Below, in pieces: positions 1 to 64,000 of a stretch of DNA of 64,000 nucleotides. Under the pieces are notes generated by a model. That model ran no database searches. It saw only the letters and a program-made list of their open reading frames with translations, and had not been told where the DNA came from. Position 1 is the stretch's first letter; the number at the start of each line of letters is the position of its first letter. The DNA is taken from contig NW_003314331.1 in NCBI RefSeq assembly GCF_000143415.4, positions 168,244-232,243 on the forward strand. The letters run 5' to 3'. This DNA is from Selaginella moellendorffii. Lineage: Eukaryota; Plantae; Lycopodiophyta. Made by a program: the position numbers and the translations under genes.

Positions 1-150
1 GAATGCTGCGTGCTAGCGCGCAACCAACAATTGGAAAACTAGAGAAAGTTCTTTATTGCTATTCTCCTCGTATGGTTGAACGGTGTGTAAGTTGTTGACT
101 AGCAAAAGCCCTGCTGGTGTAATCCATAAAATTTGTAAGTTTAGGGTTTG

Positions 151-843
151 ATGGAACAAGGCGATGAGAATTAGAAGGGTGTGGATGAGTTTAATATTAC
201 TATTAACAGTAACTCAGTTTATGAGTGAAGTTATGAGAACTTTGACTGTATTACTAATGATTCTTGATTATAATATAATTTTGGGTTCACTTTGGATACA
301 TAAACACTACTTAGAGTTAGACTGCAATAGCATAATAAATACTTTAACATTTGAGGACTACATATTGCCTCATGGGTGATTGCAACTTATCTAAGTCTAG
401 AAAATACATGAGAATAAATCAACATATACATACTGTGGGAGAATCAATGATCAGAAAATCAGAATTGAAATAGATAATGGTTGTGCAAGTTCTGGAATAC
501 TTATCGGGAAACTCGGGGTTAAAGTAGTTCACGATTCCAAGTATTTTGCAGAAAGACTAACTCCATAAGTTCAAATGAAAGTTATGGAATTGGTATGTTA
601 TAATTAAACTTTTTAGAAAGAAGAAATTTTATTGGTCTAGAAGATTATAGAGAAACCATATTTCTTGGGATTGACTGGCTTCATAATCACTCAGCAATAA
701 TTAACTACAGGAATCATATTGTTACTTTTATATCCAAAGAGTTGGATTGTTGGTATAGATTTCAATACCCATCTGGTATATATGAAGCAAGTAAAGATAG
801 ATTTGGCAAAGAGATGAGTAGTTTGTGTTGGTGCTCATTTTGA
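151..843 (+). pseudogene. Decayed inverted paralog of the tandem retropepsin-like protease gene
   Basis: Same start context (ttagggtttgATG) as the minus-strand gene at 3512. Fragments translate as ILDYNIILGSLWIHKHYLELDC, GRINDQKIRIEIDNG and IFLGIDWLHNHSAIINYRNHIVTF...SLCWCSF*. Frameshifts and deletions break the frame. Confidence 0.8.
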
Positions 844-1739
844 CCACAAATTTAATAAATACTTTTTTAGCACAGTCCATTTTGTTTGGTTTGTTTTGCA
901 TTACCAGATTATGGTCTTTTCATGCCTTTCCATTGTTGGTAATTCTTTTGAAGCACTATGAAAAGCAAGGGTGCAAGATGATACATTAATTATGGGAAGT
1001 TAACGACAAGTTATATATGTAATTTGCTTTAGTATATGTGAAAGCTACCACAAAGGTGAAATATACACGTTAGCTAGTAACTTGTTTTGGTATGTACATA
1101 GTATAATTCTGCCTCCTTGATCAAGTTATGATCAAGTTACGATGGAGCCAGAGATCACAAATCAGAGGTAACACTTAAGTAGTTTAGTAATTTTCAAAAT
1201 AATGGTGCATGCCATATATAGACATGTATTTATTCCAACTCATAAGTTTGTATTTTATACATTTAGAAAAAAAGAAAACTATGTAGGAAAATTTGGATAA
1301 ATTTTTGTCATAAGAAATACTCAATGAAATATTATAGTTGTTTCAAAGTCATTTTACTCTAATCTATGTTGGTGCTTAGTGTTAGACAATTTTAATAAAT
1401 AATTTCAATTAAATATACCATGAATATCCAATAATATTTCAATCCAATGCTAAATAAAACACTAATAAAAATAACAATAATGTTAATATAAATAAGATAT
1501 ATAGGCACCTGGCGTTTAATTTGGGTAATATAAATGAAACCATAATTGTTTCAAATTACAAAATGAATAATCTTGTTTAATAGTGAGTATTATTTATAAC
1601 TATAATATTATTTGGAAAATATAAATAATCATTCTCTTTCTGTTAAACTTTATACATATGTATAAATATATATGTTATATTTTTTAGTGAATAATTTATT
1701 TGTACTTTTAAATTTATCTAAATTTTTTGTTTTCATAAA

Positions 1740-2345
1740 CAAACCTGTAGAAAGGTAGTGGATATATCTAAAATATGCTTGGATATTTTAAGATATTTTC
1801 TAACAGTTGTTATTCATTTGAATTAATCTGTAACTTTCTTAAACACTTCTTAATATATTCTAGTTTATTCTACATTCAAATGGTTGATATTAAATAAGAT
1901 TAATCTTGTGTCTATAAATTATCAATATCTTTATAATTATAAACGTTTCTTTGACCAAATGGATTAATAAATTACTATTAAGCAAATTAAGTATTATTGC
2001 ATGCAACGTGCACCAAATTATTTGTTTGCTTAACCAAACCTATAAGGGGATAGTGATTATACCTAGAATATGCTTGGATATTCTAGGATATTCTACCATC
2101 TAACAGTTGTTATTCATTTAGACTAATCTTGTATCTCTAATTTATAAATATGTTTTTAGATTATAAATTTTTCTAAACACTTTCTAGTATATTCTAGTTT
2201 ATTCTACTATGATTAATCTTGTGTTTATAAATTATCAACATGTTTATAATTATGAACTTTAATTGATCAATTGGATTAATTTATAGAAATAACACTACTA
2301 TTAAACAAACTAAGCATTAAATGTAGCAATGTGTAGCAAATTATA
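1740..2345. repeat. Two tandem diverged copies of an AT-rich ~290-bp repeat
   Basis: Core tatgcttggatatt...taacagttgttattcattt...aaacactt...tattctagtttattctac occurs at ~1745-2020 and ~2040-2345. Related copies lie at 24040-24645, 35636-36241 and 53765-54060. Confidence 0.75.
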
Positions 2346-2409
2346 TTTACTTATGATAATATTTATTCAAACAGAATCAAAATATAAAACAATTTATGTT
2401 ATGACTCAT

Positions 2410-2640
2410 GTCCAGAGAGGTATATGTCCACGAGAGAGGTCCCCTTGGTCCACAAAAGCCAGAGCTCAAGCATGCACGGCTTTGCCTTTAGAACTCAAAA
2501 ACTCCAAGCTTAACAATGTATTGGTCAACAATCTGATCCTGTGCAGTAAGAATTGTGATGTGATTTGGAGAACCATTCTTGTCCATCCTAAAGAATTGCT
2601 CCAGAGCTTGCTTGCCTTTGCCATAACCAAGACTGAGGCC
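2410..2640 (-). pseudogene. Degenerate PPR gene fragment forming the 3' end of the protease ORF
   Basis: Alternative frame LSLGYGKGKQALEQFFRMDKNGSPNHITIL aligns with LTLGYAQNGKGEQALEIFFSMDENGCAPDRVTVL of the PPR at 7458-8519. Nucleotide similarity to ~7530-7805. Confidence 0.8.
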
Positions 2641-3512
2641 CTTTTTTTTTGGTGGCACCAACATAAACTATCTGTCTCAGTAACAAATCTATCTTTACTG
2701 ACTTCAAATACACCATTTGGATATTGAAGTCTATACCAGCAACCCAATTCACTAGATTTAAAAGTAACAATATGATTCCTGAAGTCAATTATTGCTGAGT
2801 GCTTCTTAAGCCAATTCATCCCCAAAAATATGGTATTTATATTCTCTTTTATACCAATAAAATCTGTACTTTCTGAAAAGCTTCCCATTTTATAAGTTAA
2901 ATTCTCAATTCCATAACCATCTTTCATTTGCACATCTGCAGTTAATCTTTTTGTAAAATACTTGTAATCACGAATTGCTTTGAGCCCAAGTTTCTTGAGA
3001 AGTTGAAGTGATATAGCTGACCAATCAGAACCATTATCAAATACAAATGTGATGTGATGATCATTGATTCTCCCACTATATTTTGCATAATGAAAAGTAG
3101 TACATATATGTTGATTTATTCTCTTGTATTTTCTGCACTTATATAATTGGTAGTGATCATCAAGGGCACCATCAATCTCCTTGAGGCAATATATAGAATT
3201 ATTGACCTCAAAAGTTAAACTGTTTATAGTGCCACTGCAGTCTAACTCTAAGCAATGTTGATGTATCCAAGGTGAACCCAAAATTATATCATGATCAAGA
3301 ATCAATGGTTTTACAGTCAAACTTGTTTTAAATTCACAATCCTCCACCATAAACTTGAAATCTTTAACTTGTGAATTACTGTCCACAGTAATATTGAATT
3401 CATCTACTAATTTCTGTGAGATAATATCGCTGTCACAACCAGAATCCCAAAAAACATTGATTTTCCTCTCCAACCCATGATCCCCATATAGCCTTCCAAA
3501 AGTTTCTGCCAT
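2466..3512 (-). CDS. Intronless protein with two tandem retropepsin-like (Ty3/gypsy-type) aspartic protease domains and a PPR-derived C-terminal tail, copy 1
   Basis: 348-aa ORF from the ATG at 3512. Domain 1 has VFWDSGCDSDIIS...DIILGSPW and domain 2 has FVFDNGSDWSAIS...IFLGMNWLKKHSAIIDF, both matching the retropepsin D[ST]G + ILG..WL pattern (second motif is DNG). TATAAAT-like and telo-box motifs lie just upstream. Confidence 0.75.
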   Translation of the reverse strand: MAETFGRLYGDHGLERKINVFWDSGCDSDIISQKLVDEFNITVDSNSQVKDFKFMVEDCEFKTSLTVKPLILDHDIILGSPWIHQHCLELDCSGTINSLTFEVNNSIYCLKEIDGALDDHYQLYKCRKYKRINQHICTTFHYAKYSGRINDHHITFVFDNGSDWSAISLQLLKKLGLKAIRDYKYFTKRLTADVQMKDGYGIENLTYKMGSFSESTDFIGIKENINTIFLGMNWLKKHSAIIDFRNHIVTFKSSELGCWYRLQYPNGVFEVSKDRFVTETDSLCWCHQKKRASVLVMAKASKLWSNSLGWTRMVLQITSQFLLHRIRLLTNTLLSLEFLSSKGKAVHA

Positions 3513-4309
3513 CAAACCCTAAATTCCCAAAATCCTAGAGTGTGGGAATTTATAAGCCGTCAACTCTTTCCCTTTTATTTGTTACGTGTTCAACCCTTTG
3601 AGCTCGAGAACATCCTCTTGTTAGCAACCAAGTGAACATCGATGTCCTTGTTGCGCCAAAAAGTAACCTCATCACCGAGACCGAGTGTTTCCAGTGTCCG
3701 CAAACCTGGAGATCACAGGATCATTTCTTTTGCTGTCAATGTTTTTACCTCGTTCTTCCATTTTCCTAACTTCCACTGGCTACGTTGATCCAAAGCACAC
3801 CATCATCCACGTTCAAGCGCTCTCCTTCCTGTCGTGTAAGATGCAAATTCATGGATTAAACAAAGTTTCTACAAGACAAGTCACGCAAATTATCCAGACA
3901 ACATGGCATTTTAAACCTTTTGGACAGCCAGAATAAGGGAAGCTCATTCGACACACGAAAAGTATGCAAGCCAAGCAAAACAGAAGAAAAACGAGAGGAA
4001 ACACGAGCTTTTGTGGCTCTACCAACATGAGTGACAAATCCATGGTAAGCTTGCGGAGCTGCTTGTTTAACAAGGCCACTGCTGGTTGGAAGGCATGCTG
4101 AGCGAGAAAATGATGAACATTGGGGGCCAATGGGACCAGAAACTTCCATGCTTTGCTGTAGGATTACGCAACGATTACATACCTTTAAACCGCTTCCCCT
4201 CTCCTTGCTTTATCCTTGTTCTTCGCTGTTCTTGCTTGTGTTCTGCTCGTTTCTCTTGAGTCCCCATGCCTTCCTGTTAAAAAAAGCATTCCCACAACTG
4301 TTTCCCACG

Positions 4310-4585
4310 ATGTTGTAAATCCGACTGACCTCGGGCATAGATGTTGGACGTGAGAGAGTACGCAGAGCCTGTTCCGTCGTCGAGCTTGAGAACCGACTTG
4401 AAGGCCATCCAGCCAAGCTCCACATCTCTCCACTTGAGGCACGAACTTAAGAATACACCAACGCGTCCGCCTTGCAAGGCCACGCTCTTTGAGCGCCTCG
4501 TTTTGAGCGAGAGAACTTCCCACCGATGCCTCTGTATCCAGCCATCGACCATCTAAAGCCTGCCCGGAATCCTCTCTATCAAGCT
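4310..4585 (-). pseudogene. Internally deleted PPR remnant (E-domain end joined to an upstream PPR piece)
   Basis: FLSSCLKWRDVELGWMAFKSVLKLDDGTGSAYSLTSNIYA is E-motif-like. Sequence matching ~6990 is joined directly to sequence matching ~8390. Repeated at ~26620-26895 and ~38215-38490. Confidence 0.7.
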
Positions 4586-4919
4586 CTTGGTTTTTTCTGC
4601 GTTTTCTTCTGTGGCATAAGATACAAATGGGACCAACCTTTGTTTCCATCAAGGACAGATTATTAGTAAGAAATGATAAAGCGAGCTCATATTTTTCATA
4701 CCTCGAGCCTGACCAGTTGGATATTCTAGGATATTCTACCATCTAACAGTACTATTAAACAAACTAAGCATTGAATGTAGCAATGTGTAGCAAAGTATTT
4801 CTACTTATGATAATATTTATTCAAACAGAATCAAAATATAAAACAATTTATGTTATGACACATGTCCAGAGAGGTATATGTCCATGAGAGAGGTCCCCTT
4901 GGTCCACAAAAGCCAGAGC

Positions 4920-5965
4920 TCAAGCATGCACGGCTTTGCCTTTAGAACTCAAAAACTCCAAGCTTAACAATGTATTGGTCAACAATCTGATCCTGTGCAG
5001 TAAGAATTGTGATGTGATTTGGAGAACCATTCTTGTCCATCCTAAAGAATTGCTCCAGAGCTTGCTTGCCTTTGCCATAACCAAGACTGAGGCCCTTTTT
5101 TTTTGGTGGCACCAACATAAACTATCTGTCTCAGTAACAAATCTATCTTTACTGACTTCAAATACACCATTTGGATATTGAAGTCTATACCAGCAACCCA
5201 ATTCACTAGATTTAAAAGTAACAATATGATTCCTGAAGTCAATTATTGCTGAGTGCTTCTTAAGCCAATTCATCCCCAAAAATATGGTATCTATATTCTC
5301 TTTTATACCAATAAAATCTGTACTTTCTGAAAAGCTTCCCATTTTATACGTTAAATTCTCAATTCCATAACCATCTTTCATTTGCACATCTGCAGTTAAT
5401 CTTTTTGTAAAATACTTGTAATCACGAATTGCTTTGAGCCCAAGTTTCTTGAGAAGTTGAAGTGTTATAGCTGACCAATCAGAACCATTATCAAATGCAA
5501 TTGTGATGTGATGATCATTGATTCTCCCACTGTATTCTGCATAATGAAAAGTAGTACATATATGTTGATTTATTTTCTTGTATTTTTTGGACTTAGATAA
5601 TTGGTAGTGATCCTTGAGGGCACCATCAACCTCTCTGAGGCAATATATANNNNNNNNNNNNNNNNNNNNNNNNNNNNNNNNNNNNNNNNNNNNNNNNNNN
5701 NNNNNNNNNNNNNNNNNNNNNNNNNNNNNNNNNNNNNNNNNNNNNNNNNNNNNNNNNNATGGTTTTACTGTCAGACTTGTTTTAAATTCACAATCCTCCA
5801 CCATAAACTTGAAATCTTTAACTTGTGAATTACTGTCCACAGTAATATTGAATCATCTACTAATTTCTGTGAGATAATATCACGGTCATAACCAGAATCC
5901 CAAAAAACATTGATTTTCCTCTCCAACCCATGATCCCCAGATAGCCTTCCAAAAGTTTCTGCCAT
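4920..5965 (-). pseudogene. Tandem retropepsin-like protease gene, copy 2 (1-bp frameshift, assembly gap)
   Basis: Near-identical to 2466-3512. ttgaatcatc at ~5850 versus ttgaattcatc splits the ORF into 5771-5968 and 4920-5840. The 109-N gap at 5650-5758 equals the length of the missing homologous segment. Confidence 0.7.
5650..5758. other. Assembly gap (further gaps at 30450-30549 and 32493-32592)
   Basis: Runs of N, all inside the repeat array. Confidence 0.99.
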
Positions 5966-6759
5966 CAAACCCTAAATTCCCAAAATCCTAGAGTGTGGGA
6001 ATTTATAAGCCGTCAACTCTTTCCCTTTTATTTGTTGCGTGTTCAACCCTACATCACAGCCAAGTCAAAAAGTTACTACACCACCAAAACTGAGTTTTTT
6101 CACCGTATCCGCAAACCTGGATCAAAAAGCTTTCTTTCGCTGTCAATGTTTTCACCTCGTTCTTCCATTTTTCTAACTTCCACTGGCTACGTTGATCCAA
6201 AGCACACCATCATCCACGTTCAAGCGCTCTCCTTCCTGTCGCAAATTCATGGATTGAACAAAGTTTGTACAAGCCAAGTGACGCAAATTTTACAAAAAAC
6301 CAGACAACATGTCATTTTAAGCCTTTTGGACAGCCACTTCAAGAACTCACTCGCAAGAAGGGAAGCTCATTCGACACACGAAAAGTATGCAAGCCAAGCA
6401 AGACAGAAGAAAAACGAGAGGAAACACGAGCGTTTGTGGCTCTACCAACATGAGTGACATATCCATGGTAAGCTTGCGGAGCTGCTTGTTTAACAAGGCC
6501 ACTGCTGGTTGGAAGGTCACAAAGGCATGTTGAGCGAGAAAATGATAAACATCGGGGGCCAATGGGACCAGAAACTTCCATGCTTTGCTGTAGGATTAGG
6601 CAACGATTACATACCTTTAAACCGCTTCCCCTCTCCTTGCTTTATCCTTGTTCTTCGCTGTTCTTCGCTTGTGTTCTGTTCCTTTCTCTTGAGTCCCCAT
6701 GCCTTCCTGTTAAAAGAAGCATTAAATCGTTCCAACAACTGTTTCCTATGATGTTGGAG

Positions 6760-8872
6760 TTGTAAATCCGACTGACCTCGGGCATAGATGTTGGACGTGA
6801 GAGAGTACGCAGAGCCTGTTCCATCGTCGAGCTTGAGAACCGACTTGAAGGCCATCCTGCCAAGCTCCACATTTCTCCACTTGAGGCACGAACTTAAGAA
6901 TGCCATCCACACCACCGCGTCCACCTTGCAAGGCCACGCTCTTTGAGCGCCTCGTTTTGAGAGAAAGAACTTCCCACCGATGCCTCTGTATCCAATCCAG
7001 CACTGCAAGCTTGTACGTGAATCTGCTGCCCGAAGTCCAGTGCTGCAAGGCTCAGCGCAGGCTTTGAGAGCAGCAACGTACGTCCGGTTACAAGCTTTTC
7101 TCGTGCAGCAACCGAGTGTAGAACTCCAGAGCTCGCTCGGGTTCTCCAAACCGACTATATCCCAAGATCAAGGGGCCTTTGATGCTGTGAAGACTTCCGC
7201 CGTGCTTTGACACTTGGTATACATATCCACCGAAAAGTAGTCATCCAGTTCGCAAATCCTTGCGGCTTGCAAGTGGAGAGCTCTGCCTTTCTCCAGCTAT
7301 TTCTTCACAAGCTTGCGGTCTCCATTCTCTGCTAGAGTCGCAACAGCCTTAAATGCAGCAGTAGCAGTGACATGATCTGCCTTAACACCTTCCTCTTGCA
7401 TGCTTTCGAACGATTGTAAGACGAGCTTGTGCTGGCCGCCGCAAGCATACCCCAGGATTATCCCCGTCCAAGTCGCACCACCATATCTTGGAAAACCACC
7501 CAAGCATCCACCATGCCTCCACACTTGGCGTACATGTCAACGAGAGCATTATGAACCGAGAGGTCTTCTCCGTCCACAAAAGCGAGAGCTCGAGCATGCA
7601 CGGCCTTGCCTCTCTGCAAAGCCCGAAGCTTAACGACGCCTCCGTCGACAATCTGGCCCTGTTCCTTCTCAGCCAAGGTGACACAGGCCTTTAGTGCAGC
7701 AAGAACTGTGACACGATCTGGAGCGCAACCATTCTCGTCCATGCTAAAGAATATCTCAAGAGCTTGCTCGCCTTTGCCGTTCTGAGCATAACCAAGAGTG
7801 AGGCAGTTCCAAGAAACCACGTCTGGACGTTCAATACTGTCGAAGAAACTGCGAGACTCCACCATGCTCCCACAGTTGGCATAGAACTCCACAAGTGTGT
7901 TGGTCACTAAGATGTTTGAATAGTGCTCACCAGCTTCCAAGCGAACGGCCCTTCCTTTTTCGAAGCTCTGAATCTTCAAGACTTCCGTTTCTTCTTCACC
8001 ATAAACAACTGATCGATCCATCGATGGGGGAACAAACATGCCACGAATGCGTGCCGGGGCATGGGCAAGTTCCTCGTCCGCAAGACGGCAACAAGCTTTC
8101 AGCGCTGCGATGAAAGTTAAAGCATCCGGTGGAGTGTCTCCACGACGCATTCGAGCATAGATATCGAGAGCTTCACCACCCTCGCCGCTGCTGGCATACC
8201 CGAGAATCATGCAGTTCCATGTCACCACACTACGATGGCTCATTCCTTCGAAAACTCGACGAGCCTCTGTCAAGCTCCCACATTTTGCGTAAAGATCAAT
8301 CAAGGTGCTCGCGACGAAGAGATCCGAGTCTAAGCCAAGTTTTACTGCTTTCCTGTGAATCTCCCTGCTCCTCTCTAAGAATACCACCCGTTGACCATCC
8401 AAAGCCTGCCCGGAATCCTTCTCTATCAAGCTGGAACAAGCCTTGAGAGCACCAGGAACTGATACTCGATCCGGTTTGTACCCTTCGTCTCCCAGAGGAG
8501 CAAACAACTGTAGAGCCATTTCACCATTTCCACTCTGTGCATATCATATCCCTGTACGATCGAATTCCAGGAGACAACATCGCGATGCGGCATGCTGTCA
8601 AATGTTCCACGAGCATCTATCATGCTTCCGCATTTCGCGTACAGATCAAGCAGGATGTTGGCGACGATAATGTTTGAGAAGTCACCTGTCTCGGAAACAT
8701 CCCTGTTCATTCTCCTGCCTAGTTGTAGATCTCTCATGCTTCTACATACCTTGAGAGCACCAACAACAATGCCAATGGCTGGTTTCAATCCCTGACGTTG
8801 CATTCGTCTGTACACTTCATTTGAAAGACCCTGAGGTTTCTGCAGAAGTGGACCAACCTTCGCTTCCATCAA
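6760..8872 (-). pseudogene. PLS-class PPR (E-subgroup) gene, frameshifted
   Basis: Repeated LIDLYAKCGS..ARRVF..M..RSVVTWN motifs are split across ORFs 8426-8872, 7458-8519 and 7297-7524. E-motif VVWMAFLSSCLKWRNVELGRMAF...AYSLTSNIYA is near the 3' end. Several frameshifts and stops. Confidence 0.85.
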
Positions 8873-9111
8873 GGACAGACTATGGATTCTACGAAGGCCG
8901 TAGTAAGAAACGATAAAGCGAGCTCAAAATTTTCATACCTTGAGCCTGATCAGTTCACCGCTGCTAAACAACCTGCAACGTTTCAAGTTCCTTCAATGCA
9001 GCAAGATCGCTTGACTTATCCCTCGACAAGCACCAGCTCTACGTCAATATCTCTGCAAGAAATATTAAAAAATGATCTGGATGTTAGAAACGAATAGCCC
9101 GATACCTCTGT

Positions 9112-9466
9112 TTAGACACGCTGCAGCATTTCAAGTTCTTTCTCCAGCCACTGCAATGCAGCAAGATCGTTTGACTCATCCTGGACAAGCACCACTCGAG
9201 AGGTAGCTCTACGTCAATATCTCTGAAAGAAAAAGGGAATAAGAAAATCACCTGAAAGAAATAGCCAGATACCTGCGTAAGGACAAAACTTCCAAGTTTT
9301 TCTCAAGCAACACGGAATGCTCCTTGAGAGCATCTTGCATGTATGGCTTCACAACCGTCCGAATTGCCGCTGCACTTACTAGATTTTCTAGCGAGCCGTG
9401 CTTCCTCATAAGTTTCAGAGCTGTAAAACCAGGCACACCGGGAACACCATCAGCAGCATACCCTAG
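9112..9466 (-). pseudogene. 3' fragment of an organellar 5'-3' exonuclease (PolI N-terminal/flap endonuclease family, OEX2-like)
   Basis: GYAADGVPGVPGFTALKLMRKHGSLENLVSAAAIRTVVKPYMQDAL...VLSLRR matches the helix-3-turn-helix region of plant 5'-3' exonucleases. Internal deletions are present and part of the last exon is duplicated at ~8995-9060. Confidence 0.75.
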
Positions 9467-10405
9467 CACAAGCGCTCACACACTCGCGACTCCAAGCTCA
9501 AGCACAAACGAGAATGACTTACAGTGAAAACGAGATGCCATCCGACTTGCTCCCGCAGTAGCAAAGCGGCCATCCGATGGAGCTCGCCGTGGCGCCACCA
9601 AGAACTGGGGATTCCGAGCTCGCCCTGGCGCCATTCTGAGCGGGAGCGCGCTGTGCGATCCAAGACGCGGCCGCCATGGACAATTGTACCCTAAATATTT
9701 TTAAAAATTTCTGTCGATGCTACATTCTTCCCTCCCAGAATCGAAATCCAGCCACTGGTGCGGCAGAAATCCGAGCGCAAGCTCCATCCGCGGCGGCGTT
9801 GGCTTGGAAATCGCTCGATCGAGAGAGAACTCTCGCGGCTAAGCGCCCGGACCAGGCAGTGGGAGAATGTAGGATGAAAGTCAGCCGCCTTGGATCAAAT
9901 TCACAAAATGACAACAGATTGCCGCTCGATACATGGCCTCGCGCCCTTTCTTTCGACGATCTCACAGCACCACGTTGTGTACCTGACCAGCAAAAGCGAG
10001 GGAATTGTGCTCTTTGCCTCTAAGCCCGCGATAATCAGTATCCACGAAGCACCCGGATTCAGTAATAGCCCTTCAAATCAAAATCCTGTGAAGGTTGAGC
10101 TCAACTTTGGAGCAAGGCGAATGAAGCTATCCCAATGGATGAACGCAATCAAATTATAATTATCAGCTTATGATTCATAAATCAAACATTGTAATGATCA
10201 TTCTTTTTAGAGACGACAAATCTAGCTGGTGGAGTTTCTCTGTAAGCAATAACTAGGACGCTGTTGGGACCAGCAAGTACAGAGACAGAATCGTTTCAAT
10301 TTCTTTTGGTTGAGTGGGCAATATCAATTGTGGTCCAGCCAGCATATCCGATCCTCATTTCCACGCTATAAAACCCTACGTTCCAAACTCCATCGCCGCA
10401 GCACA

Positions 10406-13358
10406 ATGGAATCATCCCATTCATTCAATAGCTACAGCCTCCTTATCTCTTCCTTGCTCTTGGCACTCTTCTTTTCATGCATTGCAACTCAATGTTCAGA
10501 TGATCCAAAGGTGTACATTGTGTACATGGGTGCTGCTGATGAGCATCACAGCCACTTGCTGTCTAGCCACCACGCACAAATGCTCGCATCTGTCTCCAAC
10601 AGGTGAAATCAGTCACAATGCATCCAAATGCCCAGCATATAAAATATCTATAGATTCTATAGCTGTTTGTGTTCTTTTGTGTTCTAATTATTATTTGCTT
10701 TTTTGTATTGTGCTGTGGCAGGAGTGTGGAATCAGCTATGGAAACTATTGTCCACAGCTACACCCGAGCCATCAATGGCTTTGCCGCAAAGATGCTCCCC
10801 AGTCAAGCATCTATGCTACAACGTAAATTCCACCACTTTCTCTGCTGTTTCATAACACATACATACACTGAAATTTCACATTTCATATGGTTTTCTCCAT
10901 GAACTATATAGAGATGCCGGGCGTGGTTTCCGTGTTTGAGGACTACACAGTATCCCTCCAGACAACCCGTTCTATAAACTTCATAGGGCTGGAGGACGCA
11001 TCCGGAAACACCGCAGCAAACTCGCTATGGAAGAAAACAATGGGCGAAAACATGATAATTGGCGTACTGGACTCGGGTATATGCCAATCCCCGATTCGAA
11101 TCTTTCTTTAAATCTCCCGCATTTTCTTCTAGGTGTCTGGCCAGAGTCGGCGAGCTTCAGCGACGCCGGGCTGCCGGCTTCCCTTCCTGCGAAGTGGCAC
11201 GGCAGCTGTGCGTCGAGCGCTTCCTTCACATGCAACAGGTAACGCGGATTAGATCTCTCGATCGATCGTTTCATCGAGTCGACGTAGGGATTGCTTCTTT
11301 TGTATTGCTGCTGAAGATTTCGCTGATGGCGCTTGCAGGAAAGTAATTGGCGCGCGGTACTATGGCTTTTCCGGCGGCAGACCCCTGAATCCTCGCGATG
11401 AAACTGGGCATGGATCTCATGTCTCCTCCATAGCAGCGGGAGCTCGTGTGCCGGGCGTTGACGACTTAGGGCTCGCCAGAGGCACCGCAAAGGGCGTCGC
11501 GCCCCAGGCTCGAATTGCCGTGTACAAGATCTGCTGGGCGGTGAAGTGCGCGGGAGCCGATGTTCTCAAGGGCTGGGACGATGCGATTGGCGATGGCGTG
11601 GACGTGATCAATTACTCGGTGGGAAGCTCAAATAGTCCCTACTGGTCTGACGTTGCCTCCATCGGTGGCTTCCATGCCGTGCGGAAAGGGGTCGTGGTGG
11701 TCGCAGCTGCTGCAAATGGTGGCATCGGTTGTGTTGTACAGAACACTGCGCCGTGGGTGACGACGGTCGCTGCGAGCACGATCGATCGACGCTTCCCGAG
11801 TAACGTCGTCCTGGGAGATGGTTCATTATACCAAGTAAGTTCTCTCCGCGAATTTTTCTTTCTTTTGCTCACTTCTTGTTCAGGGATCAAGCATCAACAA
11901 TTTTAGTCTCGGCAATAGTTTCTATCCTCTGGTGAATGGAAGGGACATCCCTGCGCCCACGACATCACCCGAAAGGCAAGCTTGTATTGTTACTCTTTCT
12001 TGCTTGACTGGTTTTTCTCTTTCTCTCGTTGTGCAGTGCTATGGGCTGCTCGCCTGGAGCTCTTGATCCTGCCAAAGCCCAGGGAAAGATAGTTCTTTGC
12101 GGCCCTCCATCCGTGGATTTCAAAGATATCGCTGATGGATTGAAGGCTATTGGTGCAGTTGGGTTTATTATGGGAAACGATGCAGATGGCAAGGAGAGAT
12201 TGCTGTCACTCAGATTCACGATGCCTGCTACTGAAGTTGGAAACACAGCTGCAAATTCTATTTCTTCCTACATCAAGTCAAGCAGGTAAATAAGTTTTGC
12301 TTTGAAAATTCGATTACTCGATCACGAGGTCTCTTGTAGGAATCCAACCGCAAAGATTATACCGCCAACAACAGTGATTAATCAGAAGCCATCGCCCATG
12401 ATGGGAATCTTCTCTTGTAAAGGTCCCAACCCTGTTGTCTCAGACATTCTCAAGGTCTGTGCCATGCAGATTGTATATGTTCAGTGATTAACGGTGTTTG
12501 TGCGAGTGGAAAAACAGCCAGACGTAACAGCTCCAGGCGTGGACATCCTTGCCGCATGGTCAGAAGCAGCTGATAAGCCACCTCTCAAGTATAAGTTCGC
12601 CAGTGGAACATCAATGGCCAGTCCCCATGTTGCAGGCTTAAGCACACTTCTCAAATCCTTGCATTCTGATTGGAGTCCAGCAGCGATCAAGTCTGCGATC
12701 ATGACCACAGGTATCTTAAAAGCTGCCGAGATTTTTTAGCATTGTAAACTTACAGTTCTAATCCATCACCACAGCTTACACGCAAGACAACACCGGGAAG
12801 ACAATTCTCGACGGTGACTATGACGTCGCTGGTCCCTTCAACTATGGATCAGGACACATCAATCCGGTTGCAGCAGCGGATCCGGGGCTTGTTTACGATG
12901 CAGGAAAGCAGGACTACGTCGCTTTCTTGTGCAACATTGGCTTCTCGGCAGGACAGATCCAAGCTATGACTGGAGAACCTGGTAACTGTCCTGCCACCAG
13001 AGGCCGAGGCAGCGACTTAAACTACCCGTCAGTGACGCTCACCAATCTGGCCAGAGGGGCAGCAGTGACGAGAACTCTCACCAGTGTCAGCGATTCGCCA
13101 AGCACGTATAGCATTGGTATAACTCCACCGAGCGGGATCAGTGTTACTGCCAATCCAACGAGCTTGACGTTCAGCAAGAAGGGGGAACAAAAGACGTTCA
13201 CGCTCAACTTCGTTGTGAACTATGATTTCCTGCCTCGACAGTACGTGTATGGTGAGTATGTGTGGTATGACAACACGCACACTGTTCGCAGCCCGATTGT
13301 GGTCAATGCGGTGAGTCGCCTTGCAATCGGGGAAGAGAAATTGGTTTCTGAGATTTAA
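10406..13358 (+). CDS. Subtilisin-like serine protease (S8A subtilase: signal peptide, I9 prodomain, PA and Fn3-like domains), multi-exon
   Basis: Catalytic triad motifs [14 protein letters not shown] and [12 protein letters not shown] are present, along with [37 protein letters not shown] and DLNYPS. Short introns. An alternative last exon (intron 13311-13397) would end at 13439. Confidence 0.92.
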
Positions 13359-13789
13359 CGGAAGGTATCATGGTACTACTATATTTTCATGCTACAGGGA
13401 ACAAAGGAAGTAATAAACATGATACGTATCAAATACTAAGCATAATGTTCCTTCAAACGGAAAAAGACTTTGAAGAACGGCAGAGAGGCTTTAAAAATTC
13501 TTTAAAGTCACAAAAAAATCGGAGCTGAGTTTTGAGATGTCAAAACCATTCTGCCAAAACTTACCAGGCCTCAATCGAAAGAGTGGAAGTTTTTCTCTCT
13601 GGCAGCGATTTTGACATGTCACTCAAAGCGGGATGTAATTCAGGACGATGCATGAGCTTTACATTTTCAAATTCCACTTCCCCATTCTCTGGCCTCTTGG
13701 AAACATGTGGTTCTTGTTTGTTTGTCACCAACTTCTACATAGATCATTATGTACCGTTGTAAAAACTATACATGTGGCATGTCATCCAG

Positions 13790-15440
13790 GTTAGGGTTTG
13801 TGCGATGGCGCTTTGGCGCGATCGATGGCGCGCTGTGGTGCTGGTGATGGCTGGAATGCGCATTCCTGATTGCATCGCGCTCGTCCTCTCGTTGGTATTG
13901 GATCTTTCTGCTGCTGTTGCTAATCGATTTTGGTACTAGGGAGCTCTCGGATCGGATTATCTGGATGTGATGTCGATTGCTAGGTAAGTTCCTCATGCCC
14001 TCAATCTCTCTAGGATTGCATGGAGTCAGTCTTGTGTGTGATGATTGTCGATCAATGCGTGCTTTTCCTTGCCTGTATTCTTCTTTTTCTTCGCATTCTT
14101 TGCCTCGGTTTGAGTTGAGGCTCGAGAAAGAGAGAGAGAGTTTTAAGAGAGTTCTTCTTGCCTTGATATATGATAGTGATTATCCAAATTCTCCAGTTGC
14201 TGAAGAGGTTAAAGTTTCGCTCACTCAATTAGTGATTTACATTCTAGTTGCAATGGTGCGAGGCAAGATGAGCAAACCTGGCAGCAATGGTGGCATCCAC
14301 ACCCATGCATGCCGATAATCCACTTTTCTCCTTGACGATTTGCTACTTGATCAAGGCTTTGGAAGCTAGCTAAGCTTTGGTTTCTTTCTCAGTGTACGCA
14401 ATGTGTATTTGGACGAGCATGGCATTTAGCTACCTTGGAAGGAGTTTTGACAACGCCCTGAGATTGCTATCCGAGTCACTCTTGCTCTTAGCATGACTCG
14501 CTGGAAGTTCCTGGCTCTCACTGTAAGTTTTCTCTTGAGTTTTCCAGGCTCTTTTTGTTTTTTAGTGCTAGTGGAGATGCTGTACATGCGCCAGCAGCTC
14601 AACGCCATCTCCTGTGACATTGTTCGCCATTGGTATCAGATAGCTAACTTTACTCCCTTTTTTCTGCAGTTCTTGGTTGATGATCCATGGCAGCTTGTTT
14701 CTTTGGTGCAGAATTTATTGTCTCTCAAGGAAGGCTGAGATGCTGAAGTAAAGAAGGCATACCCGAGCAAAGGAGTCATTCCAGCCCGACTTTGATCCGG
14801 TAATGTTGCAGAACTATGACAAGCGTCTGTGATAGATGGTTTCCTGCATCCTCATGTTCTAGCAGCACAGTCGAATGCCTTTGCTGTCGGAGATGATGGA
14901 AGAAGAAGAGCCCGAGAAGGCCGAGCTTGAGAACAAACTCGTGAAGACTAGGAAAGTAAGTTCCTCTTGTGGAACTAGAGTTTGTTCTCTTTTCTCTCGT
15001 GGAACTATACTAAATCTCTCTCTTTGTCACAGCCACATCTACATGAATTGCAACACCAGCATGCATTGAGGAGAGATGTGGCCTCAACACCAAAGCCAAG
15101 GAAGCTCGGATAAACACCAAGTCTAACAGCGCTCAAGCCGGATTGACAGAAAGCAGTGGAGCTGCCAGGTACCATCAGCCTCAGTAGTGAAGCACTTCTC
15201 ATGGCTCTAGCTTGCGGCTTCATCAACATGTAGTTCTTGAGAGGTACCTCTTTTCACTCTTCCTCGAAAATCCTTTCATAGTTGTGCTGATCCGTCACTT
15301 CCTTTTCTACAGGAACGCCTCTCTCAGTCTTTCCCAGAACAGATCAACCGAGCAGGCACTTGCCCAGCACCGCCAGCACCGCACCCCACCCAGCTGCCAG
15401 CCGCCAGCGCAGCACCGCAGCTCCATGCCGCCCCCGGATT
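13790..15440 (+). pseudogene. Decayed multi-exon gene or TE-borne ORF of unknown identity
   Basis: Telo-box followed by ATG and several gtaag/gtacc...cag intron-like segments. Exon-like pieces (MEEEEPEKAELENKLVKTRK; Pro/Ala-rich end) carry in-frame stops. No family recognised. Confidence 0.3.
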
Positions 15441-15449
15441 AACAAGTCG

Positions 15450-18400
15450 AATTATAAGTTTAATTATAAGTCTAATTGTATTTGACTTAGCACAACTTCA
15501 ATTATAACTCTCATTTTGAGCCAAAAAAGCTCCGTGTGATTATCCTAAGATTACTATGACATAGCCTTAGCTAGCATGAAACCATATACACACCATCTTA
15601 ATCAGCACCCCTAATTACCTCTCACTCATACTAGATTTATTATAAAATCTTCTAGCATGCTTGTTTTCAGTATAAGCTGTATATCATATTGCAGCACCGA
15701 TGTCTAAGTTGCCATCTTGGAAGTGCCACCCAGCTACAAACTTCCTTTGCAAGCAAGGCAACACTGTACCACAGAAACTACCTTAATCTCCACCACCATT
15801 AGTCTTGCACAAGATGGGCTCTTGCTACCTTTGCCTCTAATCATGATAGTGTGTGTGGATGCTACCAAATTTTGATCTTGATCAAGCAAGGGAGAGAGGT
15901 TAACAATTGTTCCCTACCAACTAGGCACCCATGACCCCCCAAAAACATGTATAATATAGAACTTCAGATAACTTAGTTGCTTTAACTGATAGCACATTCT
16001 TTTGTGCCACAGGGACCAAGAGTGATAAGAAAATCAATTTATGTTGTGGTCTCATGCCTCTAGTTCGCCATTGCAAGACCCCCAAAAAGATGTATTATTA
16101 TTTCTTTAAGTGTTTAATATTGTGCTATGTTAGAATACGTTTTTCTCCTTTAAATCTCAAAAACCAGGTTTCTTCCCTACTTACACAGCGACTCACCACA
16201 ATGTGAATGTTACTAATGCAATAATACTGATCCCTATCGAGCTATACCAATCCTGTACATGCTTAGTGAATCACTAACACTAGCGAGAGTTTTCATCACT
16301 ATTCCAGATTGGTGAGTGTCACTGATAGATAGTTTAGGTTGGTTCCTTAGTCTCTAATGGCAGGACATGTCTCGGGTTTCTAATGCCCTACCAAGCCAAT
16401 GTTGCATAAGAAAGTGTTATATTCCTTCTCTTCTGTGGCATAAACAAGCCCAGGTTGATGTGTTTACCTAGTGATTATATAGTTCTTAAACAATATACTT
16501 CAGTAGAGATTTAAATTAGGAGTTTCCCATCTACTTGCTTCAAGCACTCAAGAAATCTCTATAAATCCAAGCATAATATAACCCTTATATAGAATATCCT
16601 CACTCTAAGAATATTCTGGAATCTTACTCTCGCCTGGCAAAAAAAAACCATGACCTACAACTGTAAAAACTTGTGGCCAAAAAGTGAAAGCAAATGCCCA
16701 ATAGAAGTAATTGGAGAAGGAAGAATAAAAGTAAAAAGGATAAAGGTGTGAAGTTTGAAGACGGAGGAGAAAATTTAATAATCAAATTAAACCCAAGATT
16801 CAAGAAGAAAAACAAGAGAAAAGTGAGAAAAAGAGAAGAACAACTAAGTAAACACAAAAGAAAGAAAAGAAAAACCAAGGTCTAGTGAAGAGATTTAGAT
16901 CTAAATTACACTCTCCAAAGTTCTCAAACCTTTAAAAGTACCAAAATCTCCTTAAAGCTTTGAATAGTGGTAAGTGCAAAAAGTGGGAGGATATAAAAAA
17001 TAGATGGAAAGGAAAGTGCCTCAAGGTGCTTGATCAAAAAGAATGTTAGCCACAAGGTGAGATAAAGAGCTCTCCAAAAAATGCCAACTGGATTGTATCA
17101 AAAGCTAGAAGTCTACAACAATATGCAGTGCAAGTTGGCAAATCTCTAATCTTCATCTATAGAACTGCTGTTAATTGGGAAAGCATGCCTAAAACAGATC
17201 TAGATGCCTTTTGCACTAGGCCCAACCAATCATTAAAAGACTTTGCTTCACTACTATAAGTATCAAAATATGGATAGAATTGTTGCTAGAACGTGGAGAA
17301 GAAAGAGATTCTCCTACTGAAACTTGGCTGAACGGTGGAGGCTGTCTCTGTAAAGACTCTGTGCCTATAAACCATTGTGTCAAGCTAAACTGTGGTACCT
17401 AATGAAAAGATGGAAAAGGCAACTACTGGACAGATGGGCAATGGTGTAAGATGTAAAGCCCAAGGGGAATCAGAACTTCGGAAAACTTGAGCTTCTGGAC
17501 AAATAAAATCAATACCACCTCAAGAGCTACAACCCAAGCAAGAGGCTATTTCTAATGAACTTGTGACCTGGTGAAGAAAGAAAGAACAAAGATTGAAGTT
17601 GGGAGTTCAAAGTTGTTGTAAGTGTCCTATAGGTGTCCTAGGAACCTGCACCACTATCCCAAAAGTTGAATTGAGTGCAGTTGGATGATGAACCAAGGCG
17701 CTGATGAGAAGCTGAAGATGTCCTAAATGCATGAAGTGGTGTCTCCCCCGAAAGGTATATTACACACTAGCACGTCGAGATCACAAAGCTGGAGGAAACG
17801 TGCTCCACCTATTGTGCTGAGTAGAAGACAAGTGCCTATGTGCTCTCTAAGAGCTGGGAGTCTCACTAAGCAAGCACTGAAGGTGTGAACAGATCCTAGG
17901 ATTCTTGTGTCCACCACCTTAGTCACTAAGCGGATAAATTGCTTTAAACAAGGCCTGAATATTGCTCCAAGTTGGAATAGAAAAACTTGCTGGAACCTTG
18001 TGGCATCCCTAGCTTTGTGAGCCCAAAACTCACATGCAACACATCCAAAGTCTCTGCTAATGGATGAAGAATGTCAAGAGGAGAGTCTCTTGAGAGTCAC
18101 CATGAAGAGCTAGTGCAAAAAGCATAGGCAAAAAACTCTCCCCTTGTGATGGAAGCTCAAAAGTGTCCATATGTTAGTAAACAAGAGAACATAGGAGCAC
18201 CAAAGCTGGCCTTAAGTGAAAACTCATTTGCAGTGCCAAATGCCTAGCAATAAAAGAAGATCATTGACTTCAAGAGAAAATAGTGTGCATCTGGCCTAGG
18301 GATCATCATAAAGTCTAGTATGAACACAACCTCAAATAAAAAGGTCATAGTCTCAAAAGAACTCTGGGTGGCATGACCTCCACATGAGTACTCTAAAGCT

Positions 18401-18498
18401 CTTCTACTGGCTATAGAAGAAAAATCATGCCTAGGTCAGTTGTTGTCTCCAAATCCTTTATAGTAGGCAATTGGGGAATCTACCAAATCTTTGGTATA
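15450..18498. mobile_element. Probable old, degenerate transposable-element remnant
   Basis: CpG-poor and stop-ridden, with a Lys-rich stretch at 16690-16885. Ends in tggtataagc, which resembles a tRNA-Met primer-binding site. No intact domain recognised. Confidence 0.35.
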
Positions 18499-18836
18499 AG
18501 CTCGGCCTCATCCTGCTCCTGCTCCTCTCGCTGCATCACGATTCTCGCACATCTTCTTCTCTGAAACAGCAAGATTTCAGCTCGCGAGCCAGAGATCGAG
18601 AGAGAAAGAGAGAATCTTTGCCAAGATTTCGAGTGTGAGGGAGAGATTGAGAGTGAGGGAGAGATATTTCGGGAGAGATTGCACGAAATTTCACCTTGCG
18701 CAGCTTGAGCCTTGGCCCTTTCCTTGTCCTGGCGCTGCCGTTGGGATTCACTGATCCCGCGACGTTCCTTCCTCGGCATTCTCCTCTTCCCCTTCTTCTC
18801 GTTGTCGGCTGCCCTCGTCGAGCTTTTGCCCGCCAT
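18499..18836 (-). pseudogene. 5' exons of an unidentified gene divergent from the coiled-coil gene, 3'-truncated
   Basis: MAGKSSTRAADNEKKGKRRMPRKERRG... followed by an intron-like segment ending tttcag. Also at ~30025-30362 and ~41554-41891, truncated at the same point in all copies. Confidence 0.45.
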
Positions 18837-19217
18837 CGCACTTCCTCCACACAAAAAACCCTCGCAACGAAGCAATGAAGAAGAAACGAATATTCATGTT
18901 TTTAAATTTATTCCCGCCCTCGCATACAAGATCCTAGCCGACCACGTGGCAAGGCGAGCGATGATGCCACAGTTCAAATGAATTACCATGCCAGCCGAGC
19001 ATTACCATGGCGTTCTTTCTTTTTAATTTGACGGCGTAAGCTCTGGTGACTGCCCCGCATACACGATCGTCGCCGACCACGTGGCGAGGCCATGGTGGCC
19101 GTGGCAGCAGACCATTTCCAGGTTTAACGACTAACTGCTATAACATTGTCACGCGAACAGAGTGGCGGCAGCTCCGGCGGCGCAATGCTCTCGGGGTAGC
19201 GCGAGCATGATCCAACC

Positions 19218-20450
19218 ATGGAAGCTCTCAATGGCGTCAAGAAGAGGCATTTCAGGGTAGAGGGTTTCCAGTGGCCCTTCTCGCGCGTGGCTATGGAGTG
19301 GAGGCCTGGCGCCGGCACCGCCAAGCGCAAGAAGATCTCCAGCGACATCAATGTCGCCACTCCTCCTCCTCCTCCTTTACTTCCTCACCCTTCCTCACTC
19401 CTCTCCCTCCGGCAGCTCAATCACTCACCACCACCGCACGATCCAAACTTTCTCCGCGCGCTCCAGGCCAATGCTCTTCGGACAATGTCGGTGAATGGGA
19501 AGGGCTTCCTATCGAATCCTTGGTCGAACAGGGCAGCTTGGTCCAGGGTCCAGAGCACGCTCGGGTCGAAGAAGGATCACGGTGGGGATTTGATGAACAA
19601 GAAGAGGCAGCTGGAGCTGTGGGACTTGGCGGGGTTCTCTCGTGAGAAGTTAAAGCTTCTCAATGAGATTGAGGTGCTCATCGACTCGGAGGAGAATGCT
19701 TTGAACATGGAAGCTTCTGCTAAGGTTGGTCGATGGCTCCTTCTTTCTTGAGTTTAGACCATCGTTTTATTTCTTCTTTCTTCTTTATAGGCCGCGGAAG
19801 GACGTCTTCGAAGCTTGCTGGATATCTGCGTATGCTCTCAATGCCAGGAGAATATAGAGAACAGGATAGCTCTACAAAGCGTGAGAACCAAAGGTTTGGA
19901 CGATGGCAAGGTTATTTCAGCAAGAACGAATGTAGCGACTGCAAAGCAAGAGGATCAGACAGCACCAGCGCTGGAAGGTCCCAAAACCACGAAGGTGACA
20001 CTTAGATATAGTTTTCTAGGTCGGAAGTATTGATTTGGTTGCGTGTTCTCAGCTTCCAGAATCTCTCGAAAAGGAAAGAGAGAAGGAGAGGCGCTTCTTT
20101 CTTGGAAATGTGAAAGAAGCCATGGAGCGTGACCGGGTTGCGCTTGACAACTTTCTGCAGAAGCAGAGGCTCAAGCATGAAGTGTCTAAGCAGAAACTTG
20201 GCGAGGTGAAGGGGAGCTTTCTTGGGAAGTATCTGAGCTTTCTTGACAACTCACTGGACGATGCTCTCCAAAAGGACGATTTAAGCGACAAGCACGACCA
20301 GGTTTTCAAGTCTTTTACGTGTTGCTTTATTTGATCTCGAGGTCTCACTTTAGATTTCCTGTGTTAGGATTCAGAAGGTTTGGAGGATCCTTCCAAACTT
20401 CGCAAGGATCAAACTCCTGAGCTGGAACGATCTTCTGAAAAGTCAGATGA
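19218..20450 (+). pseudogene. 5'-partial duplicate of the coiled-coil gene at 42262
   Basis: Nearly identical to 42262-43494, including promoter and introns, then breaks off. Confidence 0.85.
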
Positions 20451-21335
20451 AGTAACCGCGCGAACTTAACTTAGCTTTGCTGGCGCCGCCTTGTCTAGAC
20501 ACTAGAAAACGGAGGACATGCCTCGTAGTGAACTGAAGCCAATCCGGCAGCCAGATTGCGAGAAGGCTGGTAGACCGCTTAAACCGAATCGCCACGAGGA
20601 GTTTGCGGGAACCAAGGCTTAAGCACTTCCATAGGAGTTCTTGACAGAGAGATCAGGTGTCATGCTGCCAGGCTGCTAGGATTGTCTTCCAGACAACCTC
20701 TACACCCAAGACGTTTGATCGGCTTGGATCGAACGTAACAAGAAGAATACTCCAGGATTTTATGTGATCCAACACCTCCAGATGGTCAATGTGATCTTTC
20801 TTTCAGTAAGATATTTTTCTTCACTGGCTAGACTAGGCTCTCGCAACAATGGGGCGATCCGATGCTCGAAGAGGCTGACCGACGCAAATCCGCCGCCCCT
20901 ATCTTCCATCGGATTAAGCTCTCTGTGCGACCGACGATGAGAATGGGAGCTCGAGAATGAGTCCAGTGTCAAGGTACGAGCTTGACCCCAGGGCAAGCTT
21001 TTCTACAATCGCGTTGGAACCTTCGTTCGAGAAAAATCTCGAGGTATGGAGACAGAGCAATTTCACCGCTAACTAAGGTTTGCGCCTAGATCAAACTATT
21101 CATAGCAAGCTCTTGTATGATTCCAGATCAAGTCCAATCTCGCCGAGAAACATTGACGAACTGCCGAGTTTTCTGTATCTCCGGAAGTTTACGAGGCAAA
21201 CAGTTTTGTTTTAAATTTCAAATGAACGAATATACTTCGACTTGAGATGGCGGCGGGACATTTCCAGGTTTAACAACTAACTGCGAGTGGCAGCAGCTCC
21301 GGCAGCCTCGGTGGTAGCGCGAGCATGATCCGGCC

Positions 21336-22066
21336 ATGGAAGCTCTCAATGGCGTCAAGAAGAGGCATTTCAGGGCAGAGGCTTTCCAGTGGCCCTTCTC
21401 GACCAAGCGCAAGAAGATCTCCAGGGACATCAATGTCGCTACTCCTTCTCCTCCTCCTTTACCTCCTCACCCTTCCTCACTCCTCCTCCCTTGCCCCCGG
21501 TACCAAACTTTCTCCGTGCGCTCCAGGCTAATGCTCTTCGGACAATGTCGGTGAATGGGAAGGGCTTCCTATCGAATCCTTGGTCGAACAGGGCAGCTTG
21601 GTCCAGGGTCCAGAGCACGCTCGGGTCGAAGAAGGATCATGGTGGGGATTTGATGAACAAGAAGAGGCAGCTGGAGCTGTGGGACTTCGTGGGGTTCTCT
21701 CGTGAGAAGTTAAAGCTTCTCAATGAGATTGAGGCGCTCATCGACTCGGAGGAGAATGCTTTGAACATGGAAGCTTCTGCTAAGGTTGGTTGAAGGCTCC
21801 TTCTTTCTTGAGTTTAGACCATCGTTTTATTTCTTCTTTCTTCTTTATAGGCCGCGGAAGGACGTCTTCGAAGCTTGCTGGATATCTGCGTATGCTCTCA
21901 ATGCCAGGAGAATATAGAGAACAGGATAGCTCTACCGAAAAGTAAAGAGAGAAGGAGAGGCGCTTCGTTCTGGGAAATGTGAAAGAAGCTATGGAGCGTG
22001 ACCGGGTTGCACTTGACAACTTTCTGCAGAAGCAGAGGCTCAAGCATGAAGCGTCTAAGCAGAAAC
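21336..22066 (+). pseudogene. Second, internally deleted and frameshifted 5' copy of the coiled-coil gene
   Basis: MEALNGVKKRHFRAEAFQWPFS with several deletions relative to 42262-43240. Fused at the 3' end to a weak PPR-like remnant. Repeated at 32932-33662. Confidence 0.8.
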
Positions 22067-22444
22067 TTAAACCCGAGAGGCTATTCGCGACGTATACGAA
22101 TCGTGGCCAGAGCAAGCTGGTGGACTCGAGGAGCTTTGAGCGACGTTGGAACACGATCGAGGCATATCCCGGAATGATCATCATGGAGGCGCTTGAAAAT
22201 TTTTGGAGCTCGTGCCCGAGTGTAACGGACTAATTTTTCCGATGCCAGAGAAAGATTGCATGTACTGGTGGTTTCTTAAGGTAAATTAGGGTACGTTCTT
22301 TGAATGCTGCGTGCTGCCAACCAACAATTGGAAAACTCGAGAAAGTTCTTTATTGCTATTCTCCTCGTATGGTGGAACCATGTGTAAGTTGTTGACTAGC
22401 AAAAGCCCTGCTGGTGAAATCCATAAAATTTGTAAGTTTAGGGT

Positions 22445-23142
22445 TTGATAGCAAAAGGCTTGAAAGATGAGAAGTTGGTGGATGAGTTTAATATTACTAT
22501 TAACAGTAACTCAAAGTTTATGAGTGAAGTTATGAGAACTTTGACTGTATTACTAATGATTCTTGATTATAATATAATTTTGGGTTCACTTTGGATACAT
22601 AAACACTACTTAGAGTTAGACTGCAGTGGCATAATAAATACTTTAACATTTGAGGACTACATATTGCCTCATGGGTGATTGCAACTTATCTAAGTCTAGA
22701 AAATACAAGAGAATAAATCAACATATACATGCTGTGGGAGAATCAATGATCAGAAAATCAGAATTGAAATAGATAATGGTTGTGCAAGTTCTGGAATACT
22801 TATCGGGAAACTCGGGGTTAAAGTAGTTCACGATTCCAAGTATTTTGCAGAAAGACTAACTCCATAAGTTCAAATGAAAGTTATGGAATTGGTATGTTAT
22901 AATTAAACTTTTTAGAAAGAAGAAATTTTATTGGTCTAGAAGATTATAGAGAAACCATATTTCTTGGGATTGACTGGCTTCATAATCACTCAGCAATAAT
23001 TAACTACAGGAATCATATTGTTACTTTTATATCCAAAGAGTTGGATTGTTGGTATAGATTTCAATACCCATCTGGTATATATGAAGCAAGTAAAGATAGA
23101 TTTGGCAAAGAGATGAGTAGTTTGTGTTGGTGCTCATTTTGA
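22445..23142 (+). pseudogene. Decayed inverted retropepsin paralog (unit 2)
   Basis: EKLVDEFNITINSNSKFM...ILDYNIILGSLW, ending LCWCSF*. Near-identical to 151-843. Confidence 0.8.
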
Positions 23143-24765
23143 CCACAAATTTAATAAATACTTTTTTAGCACAGTCCATTTTGTTTGGTTTGTTTTGCAT
23201 TACCAGATTATGGTCTTTTCATGCCTTTCCATTGTTGGTAATTCTTTTGAAGCACTATGAAAAGCAAGGGTGCAAGATGATACATTAATTATGGGAAGTT
23301 GACTACAAGATATATATGTAATTTGCTTTAGTATATGTGAAAGTTACCACAAAGGTGATATATACACGTTAGCTAGTAACTTGTTTTGGTATGTACATAG
23401 TATAATTCTGCCTCCTTGATCAAGTTATGATCAAGTTACGATGGAGCCAGAGATCACAAATCAGAGGTAACACTTAAGTAGTTTAGTAATTTTCAAAATA
23501 ATGGTGCATGCCATATATAGACATGTATTTATTCCAACTCATAAGTTTGTATTTTATACATTTAGAAAAAAAGAAAACTATGTAGGAAAATTTGGATAAA
23601 TTTTTGTCATAAGAAATACTCAATGAAATATTATAGTTGTTTCAAAGTCAATTTACTCTAATCTATGTTGGTGCTTAGTGTTAGACAATTTTAATAAATA
23701 ATTTCAATTAAATATACCATGAATATCCAATAATATTTCAATCCAATGCTAAATAAAACACTAATAAAAATAACAATAATGTTAATATAAATAAGATATA
23801 TAGGCACCTGGCGTTTAATTTGGGTAATATAAATGAAACCATAATTGTTTCAAATTACAAAATGAATAATCTTGTTTAATAGTGAGTATTATTTATAACT
23901 ATAATATTATTTGGAAAATATAAATAATCATTCTCTTTCTGTTAAACTTTATACATATGTATAAATATATATGTTATATTTTTTAGTGAATAATTTATTT
24001 GTACTTTTCAATTTATCTAAATTTTTTGTTTTCATAAACAAACCTGTAGAAAGGTAGTGGATATATCTAAAATATGCTTGGATATTTTAAGATATTTTCT
24101 AACAGTTGTTATTCATTTGAATTAATCTGTAAACTTTCTTAAACACTTCTTAATATATTCTAGTTTATTCTACATTCAAATGGTTGATATTAAATAAGAT
24201 TAATCTTGTGTCTATAAATTATCAATATCTTTATAATTATAAACGTTTCTTTGACCAAATGGATTAATAAATTACTATTAAGAAAATTAAGTATTATTGC
24301 ATGCAACGTGCACCAAATTATTTGTTTGCTTAACCAAACCTATAAGGGGATAGTGATTATACCTAGAATATGCTTGGATATTCTAGGATATTCTACCATC
24401 TAACAGTTGTTATTCATTTAGACTAATCTTGTATCTCTAATTTATAAATATGTTTTTAGATTATAAATTTTTCTAAACACTTTCTAGTATATTCTAGTTT
24501 ATTCTACTATGATTAATCTTGTGTTTATAAATTATCAACATGTTTATAATTATGAACTTTAATTGATCAATTGGATTAATTTATAGAAATAACACTACTA
24601 TTAAACAAACTAAGCATTGAATGTAGCAATGTGTAGCAAATTATTTTTACTTATGATAATATTTATTCAAACAGAATCAAAATATAAAACAATTTATGTT
24701 ATGACTCATGTCCAGAGACGTATATGACCACGAGAGAGGTCCCCTTGGTCCACAAAAGCCAGAGC

Positions 24766-25812
24766 TCAAGCATGCACGGCTTTGCCTTTAGAACTCAAAA
24801 ACTCCAAGCTTAACAATGTATTGGTCAACAATCTGATCCTGTGCAGTAAGAATTGTGATGTGATTTGGAGAACCATTCTTATCCATCCTAAAGAATTGCT
24901 CCAGAGCTTGCTTGCCTTTGCCATAACCAAAACTGAGGCCCTTTTTTTTTGGTGGCACCAACATAAACTATCTGTCTCTGTAACAAATCTATCTTTACTG
25001 ACTTCAAATACACCATTTGGATATTGAAGTCTATACCAGCAACCCAATTCACTAGATTTAAAAGTAACAATATGATTCCTGAAGTCAATTATTGCTGAGT
25101 GCTTCTTAAGCCAATTCATCCCCAAAAATATGGTATCTATATTCTCTTTTATACCAATAAAATCTGTACTTTCTGAAAAGCTTCCCATTTTATACGTTAA
25201 ATTCTCAATTCCATAACCATCTTTCATTTGCACATCTGCAGTTAATCTTTTTGTAAAATACTTGTAATCACGAATTGCTTTGAGCCCAAGTTTCTTGAGA
25301 AGTTGAAGTGTTATAGCTGACCAATCAGAACCATTATCAAATGCAATTGTGATGTGATGATCATTGATTCTCCCACTGTATTCTGCATAATGAAAAGTAG
25401 TACATATATGTTGATTTATTTTCTTGTATTTTCTGCACTTATATAATTGGTAGTGATCATCAAGGGCACCATCAATCTCCTTGAGGCAATATATAGAATT
25501 ATTGACCTCAAAAGTTAAACTGTTTATAGTGCCACTGCAGTCTAACTCTAAGCAATGTTGATGTATCCAAGGTGAACCCAAAATTATATCATGATCAAGA
25601 ATCAATGGTTTTACAGTCAAACTTGTTCTAAATTCACAATCCTCCACCATAAACTTGAAATCTTTAACTTGTGAATTACTGTCCACAGTAATATTGAATT
25701 CATCTACTAATTTCTGTGAGATAATATCGCTGTCACAACCAGAATCCCAAAAAACATTGATTTTCCTCTCCAACCCATGATCCCCATATAGCCTTCCAAA
25801 AGTTTCTGCCAT
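24766..25812 (-). CDS. Tandem retropepsin-like protease gene, copy 3
   Basis: Open 348-aa ORF with DSG and DNG motifs. A few amino-acid differences from copy 1. Confidence 0.75.
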   Translation of the reverse strand: MAETFGRLYGDHGLERKINVFWDSGCDSDIISQKLVDEFNITVDSNSQVKDFKFMVEDCEFRTSLTVKPLILDHDIILGSPWIHQHCLELDCSGTINSLTFEVNNSIYCLKEIDGALDDHYQLYKCRKYKKINQHICTTFHYAEYSGRINDHHITIAFDNGSDWSAITLQLLKKLGLKAIRDYKYFTKRLTADVQMKDGYGIENLTYKMGSFSESTDFIGIKENIDTIFLGMNWLKKHSAIIDFRNHIVTFKSSELGCWYRLQYPNGVFEVSKDRFVTETDSLCWCHQKKRASVLVMAKASKLWSNSLGWIRMVLQITSQFLLHRIRLLTNTLLSLEFLSSKGKAVHA

Positions 25813-27195
25813 CAAACCCTAAATTCCCAAAATCCTAGAGTGTGGGAATTTATAAGCCGTCAACTCTTTCCCTTTTATTTGTTACGTGTTCAACCCTTTG
25901 AGCTCGAGAACATCCTCTTGTTAGCAACCAAGTGAACATCGATGTCCTTGTTGCGCCAAAAAGTAACCTCATCACCGAGACCGAGTGTTTCCAGTGTCCG
26001 CAAACCTGGAGATCACAGGATCATTTCTTTTGCTGTCAATGTTTTTACCTCGTTCTTCCATTTTCCTAACTTCCACTGGCTACGTTGATCCAAAGCACAC
26101 CATCATCCACGTTCAAGCGCTCTCCTTCCTGTCGTGTAAGATGCAAATTCATGGATTAAACAAAGTTTCTACAAGACAAGTCACGCAAATTATCCAGACA
26201 ACATGGCATTTTAAACCTTTTGGACAGCCAGAATAAGGGAAGCTCATTCGACACACGAAAAGTATGCAAGCCAAGCAAAACAGAAGAAAAACGAGAGGAA
26301 ACACGAGCTTTTGTGGCTCTACCAACATGAGTGACAAATCCATGGTAAGCTTGCGGAGCTGCTTGTTTAACAAGGCCACTGCTGGTTGGAAGGCATGCTG
26401 AGCGAGAAAATGATGAACATTGGGGGCCAATGGGACCAGAAACTTCCATGCTTTGCTGTAGGATTACGCAACGATTACATACCTTTAAACCGCTTCCCCT
26501 CTCCTTGCTTTATCCTTGTTCTTCGCTGTTCTTGCTTGTGTTCTGCTCGTTTCTCTTGAGTCCCCATGCCTTCCTGTTAAAAAAAGCATTAAATCATTCC
26601 CACAACTGTTTCCCACGATGTTGTAAATCCGACTGACCTCGGGCATAGATGTTGGACGTGAGAGAGTACGCAGAGCCTGTTCCGTCGTCGAGCTTGAGAA
26701 CCGACTTGAAGGCCATCCAGCCAAGCTCCACATCTCTCCACTTGAGGCACGAACTTAAGAATACACCAACGCGTCCGCCTTGCAAGGCCACGCTCTTTGA
26801 GCGCCTCGTTTTGAGCGAGAGAACTTCCCACCGATGCCTCTGTATCCAGCCATCGACCATCTAAAGCCTGCCCGGAATCCTCTCTATCAAGCTCTTGGTT
26901 TTTTCTGCGTTTTCTTCTGTGGCATAAGATACAAATGGGACCAACCTTTGTTTCCATCAAGGACAGATTATTAGTAAGAAATGATAAAGCGAGCTCATAT
27001 TTTTCATACCTCGAGCCTGACCAGTTTGCCGCTGCTAAAAAACCTGCAACGTTTCAAGTTCCTTCTCCAGCCATTGGAATGCAGCAAGATCGCTTGACTT
27101 ATCCCTCGACAAGCACCAGCTCTACGTCAATATCTCTGCAAGAAAATATATAAAAATCACCTGGATGCTAGAAACGAATAGCCAGATACCTCTCT

Positions 27196-28085
27196 TTAGA
27201 CACGATGCAGCATTTCAAGTTCTTTCTCCAGCCACTGCAATGCAGCAAGATCGTTTGACTTATCCCTGCACCACTCAACTGGTAGCTCTACGTTAATATC
27301 TCTGCAAGAAAAAGGAAATAAGAAAATCACCTGGATGCTAGAAAAGAATAGCCAGTTACCTGCGTAAGGACAAAACTTCCATGTTTTTCTCAAGCAACAC
27401 GGAATGCTCTTTGAGAGCATCTTGTATGTATGGCTTCCCAACCGCTCGAATTGCCGCTGCACTTAATATATTTTCTAGCGAGCCGTGCTTCCTCATAAGT
27501 TTCAGAGCTGTCTTCCGTCCAAAACCAGGCACACCGGGACCACCATCAGCAGCATCCCCTAGCAAGCATCCTTGGAAAGAAAAAAACAAGAAGAAATAAT
27601 CAGCCAAACTTACGAAACTGGATATATACGAAGTCCCAATTCAATCCCAGGCTCGCGTTTGTGTTGTTCAACGTAATCCTTGACAGTGTGAAACGACCAC
27701 CTCCGTAGATCCGCAAATGGAATCAGCAGCTCAACGTTTTCCGAAACGAGCTGCTTGAAATCTTTATCCGGGGATGCAAGACTGCTTTCAAACTCCTGTC
27801 TGTTTTCAAACTCCTGTCTGTAACTTGCCGAGCTAGTGTCGTAACGACGTCGTCCGCTTCAGCATTATCAACTAACCTGTCAGCAAAGAACTTGGAATTT
27901 TAGCTCATGGAAAAATGAAAGATCGAGGACATACGTCGAAGAAAGCATTGGAAACGAGAGAAACTCGCCTCTAAACCCCTTGTCCATTTGAAGCTCGGAT
28001 CTAGAGGCTTGAATTTCCTCCTTCCAGCCTTGTAAGAAGGAAGAATTTTTCTCCTATAGTCATTCCCAAATTCGCCATCGAAAAC
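27196..28085 (-). pseudogene. 5'-truncated OEX2-like 5'-3' exonuclease gene (longer fragment)
   Basis: YRRKILPSYKAGR, EADDVVTTLARQ, SPDKDFKQLVSENV, DLRRWSFHT, LLGDAADGGPGVPGFGRKTALKL. Contains an 18-bp tandem duplication at 27786-27821. The 5' end is replaced by a DnaJ-derived insert. Confidence 0.8.
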
Positions 28086-28092
28086 CTGCGCT

Positions 28093-28174
28093 ATGCTTCA
28101 ACCAGGCGAAGAAGGAAAGGAAGGAGACGGTGAAGGAAGAGAAGATTGCCAAGAGCAAGATGGAAGAAGGAAGT
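28093..28174 (+). repeat. 82-bp templated copy of DnaJ coding sequence (source 47998-48079)
   Basis: atgcttcaaccaggcgaagaagg...gaagaaggaagt differs from the source by one visible mismatch. Second copy at 39689-39770. Confidence 0.92.
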
Positions 28175-28920
28175 ATCCGGTGGAGTGTCTCCACGACGCA
28201 TTCGAGCATAGATATCGAGAGCTTCACCACCCTCGCCGCTGCTGGCATACCCGAGAATCATGCAGTTCCATGTCACCACACTACGATGGCTCATTCCTTC
28301 GAAAACTCGACGAGCCTCTGTCAAGCTCCCACATTTTGCGTAAAGATCAATCAAGGTGCTCGCGACGAAGAGATCCGAGTCTAAGCCAAGTTTTACTGCT
28401 TTCCTGTGAATCTCCCTGCTCCTCTCTAAGAATACCACCCGTTGACCATCCAAAGCCTGCCCGGAATCCTTCTCTATCAAGCTGGAACAAGCCTTGAGAG
28501 CACCAAGAACTGATACTCGATCCGGTTTGTACCCTTCGTCTCCCAGAGGAGCAAACAACTGTAGAGCCATTTCACCATTTCCACTCTGTGCATATCATAT
28601 CCCTGTACGATCGAATTCCAGGAGACAACATCGCGATGCGGCATGCTGTCAAATGTTCCACGAGCATCTATCATGCTTCCGCATTTCGCGTACAGATCAA
28701 GCAGGATGTTGGCGACGATAATGTTTGAGAAGTCACCTGTCTCGGAAACATCCCTGTTCATTCTCCTGCCTAGTTGTAGATCTCTCATGCTTCTACATAC
28801 CTTGAGAGCACCAACAACAATGCCAATGGCTGGTTTCAATCCCTGACGTTGCATTCGTCTGTACACTTCATTTGAAAGACCCTGAGGTTTCTGCAGAAGT
28901 GGACCAACCTTCGCTCCATC
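28175..28920 (-). pseudogene. 5' half of the PPR pseudogene (unit 2)
   Basis: Near-identical to 8124-8872. Truncated at the DnaJ insert. Confidence 0.85.
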
Positions 28921-29161
28921 AAGGACAGACTATGGATTCTACGAAGGCCGTAGTAAGAAACGATAAAGCGAGCTCAAAATTTTCATACCTTGAGCCTGAT
29001 CAGTTCACCGCTGCTAAACAACCTGCAACGTTTCAAGTTCCTTCAATGCAGCAAGATCGCTTGACTTATCCCTCGACAAGCACCAGCTCTACGTCAATAT
29101 CTCTGCAAGAAATATTAAAAAATGATCTGGATGTTAGAAACGAATAGCCCGATACCTCTGT

Positions 29162-29516
29162 TTAGACACGCTGCAGCATTTCAAGTTCTTTCTCCAGCCA
29201 CTGCAATGCAGCAAGATCGTTTGACTCATCCTGGACAAGCACCACTCGAGAGGTAGCTCTACGTCAATATCTCTGAAAGAAAAAGGGAATAAGAAAATCA
29301 CCTGAAAGAAATAGCCAGATACCTGCGTAAGGACAAAACTTCCAAGTTTTTCTCAAGCAACACGGAATGCTCCTTGAGAGCATCTTGCATGTATGGCTTC
29401 ACAACCGTCCGAATTGCCGCTGCACTTACTAGATTTTCTAGCGAGCCGTGCTTCCTCATAAGTTTCAGAGCTGTAAAACCAGGCACACCGGGAACACCAT
29501 CAGCAGCATACCCTAG
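29162..29516 (-). pseudogene. OEX2-like 3' fragment (unit 2)
   Basis: Near-identical to 9112-9466. Confidence 0.75.
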
Positions 29517-30795
29517 CACAAGCGCTCACACACTCGCGACTCCAAGCTCAAGCACAAACGAGAATGACTTACAGTGAAAACGAGATGCCATCCGACTTGC
29601 TCCCGCAGTAGCAAAGCGGCCATCCGATGGAGCTCGCCGTGGCGCCACCAAGAACTGGGGATTCCGAGCTCGCCCTGGCGCCATTCTGAGCGGGAGCGCG
29701 CTGTGCGATCCAAGACGCGGCCGCCATGGACAATTGTACCCTAAATATTTTTAAAAATTTCTGTCGATGCTACATTCTTCCCTCCCAGAATCGAAATCCA
29801 GCCACTGGTGCGGCAGAAATCCGAGCGCAAGCTCCATCCGCGACGGCGTTGGCTTGGAAATCGCTCGATCGAGAGAGAACTCTCGCGGCTAAGCGCCCGG
29901 ACCAGGCAGTGGGAGAATGGAGGATGAAAGTCAGCCGCCTTGGATCAAATTCACAAAATGACAACAGATTGCCGCTCGATACATGGCCTCGCGCCCTTTC
30001 TTTCGACGATCTCACAGCACCACGAGCTCGGCCTCATCCTGCTCCTGCTCCCCTCGCTGCATCACGATTCTTGGACGTCTTCTTCTCTGAAACAGCAAGA
30101 TTTCAGCTCGCGAGCCAGAGATCGAGAGAGAAAGAGAGAATCTTTGCCAAGATTTCGAGTGTGAGGGAGAGATTGAGAGTGAGGGAGAGATATTTCGGGA
30201 GAGATTGCACGAAATTTCACCTTGCGCAGCTTGAGCCTTGGCCCTTTCCTTGTCCTGGCGCTGCCGTTGGGATTCACTGATCCCGCGACGTTCCTTCCTC
30301 GGCATTCTCATCTTCCCCTTCTTCTCGTTGTCGGCTGCCCTCGTCGAGCTTTTGCCCGCCATCGCACTTCCTCCACACAAAAAACCCTCGCAACGAAGCA
30401 ATGAAGAAGAAACGAATATTCATGTTTTTAAATTTATTCCCGCCCTCGCNNNNNNNNNNNNNNNNNNNNNNNNNNNNNNNNNNNNNNNNNNNNNNNNNNN
30501 NNNNNNNNNNNNNNNNNNNNNNNNNNNNNNNNNNNNNNNNNNNNNNNNNGTTCAAATGAATTACCATGCCAGCCGAGCATTACCATGGCGTTCTTTCTTT
30601 TTAATTTGACGGCGTAAGCTCTGGTGACTGCCCCGCATACACGATCGTAGCCGACCACGTGGCGAGGCCATGGTGGCCGTGGCAGCAGACCATTTCCAGG
30701 TTTAACGACTAACTGCTATAACATTGTCACGCGAACAGAGTGGCGGCAGCTCCGGCGGCGCAATGCTCTCGGGGTAGCGCGAGCATGATCCAGCC

Positions 30796-32424
30796 ATGGA
30801 AGCTCTCAATGGCGTCAAGAAGAGGCATTTCAGGGTAGAGGGTTTCCAGTGGCCCTTCTCGCGCGTGGCTATGGAGTGGAGGCCTGGCGCCGGCACCGCC
30901 AAGCGCAAGAAGATCTCCAGCGACATCAATGTCGCCACTCCTCCTCCTCCTCCTTTACTTCCTCACCCTTCCTCACTCCTCTCCCTCCGGCAGCTCAATC
31001 ACTCACCACCACCGCACGATCCAAACTTTCTCCGCGCGCTCCAGGCCAATGCTCTTCGGACAATGTCGGTGAATGGGAAGGGCTTCCTATCGAATCCTTG
31101 GTCGAACAGGGCAGCTTGGTCCAGGGTCGGGTCGAAGAAGGATCACGGTGGGGATTTGATGAACAAGAAGAGGCAGCTGGAGCTGTGGGACTTGGCGGGG
31201 TTCTCTCGTGAGAAGTTAAAGCTTCTCAATGAGATTGAGGTGCTCATCGACTCGGAGGAGAATGCTTTGAACATGGAAGCTTCTGCTAAGGTTGGTCGAA
31301 GGCTCCTTCTTTCTTGAGTTTAGACCATCGTTTTATTTCTTCTTTCTTCTTTATAGGCCGCGGAAGGACGTCTTCGAAGCTTGCTGGATATCTGCGTATG
31401 CTCTCAATGCCAGGAGAATATAGAGAACAGGATAGCTCTACAAAGCGTGAGAACCAAAGGTTTGGACGATGGCAAGGTTATTTCAGCAAGAACGAATGTA
31501 GCGACTGCAAAGCAAGAGGATCAGACAGCACCAGCGCTGGAAGGTCCCAAAACCACGAAGGTGACACTTAGATATAGTTTTCTAGGTCGGAAGTATTGAT
31601 TTGGTTGCGTGTTCTCAGCTTCCAGAATCTCTCGAAAAGGAAAGAGAGAAGGAGAGGCGCTTCTTTCTTGGAAATGTGAAAGAAGCCATGGAGCGTGACC
31701 GGGTTGCGCTTGACAACTTTCTGCAGAAGCAGAGGCTCAAGCATGAAGTGTCTAAGCAGAAACTTGGCGAGGTGAAGGGGAGCTTTCTTGGGAAGTATCT
31801 GAGCTTTCTTGACAACTCACTGGACGATGCTCTCCAAAAGGACGATTTAAGCGACAAGCACGACCAGGTTTTCAAGTCTTTTACGTGTTGCTTTATTTGA
31901 TCTCGAGGTCTCACTTTAGATTTCCTGTGTTAGGATTCAGAAGGTTTGGAGGATCCTTCCAAACTTCGCAAGGATTAAACTCCTGAGCTGGAACGATCTT
32001 CTGAAAAGTCAGATGATCGTACCGAAGAATCATTTACAACTAGAGAAGCTGGACGACAACCTCATGACGTTTCGCTTAGCACAGACGCGAAAAAGCTTCC
32101 GGAGACAATTCACAAGCGTCTGGACAAGAACAAGCACTTCCAGGAGATGCTATCCGGACGAGAAAACTCGCACGATCATCAAAGACAGAACGTTAACGGG
32201 CTGGAGCACATTACAAATCGGGAGTATTCTTGCAGCTGCAAGAGTCCGTGGGAGATGAGGCCCCCGAGAATTTTCAACTTCACCAGAAAGACGACGTCGA
32301 GAGTGTTGCAAACTTCTGGAGAGCTTGATATTGGGAGTCTTGAGGAAACTGCAGGGAATAGAACAGCCTACGAGGGGTTTCCTCAAGGCTACTCGTACAT
32401 CTACGTCTCTCCACCTTTCGAGAC
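30796..32424 (+). pseudogene. 5'-partial duplicate of the coiled-coil gene (unit 2)
   Basis: Matches 42262-43901, with a 12-bp deletion in exon 1 and a CAA>TAA nonsense change at 31976-31978. Confidence 0.85.
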
Positions 32425-34040
32425 GTAAGCTCTCGCAACAATGGGGCGATCCGATGCTCGAAGAGGCTGACCGACGCAAATCCGCCGCCCCTNNNNNNNN
32501 NNNNNNNNNNNNNNNNNNNNNNNNNNNNNNNNNNNNNNNNNNNNNNNNNNNNNNNNNNNNNNNNNNNNNNNNNNNNNNNNNNNNNNNNNNNNGCTTTTCT
32601 ACAATCGCGTTGGAACCTTCGTTCGAGAAAAATCTCGAGGTATGGAGACAGAGCAATTTCACCGCTAACTAAGGTTTGCGCCTAGATCAAACTATTCATA
32701 GCAAGCTCTTGTATGATTCCAGATCAAGTCCAATCTCGCCGAGAAACATTGACGAACTGCCGAGTTTTCTGTATCTCCGGAAGTTTACGAGGCAAACAGT
32801 TTTGTTTTAAATTTCAAATGAACGAATATACTTCGACTTGAGATGGCGGCGGGACATTTCCAGGTTTAACAACTAACTGCGAGTGGCAGCAGCTCCGGCA
32901 GCCTCGGTGGTAGCGCGAGCATGATCCGGCCATGGAAGCTCTCAATGGCGTCAAGAAGAGGCATTTCAGGGCAGAGGCTTTCCAGTGGCCCTTCTCGACC
33001 AAGCGCAAGAAGATCTCCAGGGACATCAATGTCGCTACTCCTTCTCCTCCTCCTTTACCTCCTCACCCTTCCTCACTCCTCCTCCCTTGCCCCCGGTACC
33101 AAACTTTCTCCGCGCGCTCCAGGCCAATGCTCTTCGGACAATGTCGGTGAATGGGAAGGGCTTCCTATCGAATCCTTGGTCGAACAGGGCAGCTTGGTCC
33201 AGGGTCCAGAGCACGCTCGGGTCGAAGAAGGATCATGGTGGGGATTTGATGAACAAGAAGAGGCAGCTGGAGCTGTGGGACTTGGCGGGGTTCTCTCGTG
33301 AGAAGTTAAAGCTTCTCAATGAGATTGAGGTGCTCATCGACTTGGAGGAGAATGCTTTGAACATGGAAGCTTCTGCTAAGGTTGGTCGAAGGCTCCTTCT
33401 TTCTTGAGTTTAGACCGTCGTTTTATTTCTTCTTTCTTCTTTATAGGCCGCGGAAGGACGTCTTCGAAGCTTGCTGGATATCTGCGTATGCTCTCAATGC
33501 CAGGAGAATATAAAGAACAGGATAGCTCTACCGAAAAGTAAAGAGAGAAGGAGAGGCGCTTCGTTCTGGGAAATGTGAAAGAAGCTATGGAGCGTGACCG
33601 GGTTGCACTTGACAACTTTCTGCAGAAGCAGAGGCTCAAGCATGAAGCGTCTAAGCAGAAACTTAAACCCGAGAGGCTATTCGCGACGTATACGAATCGT
33701 GGCCAGAGCAAGCTGGTGGACTCGAGGAGCTTTGAGCGACGTTGGAACACGATCGAGGCATATCCCGGAATGATCATCATGGAGGCGCTTGAAAATTTTT
33801 GGAGCTCGTGCCCGAGTGTAACGGACTAATTTTTCCGATGCCAGAGAAAGATTGCATGTACTGGTGGTTTCTTAAGGTAAATTAGGGTACGTTCTTTGAA
33901 TGCTGCGTGCTGCCAACCAACAATTGGAAAACTCGAGAAAGTTCTTTATTGCTATTCTCCTCGTATGGTGGAACCATGTGTAAGTTGTTGACTAGCAAAA
34001 GCCCTGCTGGTGAAATCCATAAAATTTGTAAGTTTAGGGT

Positions 34041-34738
34041 TTGATAGCAAAAGGCTTGAAAGATGAGAAGTTGGTGGATGAGTTTAATATTACTATTAAC
34101 AGTAACTCAAAGTTTATGAGTGAAGTTATGAGAACTTTGACTGTATTACTAATGATTCTTGATTATAATATAATTTTGGGTTCACTTTGGATACATAAAC
34201 ACTACTTAGAGTTAGACTGCAGTGGCATAATAAATACTTTAACATTTGAGGACTACATATTGCCTCATGGGTGATTGCAACTTATCTAAGTCTAGAAAAT
34301 ACAAGAGAATAAATCAACATATACATACTGTGGGAGAATCAATGATCAGAAAATCAGAATTGAAATAGATAATGGTTGTGCAAGTTCTGGAATACTTATC
34401 GGGAAACTCGGGGTTAAAGTAGTTCACGATTCCAAGTATTTTGCAGAAAGACTAACTCCATAAGTTCAAATGAAAGTTATGGAATTGGTATGTTATAATT
34501 AAACTTTTTAGAAAGAAGAAATTTTATTGGTCTAGAAGATTATAGAGAAACCATATTTCTTGGGATTGACTGGCTTCATAATCACTCAGCAATAATTAAC
34601 TACAGGAATCATATTGTTACTTTTATATCCAAAGAGTTGGATTGTTGGTATAGATTTCAATACCCATCTGGTATATATGAAGCAAGTAAAGATAGATTTG
34701 GCAAAGAGATGAGTAGTTTGTGTTGGTGCTCATTTTGA
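34041..34738 (+). pseudogene. Decayed inverted retropepsin paralog (unit 3)
   Basis: Near-identical to 22445-23142. Confidence 0.8.
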
Positions 34739-36361
34739 CCACAAATTTAATAAATACTTTTTTAGCACAGTCCATTTTGTTTGGTTTGTTTTGCATTACC
34801 AGATTATGGTCTTTTCATGCCTTTCCATTGTTGGTAATTCTTTTGAAGCACTATGAAAAGCAAGGGTGCAAGATGATACATTAATTATGGGAAGTTGACT
34901 ACAAGATATATATGTAATTTGCTTTAGTATATGTGAAAGTTACCACAAAGGTGATATATACACGTTAGCTAGTAACTTGTTTTGGTATGTACATAGTATA
35001 ATTCTGCCTCCTTGATCAAGTTATGATCAAGTTGCGATGGAGCCAGAGATCACAAATCAGAGGTAACACTTAAGTAGTTTAGTAATTTTCAAAATAATGG
35101 TGCATGCCATATATAGACATGTATTTATTCCAACTCATAAGTTTGTATTTTATACATTTAGAAAAAAAGAAAACTATGTAGGAAAATTTGGATAAATTTT
35201 TGTCATAAGAAATACTCAATGAAATATTATAGTTGTTTCAAAGTCATTTTACTCTAATCTATGTTGGTGCTTAGTGTTAGACAATTTTAATAAATAATTT
35301 CAATTAAATATACCATGAATATCCAATAATATTTCAATCCAATGCTAAATAAAACACTAATAAAAATAACAATAATGTTAATATAAATAAGATATATAGG
35401 CACCTGGCGTTTAATTTGGGTAATATAAATGAAACCATAATTGTTTCAAATTACAAAATGAATAATCTTGTTTAATAGTGAGTATTATTTATAACTATAA
35501 TATTATTTGGAAAATATAAATAATCATTCTCTTTCTGTTAAACTTTATACATATGTATAAATATATATGTTATATTTTTTAGTGAATAATTTATTTGTAC
35601 TTTTCAATTTATCTAAATTTTTTGTTTTCATAAACAAACCTGTAGAAAGGTAGTGGATATATCTAAAATATGCTTGGATATTTTAAGATATTTTCTAACA
35701 GTTGTTATTCATTTGAATTAATCTGTAAACTTTCTTAAACACTTCTTAATATATTCTAGTTTATTCTACATTCAAATGGTTGATATTAAATAAGATTAAT
35801 CTTGTGTCTATAAATTATCAATATCTTTATAATTATAAACGTTTCTTTGACCAAATGGATTAATAAATTACTATTAAGCAAATTAAGTATTATTGCATGC
35901 AACGTGCACCAAATTATTTGTTTGCTTAACCAAACCTATAAGGGGATAGTGATTATACCTAGAATATGCTTGGATATTCTAGGATATTCTACCATCTAAC
36001 AGTTGTTATTCATTTAGACTAATCTTGTATCTCTAATTTATAAATATGTTTTTAGATTATAAATTTTTCTAAACACTTTCTAGTATATTCTAGTTTATTC
36101 TACTATGATTAATCTTGTGTTTATAAATTATCAACATGTTTATAATTATGAACTTTAATTGATCAATTGGATTAATTTATAGAAATAACACTACTATTAA
36201 ACAAACTAAGCATTGAATGTAGCAATGTGTAGCAAATTATTTTTACTTATGATAATATTTATTCAAACAGAATCAAAATATAAAACAATTTATGTTATGA
36301 CTCATGTCCAGAGAGGTATATGTCCATGAGAGAGGTCCCCTTGGTCCACAAAAGCCAGAGC

Positions 36362-37408
36362 TCAAGCATGCACGGCTTTGCCTTTAGAACTCAAAAACTC
36401 CAAGCTTAACAATGTATTGGTCAACAATCTGATCCTGTGCAGTAAGAATTGTGATGTGATTTGGAGAACCATTCTTGTCCATCCTAAAGAATTGCTCCAG
36501 AGCTTGCTTGCCTTTGCCATAACCAAGACTGAGGCCCTTTTTTTTTGGTGGCACCAACATAAACTATCTGTCTCAGTAACAAATCTATCTTTACTGACTT
36601 CAAATACACCATTTGGATATTGAAGTCTATACCAGCAACCCAATTCACTAGATTTAAAAGTAACAATATGATTCCTGAAGTCAATTATTGCTGAGTGCTT
36701 CTTAAGCCAATTCATCCCCAAAAATATGGTATCTATATTCTCTTTTATACCAATAAAATCTGTACTTTCTGAAAAGCTTCCCATTTTATACGTTAAATTC
36801 TCAATTCCATAACCATCTTTCATTTGCACATCTGCAGTTAATCTTTTTGTAAAATACTTGTAATCACGAATTGCTTTGAGCCCAAGTTTCTTGAGAAGTT
36901 GAAGTGTTATAGCTGACCAATCAGAACCATTATCAAATGCAATTGTGATGTGATGATCATTGATTCTCCCACTGTATTCTGCATAATGAAAAGTAGTACA
37001 TATATGTTGATTTATTTTCTTGTATTTTCTGCACTTATATAATTGGTAGTGATCATCAAGGGTACCATCAATCTCCTTGAGGCAATATATAGAATTATTG
37101 ACCTCAAAAGTTAAACTGTTTATAGTGCCACTGCAGTCTAACTCTAAGCAATGTTGATGTATCCAAGGTGAACCCAAAATTATATCATGATCAAGAATCA
37201 ATGGTTTTACAGTCAAACTTGTTCTAAATTCACAATCCTCCACCATAAACTTGAAATCTTTAACTTGTGAATTACTGTCCACAGTAATATTGAATTCATC
37301 TACTAATTTCTGTGAGATAATATCGCTGTCACAACCAGAATCCCAAAAAACATTGATTTTCCTCTCCAACCCATGATCCCCATATAGCCTTCCAAAAGTT
37401 TCTGCCAT
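36362..37408 (-). CDS. Tandem retropepsin-like protease gene, copy 4
   Basis: Open 348-aa ORF with DSG and DNG motifs. Confidence 0.75.
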   Translation of the reverse strand: MAETFGRLYGDHGLERKINVFWDSGCDSDIISQKLVDEFNITVDSNSQVKDFKFMVEDCEFRTSLTVKPLILDHDIILGSPWIHQHCLELDCSGTINSLTFEVNNSIYCLKEIDGTLDDHYQLYKCRKYKKINQHICTTFHYAEYSGRINDHHITIAFDNGSDWSAITLQLLKKLGLKAIRDYKYFTKRLTADVQMKDGYGIENLTYKMGSFSESTDFIGIKENIDTIFLGMNWLKKHSAIIDFRNHIVTFKSSELGCWYRLQYPNGVFEVSKDRFVTETDSLCWCHQKKRASVLVMAKASKLWSNSLGWTRMVLQITSQFLLHRIRLLTNTLLSLEFLSSKGKAVHA

Positions 37409-38791
37409 CAAACCCTAAATTCCCAAAATCCTAGAGTGTGGGAATTTATAAGCCGTCAACTCTTTCCCTTTTATTTGTTACGTGTTCAACCCTTTGAGCT
37501 CGAGAACATCCTCTTGTTAGCAACCAAGTGAACATCGATGTCCTTGTTGCGCCAAAAAGTAACCTCATCACCGAGACCGAGTGTTTCCAGTGTCCGCAAA
37601 CCTGGAGATCACAGGATCATTTCTTTTGCTGTCAATGTTTTTACCTCGTTCTTCCATTTTCCTAACTTCCACTGGCTACGTTGATCCAAAGCACACCATC
37701 ATCCACGTTCAAGCGCTCTCCTTCCTGTCGTGTAAGATGCAAATTCATGGATTAAACAAAGTTTCTACAAGACAAGTCACGCAAATTATCCAGACAACAT
37801 GGCATTTTAAACCTTTTGGACAGCCAGAATAAGGGAAGCTCATTCGACACACGAAAAGTATGCAAGCCAAGCAAAACAGAAGAAAAACGAGAGGAAACAC
37901 GAGCTTTTGTGGCTCTACCAACATGAGTGACAAATCCATGGTAAGCTTGCGGAGCTGCTTGTTTAACAAGGCCACTGCTGGTTGGAAGGCATGCTGAGCG
38001 AGAAAATGATGAACATTGGGGGCCAATGGGACCAGAAACTTCCATGCTTTGCTGTAGGATTACGCAACGATTACATACCTTTAAACCGCTTCCCCTCTCC
38101 TTGCTTTATCCTTGTTCTTCGCTGTTCTTGCTTGTGTTCTGCTCGTTTCTCTTGAGTCCCCATGCCTTCCTGTTAAAAAAAGCATTAAATCATTCCCACA
38201 ACTGTTTCCCACGATGTTGTAAATCCGACTGACCTCGGGCATAGATGTTGGACGTGAGAGAGTACGCAGAGCCTGTTCCGTCGTCGAGCTTGAGAACCGA
38301 CTTGAAGGCCATCCAGCCAAGCTCCACATCTCTCCACTTGAGGCACGAACTTAAGAATACACCAACGCGTCCGCCTTGCAAGGCCACGCTCTTTGAGCGC
38401 CTCGTTTTGAGCGAGAGAACTTCCCACCGATGCCTCTGTATCCAGCCATCGACCATCTAAAGCCTGCCCGGAATCCTCTCTATCAAGCTCTTGGTTTTTT
38501 CTGCGTTTTCTTCTGTGGCATAAGATACAAATGGGACCAACCTTTGTTTCCATCAAGGACAGATTATTAGTAAGAAATGATAAAGCGAGCTCATATTTTT
38601 CATACCTCGAGCCTGACCAGTTTGCCGCTGCTAAAAAACCTGCAACGTTTCAAGTTCCTTCTCCAGCCATTGGAATGCAGCAAGATCGCTTGACTTATCC
38701 CTCGACAAGCACCAGCTCTACGTCAATATCTCTGCAAGAAAATATATAAAAATCACCTGGATGCTAGAAACGAATAGCCAGATACCTCTCT

Positions 38792-39681
38792 TTAGACACG
38801 ATGCAGCATTTCAAGTTCTTTCTCCAGCCACTGCAATGCAGCAAGATCGTTTGACTTATCCCTGCACCACTCAACTGGTAGCTCTACGTTAATATCTCTG
38901 CAAGAAAAAGGAAATAAGAAAATCACCTGGATGCTAGAAAAGAATAGCCAGTTACCTGCGTAAGGACAAAACTTCCATGTTTTTCTCAAGCAACACGGAA
39001 TGCTCTTTGAGAGCATCTTGTCTGTATGGCTTCCCAACCGCTCGAATTGCCGCTGCACTTAATATATTTTCTAGCGAGCCGTGCTTCCTCATAAGTTTCA
39101 GAGCTGTTTTCCGTCCAAAACCAGGCACACCGGGACCACCATCAGCAGCATCCCCTAGCAAGCATCCTTGGAAAGAAAAAAACAAGAAGAAATAATCAGC
39201 CAAACTTACGAAACTGGATATATACGAAGTCCCAATTCAATCCCAGGCTCGCGTTTGTGTTGTTCAACGTAATCCTTGACAGTGTGAAACGACCACCTCC
39301 GTAGATCCGCAAATGGAATCAGCAGCTCAACGTTTTCCGAAACGAGCTGCTTGAAATCTTTATCCGGGGATGCAAGACTGCTTTCAAACTCCTGTCTGTT
39401 TTCAAACTCCTGTCTGTAACTTGCCGAGCTAGTGTCGTAACGACGTCGTCCGCTTCAGCATTATCAACTAACCTGTCAGCAAAGAACTTGGAATTTTAGC
39501 TCATGGAAAAATGAAAGATCGAGGACATACGTCGAAGAAAGCATTGGAAACGAGAGAAACTCGCCTCTAAACCCCTTGTCCATTTGAAGCTCGGATCTAG
39601 AGGCTTGAATTTCCTCCTTCCAGCCTTGTAAGAAGGAAGAATTTTTCTCCTATAGTCATTCCCAAATTCGCCATCGAAAAC
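38792..39681 (-). pseudogene. 5'-truncated OEX2-like gene (unit 3)
   Basis: Near-identical to 27196-28085. Confidence 0.8.
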
Positions 39682-39688
39682 CTGCGCT

Positions 39689-39770
39689 ATGCTTCAACCA
39701 GGCGAAGAAGGAAAGGAAGGAGACGGTGAAGGAAGAGAAGATTGCCAAGAGCAAGATGGAAGAAGGAAGT
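39689..39770 (+). repeat. 82-bp DnaJ-derived insert (unit 3)
   Basis: Same as 28093-28174. Confidence 0.92.
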
Positions 39771-40520
39771 ATCCGGTGGAGTGTCTCCACGACGCATTCG
39801 AGCATAGATATCGAGAGCTTCACCACCCTCGCCGCTGCTGGCCATACCCGAGAATCATGCAGTTCCATGTCACCACACTACGATGGCTCATTCCTTCGAA
39901 AACTCGACGAGCCTCTGTCAAGCTCCCACATTTTGCGTAAAGATCAATCAAGGTGCTCGCGACGAAGAGATCCGAGTCTAAGCCAAGTTTTACTGCTTTC
40001 CTGTGAATCTCCCTGCTCCTCTCTAAGAATACCACCCGTTGACCATCCAAAGCCTGCCCGGAATCCTTCTCTATCAAGCTGGAACAAGCCTTGAGAGCAC
40101 CAGGAACTGATACTCGATCCGGTTTGTACCCTTCGTCTCCCAGACGAGCAAACAACTGTAGAGCCATTTCACCATTTCCACTCTGTGCATATCATATCCC
40201 TGTACGATCGAATTCCAGGAGACAACATCGCGATGTGGCATGCTGTCAAATGTTCCACGAGCATCTATCATGCTTCCGCATTTCGCGTACAGATCAAGCA
40301 GGATGTTGGCGACGATAATGTTTGAGAAGTCACCTGTCTCGGAAACATCCCTGTTAATTCTCCTGCCTAGTTGTAGATCTCTCATGCTTCTACATACCTT
40401 GAGAGCACCAACAACAATGCCAATGGCTGGTTTCAATCCCTGACGTTGCATTCGTCTGTACACTCCATTTGAAAGACCCTGAGGTTTCTGCAGAAGTGGA
40501 CCAACCTTCGCTTCCATCAA
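39771..40520 (-). pseudogene. 5' half of the PPR pseudogene (unit 3)
   Basis: Near-identical to 8124-8872, with an extra 1-bp insertion near 39842. Confidence 0.85.
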
Positions 40521-40760
40521 GGACAGACTATGGATTCTACGAAGGCCGTAGTAAGAAACGATAAAGCGAGCTCAAAATTTTCATACCTTGAGCCTGATCA
40601 GTTCACCGCTGCTAAACAACCTGCAACGTTTCAAGTTCCTTCAATGCAGCAAGATCGCTTGACTTATCCCTCGACAAGCACCAGCTCTACGTCAATATCT
40701 CTGCAAGAAAATATATTAAAATCACCTGGATGCTAGAAACGAATAGCCAGATACCTCTGT

Positions 40761-41124
40761 TTAGACACAATGCAGCATTTCAATTTCTTTCTCCAGCCAC
40801 TGCAATGCAGCAAGATCGTTTGACTTATCCCTGGACAAGCACCACTCAACTGGTAGCTCTACGTTAATATCTCTGCAAGAAAAAGGAAATAAGAAAATCA
40901 CCTGGATGCTAGAAAAGAATAGCCAGTTACCTGCGTAAGGACAAAACTTCCAAGTTTTTCTCAAGCAACACGGAATGCTCCTTGAGAGCATCTTGCATGT
41001 ATGGCTTCACAACCGTCCGAATTGCCGCTGCACTTACTAGATTTTCTAGCGAGCCGTGCTTCCTCATAAGTTTCAGAGCTGTAAAACCAGGCACACCGGG
41101 AACACCATCAGCAGCATACCCTAG
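40761..41124 (-). pseudogene. OEX2-like 3' fragment (unit 3, mosaic type)
   Basis: RDINVELPVEWCLSRDKSNDLAALQWLE plus GYAADGVPGVPGFTALKL. Confidence 0.75.
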
Positions 41125-41975
41125 CACAAGCGCTCACACACTCGCGACTCCAAGCTCAAGCACAAACGAGAATGACTTACAGTGAAAACGAGATGCCATC
41201 CGACTTGCTCCCGCAGTAGCAAAGCGGCCATCCGATGGAGCTCGCCGTGGCGCCACCAGGAACTGGGGATTCCGAGCTCGCCCTGGCGCCATTCTGAGCG
41301 GGAGCGCGCTGTGCGATCCAAGACGCGGCCGCCATGGACAATTGTACCCTAAATATTTTTAAAAATTTCTGTCGGCGTTGGCTTGGAAATCGCTCGATCG
41401 AGAGAGAACTCTCGCGGCTAAGCGCCCGGACCAGGCAGTGGGAGAATGGAGGATGAAAGTCAACCGCCTTGGATCAAATTCACAAAATGACAACAGATTG
41501 CCGCTCGATACATGGCCTCTCGCCCTTTCTTTCGACGATCTCACAGCACCACGAGCTCGGCCTCATCCTGCTCCTGCTCCTCTCGCTGCATCACGATTCT
41601 CGCGCATCTTCTTCTCTGAAACAGCAAGATTTCAGCTCGCGAGCCAGAGATCGAGAGAGAAAGAGAGAATCTTTGCCAAGATTTCGAGTGTGAGGGAGAG
41701 ATTGAGAGTGAGGGAGAGATATTTCGGGAGAGATTGCACGAGATTTCACCTTGCGCAGCTTGAGCCTTGGCCCTTTCCTTGTCCTGGCGCTGCCGTTGGG
41801 ATTCACTGATCCCGCGACGTTCCTTCCTCGGCATTCTCCTCTTCCCCTTCTTCTCGTTGTCGGCTGCCCTCGTCGAGCTTTTGCCCGCCATCGCACCTCC
41901 TCCACACAAAAAACCCTCGCAACGAAGCAATGAAGAAGAAACGAATATTCATGTTTTTAAATTTATTCCCGCCCT

Positions 41976-42135
41976 CGCATACAAGATCCTAGCCGACCAC
42001 GTGGCAAGGCGAGCGATTCAAATGAATTACCATGCCAGCCGAGCATTACCATGGCGTTCTTTGTTTTTAATTTGACGGCGTAAGCTCTGGTGACTGCCCC
42101 GCATACACGATCGTAGCCGACCACGTGGCGAGGCC
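41976..42135. promoter_or_regulatory. Duplicated ~35-bp motif, each copy containing a G-box/ABRE (CCACGTGGC), in a divergent promoter
   Basis: gcatacaagatcctagccgaCCACGTGGcaaggc (CCACGTGG at 41997) and gcatacacgatcgtagccgaCCACGTGGcgaggc (at 42121). Also present upstream of 19218 and 30796. Confidence 0.5.
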
Positions 42136-42261
42136 ATGGTGGCCGTGGCAGCAGACCATTTCCAGGTTTAACGACTAACTGCTATAACATTGTCACGCGA
42201 ACAGAGTGGCGGCAGCTCCGGCGGCGCAATGCTCTCGGGGTAGCGCGAGCATGATCCAGCC

Positions 42262-45200
42262 ATGGAAGCTCTCAATGGCGTCAAGAAGAGGCATTTCAGG
42301 GTAGAGGGTTTCCAGTGGCCCTTCTCGCGCGTGGCTATGGAGTGGAGGCCTGGCGCCGGCACCGCCAAGCGCAAGAAGATCTCCAGCGACATCAATGTCG
42401 CCACTCCTCCTCCTCCTCCTTTACTTCCTCACCCTTCCTCACTCCTCTCCCTCCGGCAGCTCAATCACTCACCACCACCGCACGATCCAAACTTTCTCCG
42501 CGCGCTCCAGGCCAATGCTCTTCGGACAATGTCGGTGAATGGGAAGGGCTTCCTATCGAATCCTTGGTCGAACAGGGCAGCTTGGTCCAGGGTCCAGAGC
42601 ACGCTCGGGTCGAAGAAGGATCACGGTGGGGATTTGATGAACAAGAAGAGGCAGCTGGAGCTGTGGGACTTGGCGGGGTTCTCTCGTGAGAAGTTAAAGC
42701 TTCTCAATGAGATTGAGGTGCTCATCGACTCGGAGGAGAATGCTTTGAACATGGAAGCTTCTGCTAAGGTTGGTCGATGGCTCCTTCTTTCTTGAGTTTA
42801 GACCATCGTTTTATTTCTTCTTTCTTCTTTATAGGCCGCGGAAGGACGTCTTCGAAGCTTGCTGGATATCTGCGTATGCTCTCAATGCCAGGAGAATATA
42901 GAGAACAGGATAGCTCTACAAAGCGTGAGAACCAAAGGTTTGGACGATGGCAAGGTTATTTCAGCAAGAACGAATGTAGCGACTGCAAAGCAAGAGGATC
43001 AGACAGCACCAGCGCTGGAAGGTCCCAAAACCACGAAGGTGACACTTAGATATAGTTTTCTAGGTCGGAAGTATTGATTTGGTTGCGTGTTCTCAGCTTC
43101 CAGAATCTCTCGAAAAGGAAAGAGAGAAGGAGAGGCGCTTCTTTCTTGGAAATGTGAAAGAAGCCATGGAGCGTGACCGGGTTGCGCTTGACAACTTTCT
43201 GCAGAAGCAGAGGCTCAAGCATGAAGTGTCTAAGCAGAAACTTGGCGAGGTGAAGGGGAGCTTTCTTGGGAAGTATCTGAGCTTTCTTGACAACTCACTG
43301 GACGATGCTCTCCAAAAGGACGATTTAAGCGACAAGCACGACCAGGTTTTCAAGTCTTTTACGTGTTGCTTTATTTGATCTCGAGGTCTCACTTTAGATT
43401 TCCTGTGTTAGGATTCAGAAGGTTTGGAGGATCCTTCCAAACTTCGCAAGGATCAAACTCCTGAGCTGGAACGATCTTCTGAAAAGTCCGATGATCGTAC
43501 CGAAGAATCTATTACAACTAGAGAAGCTGGAAGAAAACCTGCAGACGTTTCGCTTAGCACAGACGCGAAAAAGCTTCACGAGACAATTCACAAGCTGCTG
43601 GACAAGAACAAGCAGCTCCAGGAGATGCTCTCCGGGCGACAAAACTCGCACGATCATCAAAGACAGAACGTTAACGGGCTGGAGCACATTACAAAGCTGG
43701 AGATTTCTTGCAGCTGCAAGAGTCCGTGGGAGATGAGGCCCCCGAGAATTTTCAACTTCACCAGAAAGACGACGTCGAGAGTGTTGCAAACTTCTGGAGA
43801 GCTTGATATTGGGAGTCTTGAGGAAACTGCAGGGACAAGAACAGGCTACGAGGGGTTTCCTCAAGGCTACTCGTACCTCTACGTCTCTCCAGCTTTCGAG
43901 ACAGAAAATGTCGACCCGAACACGCAAACTCGTAACGAAGATCGCTCTGCTAGTAAACACGTTGTGACGAATCCCGTGAAGCTTCACAAGCTAAAGCAAG
44001 AACAGGAGGTGACGCACAGCCAGGAACAGAACTTTTGTCCAAAGGTACCTGAGTTCTTTGATGAAACTTAGCCGGTCTTTCAATCTTTTGTTATTTTACT
44101 CCAGTTCAAGCTCTCGTCACTGCCGGCGTTATGCAGCAGCTTCACACAAACAACATGTGATTCCAGAGGTTTGAAGCAGCTTGATTTACAACAGCCGAAA
44201 GTTCGTCCCCAGTTAGAAGAGAGTAAAGCGAAAACTGATGAACATTCACTAGTAGAAAGACAAGACAAAGCTGTCGACGCTGGAGACTCGAGTGATGAAA
44301 CTGATGTTTCTAGCGCAATGCTTATAGACGTCATCAGGTAATGCTTGCTCAATAGCGTTACTCGTTCTAAACTGTTTGTACTTCAGGAACTGGAGGATGC
44401 AAGCTTTAGTACCGAAAGATTTGCTGGAAAACAAAGACTCCTGTACTCAGACTGCTGTAAGCTTGACCGAGGTTGGACAAATCACAGAGGGAAAGCCTGT
44501 TGTCGAGAAATTCACACAAGGTGGAGGAAAATCTTTCGTCTTCATTTTTCACCTTAACTGACGAAACTGCTTGTTAATTACTAGGAGATGCTTTGCTAGA
44601 ACTCTCACTTCTGTGCCAAGAAGAAGAGAATAAACTGAAAGCTTTGGAGGAACTTGATGTCAAGGACTCTCACAACAATCTATCAGAAACCACGGAAAAC
44701 TTTTCCGGTGACGAGCTCATTGAGGTAATGAATCTATTTTCTTTTCCTCTTCCTTTCATTTACAGAATTACAGGTGACGACTCAACTTTCCGAAAGCGTC
44801 GAGGGCGTTGCGAGAGATCGGTCAACCGAACAACTGGAGGCTGCGTTCAAGAGAAAAGTAAGTTTCTTTTGAAGATCCTGAAGTAGAAAGGAAGCCTAGC
44901 TAATGCGGTCACTTTAGTCCAGGAAGAGGAGCTTGAGAACATAGTTCGCATGATGAGCTCCAAACTGGTGGAAAGCCAAGATAGAGTTGATGCGCTAGAG
45001 AAATCTCTCGCAGAGAAGAACTTCAAGGTGGAAGAGATGCTCGAGGTCTTGAAGACTTTTCAAGCCGAGGAATCCCAGGACAGCTGCAAAAGGATTGCAG
45101 CACTGGAGCAAGCGTTAGCCGAGAAAAGCTTTAGCATGGACCAGATGTCTCGGGCCTTGGCCACTGCGAATTCTTACGCCGAGCAGCTGCGAAAAGATTT

Positions 45201-46959
45201 CGAAGAAGCATTCGATGATACACTGAGGAAAGAACTTGCGACTAGCCAAGACACTATCTCAAACTTAGTGGAAGAAGCGGCCGAAAAGGACGTAAAACTC
45301 GAAGAGATGAAGCTGGAAATGGAGGCCATTCAGAACCTAAAGTCCGCTTCCGATGTGAGTCGCACTGGATTGGAAGCGAAGGTATCAGAAGAAAGACACA
45401 ACGTAAGTCATCGCAGAACTTTTTCTCTATCTCTCCATCAGAGCTTTTGTTGATCGCTACTTGTTGCATCTTTGCAGGCGAGGGAGGCGTACGCGAGCTT
45501 GGAGTCTGTGAAAAGTGAGCTTTCGAATTGCCAAGCCAAGGCACGGACGATGGAAGAAGCTGTTGCACAGAGAAACGCCACCGTGCAAAGGCTGGCGCTT
45601 CAACTCAAGGAGATGGAGAATTCTCAGTCCGTGTTTGAGAAATCCCAGGCCATGCTAACCAGGCAGCTGGAGGGTGCTAGAAACAGTGTAAGTCCAACTT
45701 CTGGATCACCTTGCAAAAAAACTCTTTGTTCTCTTGCAGGTGAAAGAGATGGTACAAATTCTAGGAACCGAGCGGCTTAGCAACACCGAAAAATACGTGT
45801 CTCTTGAGGAAGCCTTGAATGCCAAAAGCACGAAGATCAAAGAGCTGGAGCTCAAGGCACAGGAAATGCAGAAGCTCAAGTCTGCGATGGAGCTGGAGAT
45901 GAAGAATGCAACAGAGAATGTTAGCTTGCTCTCTGATCGAAGCCAAAGTTGTAAGTGATTCTCAGTTCATGTTCTAACTGTTTTTTATTTTGTCTCCGCA
46001 GGCGAAGAGCTTGCATGCCACACTGAGCACCGTCAAGCGTGATCTCTCCAGAGCGGATCACAAAACAGTGGCGATGGAGCAGTCTCTCGCGGCAAAGGAC
46101 GCAAAGCTACAACAGTTGCAAGACCAGGTGGTGGCTCTCGAGTTTGAGAACTTCCAGCTGCGAGGCCAGTCGAGAGCGGCCGAGAAGCAGTCCAGCGATC
46201 ACAAGCGCCAGTTCGAAGACCTGGTTGCCATCAACGAGGAGCTTCTCAGCTTTTCTCAAGGAAAAGAGAACGAGGTATGGCGCTAGTGCGCTTGTTTCAC
46301 TCGCTAGAAAGCTGGCGCTTTGTTTCTCGTTCCAGCTGCTTGCATGCCGGAAGAAAATGGCCGGGCTCCAGCAGAAACTCTCGCAAAAATCGGTGGAGTG
46401 TTCGTCGCTGATGAAGGAGATCGAGGCCTTGCAGCTCGACTCTGGCCAGACGCAAGCAGTGCTCATGCGCGAGCGCTTCCGGGCGATGAAGCAGAGCCTC
46501 GCGGACAGCGAGTACGAGGTGAGGCAGCGCGACGAGGCCATCGAGAGGCTGTCCAAGAGCCTGGCATCGGCGGTGGAGACCGAGGACGCGCTACTCCAAG
46601 AGGCCGAGCAGCTCAGCTTGCTGCTCAAGACGAGCCAGTTCAAGGAGCACGAGCTCACCGATCGATCCGGGCAGCTCCGCGCGGAGAAGCAGAGCTTGGA
46701 GGAAAGCGTTCGCGGGCTGGAGCGAAAGCTGGTGCTCGTGAGAGTGGAGGTGGCGGAGCTCAACGCGCAAAACTCCGCGCTCACGAAGGCGAGCGAGGAC
46801 AAGGCGAAGGAGATCGCGCAGCTGCGAAGAGAGGTGGAGCAAGCGCGAGGGAAGTGTCAGATCCTGGAGGAGGATTTGCTCGAGAAAGAGGGGCAAATCG
46901 CCATCCTCAAGGAGTCCTTCGCGGACGATACCACGGCGTGGTTAAAGTCTTGTACATAG
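42262..46959 (+). CDS. Large multi-exon coiled-coil protein (myosin-tail/paramyosin-like, uncharacterised)
   Basis: Successive E/K/L/Q-rich heptad ORFs separated by short GT-AG introns. C-terminus CQILEEDLLEKEGQIAILKESF...*. Parent of the truncated copies upstream. Confidence 0.8.
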
Positions 46960-47251
46960 CGAGAGGAAGAAGATGGGTTAAGCTAAATAAGGGAAAATTG
47001 ACTTAATCTTAAGCTAAACGAGGCAAATTTGCGTTAGTCTAAACCACGGTAAGCTAATTTGTGTTAAACCAAACGAGGGAAGTTTAATTTAATGCGGTCC
47101 AGGGTTTGCATTTCAAGTGTATGTAGCTATGGCGGAAATTTATTTCTAGGGTTTGTGTGTTCTTGGAGCGCCAAGCGATGCCGCCGGGCTCCGGCGCGGC
47201 GCGATCCCGGTAGGCGCTAGGGCTTCTCTGCAGGTGAGTGGCGGCGCGGCG

Positions 47252-49468
47252 ATGGAATGCAACAGGGACGAGGCGTCTCGGGCGCTGGCGATCGCGGTGG
47301 AGAAGCTCGGCGCGCAGGACTGGGCCAGTGCGAAGAGGTTTGCGGCCAAGGCGGACCAGTTGTTCCCCAATCTGGAGGGACTGGCGCAGGTTGTGGCTGT
47401 GGCCAACGTCCAGAGCCGGGCGCATGGGAAAGCGGAGGGCGAGACGAACTGGTACGAGATTCTGGAAGTGGAAGCCAGCGCCGATGGGGTGGCCATCAAG
47501 AAGCAGTACAGGAAAATGGCGCTGGTTCTTCACCCGGACAAGAATAAGTTCCCTGGGGCCGAAGCTTCGTTCAAGCTCATCCAGGAGGCGTGGTCCGTGC
47601 TCTCCGACAGGACCAAGCGAGAAAAGTTCGATCTTTTGAAGAACATGACCAACAGTTCATGGCGTGGCAGCAACTTCGCGACGCAGCAGCAGCAAAGCAG
47701 CAACTTTCCGGCGTATCAGCAAAACTTTGCGGCCCAGGGCGTGTTTTGGACGAGGTGCCCTTTTTGCCAGATCCAGTTCCAGTATGGGATTCAGTACCTC
47801 AACCACAACCTCGTGTGCACGAGGTGTTCGAAAGATTTCGTGGCGGTGAGTGTAGAGAATGTCTTCCCGGGAAGGGCGCAGAGGCCGACTAGGCGGGGTG
47901 GTATGTTCTTCCCACGCAGGAACGCTGCGGCTTTTGCAGCGGCGGCGGCGCAAGCGGCTGCCAACGCTGGTGTTGATACGTCGGATGTCGTTCAGCGATG
48001 CTTCAACCAGGCGAAGAAGGAAAGGAAGGAGAAGGTGAAGGAAGAGAAGATTGCCAAGAGCAAGATGGAAGAAGGAAGTGCAGGCAGAGGCAGACGGAGG
48101 AAAGGCATTCAGACGAGGACCAGGAAGCTCGACGAGTTTTTGAACCGTTATCCGGCAAGCAACGATGATCCGAAAGAGTTCGCTAGGAAAGTGGCCGAAG
48201 ACCACCCAGTGAATCATGAACAGCCGAAAGAAGAACCCGAGCCTGTGCCAGAAGAAGCATTCCCCTCGGCCACCGGTCCTAGCGGCGGCAATGCGGAGGA
48301 AGAAACGAAGCAAGCTCCTTCGGAATCAAAGGAAACAGAGAGTCCGAAAGTACAGGATGAGACGCAGTTCCAAGTGAATGCAGAAGATCAGGAGGGGAAG
48401 GACGACGATGGCCACCAGCAAGAAGACGGCAGGGAAGAAAACCATCAGAATGAGCAGTCTCATGGCAAGCTCGAGGTTCCAGACAGCGATGAGGAGCTTC
48501 TGGTGAACTTCAGGAGACCGCAAAGGAGAAGCCTGGAAGTTCCAGACAGCGAAGAAGAAGACTGGAAGCCAGAGAAACCCGCGAGTTCACAGCGGGTGCC
48601 AGAGAATGAGAAGCCAGCTAGCGAGAAACCGGCTGCCGAGGAGCAGGCTCCGGCCACCAGACGCTCGTCCCGCAAGCGAAACATCCTCTGCTACAGGTTC
48701 GACGATCACGGGGAAGACGATCCGGAAAAGGAGTTCCCGAGCGGGAAGAAAGGCCGGTTCTCCTCTCCCGAGGACTTCCCGGGAGGAGACGATCGTCCTC
48801 CGCCCATGGAGCAGGCATTCGGGACTTACGACTTCGACGCCGACCGGACGCTGCTTAAGGTGAAGAAGGGCCAGGTGTGGTCGGTTTACAACGTCGACGA
48901 CTCGCTTCCGAGCTGGTACGCCAAGGTGACGAACGTGAAAAGCGAGCAGCACATATCAGCGAAGTGGCTGGAGCAGATCAAGGGGAAGTCGCGGGACGTC
49001 GATGCGTGGCAGGAGGTGGGACACTACGCGCCGTGCGGCGACTTCCAGCTCCACAAAGATACGCAGAAGCTGAGCCTGACGATGCTGTGCCAGGAAGCCC
49101 GAGCGGAGCCGCTGGAAAAGAGCAAGAACAGGTGGAAGATCTATCCTCGGGCGGGAGAGGTTTGGAGTTTGATCCGGGGGTGGGACAGGAGCTTGCTGAG
49201 CGGCAAGAACGACGCCAGGACTTTCGTGTACGACTTCGGCGAGGTGTTGAGCGACTACACGCCCGAGAAGGGCGTCAAGGTGGCGCCGCTGGTGAGACGC
49301 GAGGGAGGAGGTTTCGTGAGAGAGGCCACGGGGAAGTGGCGGCACGTCGGCGAGGCGGAGCTCATGAGCTTCGCGTACAGGGTCCCGGCGGTGAAGATGG
49401 CGGAGCCGCCCGGAGCGTGGCAGCTCGACTCGGAGACTTTCGCGCGAGATACAGAGGAGGAAGAATAA
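47252..49468 (+). CDS. DnaJ-domain protein with Zn-ribbon and DUF3444 domain
   Basis: MECNRDEASRA N-terminus, J domain NWYEILEV...YRKMALVLHPDKNK, FWTRCPFC...CTRC, and C-terminal GQVWSVY...IYPRAGEVWSL...FAYRVP. Single long ORF. Confidence 0.92.
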   Translation: MECNRDEASRALAIAVEKLGAQDWASAKRFAAKADQLFPNLEGLAQVVAVANVQSRAHGKAEGETNWYEILEVEASADGVAIKKQYRKMALVLHPDKNKFPGAEASFKLIQEAWSVLSDRTKREKFDLLKNMTNSSWRGSNFATQQQQSSNFPAYQQNFAAQGVFWTRCPFCQIQFQYGIQYLNHNLVCTRCSKDFVAVSVENVFPGRAQRPTRRGGMFFPRRNAAAFAAAAAQAAANAGVDTSDVVQRCFNQAKKERKEKVKEEKIAKSKMEEGSAGRGRRRKGIQTRTRKLDEFLNRYPASNDDPKEFARKVAEDHPVNHEQPKEEPEPVPEEAFPSATGPSGGNAEEETKQAPSESKETESPKVQDETQFQVNAEDQEGKDDDGHQQEDGREENHQNEQSHGKLEVPDSDEELLVNFRRPQRRSLEVPDSEEEDWKPEKPASSQRVPENEKPASEKPAAEEQAPATRRSSRKRNILCYRFDDHGEDDPEKEFPSGKKGRFSSPEDFPGGDDRPPPMEQAFGTYDFDADRTLLKVKKGQVWSVYNVDDSLPSWYAKVTNVKSEQHISAKWLEQIKGKSRDVDAWQEVGHYAPCGDFQLHKDTQKLSLTMLCQEARAEPLEKSKNRWKIYPRAGEVWSLIRGWDRSLLSGKNDARTFVYDFGEVLSDYTPEKGVKVAPLVRREGGGFVREATGKWRHVGEAELMSFAYRVPAVKMAEPPGAWQLDSETFARDTEEEE

Positions 49469-49680
49469 GATGAGAATTGGGCTGCTTCTTCGTCCTGGCC
49501 TCTGCTAGAACAGGCTTTAATTTATTTAAATTTTAGGGTTAACTTTAAACAGAATATTCGTTTCCGGTGAAAACGAATATTCCTTTTGGATTGTGGTTGG
49601 GTTTAACAAGAATATTCTACTGGCTTACCTGGAATATTCTACTGACGTTTACATGCCGAAAAAGCCCTAAACCCTGGGCT

Positions 49681-51350
49681 ATGGCGCCATCGCAGCAATG
49701 GGTGGAGAAGTAGTGAGTGGATTCCATGGAGGAGTTCCTTGTGTTTGATTCCAGCGCTTCTTCTTTTTGCTCGATCCAGCCGCCCCAAGCAGGTCAAGGA
49801 TGTGGCTCACCAGGACGAGGTCGTGCGCACGCTCGCGAATGCTCTTGAGACGGGGAATGTGAGTGCTTTCTTTTCTTTTCTTGCTTGAGGCCAGCGATTT
49901 CTGTGAGCGCGCAGCTGCCGCATTTGCTCTTCTATGGGCCGCCTGGGACTGGGAAGACGTCGACTGCGCTGGCGGTAACAAGGGAGCTCTTTGGGTGAGC
50001 TTTTCCTTTTATTCTTGTTCTTGAAGAAGCGAGTGGTTTTTAAATCTTCTCTGTGTGATTTCTTTTCGTTTTTTTTTCTCGTAGGCCGCAGCTTTACAAG
50101 ACCAGAGTTCTCGAGTTGAATGCCAGTGATGATCGAGGAATAAATGTGGTGCGAACGAAGATCAAGGACTTTGCTGCTGTTGCAGTGGGTCGTGGAGTGA
50201 GGTACTTCGCTTTTTTCTGGACGAACGAGTTTATACCTTTGCTTATGCGACCTCGTCGTTGCTTTTACAGTGACTATCCTTGTCCGCCTTTCAAAGTTAT
50301 CATCCTAGACGAAGCGGATTCAATGACTGAGGATGCACAGGTTTGAGCTATCTGCATTTTTTTTTTTCTCGCTCCCTTCTGATCAATCAGTTCGGGTTCT
50401 AGAACGCGTTGAGGCGTACAATGGAAACTTACTCGAAGGTTACGAGATTTTGCTTCATTTGCAACTACATAAGCAGGCTAGTAATTCTTTTCTGTCGAGT
50501 GTAAAACTATCATTCTGTGCTTTAGGATTATCGAGCCACTGGCATCAAGATGTGCGAAGTTTCGTTTCAAGTCTTTGAACCAAGACGTGATGCACGGGAG
50601 GATTTTGCATATATGCTCAGAGGAGGGGGTGCAAATGGGCTCCGAGGTTACGATTTCTTCTGCTTCCTTTCCTATTGTTCTTATGTTTTACTTTTTTTAT
50701 ATATATATCAGGCACTGGCTACATTGAGTCGAGTGTCCGAGGGAGATCTTCGTCGAGCAATCACATATCTACAGGTTTTAGAGTTCTGTGCTTCTGCGTA
50801 ATCGGGAACTGTTTGTTTTGTGTAGAGCGCTACGAGGCTTTATGGATCATCGATCACAAGCAAGGATATCCTCAGCGTTTCCGGGGTAAGCCTTTGATCC
50901 CTTTGTCGTCAATTTCTAGCGATATCTCGTTGCAGGTTATTCCAGATAACGTGATCCAGTCCCTCTTGCAAGCCTGTACGAGTGGAGTGTTTGATCAAGC
51001 TCAAAAGGAGGTGACCAACATCATAGCCGAAGGCTATCCTGTCTCACAAATATTTTCTCAGGTAACTTGGAAGCATTAAGTGCTTTTGCAAAGATAAGAT
51101 TTCTTCTCAGGTTTACGATCACGTTGTCGAATCGCCTGAGATATCGGACGAGCAGAAAGCTAAAATCTGCCAGAGACTAGCCGAAGCTGACAAGGTGCTA
51201 GTAGCAAGAAGAACGAGCTCTTTAACGATTTTTTTTTCATTCTTCCAGTGTCTTCTCGATGGAGCAGACGAGTCTTTGCAACTCATGGACGTGTGCAGCA
51301 ATACTATGCGAGCACTCTGTAACATGACCCAAGAGTGTAGCTATGTCTAA
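49681..51350 (+). CDS. RFC4: Replication factor C small subunit (p37 / yeast Rfc2 ortholog), multi-exon
   Basis: [14 protein letters not shown] Walker [34 protein letters not shown] and [11 protein letters not shown]. Confidence 0.92.
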
Positions 51351-51431
51351 CTTGATTTCTCCACTTAACATGAATTCTCCCTCGCTGCTGTTTCCAGAGT
51401 GAGATTTGTCTATATCACACCTTGGAGCTAC

Positions 51432-52992
51432 TTATCTGAGACCTTGAGCAAACCTGGAGGACACGGGAACACCACGCTTCCATGGGAGCTGCTCCACAGC
51501 AGGCGCTGCTGGGCTCTTCTTTCCTTCCGGAGCCACACTGGCTTTGGGATCCACCAGTGTCTTCTGGAAAGTTTGCGAGAAACCAGTGGCGATTATCGTG
51601 ACGTGAACTTGGCCGTCGTATCTCTCGTCGACCACAGCACCAAATATGATATTTGCTGCGGGGTCTGCCAAGCCGGTCACCACCTAAAAGGAGAGAAACC
51701 ATGAGAACATCAAGTTTTTATGATCGGCTATGGCTATACAGACCTGAGAGACTCGGTTAACCTCTTGAAGCGTCAAGTCCCTTCCACCCGTGATGTTGTA
51801 AACAACACCCGTGGCTCTTTCGATCGATCTCTCGATCAATGGAGCTGATGTGGCCTGCTGAGCCGCTTCTTCTGCCCGGTTTTTGCCGCTAGCAGTCCCG
51901 ACTCCAAGCATGGCGGTCCCTGAGTTTGTCATGATCGCTTTCACGTCTGCGAAATCTACGTTCACCAGTCCTGGAATCTGGAGATGACATTTTTCAGAAC
52001 AATCTCTACCGAAGGACAATAAACTTACAGTGATAATGTCCGAGATGCCCTGCACACCCTGCCTAAGAACATCGTCCGCGAGAAGAAAAGCTTCCTGCAA
52101 AGGAGTGTGTTCTTGAACCAAGTCAAGCAGCCTGTCGTTGGGGATCACAATGAGTGTGTCTACGTTGCTTCGCAGCCTCTCAATGGCGTCCAAAGCCTAG
52201 AAAGCTGTCGCATTAGCATCACACGAAAACAAAAAGGTGAGGAAAGAAACTCGCGCACCTGTTGAGATCGTCGTCTCCCTTCGAAAGTAAAAGGATACGT
52301 GACAACACCCACAGTCAGTTGTCCCTTCTCTTTGGATAGACGAGCGACGACTGGTGCTGCTCCGGAGCCTGTTCCTCCACCCATCCCGGCTGTGATGAAA
52401 ACCAAGTCGGAATCAGCGACAGCCACCTTGAGATCATCCTTGGATTCTTCGGCAGCTTCTTCACCAAGGCTCGGTTTTCCACCGGTTCCTGCAAAAGAAA
52501 AACAAAATCACCAGAGAAAAAAAAAGGAAAAAGAAAAGACATGCTAGCTTTTGAGTGTCAAGAATCTCTTACCCAATCCCCGAGTGAGCTCCTCTCCAAT
52601 TTGCAAGCGATTGCTCGCAGAGGACTGCACCAGCGCCTGGGCATCTGTGTTTATGGCCCAAAAGTCTACTCCCTGCGACAAACTTACTTAAGACATGATC
52701 GGACGAACCAAAAAACCAAAGAACTTACTTGCAATCCACTTCCAATCATTCGATTTACAGCATTATTCCCACCTCCTCCGATGCCAACCACTTTAATCCT
52801 TGCGGAGTCCATGCCAATCGCTTCCAGCACCGCCACACAGCATACCCGCGCCCTTCTCACCCTTCTCGAAATTGAAAACCCCCCATTTCTTCCCTCTCCC
52901 TGTCCCTGAAACCCATCGCCCGCATAAATCGAGCAAGCTGAATCCGCCAGGAACGGTCTCGTTATGGGAAAGCATCGCTGCGCCGCCAGCAT
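51432..52992 (-). CDS. FTSZ1: Plastid division protein FtsZ1, multi-exon
   Basis: Transit-peptide-like N-terminus, [20 protein letters not shown], the GGGTGSG tubulin signature and NVDFADV. Short C-terminus lacks the FtsZ2 core motif. Confidence 0.9.
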
Positions 52993-53764
52993 TCTCCCGC
53001 TCTTGCGACCCTAGCTAGTCTTCCATAAACCCTAACCCCTCAATAATCTCCCGCCAATTTTTCTTTCAAACCGTCAATGCAATAATATAGTGCTAGTCCT
53101 GCCATGGGCATTCGGGATTTCTGACAATCATGGCTTGCAAAAACTTTGTAACATCATAATTCCATTTGCGTTATGTAGTTAACAAGATAGGAAATGGTGG
53201 CTTTGTTTGCAAGGATGACATGTAATTGATCTCTCCGAGGTGTAGAGCGTTGTGTGACCGTCTCTACCTGATCTTCAGCGCAGATTCGTAGATGTCATGG
53301 ATGTTTTTCTCGTCGTTTGAGCTCAACCAAGAGACTGTGGCTTCCAGTGGCCATGGTGTAAATGTTCCACCTTGGGAGGTGGTTCGAATATCTCTGCTGG
53401 ATTTACTTCTTTGCAGTAGAGATCAGGGCAGAAATTTCATAAAATATTTGGACTGGCATTTTGAAAAATAGCTAACTTGTTGAAATGAAAGTTTAGCAGT
53501 CCAGGTCGAAAGAAAGTTAAAATATTAGTCAGGTATTTCTGAAACTTTAATATAGGATAGACTATCCATTTATACCATCTTACTCTTCCATAAGACTACT
53601 TTTAAGTAGTGACTAAAAGGTAAGCTGTTATTTTAGTTGCAAGCTTTTAGTTATATATTTTCTAATTAAAAAAGAGTTTTTTTTTCTTATTAAAAGTCAC
53701 AAATTTTTCTTCTCAAATTTATAATCAGATATGTGAATATTTTAGTGATTATTATTTTTTGGTG

Positions 53765-54060
53765 GGGTGGTAGCGGATATACCTAGAATATTTTTGGATA
53801 TTTTATGATATTCTACTGTCTAACAGTTGTTATTCATTTAGATTAATCAAGTATTTATAATTTATAAACATATTTATAATTTATAAAATTTCCTAAACAC
53901 TTTCTAGTATATTCTAATATATTCTACCATCTAATGGTTGATATTCAATAAGATTAATCTTGTCTTTATAAATATAAACATGTTAATTTTTATAAACTTC
54001 AATTGGATTAATAGATAGGAATAAGAAAATTATTCTAATGAATGCTCCAATTGTGCACCA
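53765..54060. repeat. Dispersed copy of the AT-rich ~290-bp repeat
   Basis: tatacctagaatat...taacagttgttattcatttaga...aaacactttctagtatattct aligns with 2050-2300. Confidence 0.75.
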
Positions 54061-54239
54061 CACTTGCACTACCAGAATGACAACTGACCCTCTAAAGCAA
54101 AGGGTAAAATTAAATTTTCTATAAGGGTGGTGAAATAAAACTTTAGGGTTCTTGGAAGGTTTAAATTTTAGGCTAAAATATATTTGAATTATACATGATG
54201 CAAACTTTTCAAATGCTCGTTTTTGTTTTGTTTTTTCGT

Positions 54240-54920
54240 CGGGTAGATCCCAACACGGATGTTGCAATGTATGAATCGGATGAAATCATCAAGTACCTTG
54301 TACCACATAAACTTGTTAGTTTATCCTCGATTTTTTTTCCAGGGAATGCCTTTTATGCTGTCAGGGTTTCTTCACGGTAATGTATTGTGTATATATTTTT
54401 TCCACCGGCTTTTCATTTGCTATCAAATTATAACAGACTCGGGCGTGCAGGCAAGGTAAACTTTCACGTCTTTCACTTTGACGATACAAACCATGTTTTT
54501 GTTTTCAAACCAGACAAGCCTCTAAAGATCTGGGCGAATTGAAAACTCAAAAAAGAAAGAGAGAGCTATATCTTAAAGCTGGATTTTGTGAGCAGCTTTC
54601 GCCTTTCTGTAAGATCGTACGAGAAAGGCTGGTTGAATTGGAGCTCCCTCACGTTTACTACAAGTAAGTCTCTAGTTTGTCTCTCGAGCTCTTTTTTAAG
54701 TCTCTACTTCACACTGTCCAGTGCCGCTCGTGGAAGTCCCAAACGAAATTATCTCTTGGAACGGACTGGAATTTTTCAGGTACTTATAAATTCGATACAA
54801 TGGTGTTGGAATCACTCTTTTGTTTCCCAGGTTCCTTTCTTAGAAGACCCCAACACCGGCGTGGAGATGTTTGAAAGCTCGGAGATTATCAAGTATCTTA
54901 ACACAACGTATGCCTTGTAA
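54240..54920 (+). pseudogene. 5'-truncated GST-N/thioredoxin-family gene (plant double GST_N type)
   Basis: VDPNTDVAMYESDEIIKYL, SPFCKIVRERLVELELPH, ARGSPKR and QVPFLEDPNTGVEMFESSEIIKYL. The N-terminal part is absent and the middle exons look disrupted. Confidence 0.7.
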
Positions 54921-54998
54921 AGAAAAGAGATTCTCATTTTATAAATAAATTCAAGCAGCAGTTTTGGAAGTAGATTACTAAGTTTGGACACACGAAAT

Positions 54999-56595
54999 TT
55001 AGTTGTAGTACAGTCGGAGTTCTGGTTGAGTTTGACACTCGACGTCCCAAACCATGCCTAAACCCTGAGGTTTTTCCCTGAATTTCTGTGTCTCTGGCAA
55101 CACTCCCTTGTAAGGATTCATCTGGAAAAGATAGATAGAAGCAGCAAAGTATTAGAAGTAAGAAAGAACTTCTACTAAAACTTACATATCGCCGGGAACT
55201 CTGCTTTCACGTAATCGTGACCAACAAACTTCTGGTTCCAGAGCAAATCGTGAGAATAATATTTCCTGAAAAACGAAAAACAAATCAGAGCATATCTGCG
55301 ATTTAAAAACTTAAACTCGTACTCTGGTTGCTTGATGACGATATCTGAGCCATCTTCTTCATCGGCTTCAATATGTCCCCAAACAGTACCTCTAAAGTGA
55401 TGAATCTCTTCTCATTGTTTTCCTGATCAGAAATTTAATTAATATCAATTAATAAGAAAAACGCCATAAAATTCTAATAAGGAGACCAACCTTTCGTATG
55501 TCATGCTTGCAAGGATCGACCACATTCTTGAGGCTGTACTTAATTGTATGCTCCAAGGGCTCGAAAGGATTATAATCTGGACGTGGCAAAATCATCTGCT
55601 TGTTGGCTATCGAGCAGTATTGATACTGGTACCATCCTGCAAATTGGCAAACGAATGAATGAACTGAAAGTTTAAGATTTCTCACTGAGCTTGTCCTTGA
55701 TGTAATTCGGAGACATTCCATTCAGCTCGTCCTCGATCTGTCTCTGTATGGGCTCAAAAACTTGCATTCTCCACTTCTCATACAAGATCGCAAGCTTCTT
55801 GACATGCTTCTCGTCAACCAGCTCGATCATATCGCCCATTTGCCGCAGTATGTGTCCCTTTTTGTACTCCGCGCCTCTGGAATACGATCGATACATCTTC
55901 TCAAACTTGATCTCGGCTTTCCTCCTCTTGCGCTCCTTGATCCTCTCGACCAGCTTTTCCAGGGAAAAACAACGCAAACAATCAGCCAAACAATCTCGCG
56001 AGAGCAACTTCAGAAGAGTTTACCTTAGAAACATTCTCACAAGAAAGATTTAGGTTCCAACCTCCTTCGAATCTTATATTTCCTCTGCATGGATGAGCAC
56101 GTATAAATTCTTATGTAAAATCGTAAGATCGAGACTTACACGTTTCTTCCTGCGAGGGACCAGCTTTGGATCCGGCGGCGGCTTTGGAGCATGAACAACA
56201 CTCCTGGGTGCGGGACAGCCTCAGATCCAGCGCAGGGGTTTGAAGAAATCCAGAAATGCATCAGGCTTGGTCATGGTGATCTGGCCTTTGGGATTTGGCT
56301 CCTACTCTTCATCCGCTTGCTTGACCAACTTTGGGCGGAAGAACCCGATATACGAGAGTGGCTTGCATCGCGAGATCTCCCCCGGCACAACAAAAGGGTT
56401 GTGCGGGAGCCGCTCCTTCTTGTTCTTACGGTATTTCTTCACCTTGGCTTGATCCAGGTGGTCGTCCAGCGGCGAAGCGGGCCGCCTCCTCTCCTTCTTC
56501 CGTGGGATCTCCACCTTTCTCCATGGAACTGGGAAGCGCTCCTTCTTGGAGTAGCGTTTCGTTGGCGGAGGAGCTCCCCAATTGTCCCAGGCCAT
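54999..56595 (-). CDS. Multi-exon basic protein, FAM228-like
   Basis: MAWDNWGAPPP start, KKLAILYEKWRMQVFEPIQRQI and DYNPFE...DPCK resemble my recollection of FAM228 motifs. Clear short introns. Confidence 0.6.
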
Positions 56596-56961
56596 GGCTA
56601 GAAATCTCTTTTGCAAGACAATGGAGATGGAAATTGAGAATGAGAGAGAGTGAACCCAAGAAAAAAGGAGGAGAACAATGATGGAAAATTTGCGCGCGCT
56701 TGCTGCTTGAGCCGGCCGGCTTTCCCACCACCGTTTTCCACCAGTATGGTTTGCCACGACTATCTTTTTTTTAAACAAGTTTGGAAACGATGATGGAATG
56801 TTACAACATAGCTGAAGGTACAAAGGATGATAGATTTGAAAAAAAATTATAACATAGTTGAAGGTACAAAGGATGATAGATATGAAAACAAACAGTAAGA
56901 TGGCTGATTTTGGAAACAGACTATAGTCTATACTTGAAGTTACAAAGGATGATAGATTTAA

Positions 56962-57186
56962 TCACGGGTAGGTATATGGTAGCGGGGGGTGTTTGCATAG
57001 CTCGAACTGCTTCTTGAAGAAGTCTGGCTCGGTTGGCGCGATGAGATCCATGATCTCCATCATATCTGGAGGCTGCCCTAGCAGCTCGGCGTAGATCATC
57101 GCCCTCGCGTATTGGCCCTTGGAAGCATAGAAATATGCGTTCGTCCGCCACTCTTTCTTTTGCTTTTGGCTTGGAGACTTTTCCAT
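56962..57186 (-). CDS. Small intronless hypothetical protein (74 aa)
   Basis: ATG-initiated ORF that is more GC-rich than its AT-rich flanks. No family recognised. Confidence 0.4.
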   Translation of the reverse strand: MEKSPSQKQKKEWRTNAYFYASKGQYARAMIYAELLGQPPDMMEIMDLIAPTEPDFFKKQFELCKHPPLPYTYP

Positions 57187-57689
57187 GTTTAAGTAAACCT
57201 TAGAACTTAGTTCGACCTTTATAGTAAAGCAACCAAAAGGCTCGCTAAACAGAGGACGGTCCTTTTGGCTTTAGTTAATGTAGTTTACATAAATAAACTT
57301 TTTCAAGTAAAAGGAATCAAAGAAGAACTTCTAGAAAAGTCTTGAACAATTCCGAATCATATTCTTTAAATTTTACATTACGTAGTTATTTTTTAAAGAA
57401 ATTAACTGGATAATATTGTCATTCATGCTACATATAGTGTAGTAAGAAAACTTTCACAGCACTGTTGCGAGATTTAATCGTGTGTTTGCTAGTATCAAAT
57501 AGTGGCAATCAAACTCAAAAGAGTGCAGGATCACAATACATTTCCATGGGATCCCAGCATTTACTCTCTATTGAAACACCACATCCATGCCATTGCTAAA
57601 CGGCCAATGCTCAAGTGCTCTTCCACAAAGTTCTCTTAGCACGAGCTTGCTTTAAAAGCGCTTTTGAAACGTTTCTTTTGTTTTTCCAT

Positions 57690-60600
57690 TCAGCTCTCCA
57701 AGAACAGTGGTGCCATCACCAGCGTGATCGTCGATAGCATCTTTATCAAGACGTGGAGAGATGGTCCGGCAGTGTCCTTGAATGGATCCCCAACTCTGTG
57801 GACAAGAAAGGATAGTTCTTTGTCAAGGAAAAACAGGGAAGAAAAACTTACGTGTCGCCGGTAACAGCAGCTTTGTGAGCCTCGCTACCTTTGCCGCCCA
57901 ATGCACCACTCTCGATGAACTTCTTGGCGTTGTCCCAAGCTCCTCCCGCGGTGTTGAGGAAGAGCGCCATCAAAATTCCAGACACGGTAGCGAACATTAG
58001 CATTCCTGCCACTGCTTTTGCTCCCAGCAGTGGCTGCTCCGTGTAAACTCCTACTATTCTAAAGACAACACCTGCAAAGAAAAGAGCGAGGCATCGGACT
58101 ACTTCCAAATCAAACCGGAGAAAACACGTACCAACAATTATCGGGGAGATAACAGCTAGTACACCGGGTTTAATCATCTCCCGTAGTGATGCTTTTGCCA
58201 CAATTGATACGCATCGGCCGTAATCGGGCTTGTCTTGATAGGTCTGTAAAAGGACAGCAGTCTTTAGTTCAAGGAAAACAATGAAAACAAACTAACCATG
58301 ATTCCAGGCCGCTCAGCGAATTGCCGTCGAACTTCATTCACAACCTCCTGTGCTGTTTTGCCTACTGCCGCACACGACCATGCACTAAATACAAATATCA
58401 ACATTGCTCCTAGCAGGCCACCTACAAAAACTTCTGGGATTGCAATGTCAACCTGAAAGCATCCAAGTTGTAGTCAGCCTTAGAAGAACAACTGCTTACC
58501 TCAGTAAAGCTAATCTGAGTAAAAGACGATACTTCGTCCATGTAAGCGCTGAACAGAAGAAAAGACGCTAACGCAGCGGAGCCTATAGCAAATCCCTTGG
58601 TTGTTGCCTTGGTAGTGTTGCCGACTGCGTCAAGAACATCAGTAATATCTCTCACGCTCTCCGGCTGCAAAACCAAATTCCAGTTCAAAACATAGAACAC
58701 GAAATTGCACTTACTTGTTGGCTCATCTCAACAATTCCGCCAGCATTATCAGCAATGGGACCAAACATGTCCATGGTCAACACGTACGCAGCTGTACTCA
58801 GCATCCCCATTGTAGCAATGGCAGTGCCAAATAAACCTCCGACGGGAGCACCTTTACTGTCCACCAGCCCTGACGTTCTTCCAAGCCAATAAGCAGATAC
58901 AATCGCAACGCTTATGACCAGAACGGGCATGGCTGTCGACTCCAGTCCAAGGCCAACGCCCGCTATAATATTTGTTCCGTGCCCGGTGCTGCTAGCAAGG
59001 GCCACCAGTCGCACAGGCTCGTACTTGTAGTCAGTGTAGTATTGAGAGATCCAGACAAAGAGATACGCCGTGATAATGCCTACGAGTCCGCACAAGGCAA
59101 AGTGGAACCATGCCGTAGGCGCTTGCTCAGTATATAAAAGCCACCTTGTAGACTGTTAGGCAAATGCGTCAGTCAAGTCTTCAATGAAAGAAAAGGTCAT
59201 ACATACCGCTCCAAAGGTAATCACAGCTAAAACAACAGCAACGCTATATCCTCTTTGCAAAACCGCCATGGGGTCCTCCATGTATTTGGTTCCCACTTCC
59301 CGTGCATTTTTTATCGACAGGATGCCAATCGCCGAGACAACGAGGTCAAAGGAGTGAACCACAAGCGGAAAAAGTATAAACCCAGATGCATCTGCGTCAG
59401 CGAACCAAACTTAAAACTTCGATGACAACATCTAACACACAAACCTTCTAGCTTGCATCTTTTGACCATAGTGCCTCCCAGAATCATGGCGCTAATTATC
59501 TCCGCAGCAATACTTTCGAATAAATCAGCACCACGAGCAGCACAATCACCAACATTATCTCCAACCTGTAAGACCATTAAGTCCATCAACTAAACGTAAA
59601 CTACAAAATTTACCAGGTCCGCAATTACTGCAGGATTTCTGGGGTCATCCTCCGGAATGCCTTGCTCAACTTTACCGACAAGATCAGCACCAACGTCAGC
59701 TGCCTTCGTGTATATACCACCACCAAGTTGAGCAAAAAGTGCCACAAAAGATGCTCCAAATCCGTACCCGACGAGCAAAAGTGGCACTACACAATGAAAA
59801 GCAAACTTTAAAATCATCATGATTCACGAAGGGACTTACATTCTGTAGCTTTCATGCCAGTCGGAGAGTCCACATTCAAGTAGACGTAAAACACAGCATA
59901 GAGGACAGCTACGCCCAAAACCGTCATACCAACAACGATGAGCGCTGAAAATCCTCCCGCTCTCACAGCTATCTGCAAGAAAGATTTTAGAATAGACCGA
60001 AGAAACAAAAGTTTGATGTTTACCAGCAACGCCTCTCTGGCAGATCTTCTAGCAGCGCTTGATACTCGCACATTAGCTCTAACTGAAACCCACATTCCAA
60101 CGTAGCCAGCGATGCCAGAACATAGAGCTCCAAGCAAAAACGACAACACGGTAATAAATGCTGATGTTGCTCTGTTGTAACCACTATCAGTTTATCACCA
60201 GAACAAAAAAGAAAAAAAGAAATCCTCAGAGAAGAAACAAACACTCACTTGTCAATCCCAGCTGCCTCTTGCTGTGGCGTGGATCTCCTGAACAAATAAA
60301 TACCAAGGATCCCAAAGGCGAGAACCACGGCCATGTTGGTAATTGCACCATACTGGGTGCGAAAGAAGCCTTCTGCACCGTCCCGAATTGCGTCTGATAT
60401 CTGCAAACACGAAGCAGCTCAGTTCCTGACCAAAAGAAGAAGAAAAATAGAGAAAATCGTTACCTGGACCATCTCAGGCGGTCCTTCGTCCTTTGCAAGC
60501 ACCCATGACGAGAGGTAAGTTGCAAAGAAAATGCTCAGCGTGCACACCGCGAAGACGAAGACGATGATCGAGGAGGTCCGAACTCCGACATAGAACATCG

Positions 60601-60831
60601 CCACCAAACTAAATGCCGTGAGGAGATAGTATACTCGCTTATCCATGTTGTATATGAACCTCACGAACTGGATCACCAAAAAGTCGTGGAAAATATTTTT
60701 TGGTGAGCAAACAAAGTGAGCTAGGAACTTACAAAGGGTGCTGTTGACTTGGTTCGCAGCGCTGGAAACGTCCTGGGCTTCTCCTGGTAGGAACCCATGC
60801 CATTCTCCGCATCTTGGCCATCTTCCATCAT
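57690..60831 (-). CDS. AVP2: Type II (K+-independent) H+-translocating pyrophosphatase, multi-exon
   Basis: [55 protein letters not shown] (Lys marks K+-independence) and GGAWDNAKK. Confidence 0.93.
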
Positions 60832-61516
60832 AATCGCGCCCGCAGATCTGCGGGCAATACTCTCTCCCTTCGGCAGCACCAGCTCAATCGAGGCCGGCGG
60901 CGGAATTCCCAGCCGCGAGGCAATGCATTCACCGATCTGCGAGGCGATCCAGCAATCTCACGCTCGATCCTCGCCAATCCGAACCTGGACCAAGGAAATG
61001 GAGGCGCCGCGTGAGATGAGCAGCGGAAATCCAGCTGAGAAGCAGGCGCGGCGCGCTCCGCCGGCTCTCTCGCCCGATCCCTCGCCCGGAATTCGTGGTA
61101 GGGGAAAATAGGGCAAAGGTTCCCAACAGAATCTTCCGTGACGGAAAATGCAACACGATTTAACGGCGGGGATTTGATCGCAATCTGGACAGTGAAAGAT
61201 TGCGAATATTTGAATATACTGTAGAATATACCTAAACTAGTCACCACGGTAAAGAAACCTCGCTTTATAAAATCTGTCTAGGGCAGGAAGGGAATTTCAC
61301 GGATCATCGTCGGCGGCGCGCGGCTCGCTCGCATTCTTTAATCAATCAGGTGTGCTCTCGCCCCGCTCCCACTCGCTCCTCCTCCAGCGGGATCAAGATT
61401 GCCGAGATTTCGCGAGAGGCTTTTCTCGTCTCGCGGAGGGGTTTTGGTAGGGTTTCTCTGATTCGCAGCTCGCTGGTTTGGCATTTGCCGCGCGCAGGTA
61501 GAGATCATCAAGAGGA

Positions 61517-62638
61517 ATGGGCAAGGGACCGGGAATGTTCTCCGACATTGGCAGGAGTACCAGAGGTAGGGAGATTTTTTTTATGCTAGTTCTTTTTAAA
61601 TTTGTGGGATGAGCAGACCTCCTTAACAAGGACTATTTCTACGACCACAAGTTCACTGTCACGACCACAACCTCGTCTGGCTTGGTAAGTTTCATCTGTT
61701 TTGTTCACTTTTTTTTCTTTGTGCTGTGTGATCTTAGCTCTAAGTTTTTTCTTTCTCTGTAGACGTTCACCTCGACTGGAACAAGGAAAGGCGAGTCTCT
61801 GGGAGGGGAGCTCTGTGGCCAGTTTAAGCATTACAACATCACCACTGACGTGAAAGTCGACACAAACTCAAACGTACGTAGCCATCACATTTTCCTTTCC
61901 TTGTAACGTAGCACCTCCGATCACACAGGTGTATGCCACAGTCACTGGCAATGAAGTCAGCCAAGGAGTGAAGGCGATCATCGGCGTGAATCTCCCCAAC
62001 GTCTCGACTGGAAAGGTTCGCTAGAAAGCTTTTGGATTTCGATTGTTCTTGCGAAGTAACATCGCTACAGGTGGAAGTTCACTATGTCCACGACAATGTT
62101 GGCATCACCAGCGCTGTGGGACTGACTGCCTCGCCTCCAGTGGACGTCACGGCGGCCTTTGGCAACAAGGAGTACTCGCTGGGAGGCGCTGTCTCCCTCG
62201 ACACTGCCGCTGGAACCGTGAAGAAGTACGAAGCTGGGCTTGGCATCACCAAGCCGGACTTCACCGCTGCTCTCCTCTTGTAAGTCTGGGACGAAGTTCT
62301 TGACAAGTCTCAACTTTCTTCCTTTTGCTAGGTGTGACAAAGGAGATACTGTGAAAGTCAGCTATTCACACACGGTCAGTCCACTGACGAAGGCCACTGT
62401 CGGCGCGGAGGTGGTGCATTCGATTTCAAAGAAGTTGAATACCTTTACCATCGGTGGCGCGTATAATCTGGACCTCCTCACCACCGTCAAGGCTCGCCTG
62501 AATAATCAGGGGAAGCTCGCGGCTCTGATCCAGCACGAGTTCCGGCCGAAGTCGCTCTTGACGATCTCTGGCGAAGTCGACACGAAGTCCCTGAACAAGG
62601 ACACCAAAGTTGGTCTAGCTCTTTCGCTCAAGCCATGA
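61517..62638 (+). CDS. VDAC: Mitochondrial outer-membrane porin (VDAC), multi-exon
   Basis: MGKGPGMFSDIG, DLLNKDY, TTVKARLNNQGKLAALIQHE and KVGLALSLKP*. Confidence 0.93.
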
Positions 62639-62783
62639 GCAAGTGAGTAAAAACGTCAGTCGAGTCAGTCAGTCAGGGGTATAATCTCCTGGAACGAACC
62701 TTGGAAAAAGAATTTTTCTTTTGTCTGTGACGCTTTTGATGTGAGCAGGAATAATTCGAGCTCGCTTTTTCTCCCCTCTGTTC

Positions 62784-64000
62784 TCATAAGACGAGCCTCA
62801 ACTTTGTTCTCCATGTCTTGCCTACAATCTTCTTCGGTGCAGGATCGTCGACGCCTTTGTCTCGCTGCCCCGATGTAAAATAAAGCCATCCATCCCAGAA
62901 AGCCGCCAGCGTTGTCTTCACCCTGTACGGCATGCGTCCGATGATCTTCCATCTCTGTTCACGCCAAACATCAGCTCGCAACGGCCGAGAGAATCTCGTA
63001 CTGCTACTCACCATTTTCGTGAGGCTGAATTGGAGCACGTCCCCCACAAGAACCATCTTTTTCGTGACTGGATTCTTCTCCGTGGTGCCGCCAACGATGA
63101 CAATGGAATCGTTGACAATCACCCACGCGAACTCGATGTGAGAGTCGGGCTTTGGCATTGGCGGCATGGCTTTCCATGACTTTGCGGCGTTCTCTAGCAT
63201 GTAGACGTCGCTGTAGACCACCTGGCTTGAAAGATTTAGAGCTGGAGAGAGCGAGAATGGTGTGAACTTACCTCACGCTGCCGAGAGCATTTGAAAATAG
63301 GAGACCCGGGCTTGGGCTTGTAATCTCCTTCCTGACCACCAATGACGAAGAGACGATCACCGAAAACAATGCAGGCCCTGCACAAAGGAGAAAGAAATAA
63401 ATTGGAAACTGGAACGACGTCAAGTTCTTGAGCTCTAGTCTTGAACTTGACTGTTTCCAACTCAAGAACCTGACAAGGAAACGTTTTTACCTGTGAGGAC
63501 CACCTCGAGGTATTGGAATCTCGGCTCGCCACTTTGTTTCTACCGCCTTTCCGTCTTTCACAGCGAGGCTCCAGTGCTCAAGCGCGGGCTCCCAGCGATC
63601 CTCCTTACTGCCACCCATGACATGAAGCCTTCCTCTCCAGAGCTGTGTTGCAGGCGCATATCTATCAGCGTGTGTTTTCATACAGCGAGCCATTCTCGAA
63701 AAGAAAAGAAAGAACTTTGTAAGATTTACCTGGGCACCGGAAGTGGAGGAAGACGATCCCACGACTTTGTCTCGGTATCCAGCACGAAGTTGAGATTTGT
63801 CGGTCCTCGACACTGGGGGCCATACTGCCCAGTAACAACGTAAACGAAGCGTCCATCCGTGACCATTCCCAGGTGTGAGTGAGCCATTTCCTTTGGCATA
63901 TCGAAAGTGTCGATCCAAGTGTTTGTCATCAAGTCGAGAACATTGACATGAGAATGTATCTATAGAATGGAAAAGCAAAATGTGAAAGATCTGGAGAAGG
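62784..64000 (-). CDS. Kelch-repeat/galactose-oxidase-like protein, 3' part (runs off the window)
   Basis: HSHLGMVTDGRFVYVVTGQYGPQC, YAPATQLWRGRLHVMGG, IPRGGPHR and LFVIGGQEGD. Confidence 0.88.

What the first reader, a model, noticed from the sequence alone, without database searches (positions are those of the whole stretch)
2466..3512. Stand-alone single-chain double-retropepsin gene family
Seen: an intronless AT-rich ORF with two successive retropepsin-like domains (WDSGCDSDIIS..IILGSPW; FDNGSDWSAI..IFLGMNWL). There is no gag, RT, integrase or LTR nearby. It is present as three open copies (2466, 24766, 36362), one frameshifted copy (4920) and three older inverted paralogs. The older paralog also has DNG, differs by conservative substitutions, and stops right after domain 2 (LCWCSF*), so the ancestral protein was not a pol polyprotein. 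Established: retropepsins work as homodimers with one D[ST]G per chain, and pepsins arose by tandem duplication of such a unit. Inference: this may be a domesticated, independently evolved bilobed or pseudo-dimeric aspartic protease, or a decoy, in which the DNG lobe has altered catalysis.
Basis: partly seen in the sequence, partly recalled or inferred. Interest (0 to 1): 0.75.

Follow-up and report, generated by a model that had tools for sequence, protein, structure and literature searches.

The report
Silent double-retropepsin ORF in spikemoss
An unannotated reading frame in the spikemoss Selaginella moellendorffii does encode two retrovirus-type protease domains on one chain, but here it is an apparently untranscribed passenger of recent duplications and is more likely a decaying relic than a working gene.

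Summary
The ORF exists: 2466-3515 on the minus strand, 349 codons, far longer than chance. Both halves are retropepsin-like. Lobe 2 (DNG) passes Pfam thresholds. Lobe 1 (DSG, no flap hairpin) fails Pfam but matches a retropepsin profile by hhalign and models as a DDI1-like fold. No gag, RT, integrase or LTR was found.

The "gene family" is weaker than described. The window lies on S. moellendorffii scaffold GL377635.1. The three open copies sit inside 98.8-99.3% identical segmental duplications of a PPR-gene block, and the fourth is a local tandem copy with a frameshift. The "older paralogs" are one decayed pseudogene copied three times.

- All young copies have lost the native stop and read out of frame into a PPR fragment.
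- Differences among them are about neutral (pN/pS about 1).
- A paralogous locus on the same scaffold carries stops and frameshifts.
- Four RNA-like data sets cover the spliced upstream PPR transcript but not the ORF body.
- No full-length relative exists in two very large protein collections.

Only the long open frame (P about 0.04 under neutral drift) and a branch pN/pS of 0.55 hint at past constraint.

The scan has reported similar tandem-retropepsin ORFs on other scaffolds of this genome.

The parts
2466..3515 (-). Open reading frame of 349 codons (TTG at 3513-3515, first ATG at 3510-3512, stop at 2466-2468). This is the tandem retropepsin ORF.
3201..3470 (-). Lobe 1, aa ~16-105. Retropepsin-like, with DSG at 3438-3446 and IILG at aa 77-80. 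It lacks about 18 residues where the flap hairpin would be.
2742..3083 (-). Lobe 2, aa ~145-258. Retropepsin domain above Pfam thresholds, with DNG at 3030-3038 and an FLGMNWL motif. The flap region is present.
2469..2654 (-). Non-native C-terminal tail (aa 288-349). It is read-through, out of frame, into a fragment of a PPR gene after the native stop was lost. GC rises from 0.33 to 0.42 here.
175..843 (+). Older inverted copy, convergent with the ORF. It is a pseudogene with frameshifts and an in-frame stop. It keeps DNG, has lost the DSG region, and ends at the presumed native TGA followed by AATAAA.
844..2289 (.). AT-rich spacer (GC 0.24) between the two convergent copies. It has short internal direct repeats and no ORF of note.
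4920..5968 (-). Local tandem copy (2454-base unit). It has a 1-base deletion at codon 39 (about 5852) and an assembly gap at 5650-5758.
24766..25815 (-). Open copy 2, inside a 98.8% identical segmental duplication of window 1-4718.
36362..37411 (-). Open copy 3, inside a 98.9% identical duplication of window 1-4718 (99.3% identical to the unit holding copy 2).
22474..23142 (+). Duplicate of the old inverted pseudogene.
34070..34738 (+). Duplicate of the old inverted pseudogene.
3357..3827 (-). Terminal exon and 3' UTR of the upstream spliced transcript, which carries a PPR E-motif region. Further exons lie at 4182-4272 and 4329-4639 or beyond. The RNA contigs end at 3357-3554, inside or just before the first 53 codons of the ORF.

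Best explanation
**What it is.** The ORF is a compact, intronless coding unit for a single chain with two retropepsin-type lobes. The N lobe has DSG and no flap. The C lobe has DNG, a flap, and the ILGMDWL-like motif that I recall as typical of Ty3/gypsy-type proteases. The unit once had its own ATG, its own stop and an AATAAA signal.

**Where it sits.** On S. moellendorffii scaffold GL377635.1 it forms a convergent inverted pair inside an AT-rich island embedded in a block of PPR genes.

**What happened to it.**
- The younger arm lost its stop and now runs out of frame into a PPR fragment.
- It was then copied passively, once by a 2.45 kb local tandem duplication and twice by duplications of about 11.6 kb.
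- Since then the copies have drifted neutrally.
- No transcript over the ORF body was found. Transcripts of the upstream PPR-type unit end within its first 160 bases.

**Most likely status.** It is a recently inactivated relic, not a working protease gene.

**If it were translated (inferred, not shown).** The two lobes would pair within one chain like a tethered retropepsin dimer. That would give a cleft with one canonical Asp loop, one Asp-Asn-Gly loop and a single flap.
For: - Both lobes are retropepsin-like.
- The window and the paralogous locus L001 are both on GL377635.1 of GCA_000143415.2.
- The copies lie within duplications that are 98.8-99.3% identical.
- Differences among the open copies are 2-3 synonymous against 7-8 non-synonymous. 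Against the 4920 copy they are 3 against 14, pN/pS 1.07.
- The native stop and AATAAA are kept in the old copies and lost in the young ones. The tail is an out-of-frame PPR reading.
- The L001 paralog, 78% identical in DNA, has 4 stops and at least 3 frameshifts.
- ORF DNA divergence from L001 (22%) is no lower than that of the flanking non-coding DNA (18-28%).
- Four RNA-like runs show spliced GT-AG joints for the upstream unit and zero depth over 100-3333.
- Stops occur in all frames between the last splice site and the ORF's ATG.
- The ORF is not annotated and has no full-length relative among 1.84 billion representative proteins or 5.8 billion clusters.
- GC is 0.33 and GC3 0.28, against 0.49-0.59 and 0.50-0.73 in neighbouring genes.
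Against: - The 292-codon core is still open in three copies. Simulated neutral drift at its lineage-specific divergence (8.3%) leaves it stop-free only 3.8% of the time, and it has no frameshifting indel while the paralog has three.
- pN/pS on its branch is 0.55 (15 synonymous, 35 non-synonymous, no stops). The one-sided binomial p is 0.043, but the branch does not differ from the pseudogene branches (Fisher p 0.32). Some constraint therefore probably acted until fairly recently.
- The RNA evidence comes from assembled contigs of four runs whose RNA label is a guess. Contigs show presence, not absence.
- Tissue- or stress-specific expression was not examined.
Confidence: 0.6

Rival explanations
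1. A working stand-alone gene. It would be a domesticated single-chain pseudo-dimeric aspartic protease, or a catalytically altered decoy, expressed under conditions not sampled here.
For: - The frame is long and open in three copies.
- P(no stop) is about 0.04 under neutrality, and branch pN/pS is 0.55.
- It has its own ATG preceded by a conserved short leader, and the old copies conserve the stop position and AATAAA.
- Both lobes keep Asp and the hydrophobic-hydrophobic-Gly motif.
- Earlier scan notes report transcribed, intron-containing tandem-retropepsin genes elsewhere in this genome (not checked here).
Against: - There are no RNA contigs over the ORF body.
- Recent changes are neutral.
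- The native stop is lost and a 62-residue junk tail is added.
- One recent copy is frameshifted and the paralogous locus is dead.
- Homology between copies starts only about 25 bases upstream of the ATG, so no promoter is evidently shared.
- It is unannotated and has no relatives.
- Its composition is atypical for local genes.
Confidence: 0.12
2. A fragment of the pol region of a Selaginella LTR retrotransposon family that carries several protease domains in tandem. It would have been left behind after the rest of the element was deleted, and never a free-standing gene.
For: - Lobe 2 matches the retrotransposon-type families RVP_2 and gag-asp_proteas and has an ILGMDWL-like motif.
- The best distant hits include a gag-PR-RT polyprotein, P0004.
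- The island is AT-rich and repeat-like.
- An earlier scan note reports spikemoss retrotransposons with three tandem retropepsin-like domains (not checked here).
Against: - No gag, RT, integrase or LTR was found in the window or in L001 near the element.
- Homology among copies begins about 25 bases before a shared ATG and ends about 100 bases after a shared stop with AATAAA. That is the shape of a small gene, not of an internal pol fragment.
- The protein searches found no Selaginella polyprotein at E <= 0.001, though transposon proteins are often missing from gene sets.
Confidence: 0.2
3. A chance ORF or an assembly artefact.
For: Assembly gaps lie inside the repeated block (5650-5758, 30450-30549, 32493-32592). 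Near-identical 11.6 kb units could be collapsed or expanded haplotypes.
Against: - The ORF is more than twice as long as any in 300 shuffles.
- It has significant Pfam domains.
- Independent DNA runs hold the sequence.
- A diverged paralog exists.
Confidence: 0.02

Closest known systems
Retrotransposon and retroviral proteases (retropepsins; Pfam RVP_2 PF08284, gag-asp_proteas PF13975)
   Same: - Lobe 2 passes both Pfam models.
- Both lobes have the Asp loop and the hydrophobic-hydrophobic-Gly motif followed by W/D-W-L.
- The lobe 1 model superposes on retropepsin-fold structures.
   Different: - There are two domains on one chain instead of one domain that homodimerises.
- There is no gag, RT or integrase around it.
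- Lobe 2 has DNG instead of D[TS]G.
- Lobe 1 lacks the flap.
DDI1 / ASPRV1 (SASPase): host-domesticated retropepsin-fold proteases
   Same: - They are the best solved-structure matches: DDI1 and ASPRV1 by sequence for lobe 2 (E 0.04-0.1), and DDI1 by fold for lobe 1 (TM 0.72-0.74).
- Like this ORF, they are free of retroelement genes.
   Different: - Those proteins carry one protease domain and act as homodimers (from my own knowledge).
- DDI1 also has a ubiquitin-like domain (from my own knowledge), and no such Pfam hit appears here.
- They are conserved and expressed. This ORF is neither, as far as tested.
Pepsin family A1
   Same: The concept is the same: two homologous lobes on one chain, each giving one Asp. 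Pepsin is thought to have arisen by duplication and fusion (PMC2761423).
   Different: - There is no Pfam pepsin-family match.
- The lobes are about 90-115 residues, not about 160.
- The second Asp loop is non-canonical.
- Pairing of the lobes is not shown.
Engineered tethered (single-chain) HIV-1 protease dimers
   Same: The layout is the same: two retropepsin units joined by a linker in one polypeptide (from my own knowledge of the protein-engineering literature, not checked here).
   Different: Those are artificial and have identical halves. Here the halves are only about 17-18% identical and asymmetric.
Other tandem-retropepsin ORFs and genes noted by this scan in the same genome (s1-374886, s1-433186, s1-433238, s1-432164, s1-346907)
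   Same: They share the species and the two-lobe layout. Two were likewise judged silent relics. One (s1-346907) has the same 1047-letter length and the same DSG+DNG pattern on another piece of the assembly.
   Different: Their sequences could not be compared here. Two of them are described as intron-containing and transcribed, which this copy is not.

Membership tests
Retropepsin-type aspartic protease domain (clan AA; Pfam RVP_2 / gag-asp_proteas) | Domain model matched above the curated threshold | tested here: met
   Lobe 2 scores gag-asp_proteas 31.0 bits alone (cut-off 28.2) and RVP_2 23.2 bits (cut-off 20.3). Lobe 1 alone scores RVP_2 15 bits, below the cut-off. It is supported only by hhalign (85.5%, E 5.7e-6) and by a model with a borrowed alignment.
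Retropepsin-type aspartic protease domain (clan AA; Pfam RVP_2 / gag-asp_proteas) | Catalytic Asp-Thr/Ser-Gly loop | tested here: inconclusive
   Lobe 1 has D24-S25-G26, which is canonical. Lobe 2 has D160-N161-G162, which is not. One distant relative, P0007, also has DNG.
Retropepsin-type aspartic protease domain (clan AA; Pfam RVP_2 / gag-asp_proteas) | Hydrophobic-hydrophobic-Gly motif near the C-terminal part of the domain | tested here: met
   IILG (aa 77-80) and IFLG (aa 229-232) both fall on the invariant LG columns of the alignments.
Retropepsin-type aspartic protease domain (clan AA; Pfam RVP_2 / gag-asp_proteas) | Flap beta-hairpin over the active site | tested here: inconclusive
   Lobe 2 aligns through the flap region. 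Lobe 1 has a gap of about 18 residues there.
Retropepsin-type aspartic protease domain (clan AA; Pfam RVP_2 / gag-asp_proteas) | Two units pair to form one active site (here within one chain) | tested here: inconclusive
   The full-length AF2 model has pLDDT 45.8, with lobe 1 below 40. The complex test of lobe 1 with lobe 2 gave no verdict.
LTR retrotransposon / retroviral pol polyprotein | Protease flanked by gag, reverse transcriptase, integrase and LTRs | tested here: not met
   - tblastn with a gag-PR-RT polyprotein found nothing.
- No such Pfam family occurs in 21 ORFs scanned.
- The repeats found are the segmental duplications and the inverted gene pair only.
Pepsin family A1 | Match to the pepsin-type domain model, with two lobes of about 160 residues each carrying D[TS]G | tested here: not met
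   No pepsin-family hit appears in Pfam at E up to 10. Foldseek matches to plasmepsins are weak, at E 0.1 or worse and TM 0.42-0.49.
DDI1-like proteins | Ubiquitin-like domain N-terminal to a single retropepsin domain | tested here: not met
   Only protease families are hit, and the chain has two protease lobes.
Expressed protein-coding gene under purifying selection | Transcript over the coding region | tested here: not met
   Depth is zero over 100-3333 in four RNA-like runs that cover 3357-4700 with spliced joints. These are contigs only, so rare RNAs could be missed.
Expressed protein-coding gene under purifying selection | Non-synonymous rate clearly below synonymous rate | tested here: inconclusive
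   Recent copies give pN/pS of about 1. The older branch gives 0.55, not distinguishable from the pseudogene branches at 0.73 and 0.91.

The most novel reading that the evidence does not exclude
Selaginella holds a lineage-specific family of natural single-chain, two-lobed, one-flap retropepsins. That would be an independent replay of the duplication-and-fusion step thought to have produced pepsins. This ORF would be a member that was functional until shortly before the recent duplications, or still is under unsampled conditions.
Probability: 0.2. Interest if true: 0.65.

Novelty: new variant of a known kind. Interest (0 to 1): 0.3.

Why it matters
A natural fused retropepsin dimer would be a living intermediate for the textbook idea that bilobed pepsins arose from a duplicated single-lobe ancestor. 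Its asymmetric lobes (one flap, one non-canonical Asp loop) would show what is tolerated right after fusion. At this locus, however, the evidence points to a silent, drifting copy. Its value is mainly as one data point for a genome-wide study of this spikemoss family, and as a warning that copy number inside segmental duplications is not evidence of selection.

Tried and rejected
- **Complex prediction.** The test of lobe 1 against lobe 2 gave no verdict (score 0.07, mark 0.34). It is not evidence either way.
- **Full-length AF2 model.** With a shallow alignment the mean pLDDT was 45.8 and lobe 1 was unmodelled, so the geometry of the two Asp residues could not be read.
- **BLASTP of lobe 1 against lobe 2.** E was 0.07 at 17% identity, so the lobes are not a recent internal duplication.
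- **PDB sequence search.** Only weak lobe 2 hits to DDI1 and ASPRV1 appeared (E 0.04-0.1).
- **ESM Atlas feature search.** It returned only generic single-domain retropepsin clusters.
- **Exact-product look-up of the ORF.** It is not on record.
- **Literature searches.** Searches for tandem or single-chain retropepsins, and for retropepsin with Selaginella, found nothing describing this layout.
- **Mutation spectrum of the three branches.** It shows only a general drift toward AT, with no clear signature.
- **Chance ORF.** Rejected.
- **ORF as a continuation of the upstream coding exons.** Rejected, because there are stops in all frames in 3516-3827.

Full report
**1. What is in the sequence**

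The minus strand of 2466-3515 carries a 349-codon frame, with the first ATG at 3510-3512. It is not a chance frame. The longest stop-free run in 300 shuffles of 1-4000 was 159 codons, against 350 observed.

Pfam matches four retropepsin-type families on the whole protein, led by gag-asp_proteas (38.7 bits) and RVP_2 (31.9 bits).

- **Second half (aa ~145-258).** Scanned alone it passes three curated cut-offs.
- **First half.** Scanned alone it gives only a sub-threshold RVP_2 hit (15 bits, E 0.022) on the ILGSPW part.

I therefore tested lobe 1 separately.
- Against a profile built from lobe 2 and six distant retropepsin domains (A2), hhalign gives 85.5% probability and E 5.7e-6 over 86 columns. 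D24-S25-G26 falls on the D[TS]G column and I78-L79-G80 on the invariant LG column.
- The alignment shows a gap of about 18 residues where the flap hairpin lies.
- An AF2 model of lobe 1 with that borrowed alignment has mean pLDDT 77.9.
- Foldseek places the model on DDI1 retroviral-protease-like domains, at TM 0.72-0.74 and E 2e-5.
- The alignment was borrowed from retropepsins, so the model leans toward that fold. Together with hhalign it is reasonable, but not independent, support.

Lobe 2 has D160-N161-G162 in place of D[TS]G. One distant relative, P0007, has the same DNG.

The two lobes are only about 17% identical to each other, so the fusion is old.

**2. Copies and their history**

Placing the window: exact-product look-up of the DnaJ/DUF3444 gene at 47252-49465 puts it on S. 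moellendorffii scaffold GL377635.1 (GCA_000143415.2). Window base 1 is about record base 168,244.

Self-comparison shows how the copies relate.
- The copies at 24766 and 36362 lie inside duplications of window 1-4718 that are 98.8-98.9% identical.
- Units two and three are 99.3% identical to each other over 8.8 kb.
- The copy at 4920 belongs to a local 2454-base tandem duplication. It has a 1-base deletion at codon 39 and an N gap.
- All four young copies therefore descend from one.

The "three older inverted paralogs" are likewise one sequence (175-843, plus strand) copied with the block.
- It is 72% identical in DNA and about 50% in protein.
- It has many indels that are not multiples of three and an in-frame TAA.
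- It has no recognisable lobe 1 Asp loop.
- With the young copy it forms a convergent inverted pair around a 1.4-1.6 kb spacer of 24% GC.

**3. The native end of the protein**

The old copy, and an independent partial copy in the paralogous locus L001, both stop at a TGA two codons after LCWC. Both have AATAAA about 20 bases later.

In all four young copies about ten bases including that stop are missing. The frame then runs on for 62 codons.
- That stretch (2433-2639) is a fragment of a PPR gene.
- In the PPR frame it matches the window's own PPR ORF at E 6e-13. In the ORF's frame it does not.
- The present C-terminus is therefore junk, acquired before the recent duplications.

Homology among copies starts only about 25 bases upstream of the ATG, within a TTTAGGGTTT motif.

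**4. A paralogous locus**

The only database protein with real similarity is SELMODRAFT_424830 (P0001). Its last 48 residues are a piece of this element.

Its locus, L001, lies on the same scaffold at 269.7-291.5 kb in inverted orientation. It is collinear with the window: the PPR gene is 90-94% identical and the other flanks 72-82%.

The element in L001 is 78% identical in DNA. It has four stop codons and at least three frameshifting indels.

The arrangement is mirrored. The near-full copy sits where the window has the decayed one, which fits an inversion across the inverted pair.

**5. Selection**

- **Among the open copies:** 2-3 synonymous against 7-8 non-synonymous changes in the core.
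- **Copy 36362 against copy 4920:** 3 against 14, pN/pS 1.07.
- **Older changes,** polarised with the old copy as outgroup:

| Branch | Synonymous | Non-synonymous | Stop-creating | pN/pS |
|---|---|---|---|---|
| Young copy | 15 | 35 | 0 | 0.55 |
| L001 copy | 9 | 25 | 3 | 0.73 |
| Old copy | 14 | 53 | 1 | 0.91 |

- The young branch departs from neutrality only marginally (binomial p 0.043). It is not different from the two pseudogene branches (Fisher p 0.32).
- Simulated neutral drift at the branch's 8.3% divergence leaves the 292 codons stop-free in 3.8% of trials. The branch also has no frameshifting indel.
- I read this as some past maintenance of the frame, followed by recent neutrality.

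**6. Expression**

No run on record as RNA holds the stretch. Six runs guessed to be RNA hold small shares of it.

I laid contigs of four of them, from four studies, on 100-4700.
- They show a spliced minus-strand transcript. Its joints are 3827/4182 and 4272/4329, both GT..AG on the minus strand.
- The contigs end at 3357, 3440, 3488 and 3554.
- Depth is zero from 100 to 3333 in all four runs.

The upstream exons include a PPR E-motif region. All three frames have stops between the last splice site and the ORF's ATG. So the ORF start lies in the 3' UTR of another unit and the body is not seen as RNA. Contigs cannot prove absence.

**7. Relatives and annotation**

- HMMER against 1.84 billion representative proteins gave seven hits at E <= 0.001. 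Six are single-domain matches to lobe 2 at 26-33% identity.
- The word-indexed search of 5.8 billion clusters gave only P0001.
- No gene with this product is on record.
- The annotation of the scaffold calls a gene ending just upstream of the third copy (window about 37486). No gene is called over the part of that copy the fetched locus reaches (window 37252-37411).

**8. Context**

The other ORFs of 150 aa or more in the window that have Pfam matches include PPR and E-motif proteins, a subtilase fragment, DnaJ/DUF3444 and FtsZ. None is gag, RT or integrase.

The ORF core has GC 0.33 and GC3 0.28. Neighbouring genes have GC 0.49-0.59 and GC3 0.50-0.73.

**9. Verdict**

The observation of a stand-alone two-lobed retropepsin ORF is right. 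The claim of a multi-copy family under selection is not supported here. The best reading, at about 0.6, is a recently inactivated relic carried along by PPR-block duplications.

A working gene (about 0.12) or a leftover of a multi-protease retrotransposon (about 0.2) remain possible.

The scan has already reported similar ORFs on other pieces of this genome. Two were judged silent relics and two were judged transcribed genes. I used those notes as leads only.

Noticed in passing
window 1-4718, 22302-27026, 33898-38622; 20997-29766 vs 32593-41374: Three near-identical (98.8-99.3%) units of about 11.6 kb hold PPR gene parts and the AT-rich island. Assembly gaps lie inside the block at 30450-30549 and 32493-32592. 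This could be a real young tandem array or an assembly or haplotype artefact.
   Followed up: partly
window 3357-4639 (minus strand): A spliced transcript lies downstream of a PPR E-motif region, with two GT-AG introns (3828-4181, 354 bases; 4273-4328, 56 bases). It is seen in four RNA-like runs. Its 3' end falls in the AT-rich island.
   Followed up: partly
L001 10001-11837 (GL377635.1, SELMODRAFT_424830): The annotated 418-residue hypothetical protein ends with 48 residues that are a fragment of the decayed retropepsin element. The last exon of this gene model is probably a mis-annotation.
   Followed up: partly
window 2290-4540 vs 4744-6994: Identity between the two local tandem units changes along their length. 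There are no differences in codons 129-292 of the ORF, about 6% in codons 10-128, and 13% upstream (3305-4540 vs 5759-6994). This looks like a gene-conversion tract.
   Followed up: partly
window 3516-3530, 155-169; L001 about 11595-11610: A telomere-repeat-like TTTAGGGTTT motif sits immediately 5' of the start codon in all copies, old and young.
   Followed up: no
L001 11582-12949 vs window 175-3538: The convergent inverted pair is mirrored between the two paralogous loci. The better-preserved arm is on opposite sides, which suggests an inversion by recombination across the inverted arms.
   Followed up: no
window 1678-2260: Short direct repeats of 42-120 bases, spaced about 220-335 bases apart, lie in the 24% GC spacer.
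   Followed up: no
window 11448-11906 (+): An ORF with a partial subtilase (Peptidase_S8) match is probably an exon of a subtilase gene.
   Followed up: no
The look-up of sequencing runs, run X8: A 2024 run labelled as a different organism (organism B) holds 47% of the sampled words of 2300-3700. This points to a very close relative or a labelling issue.
   Followed up: no
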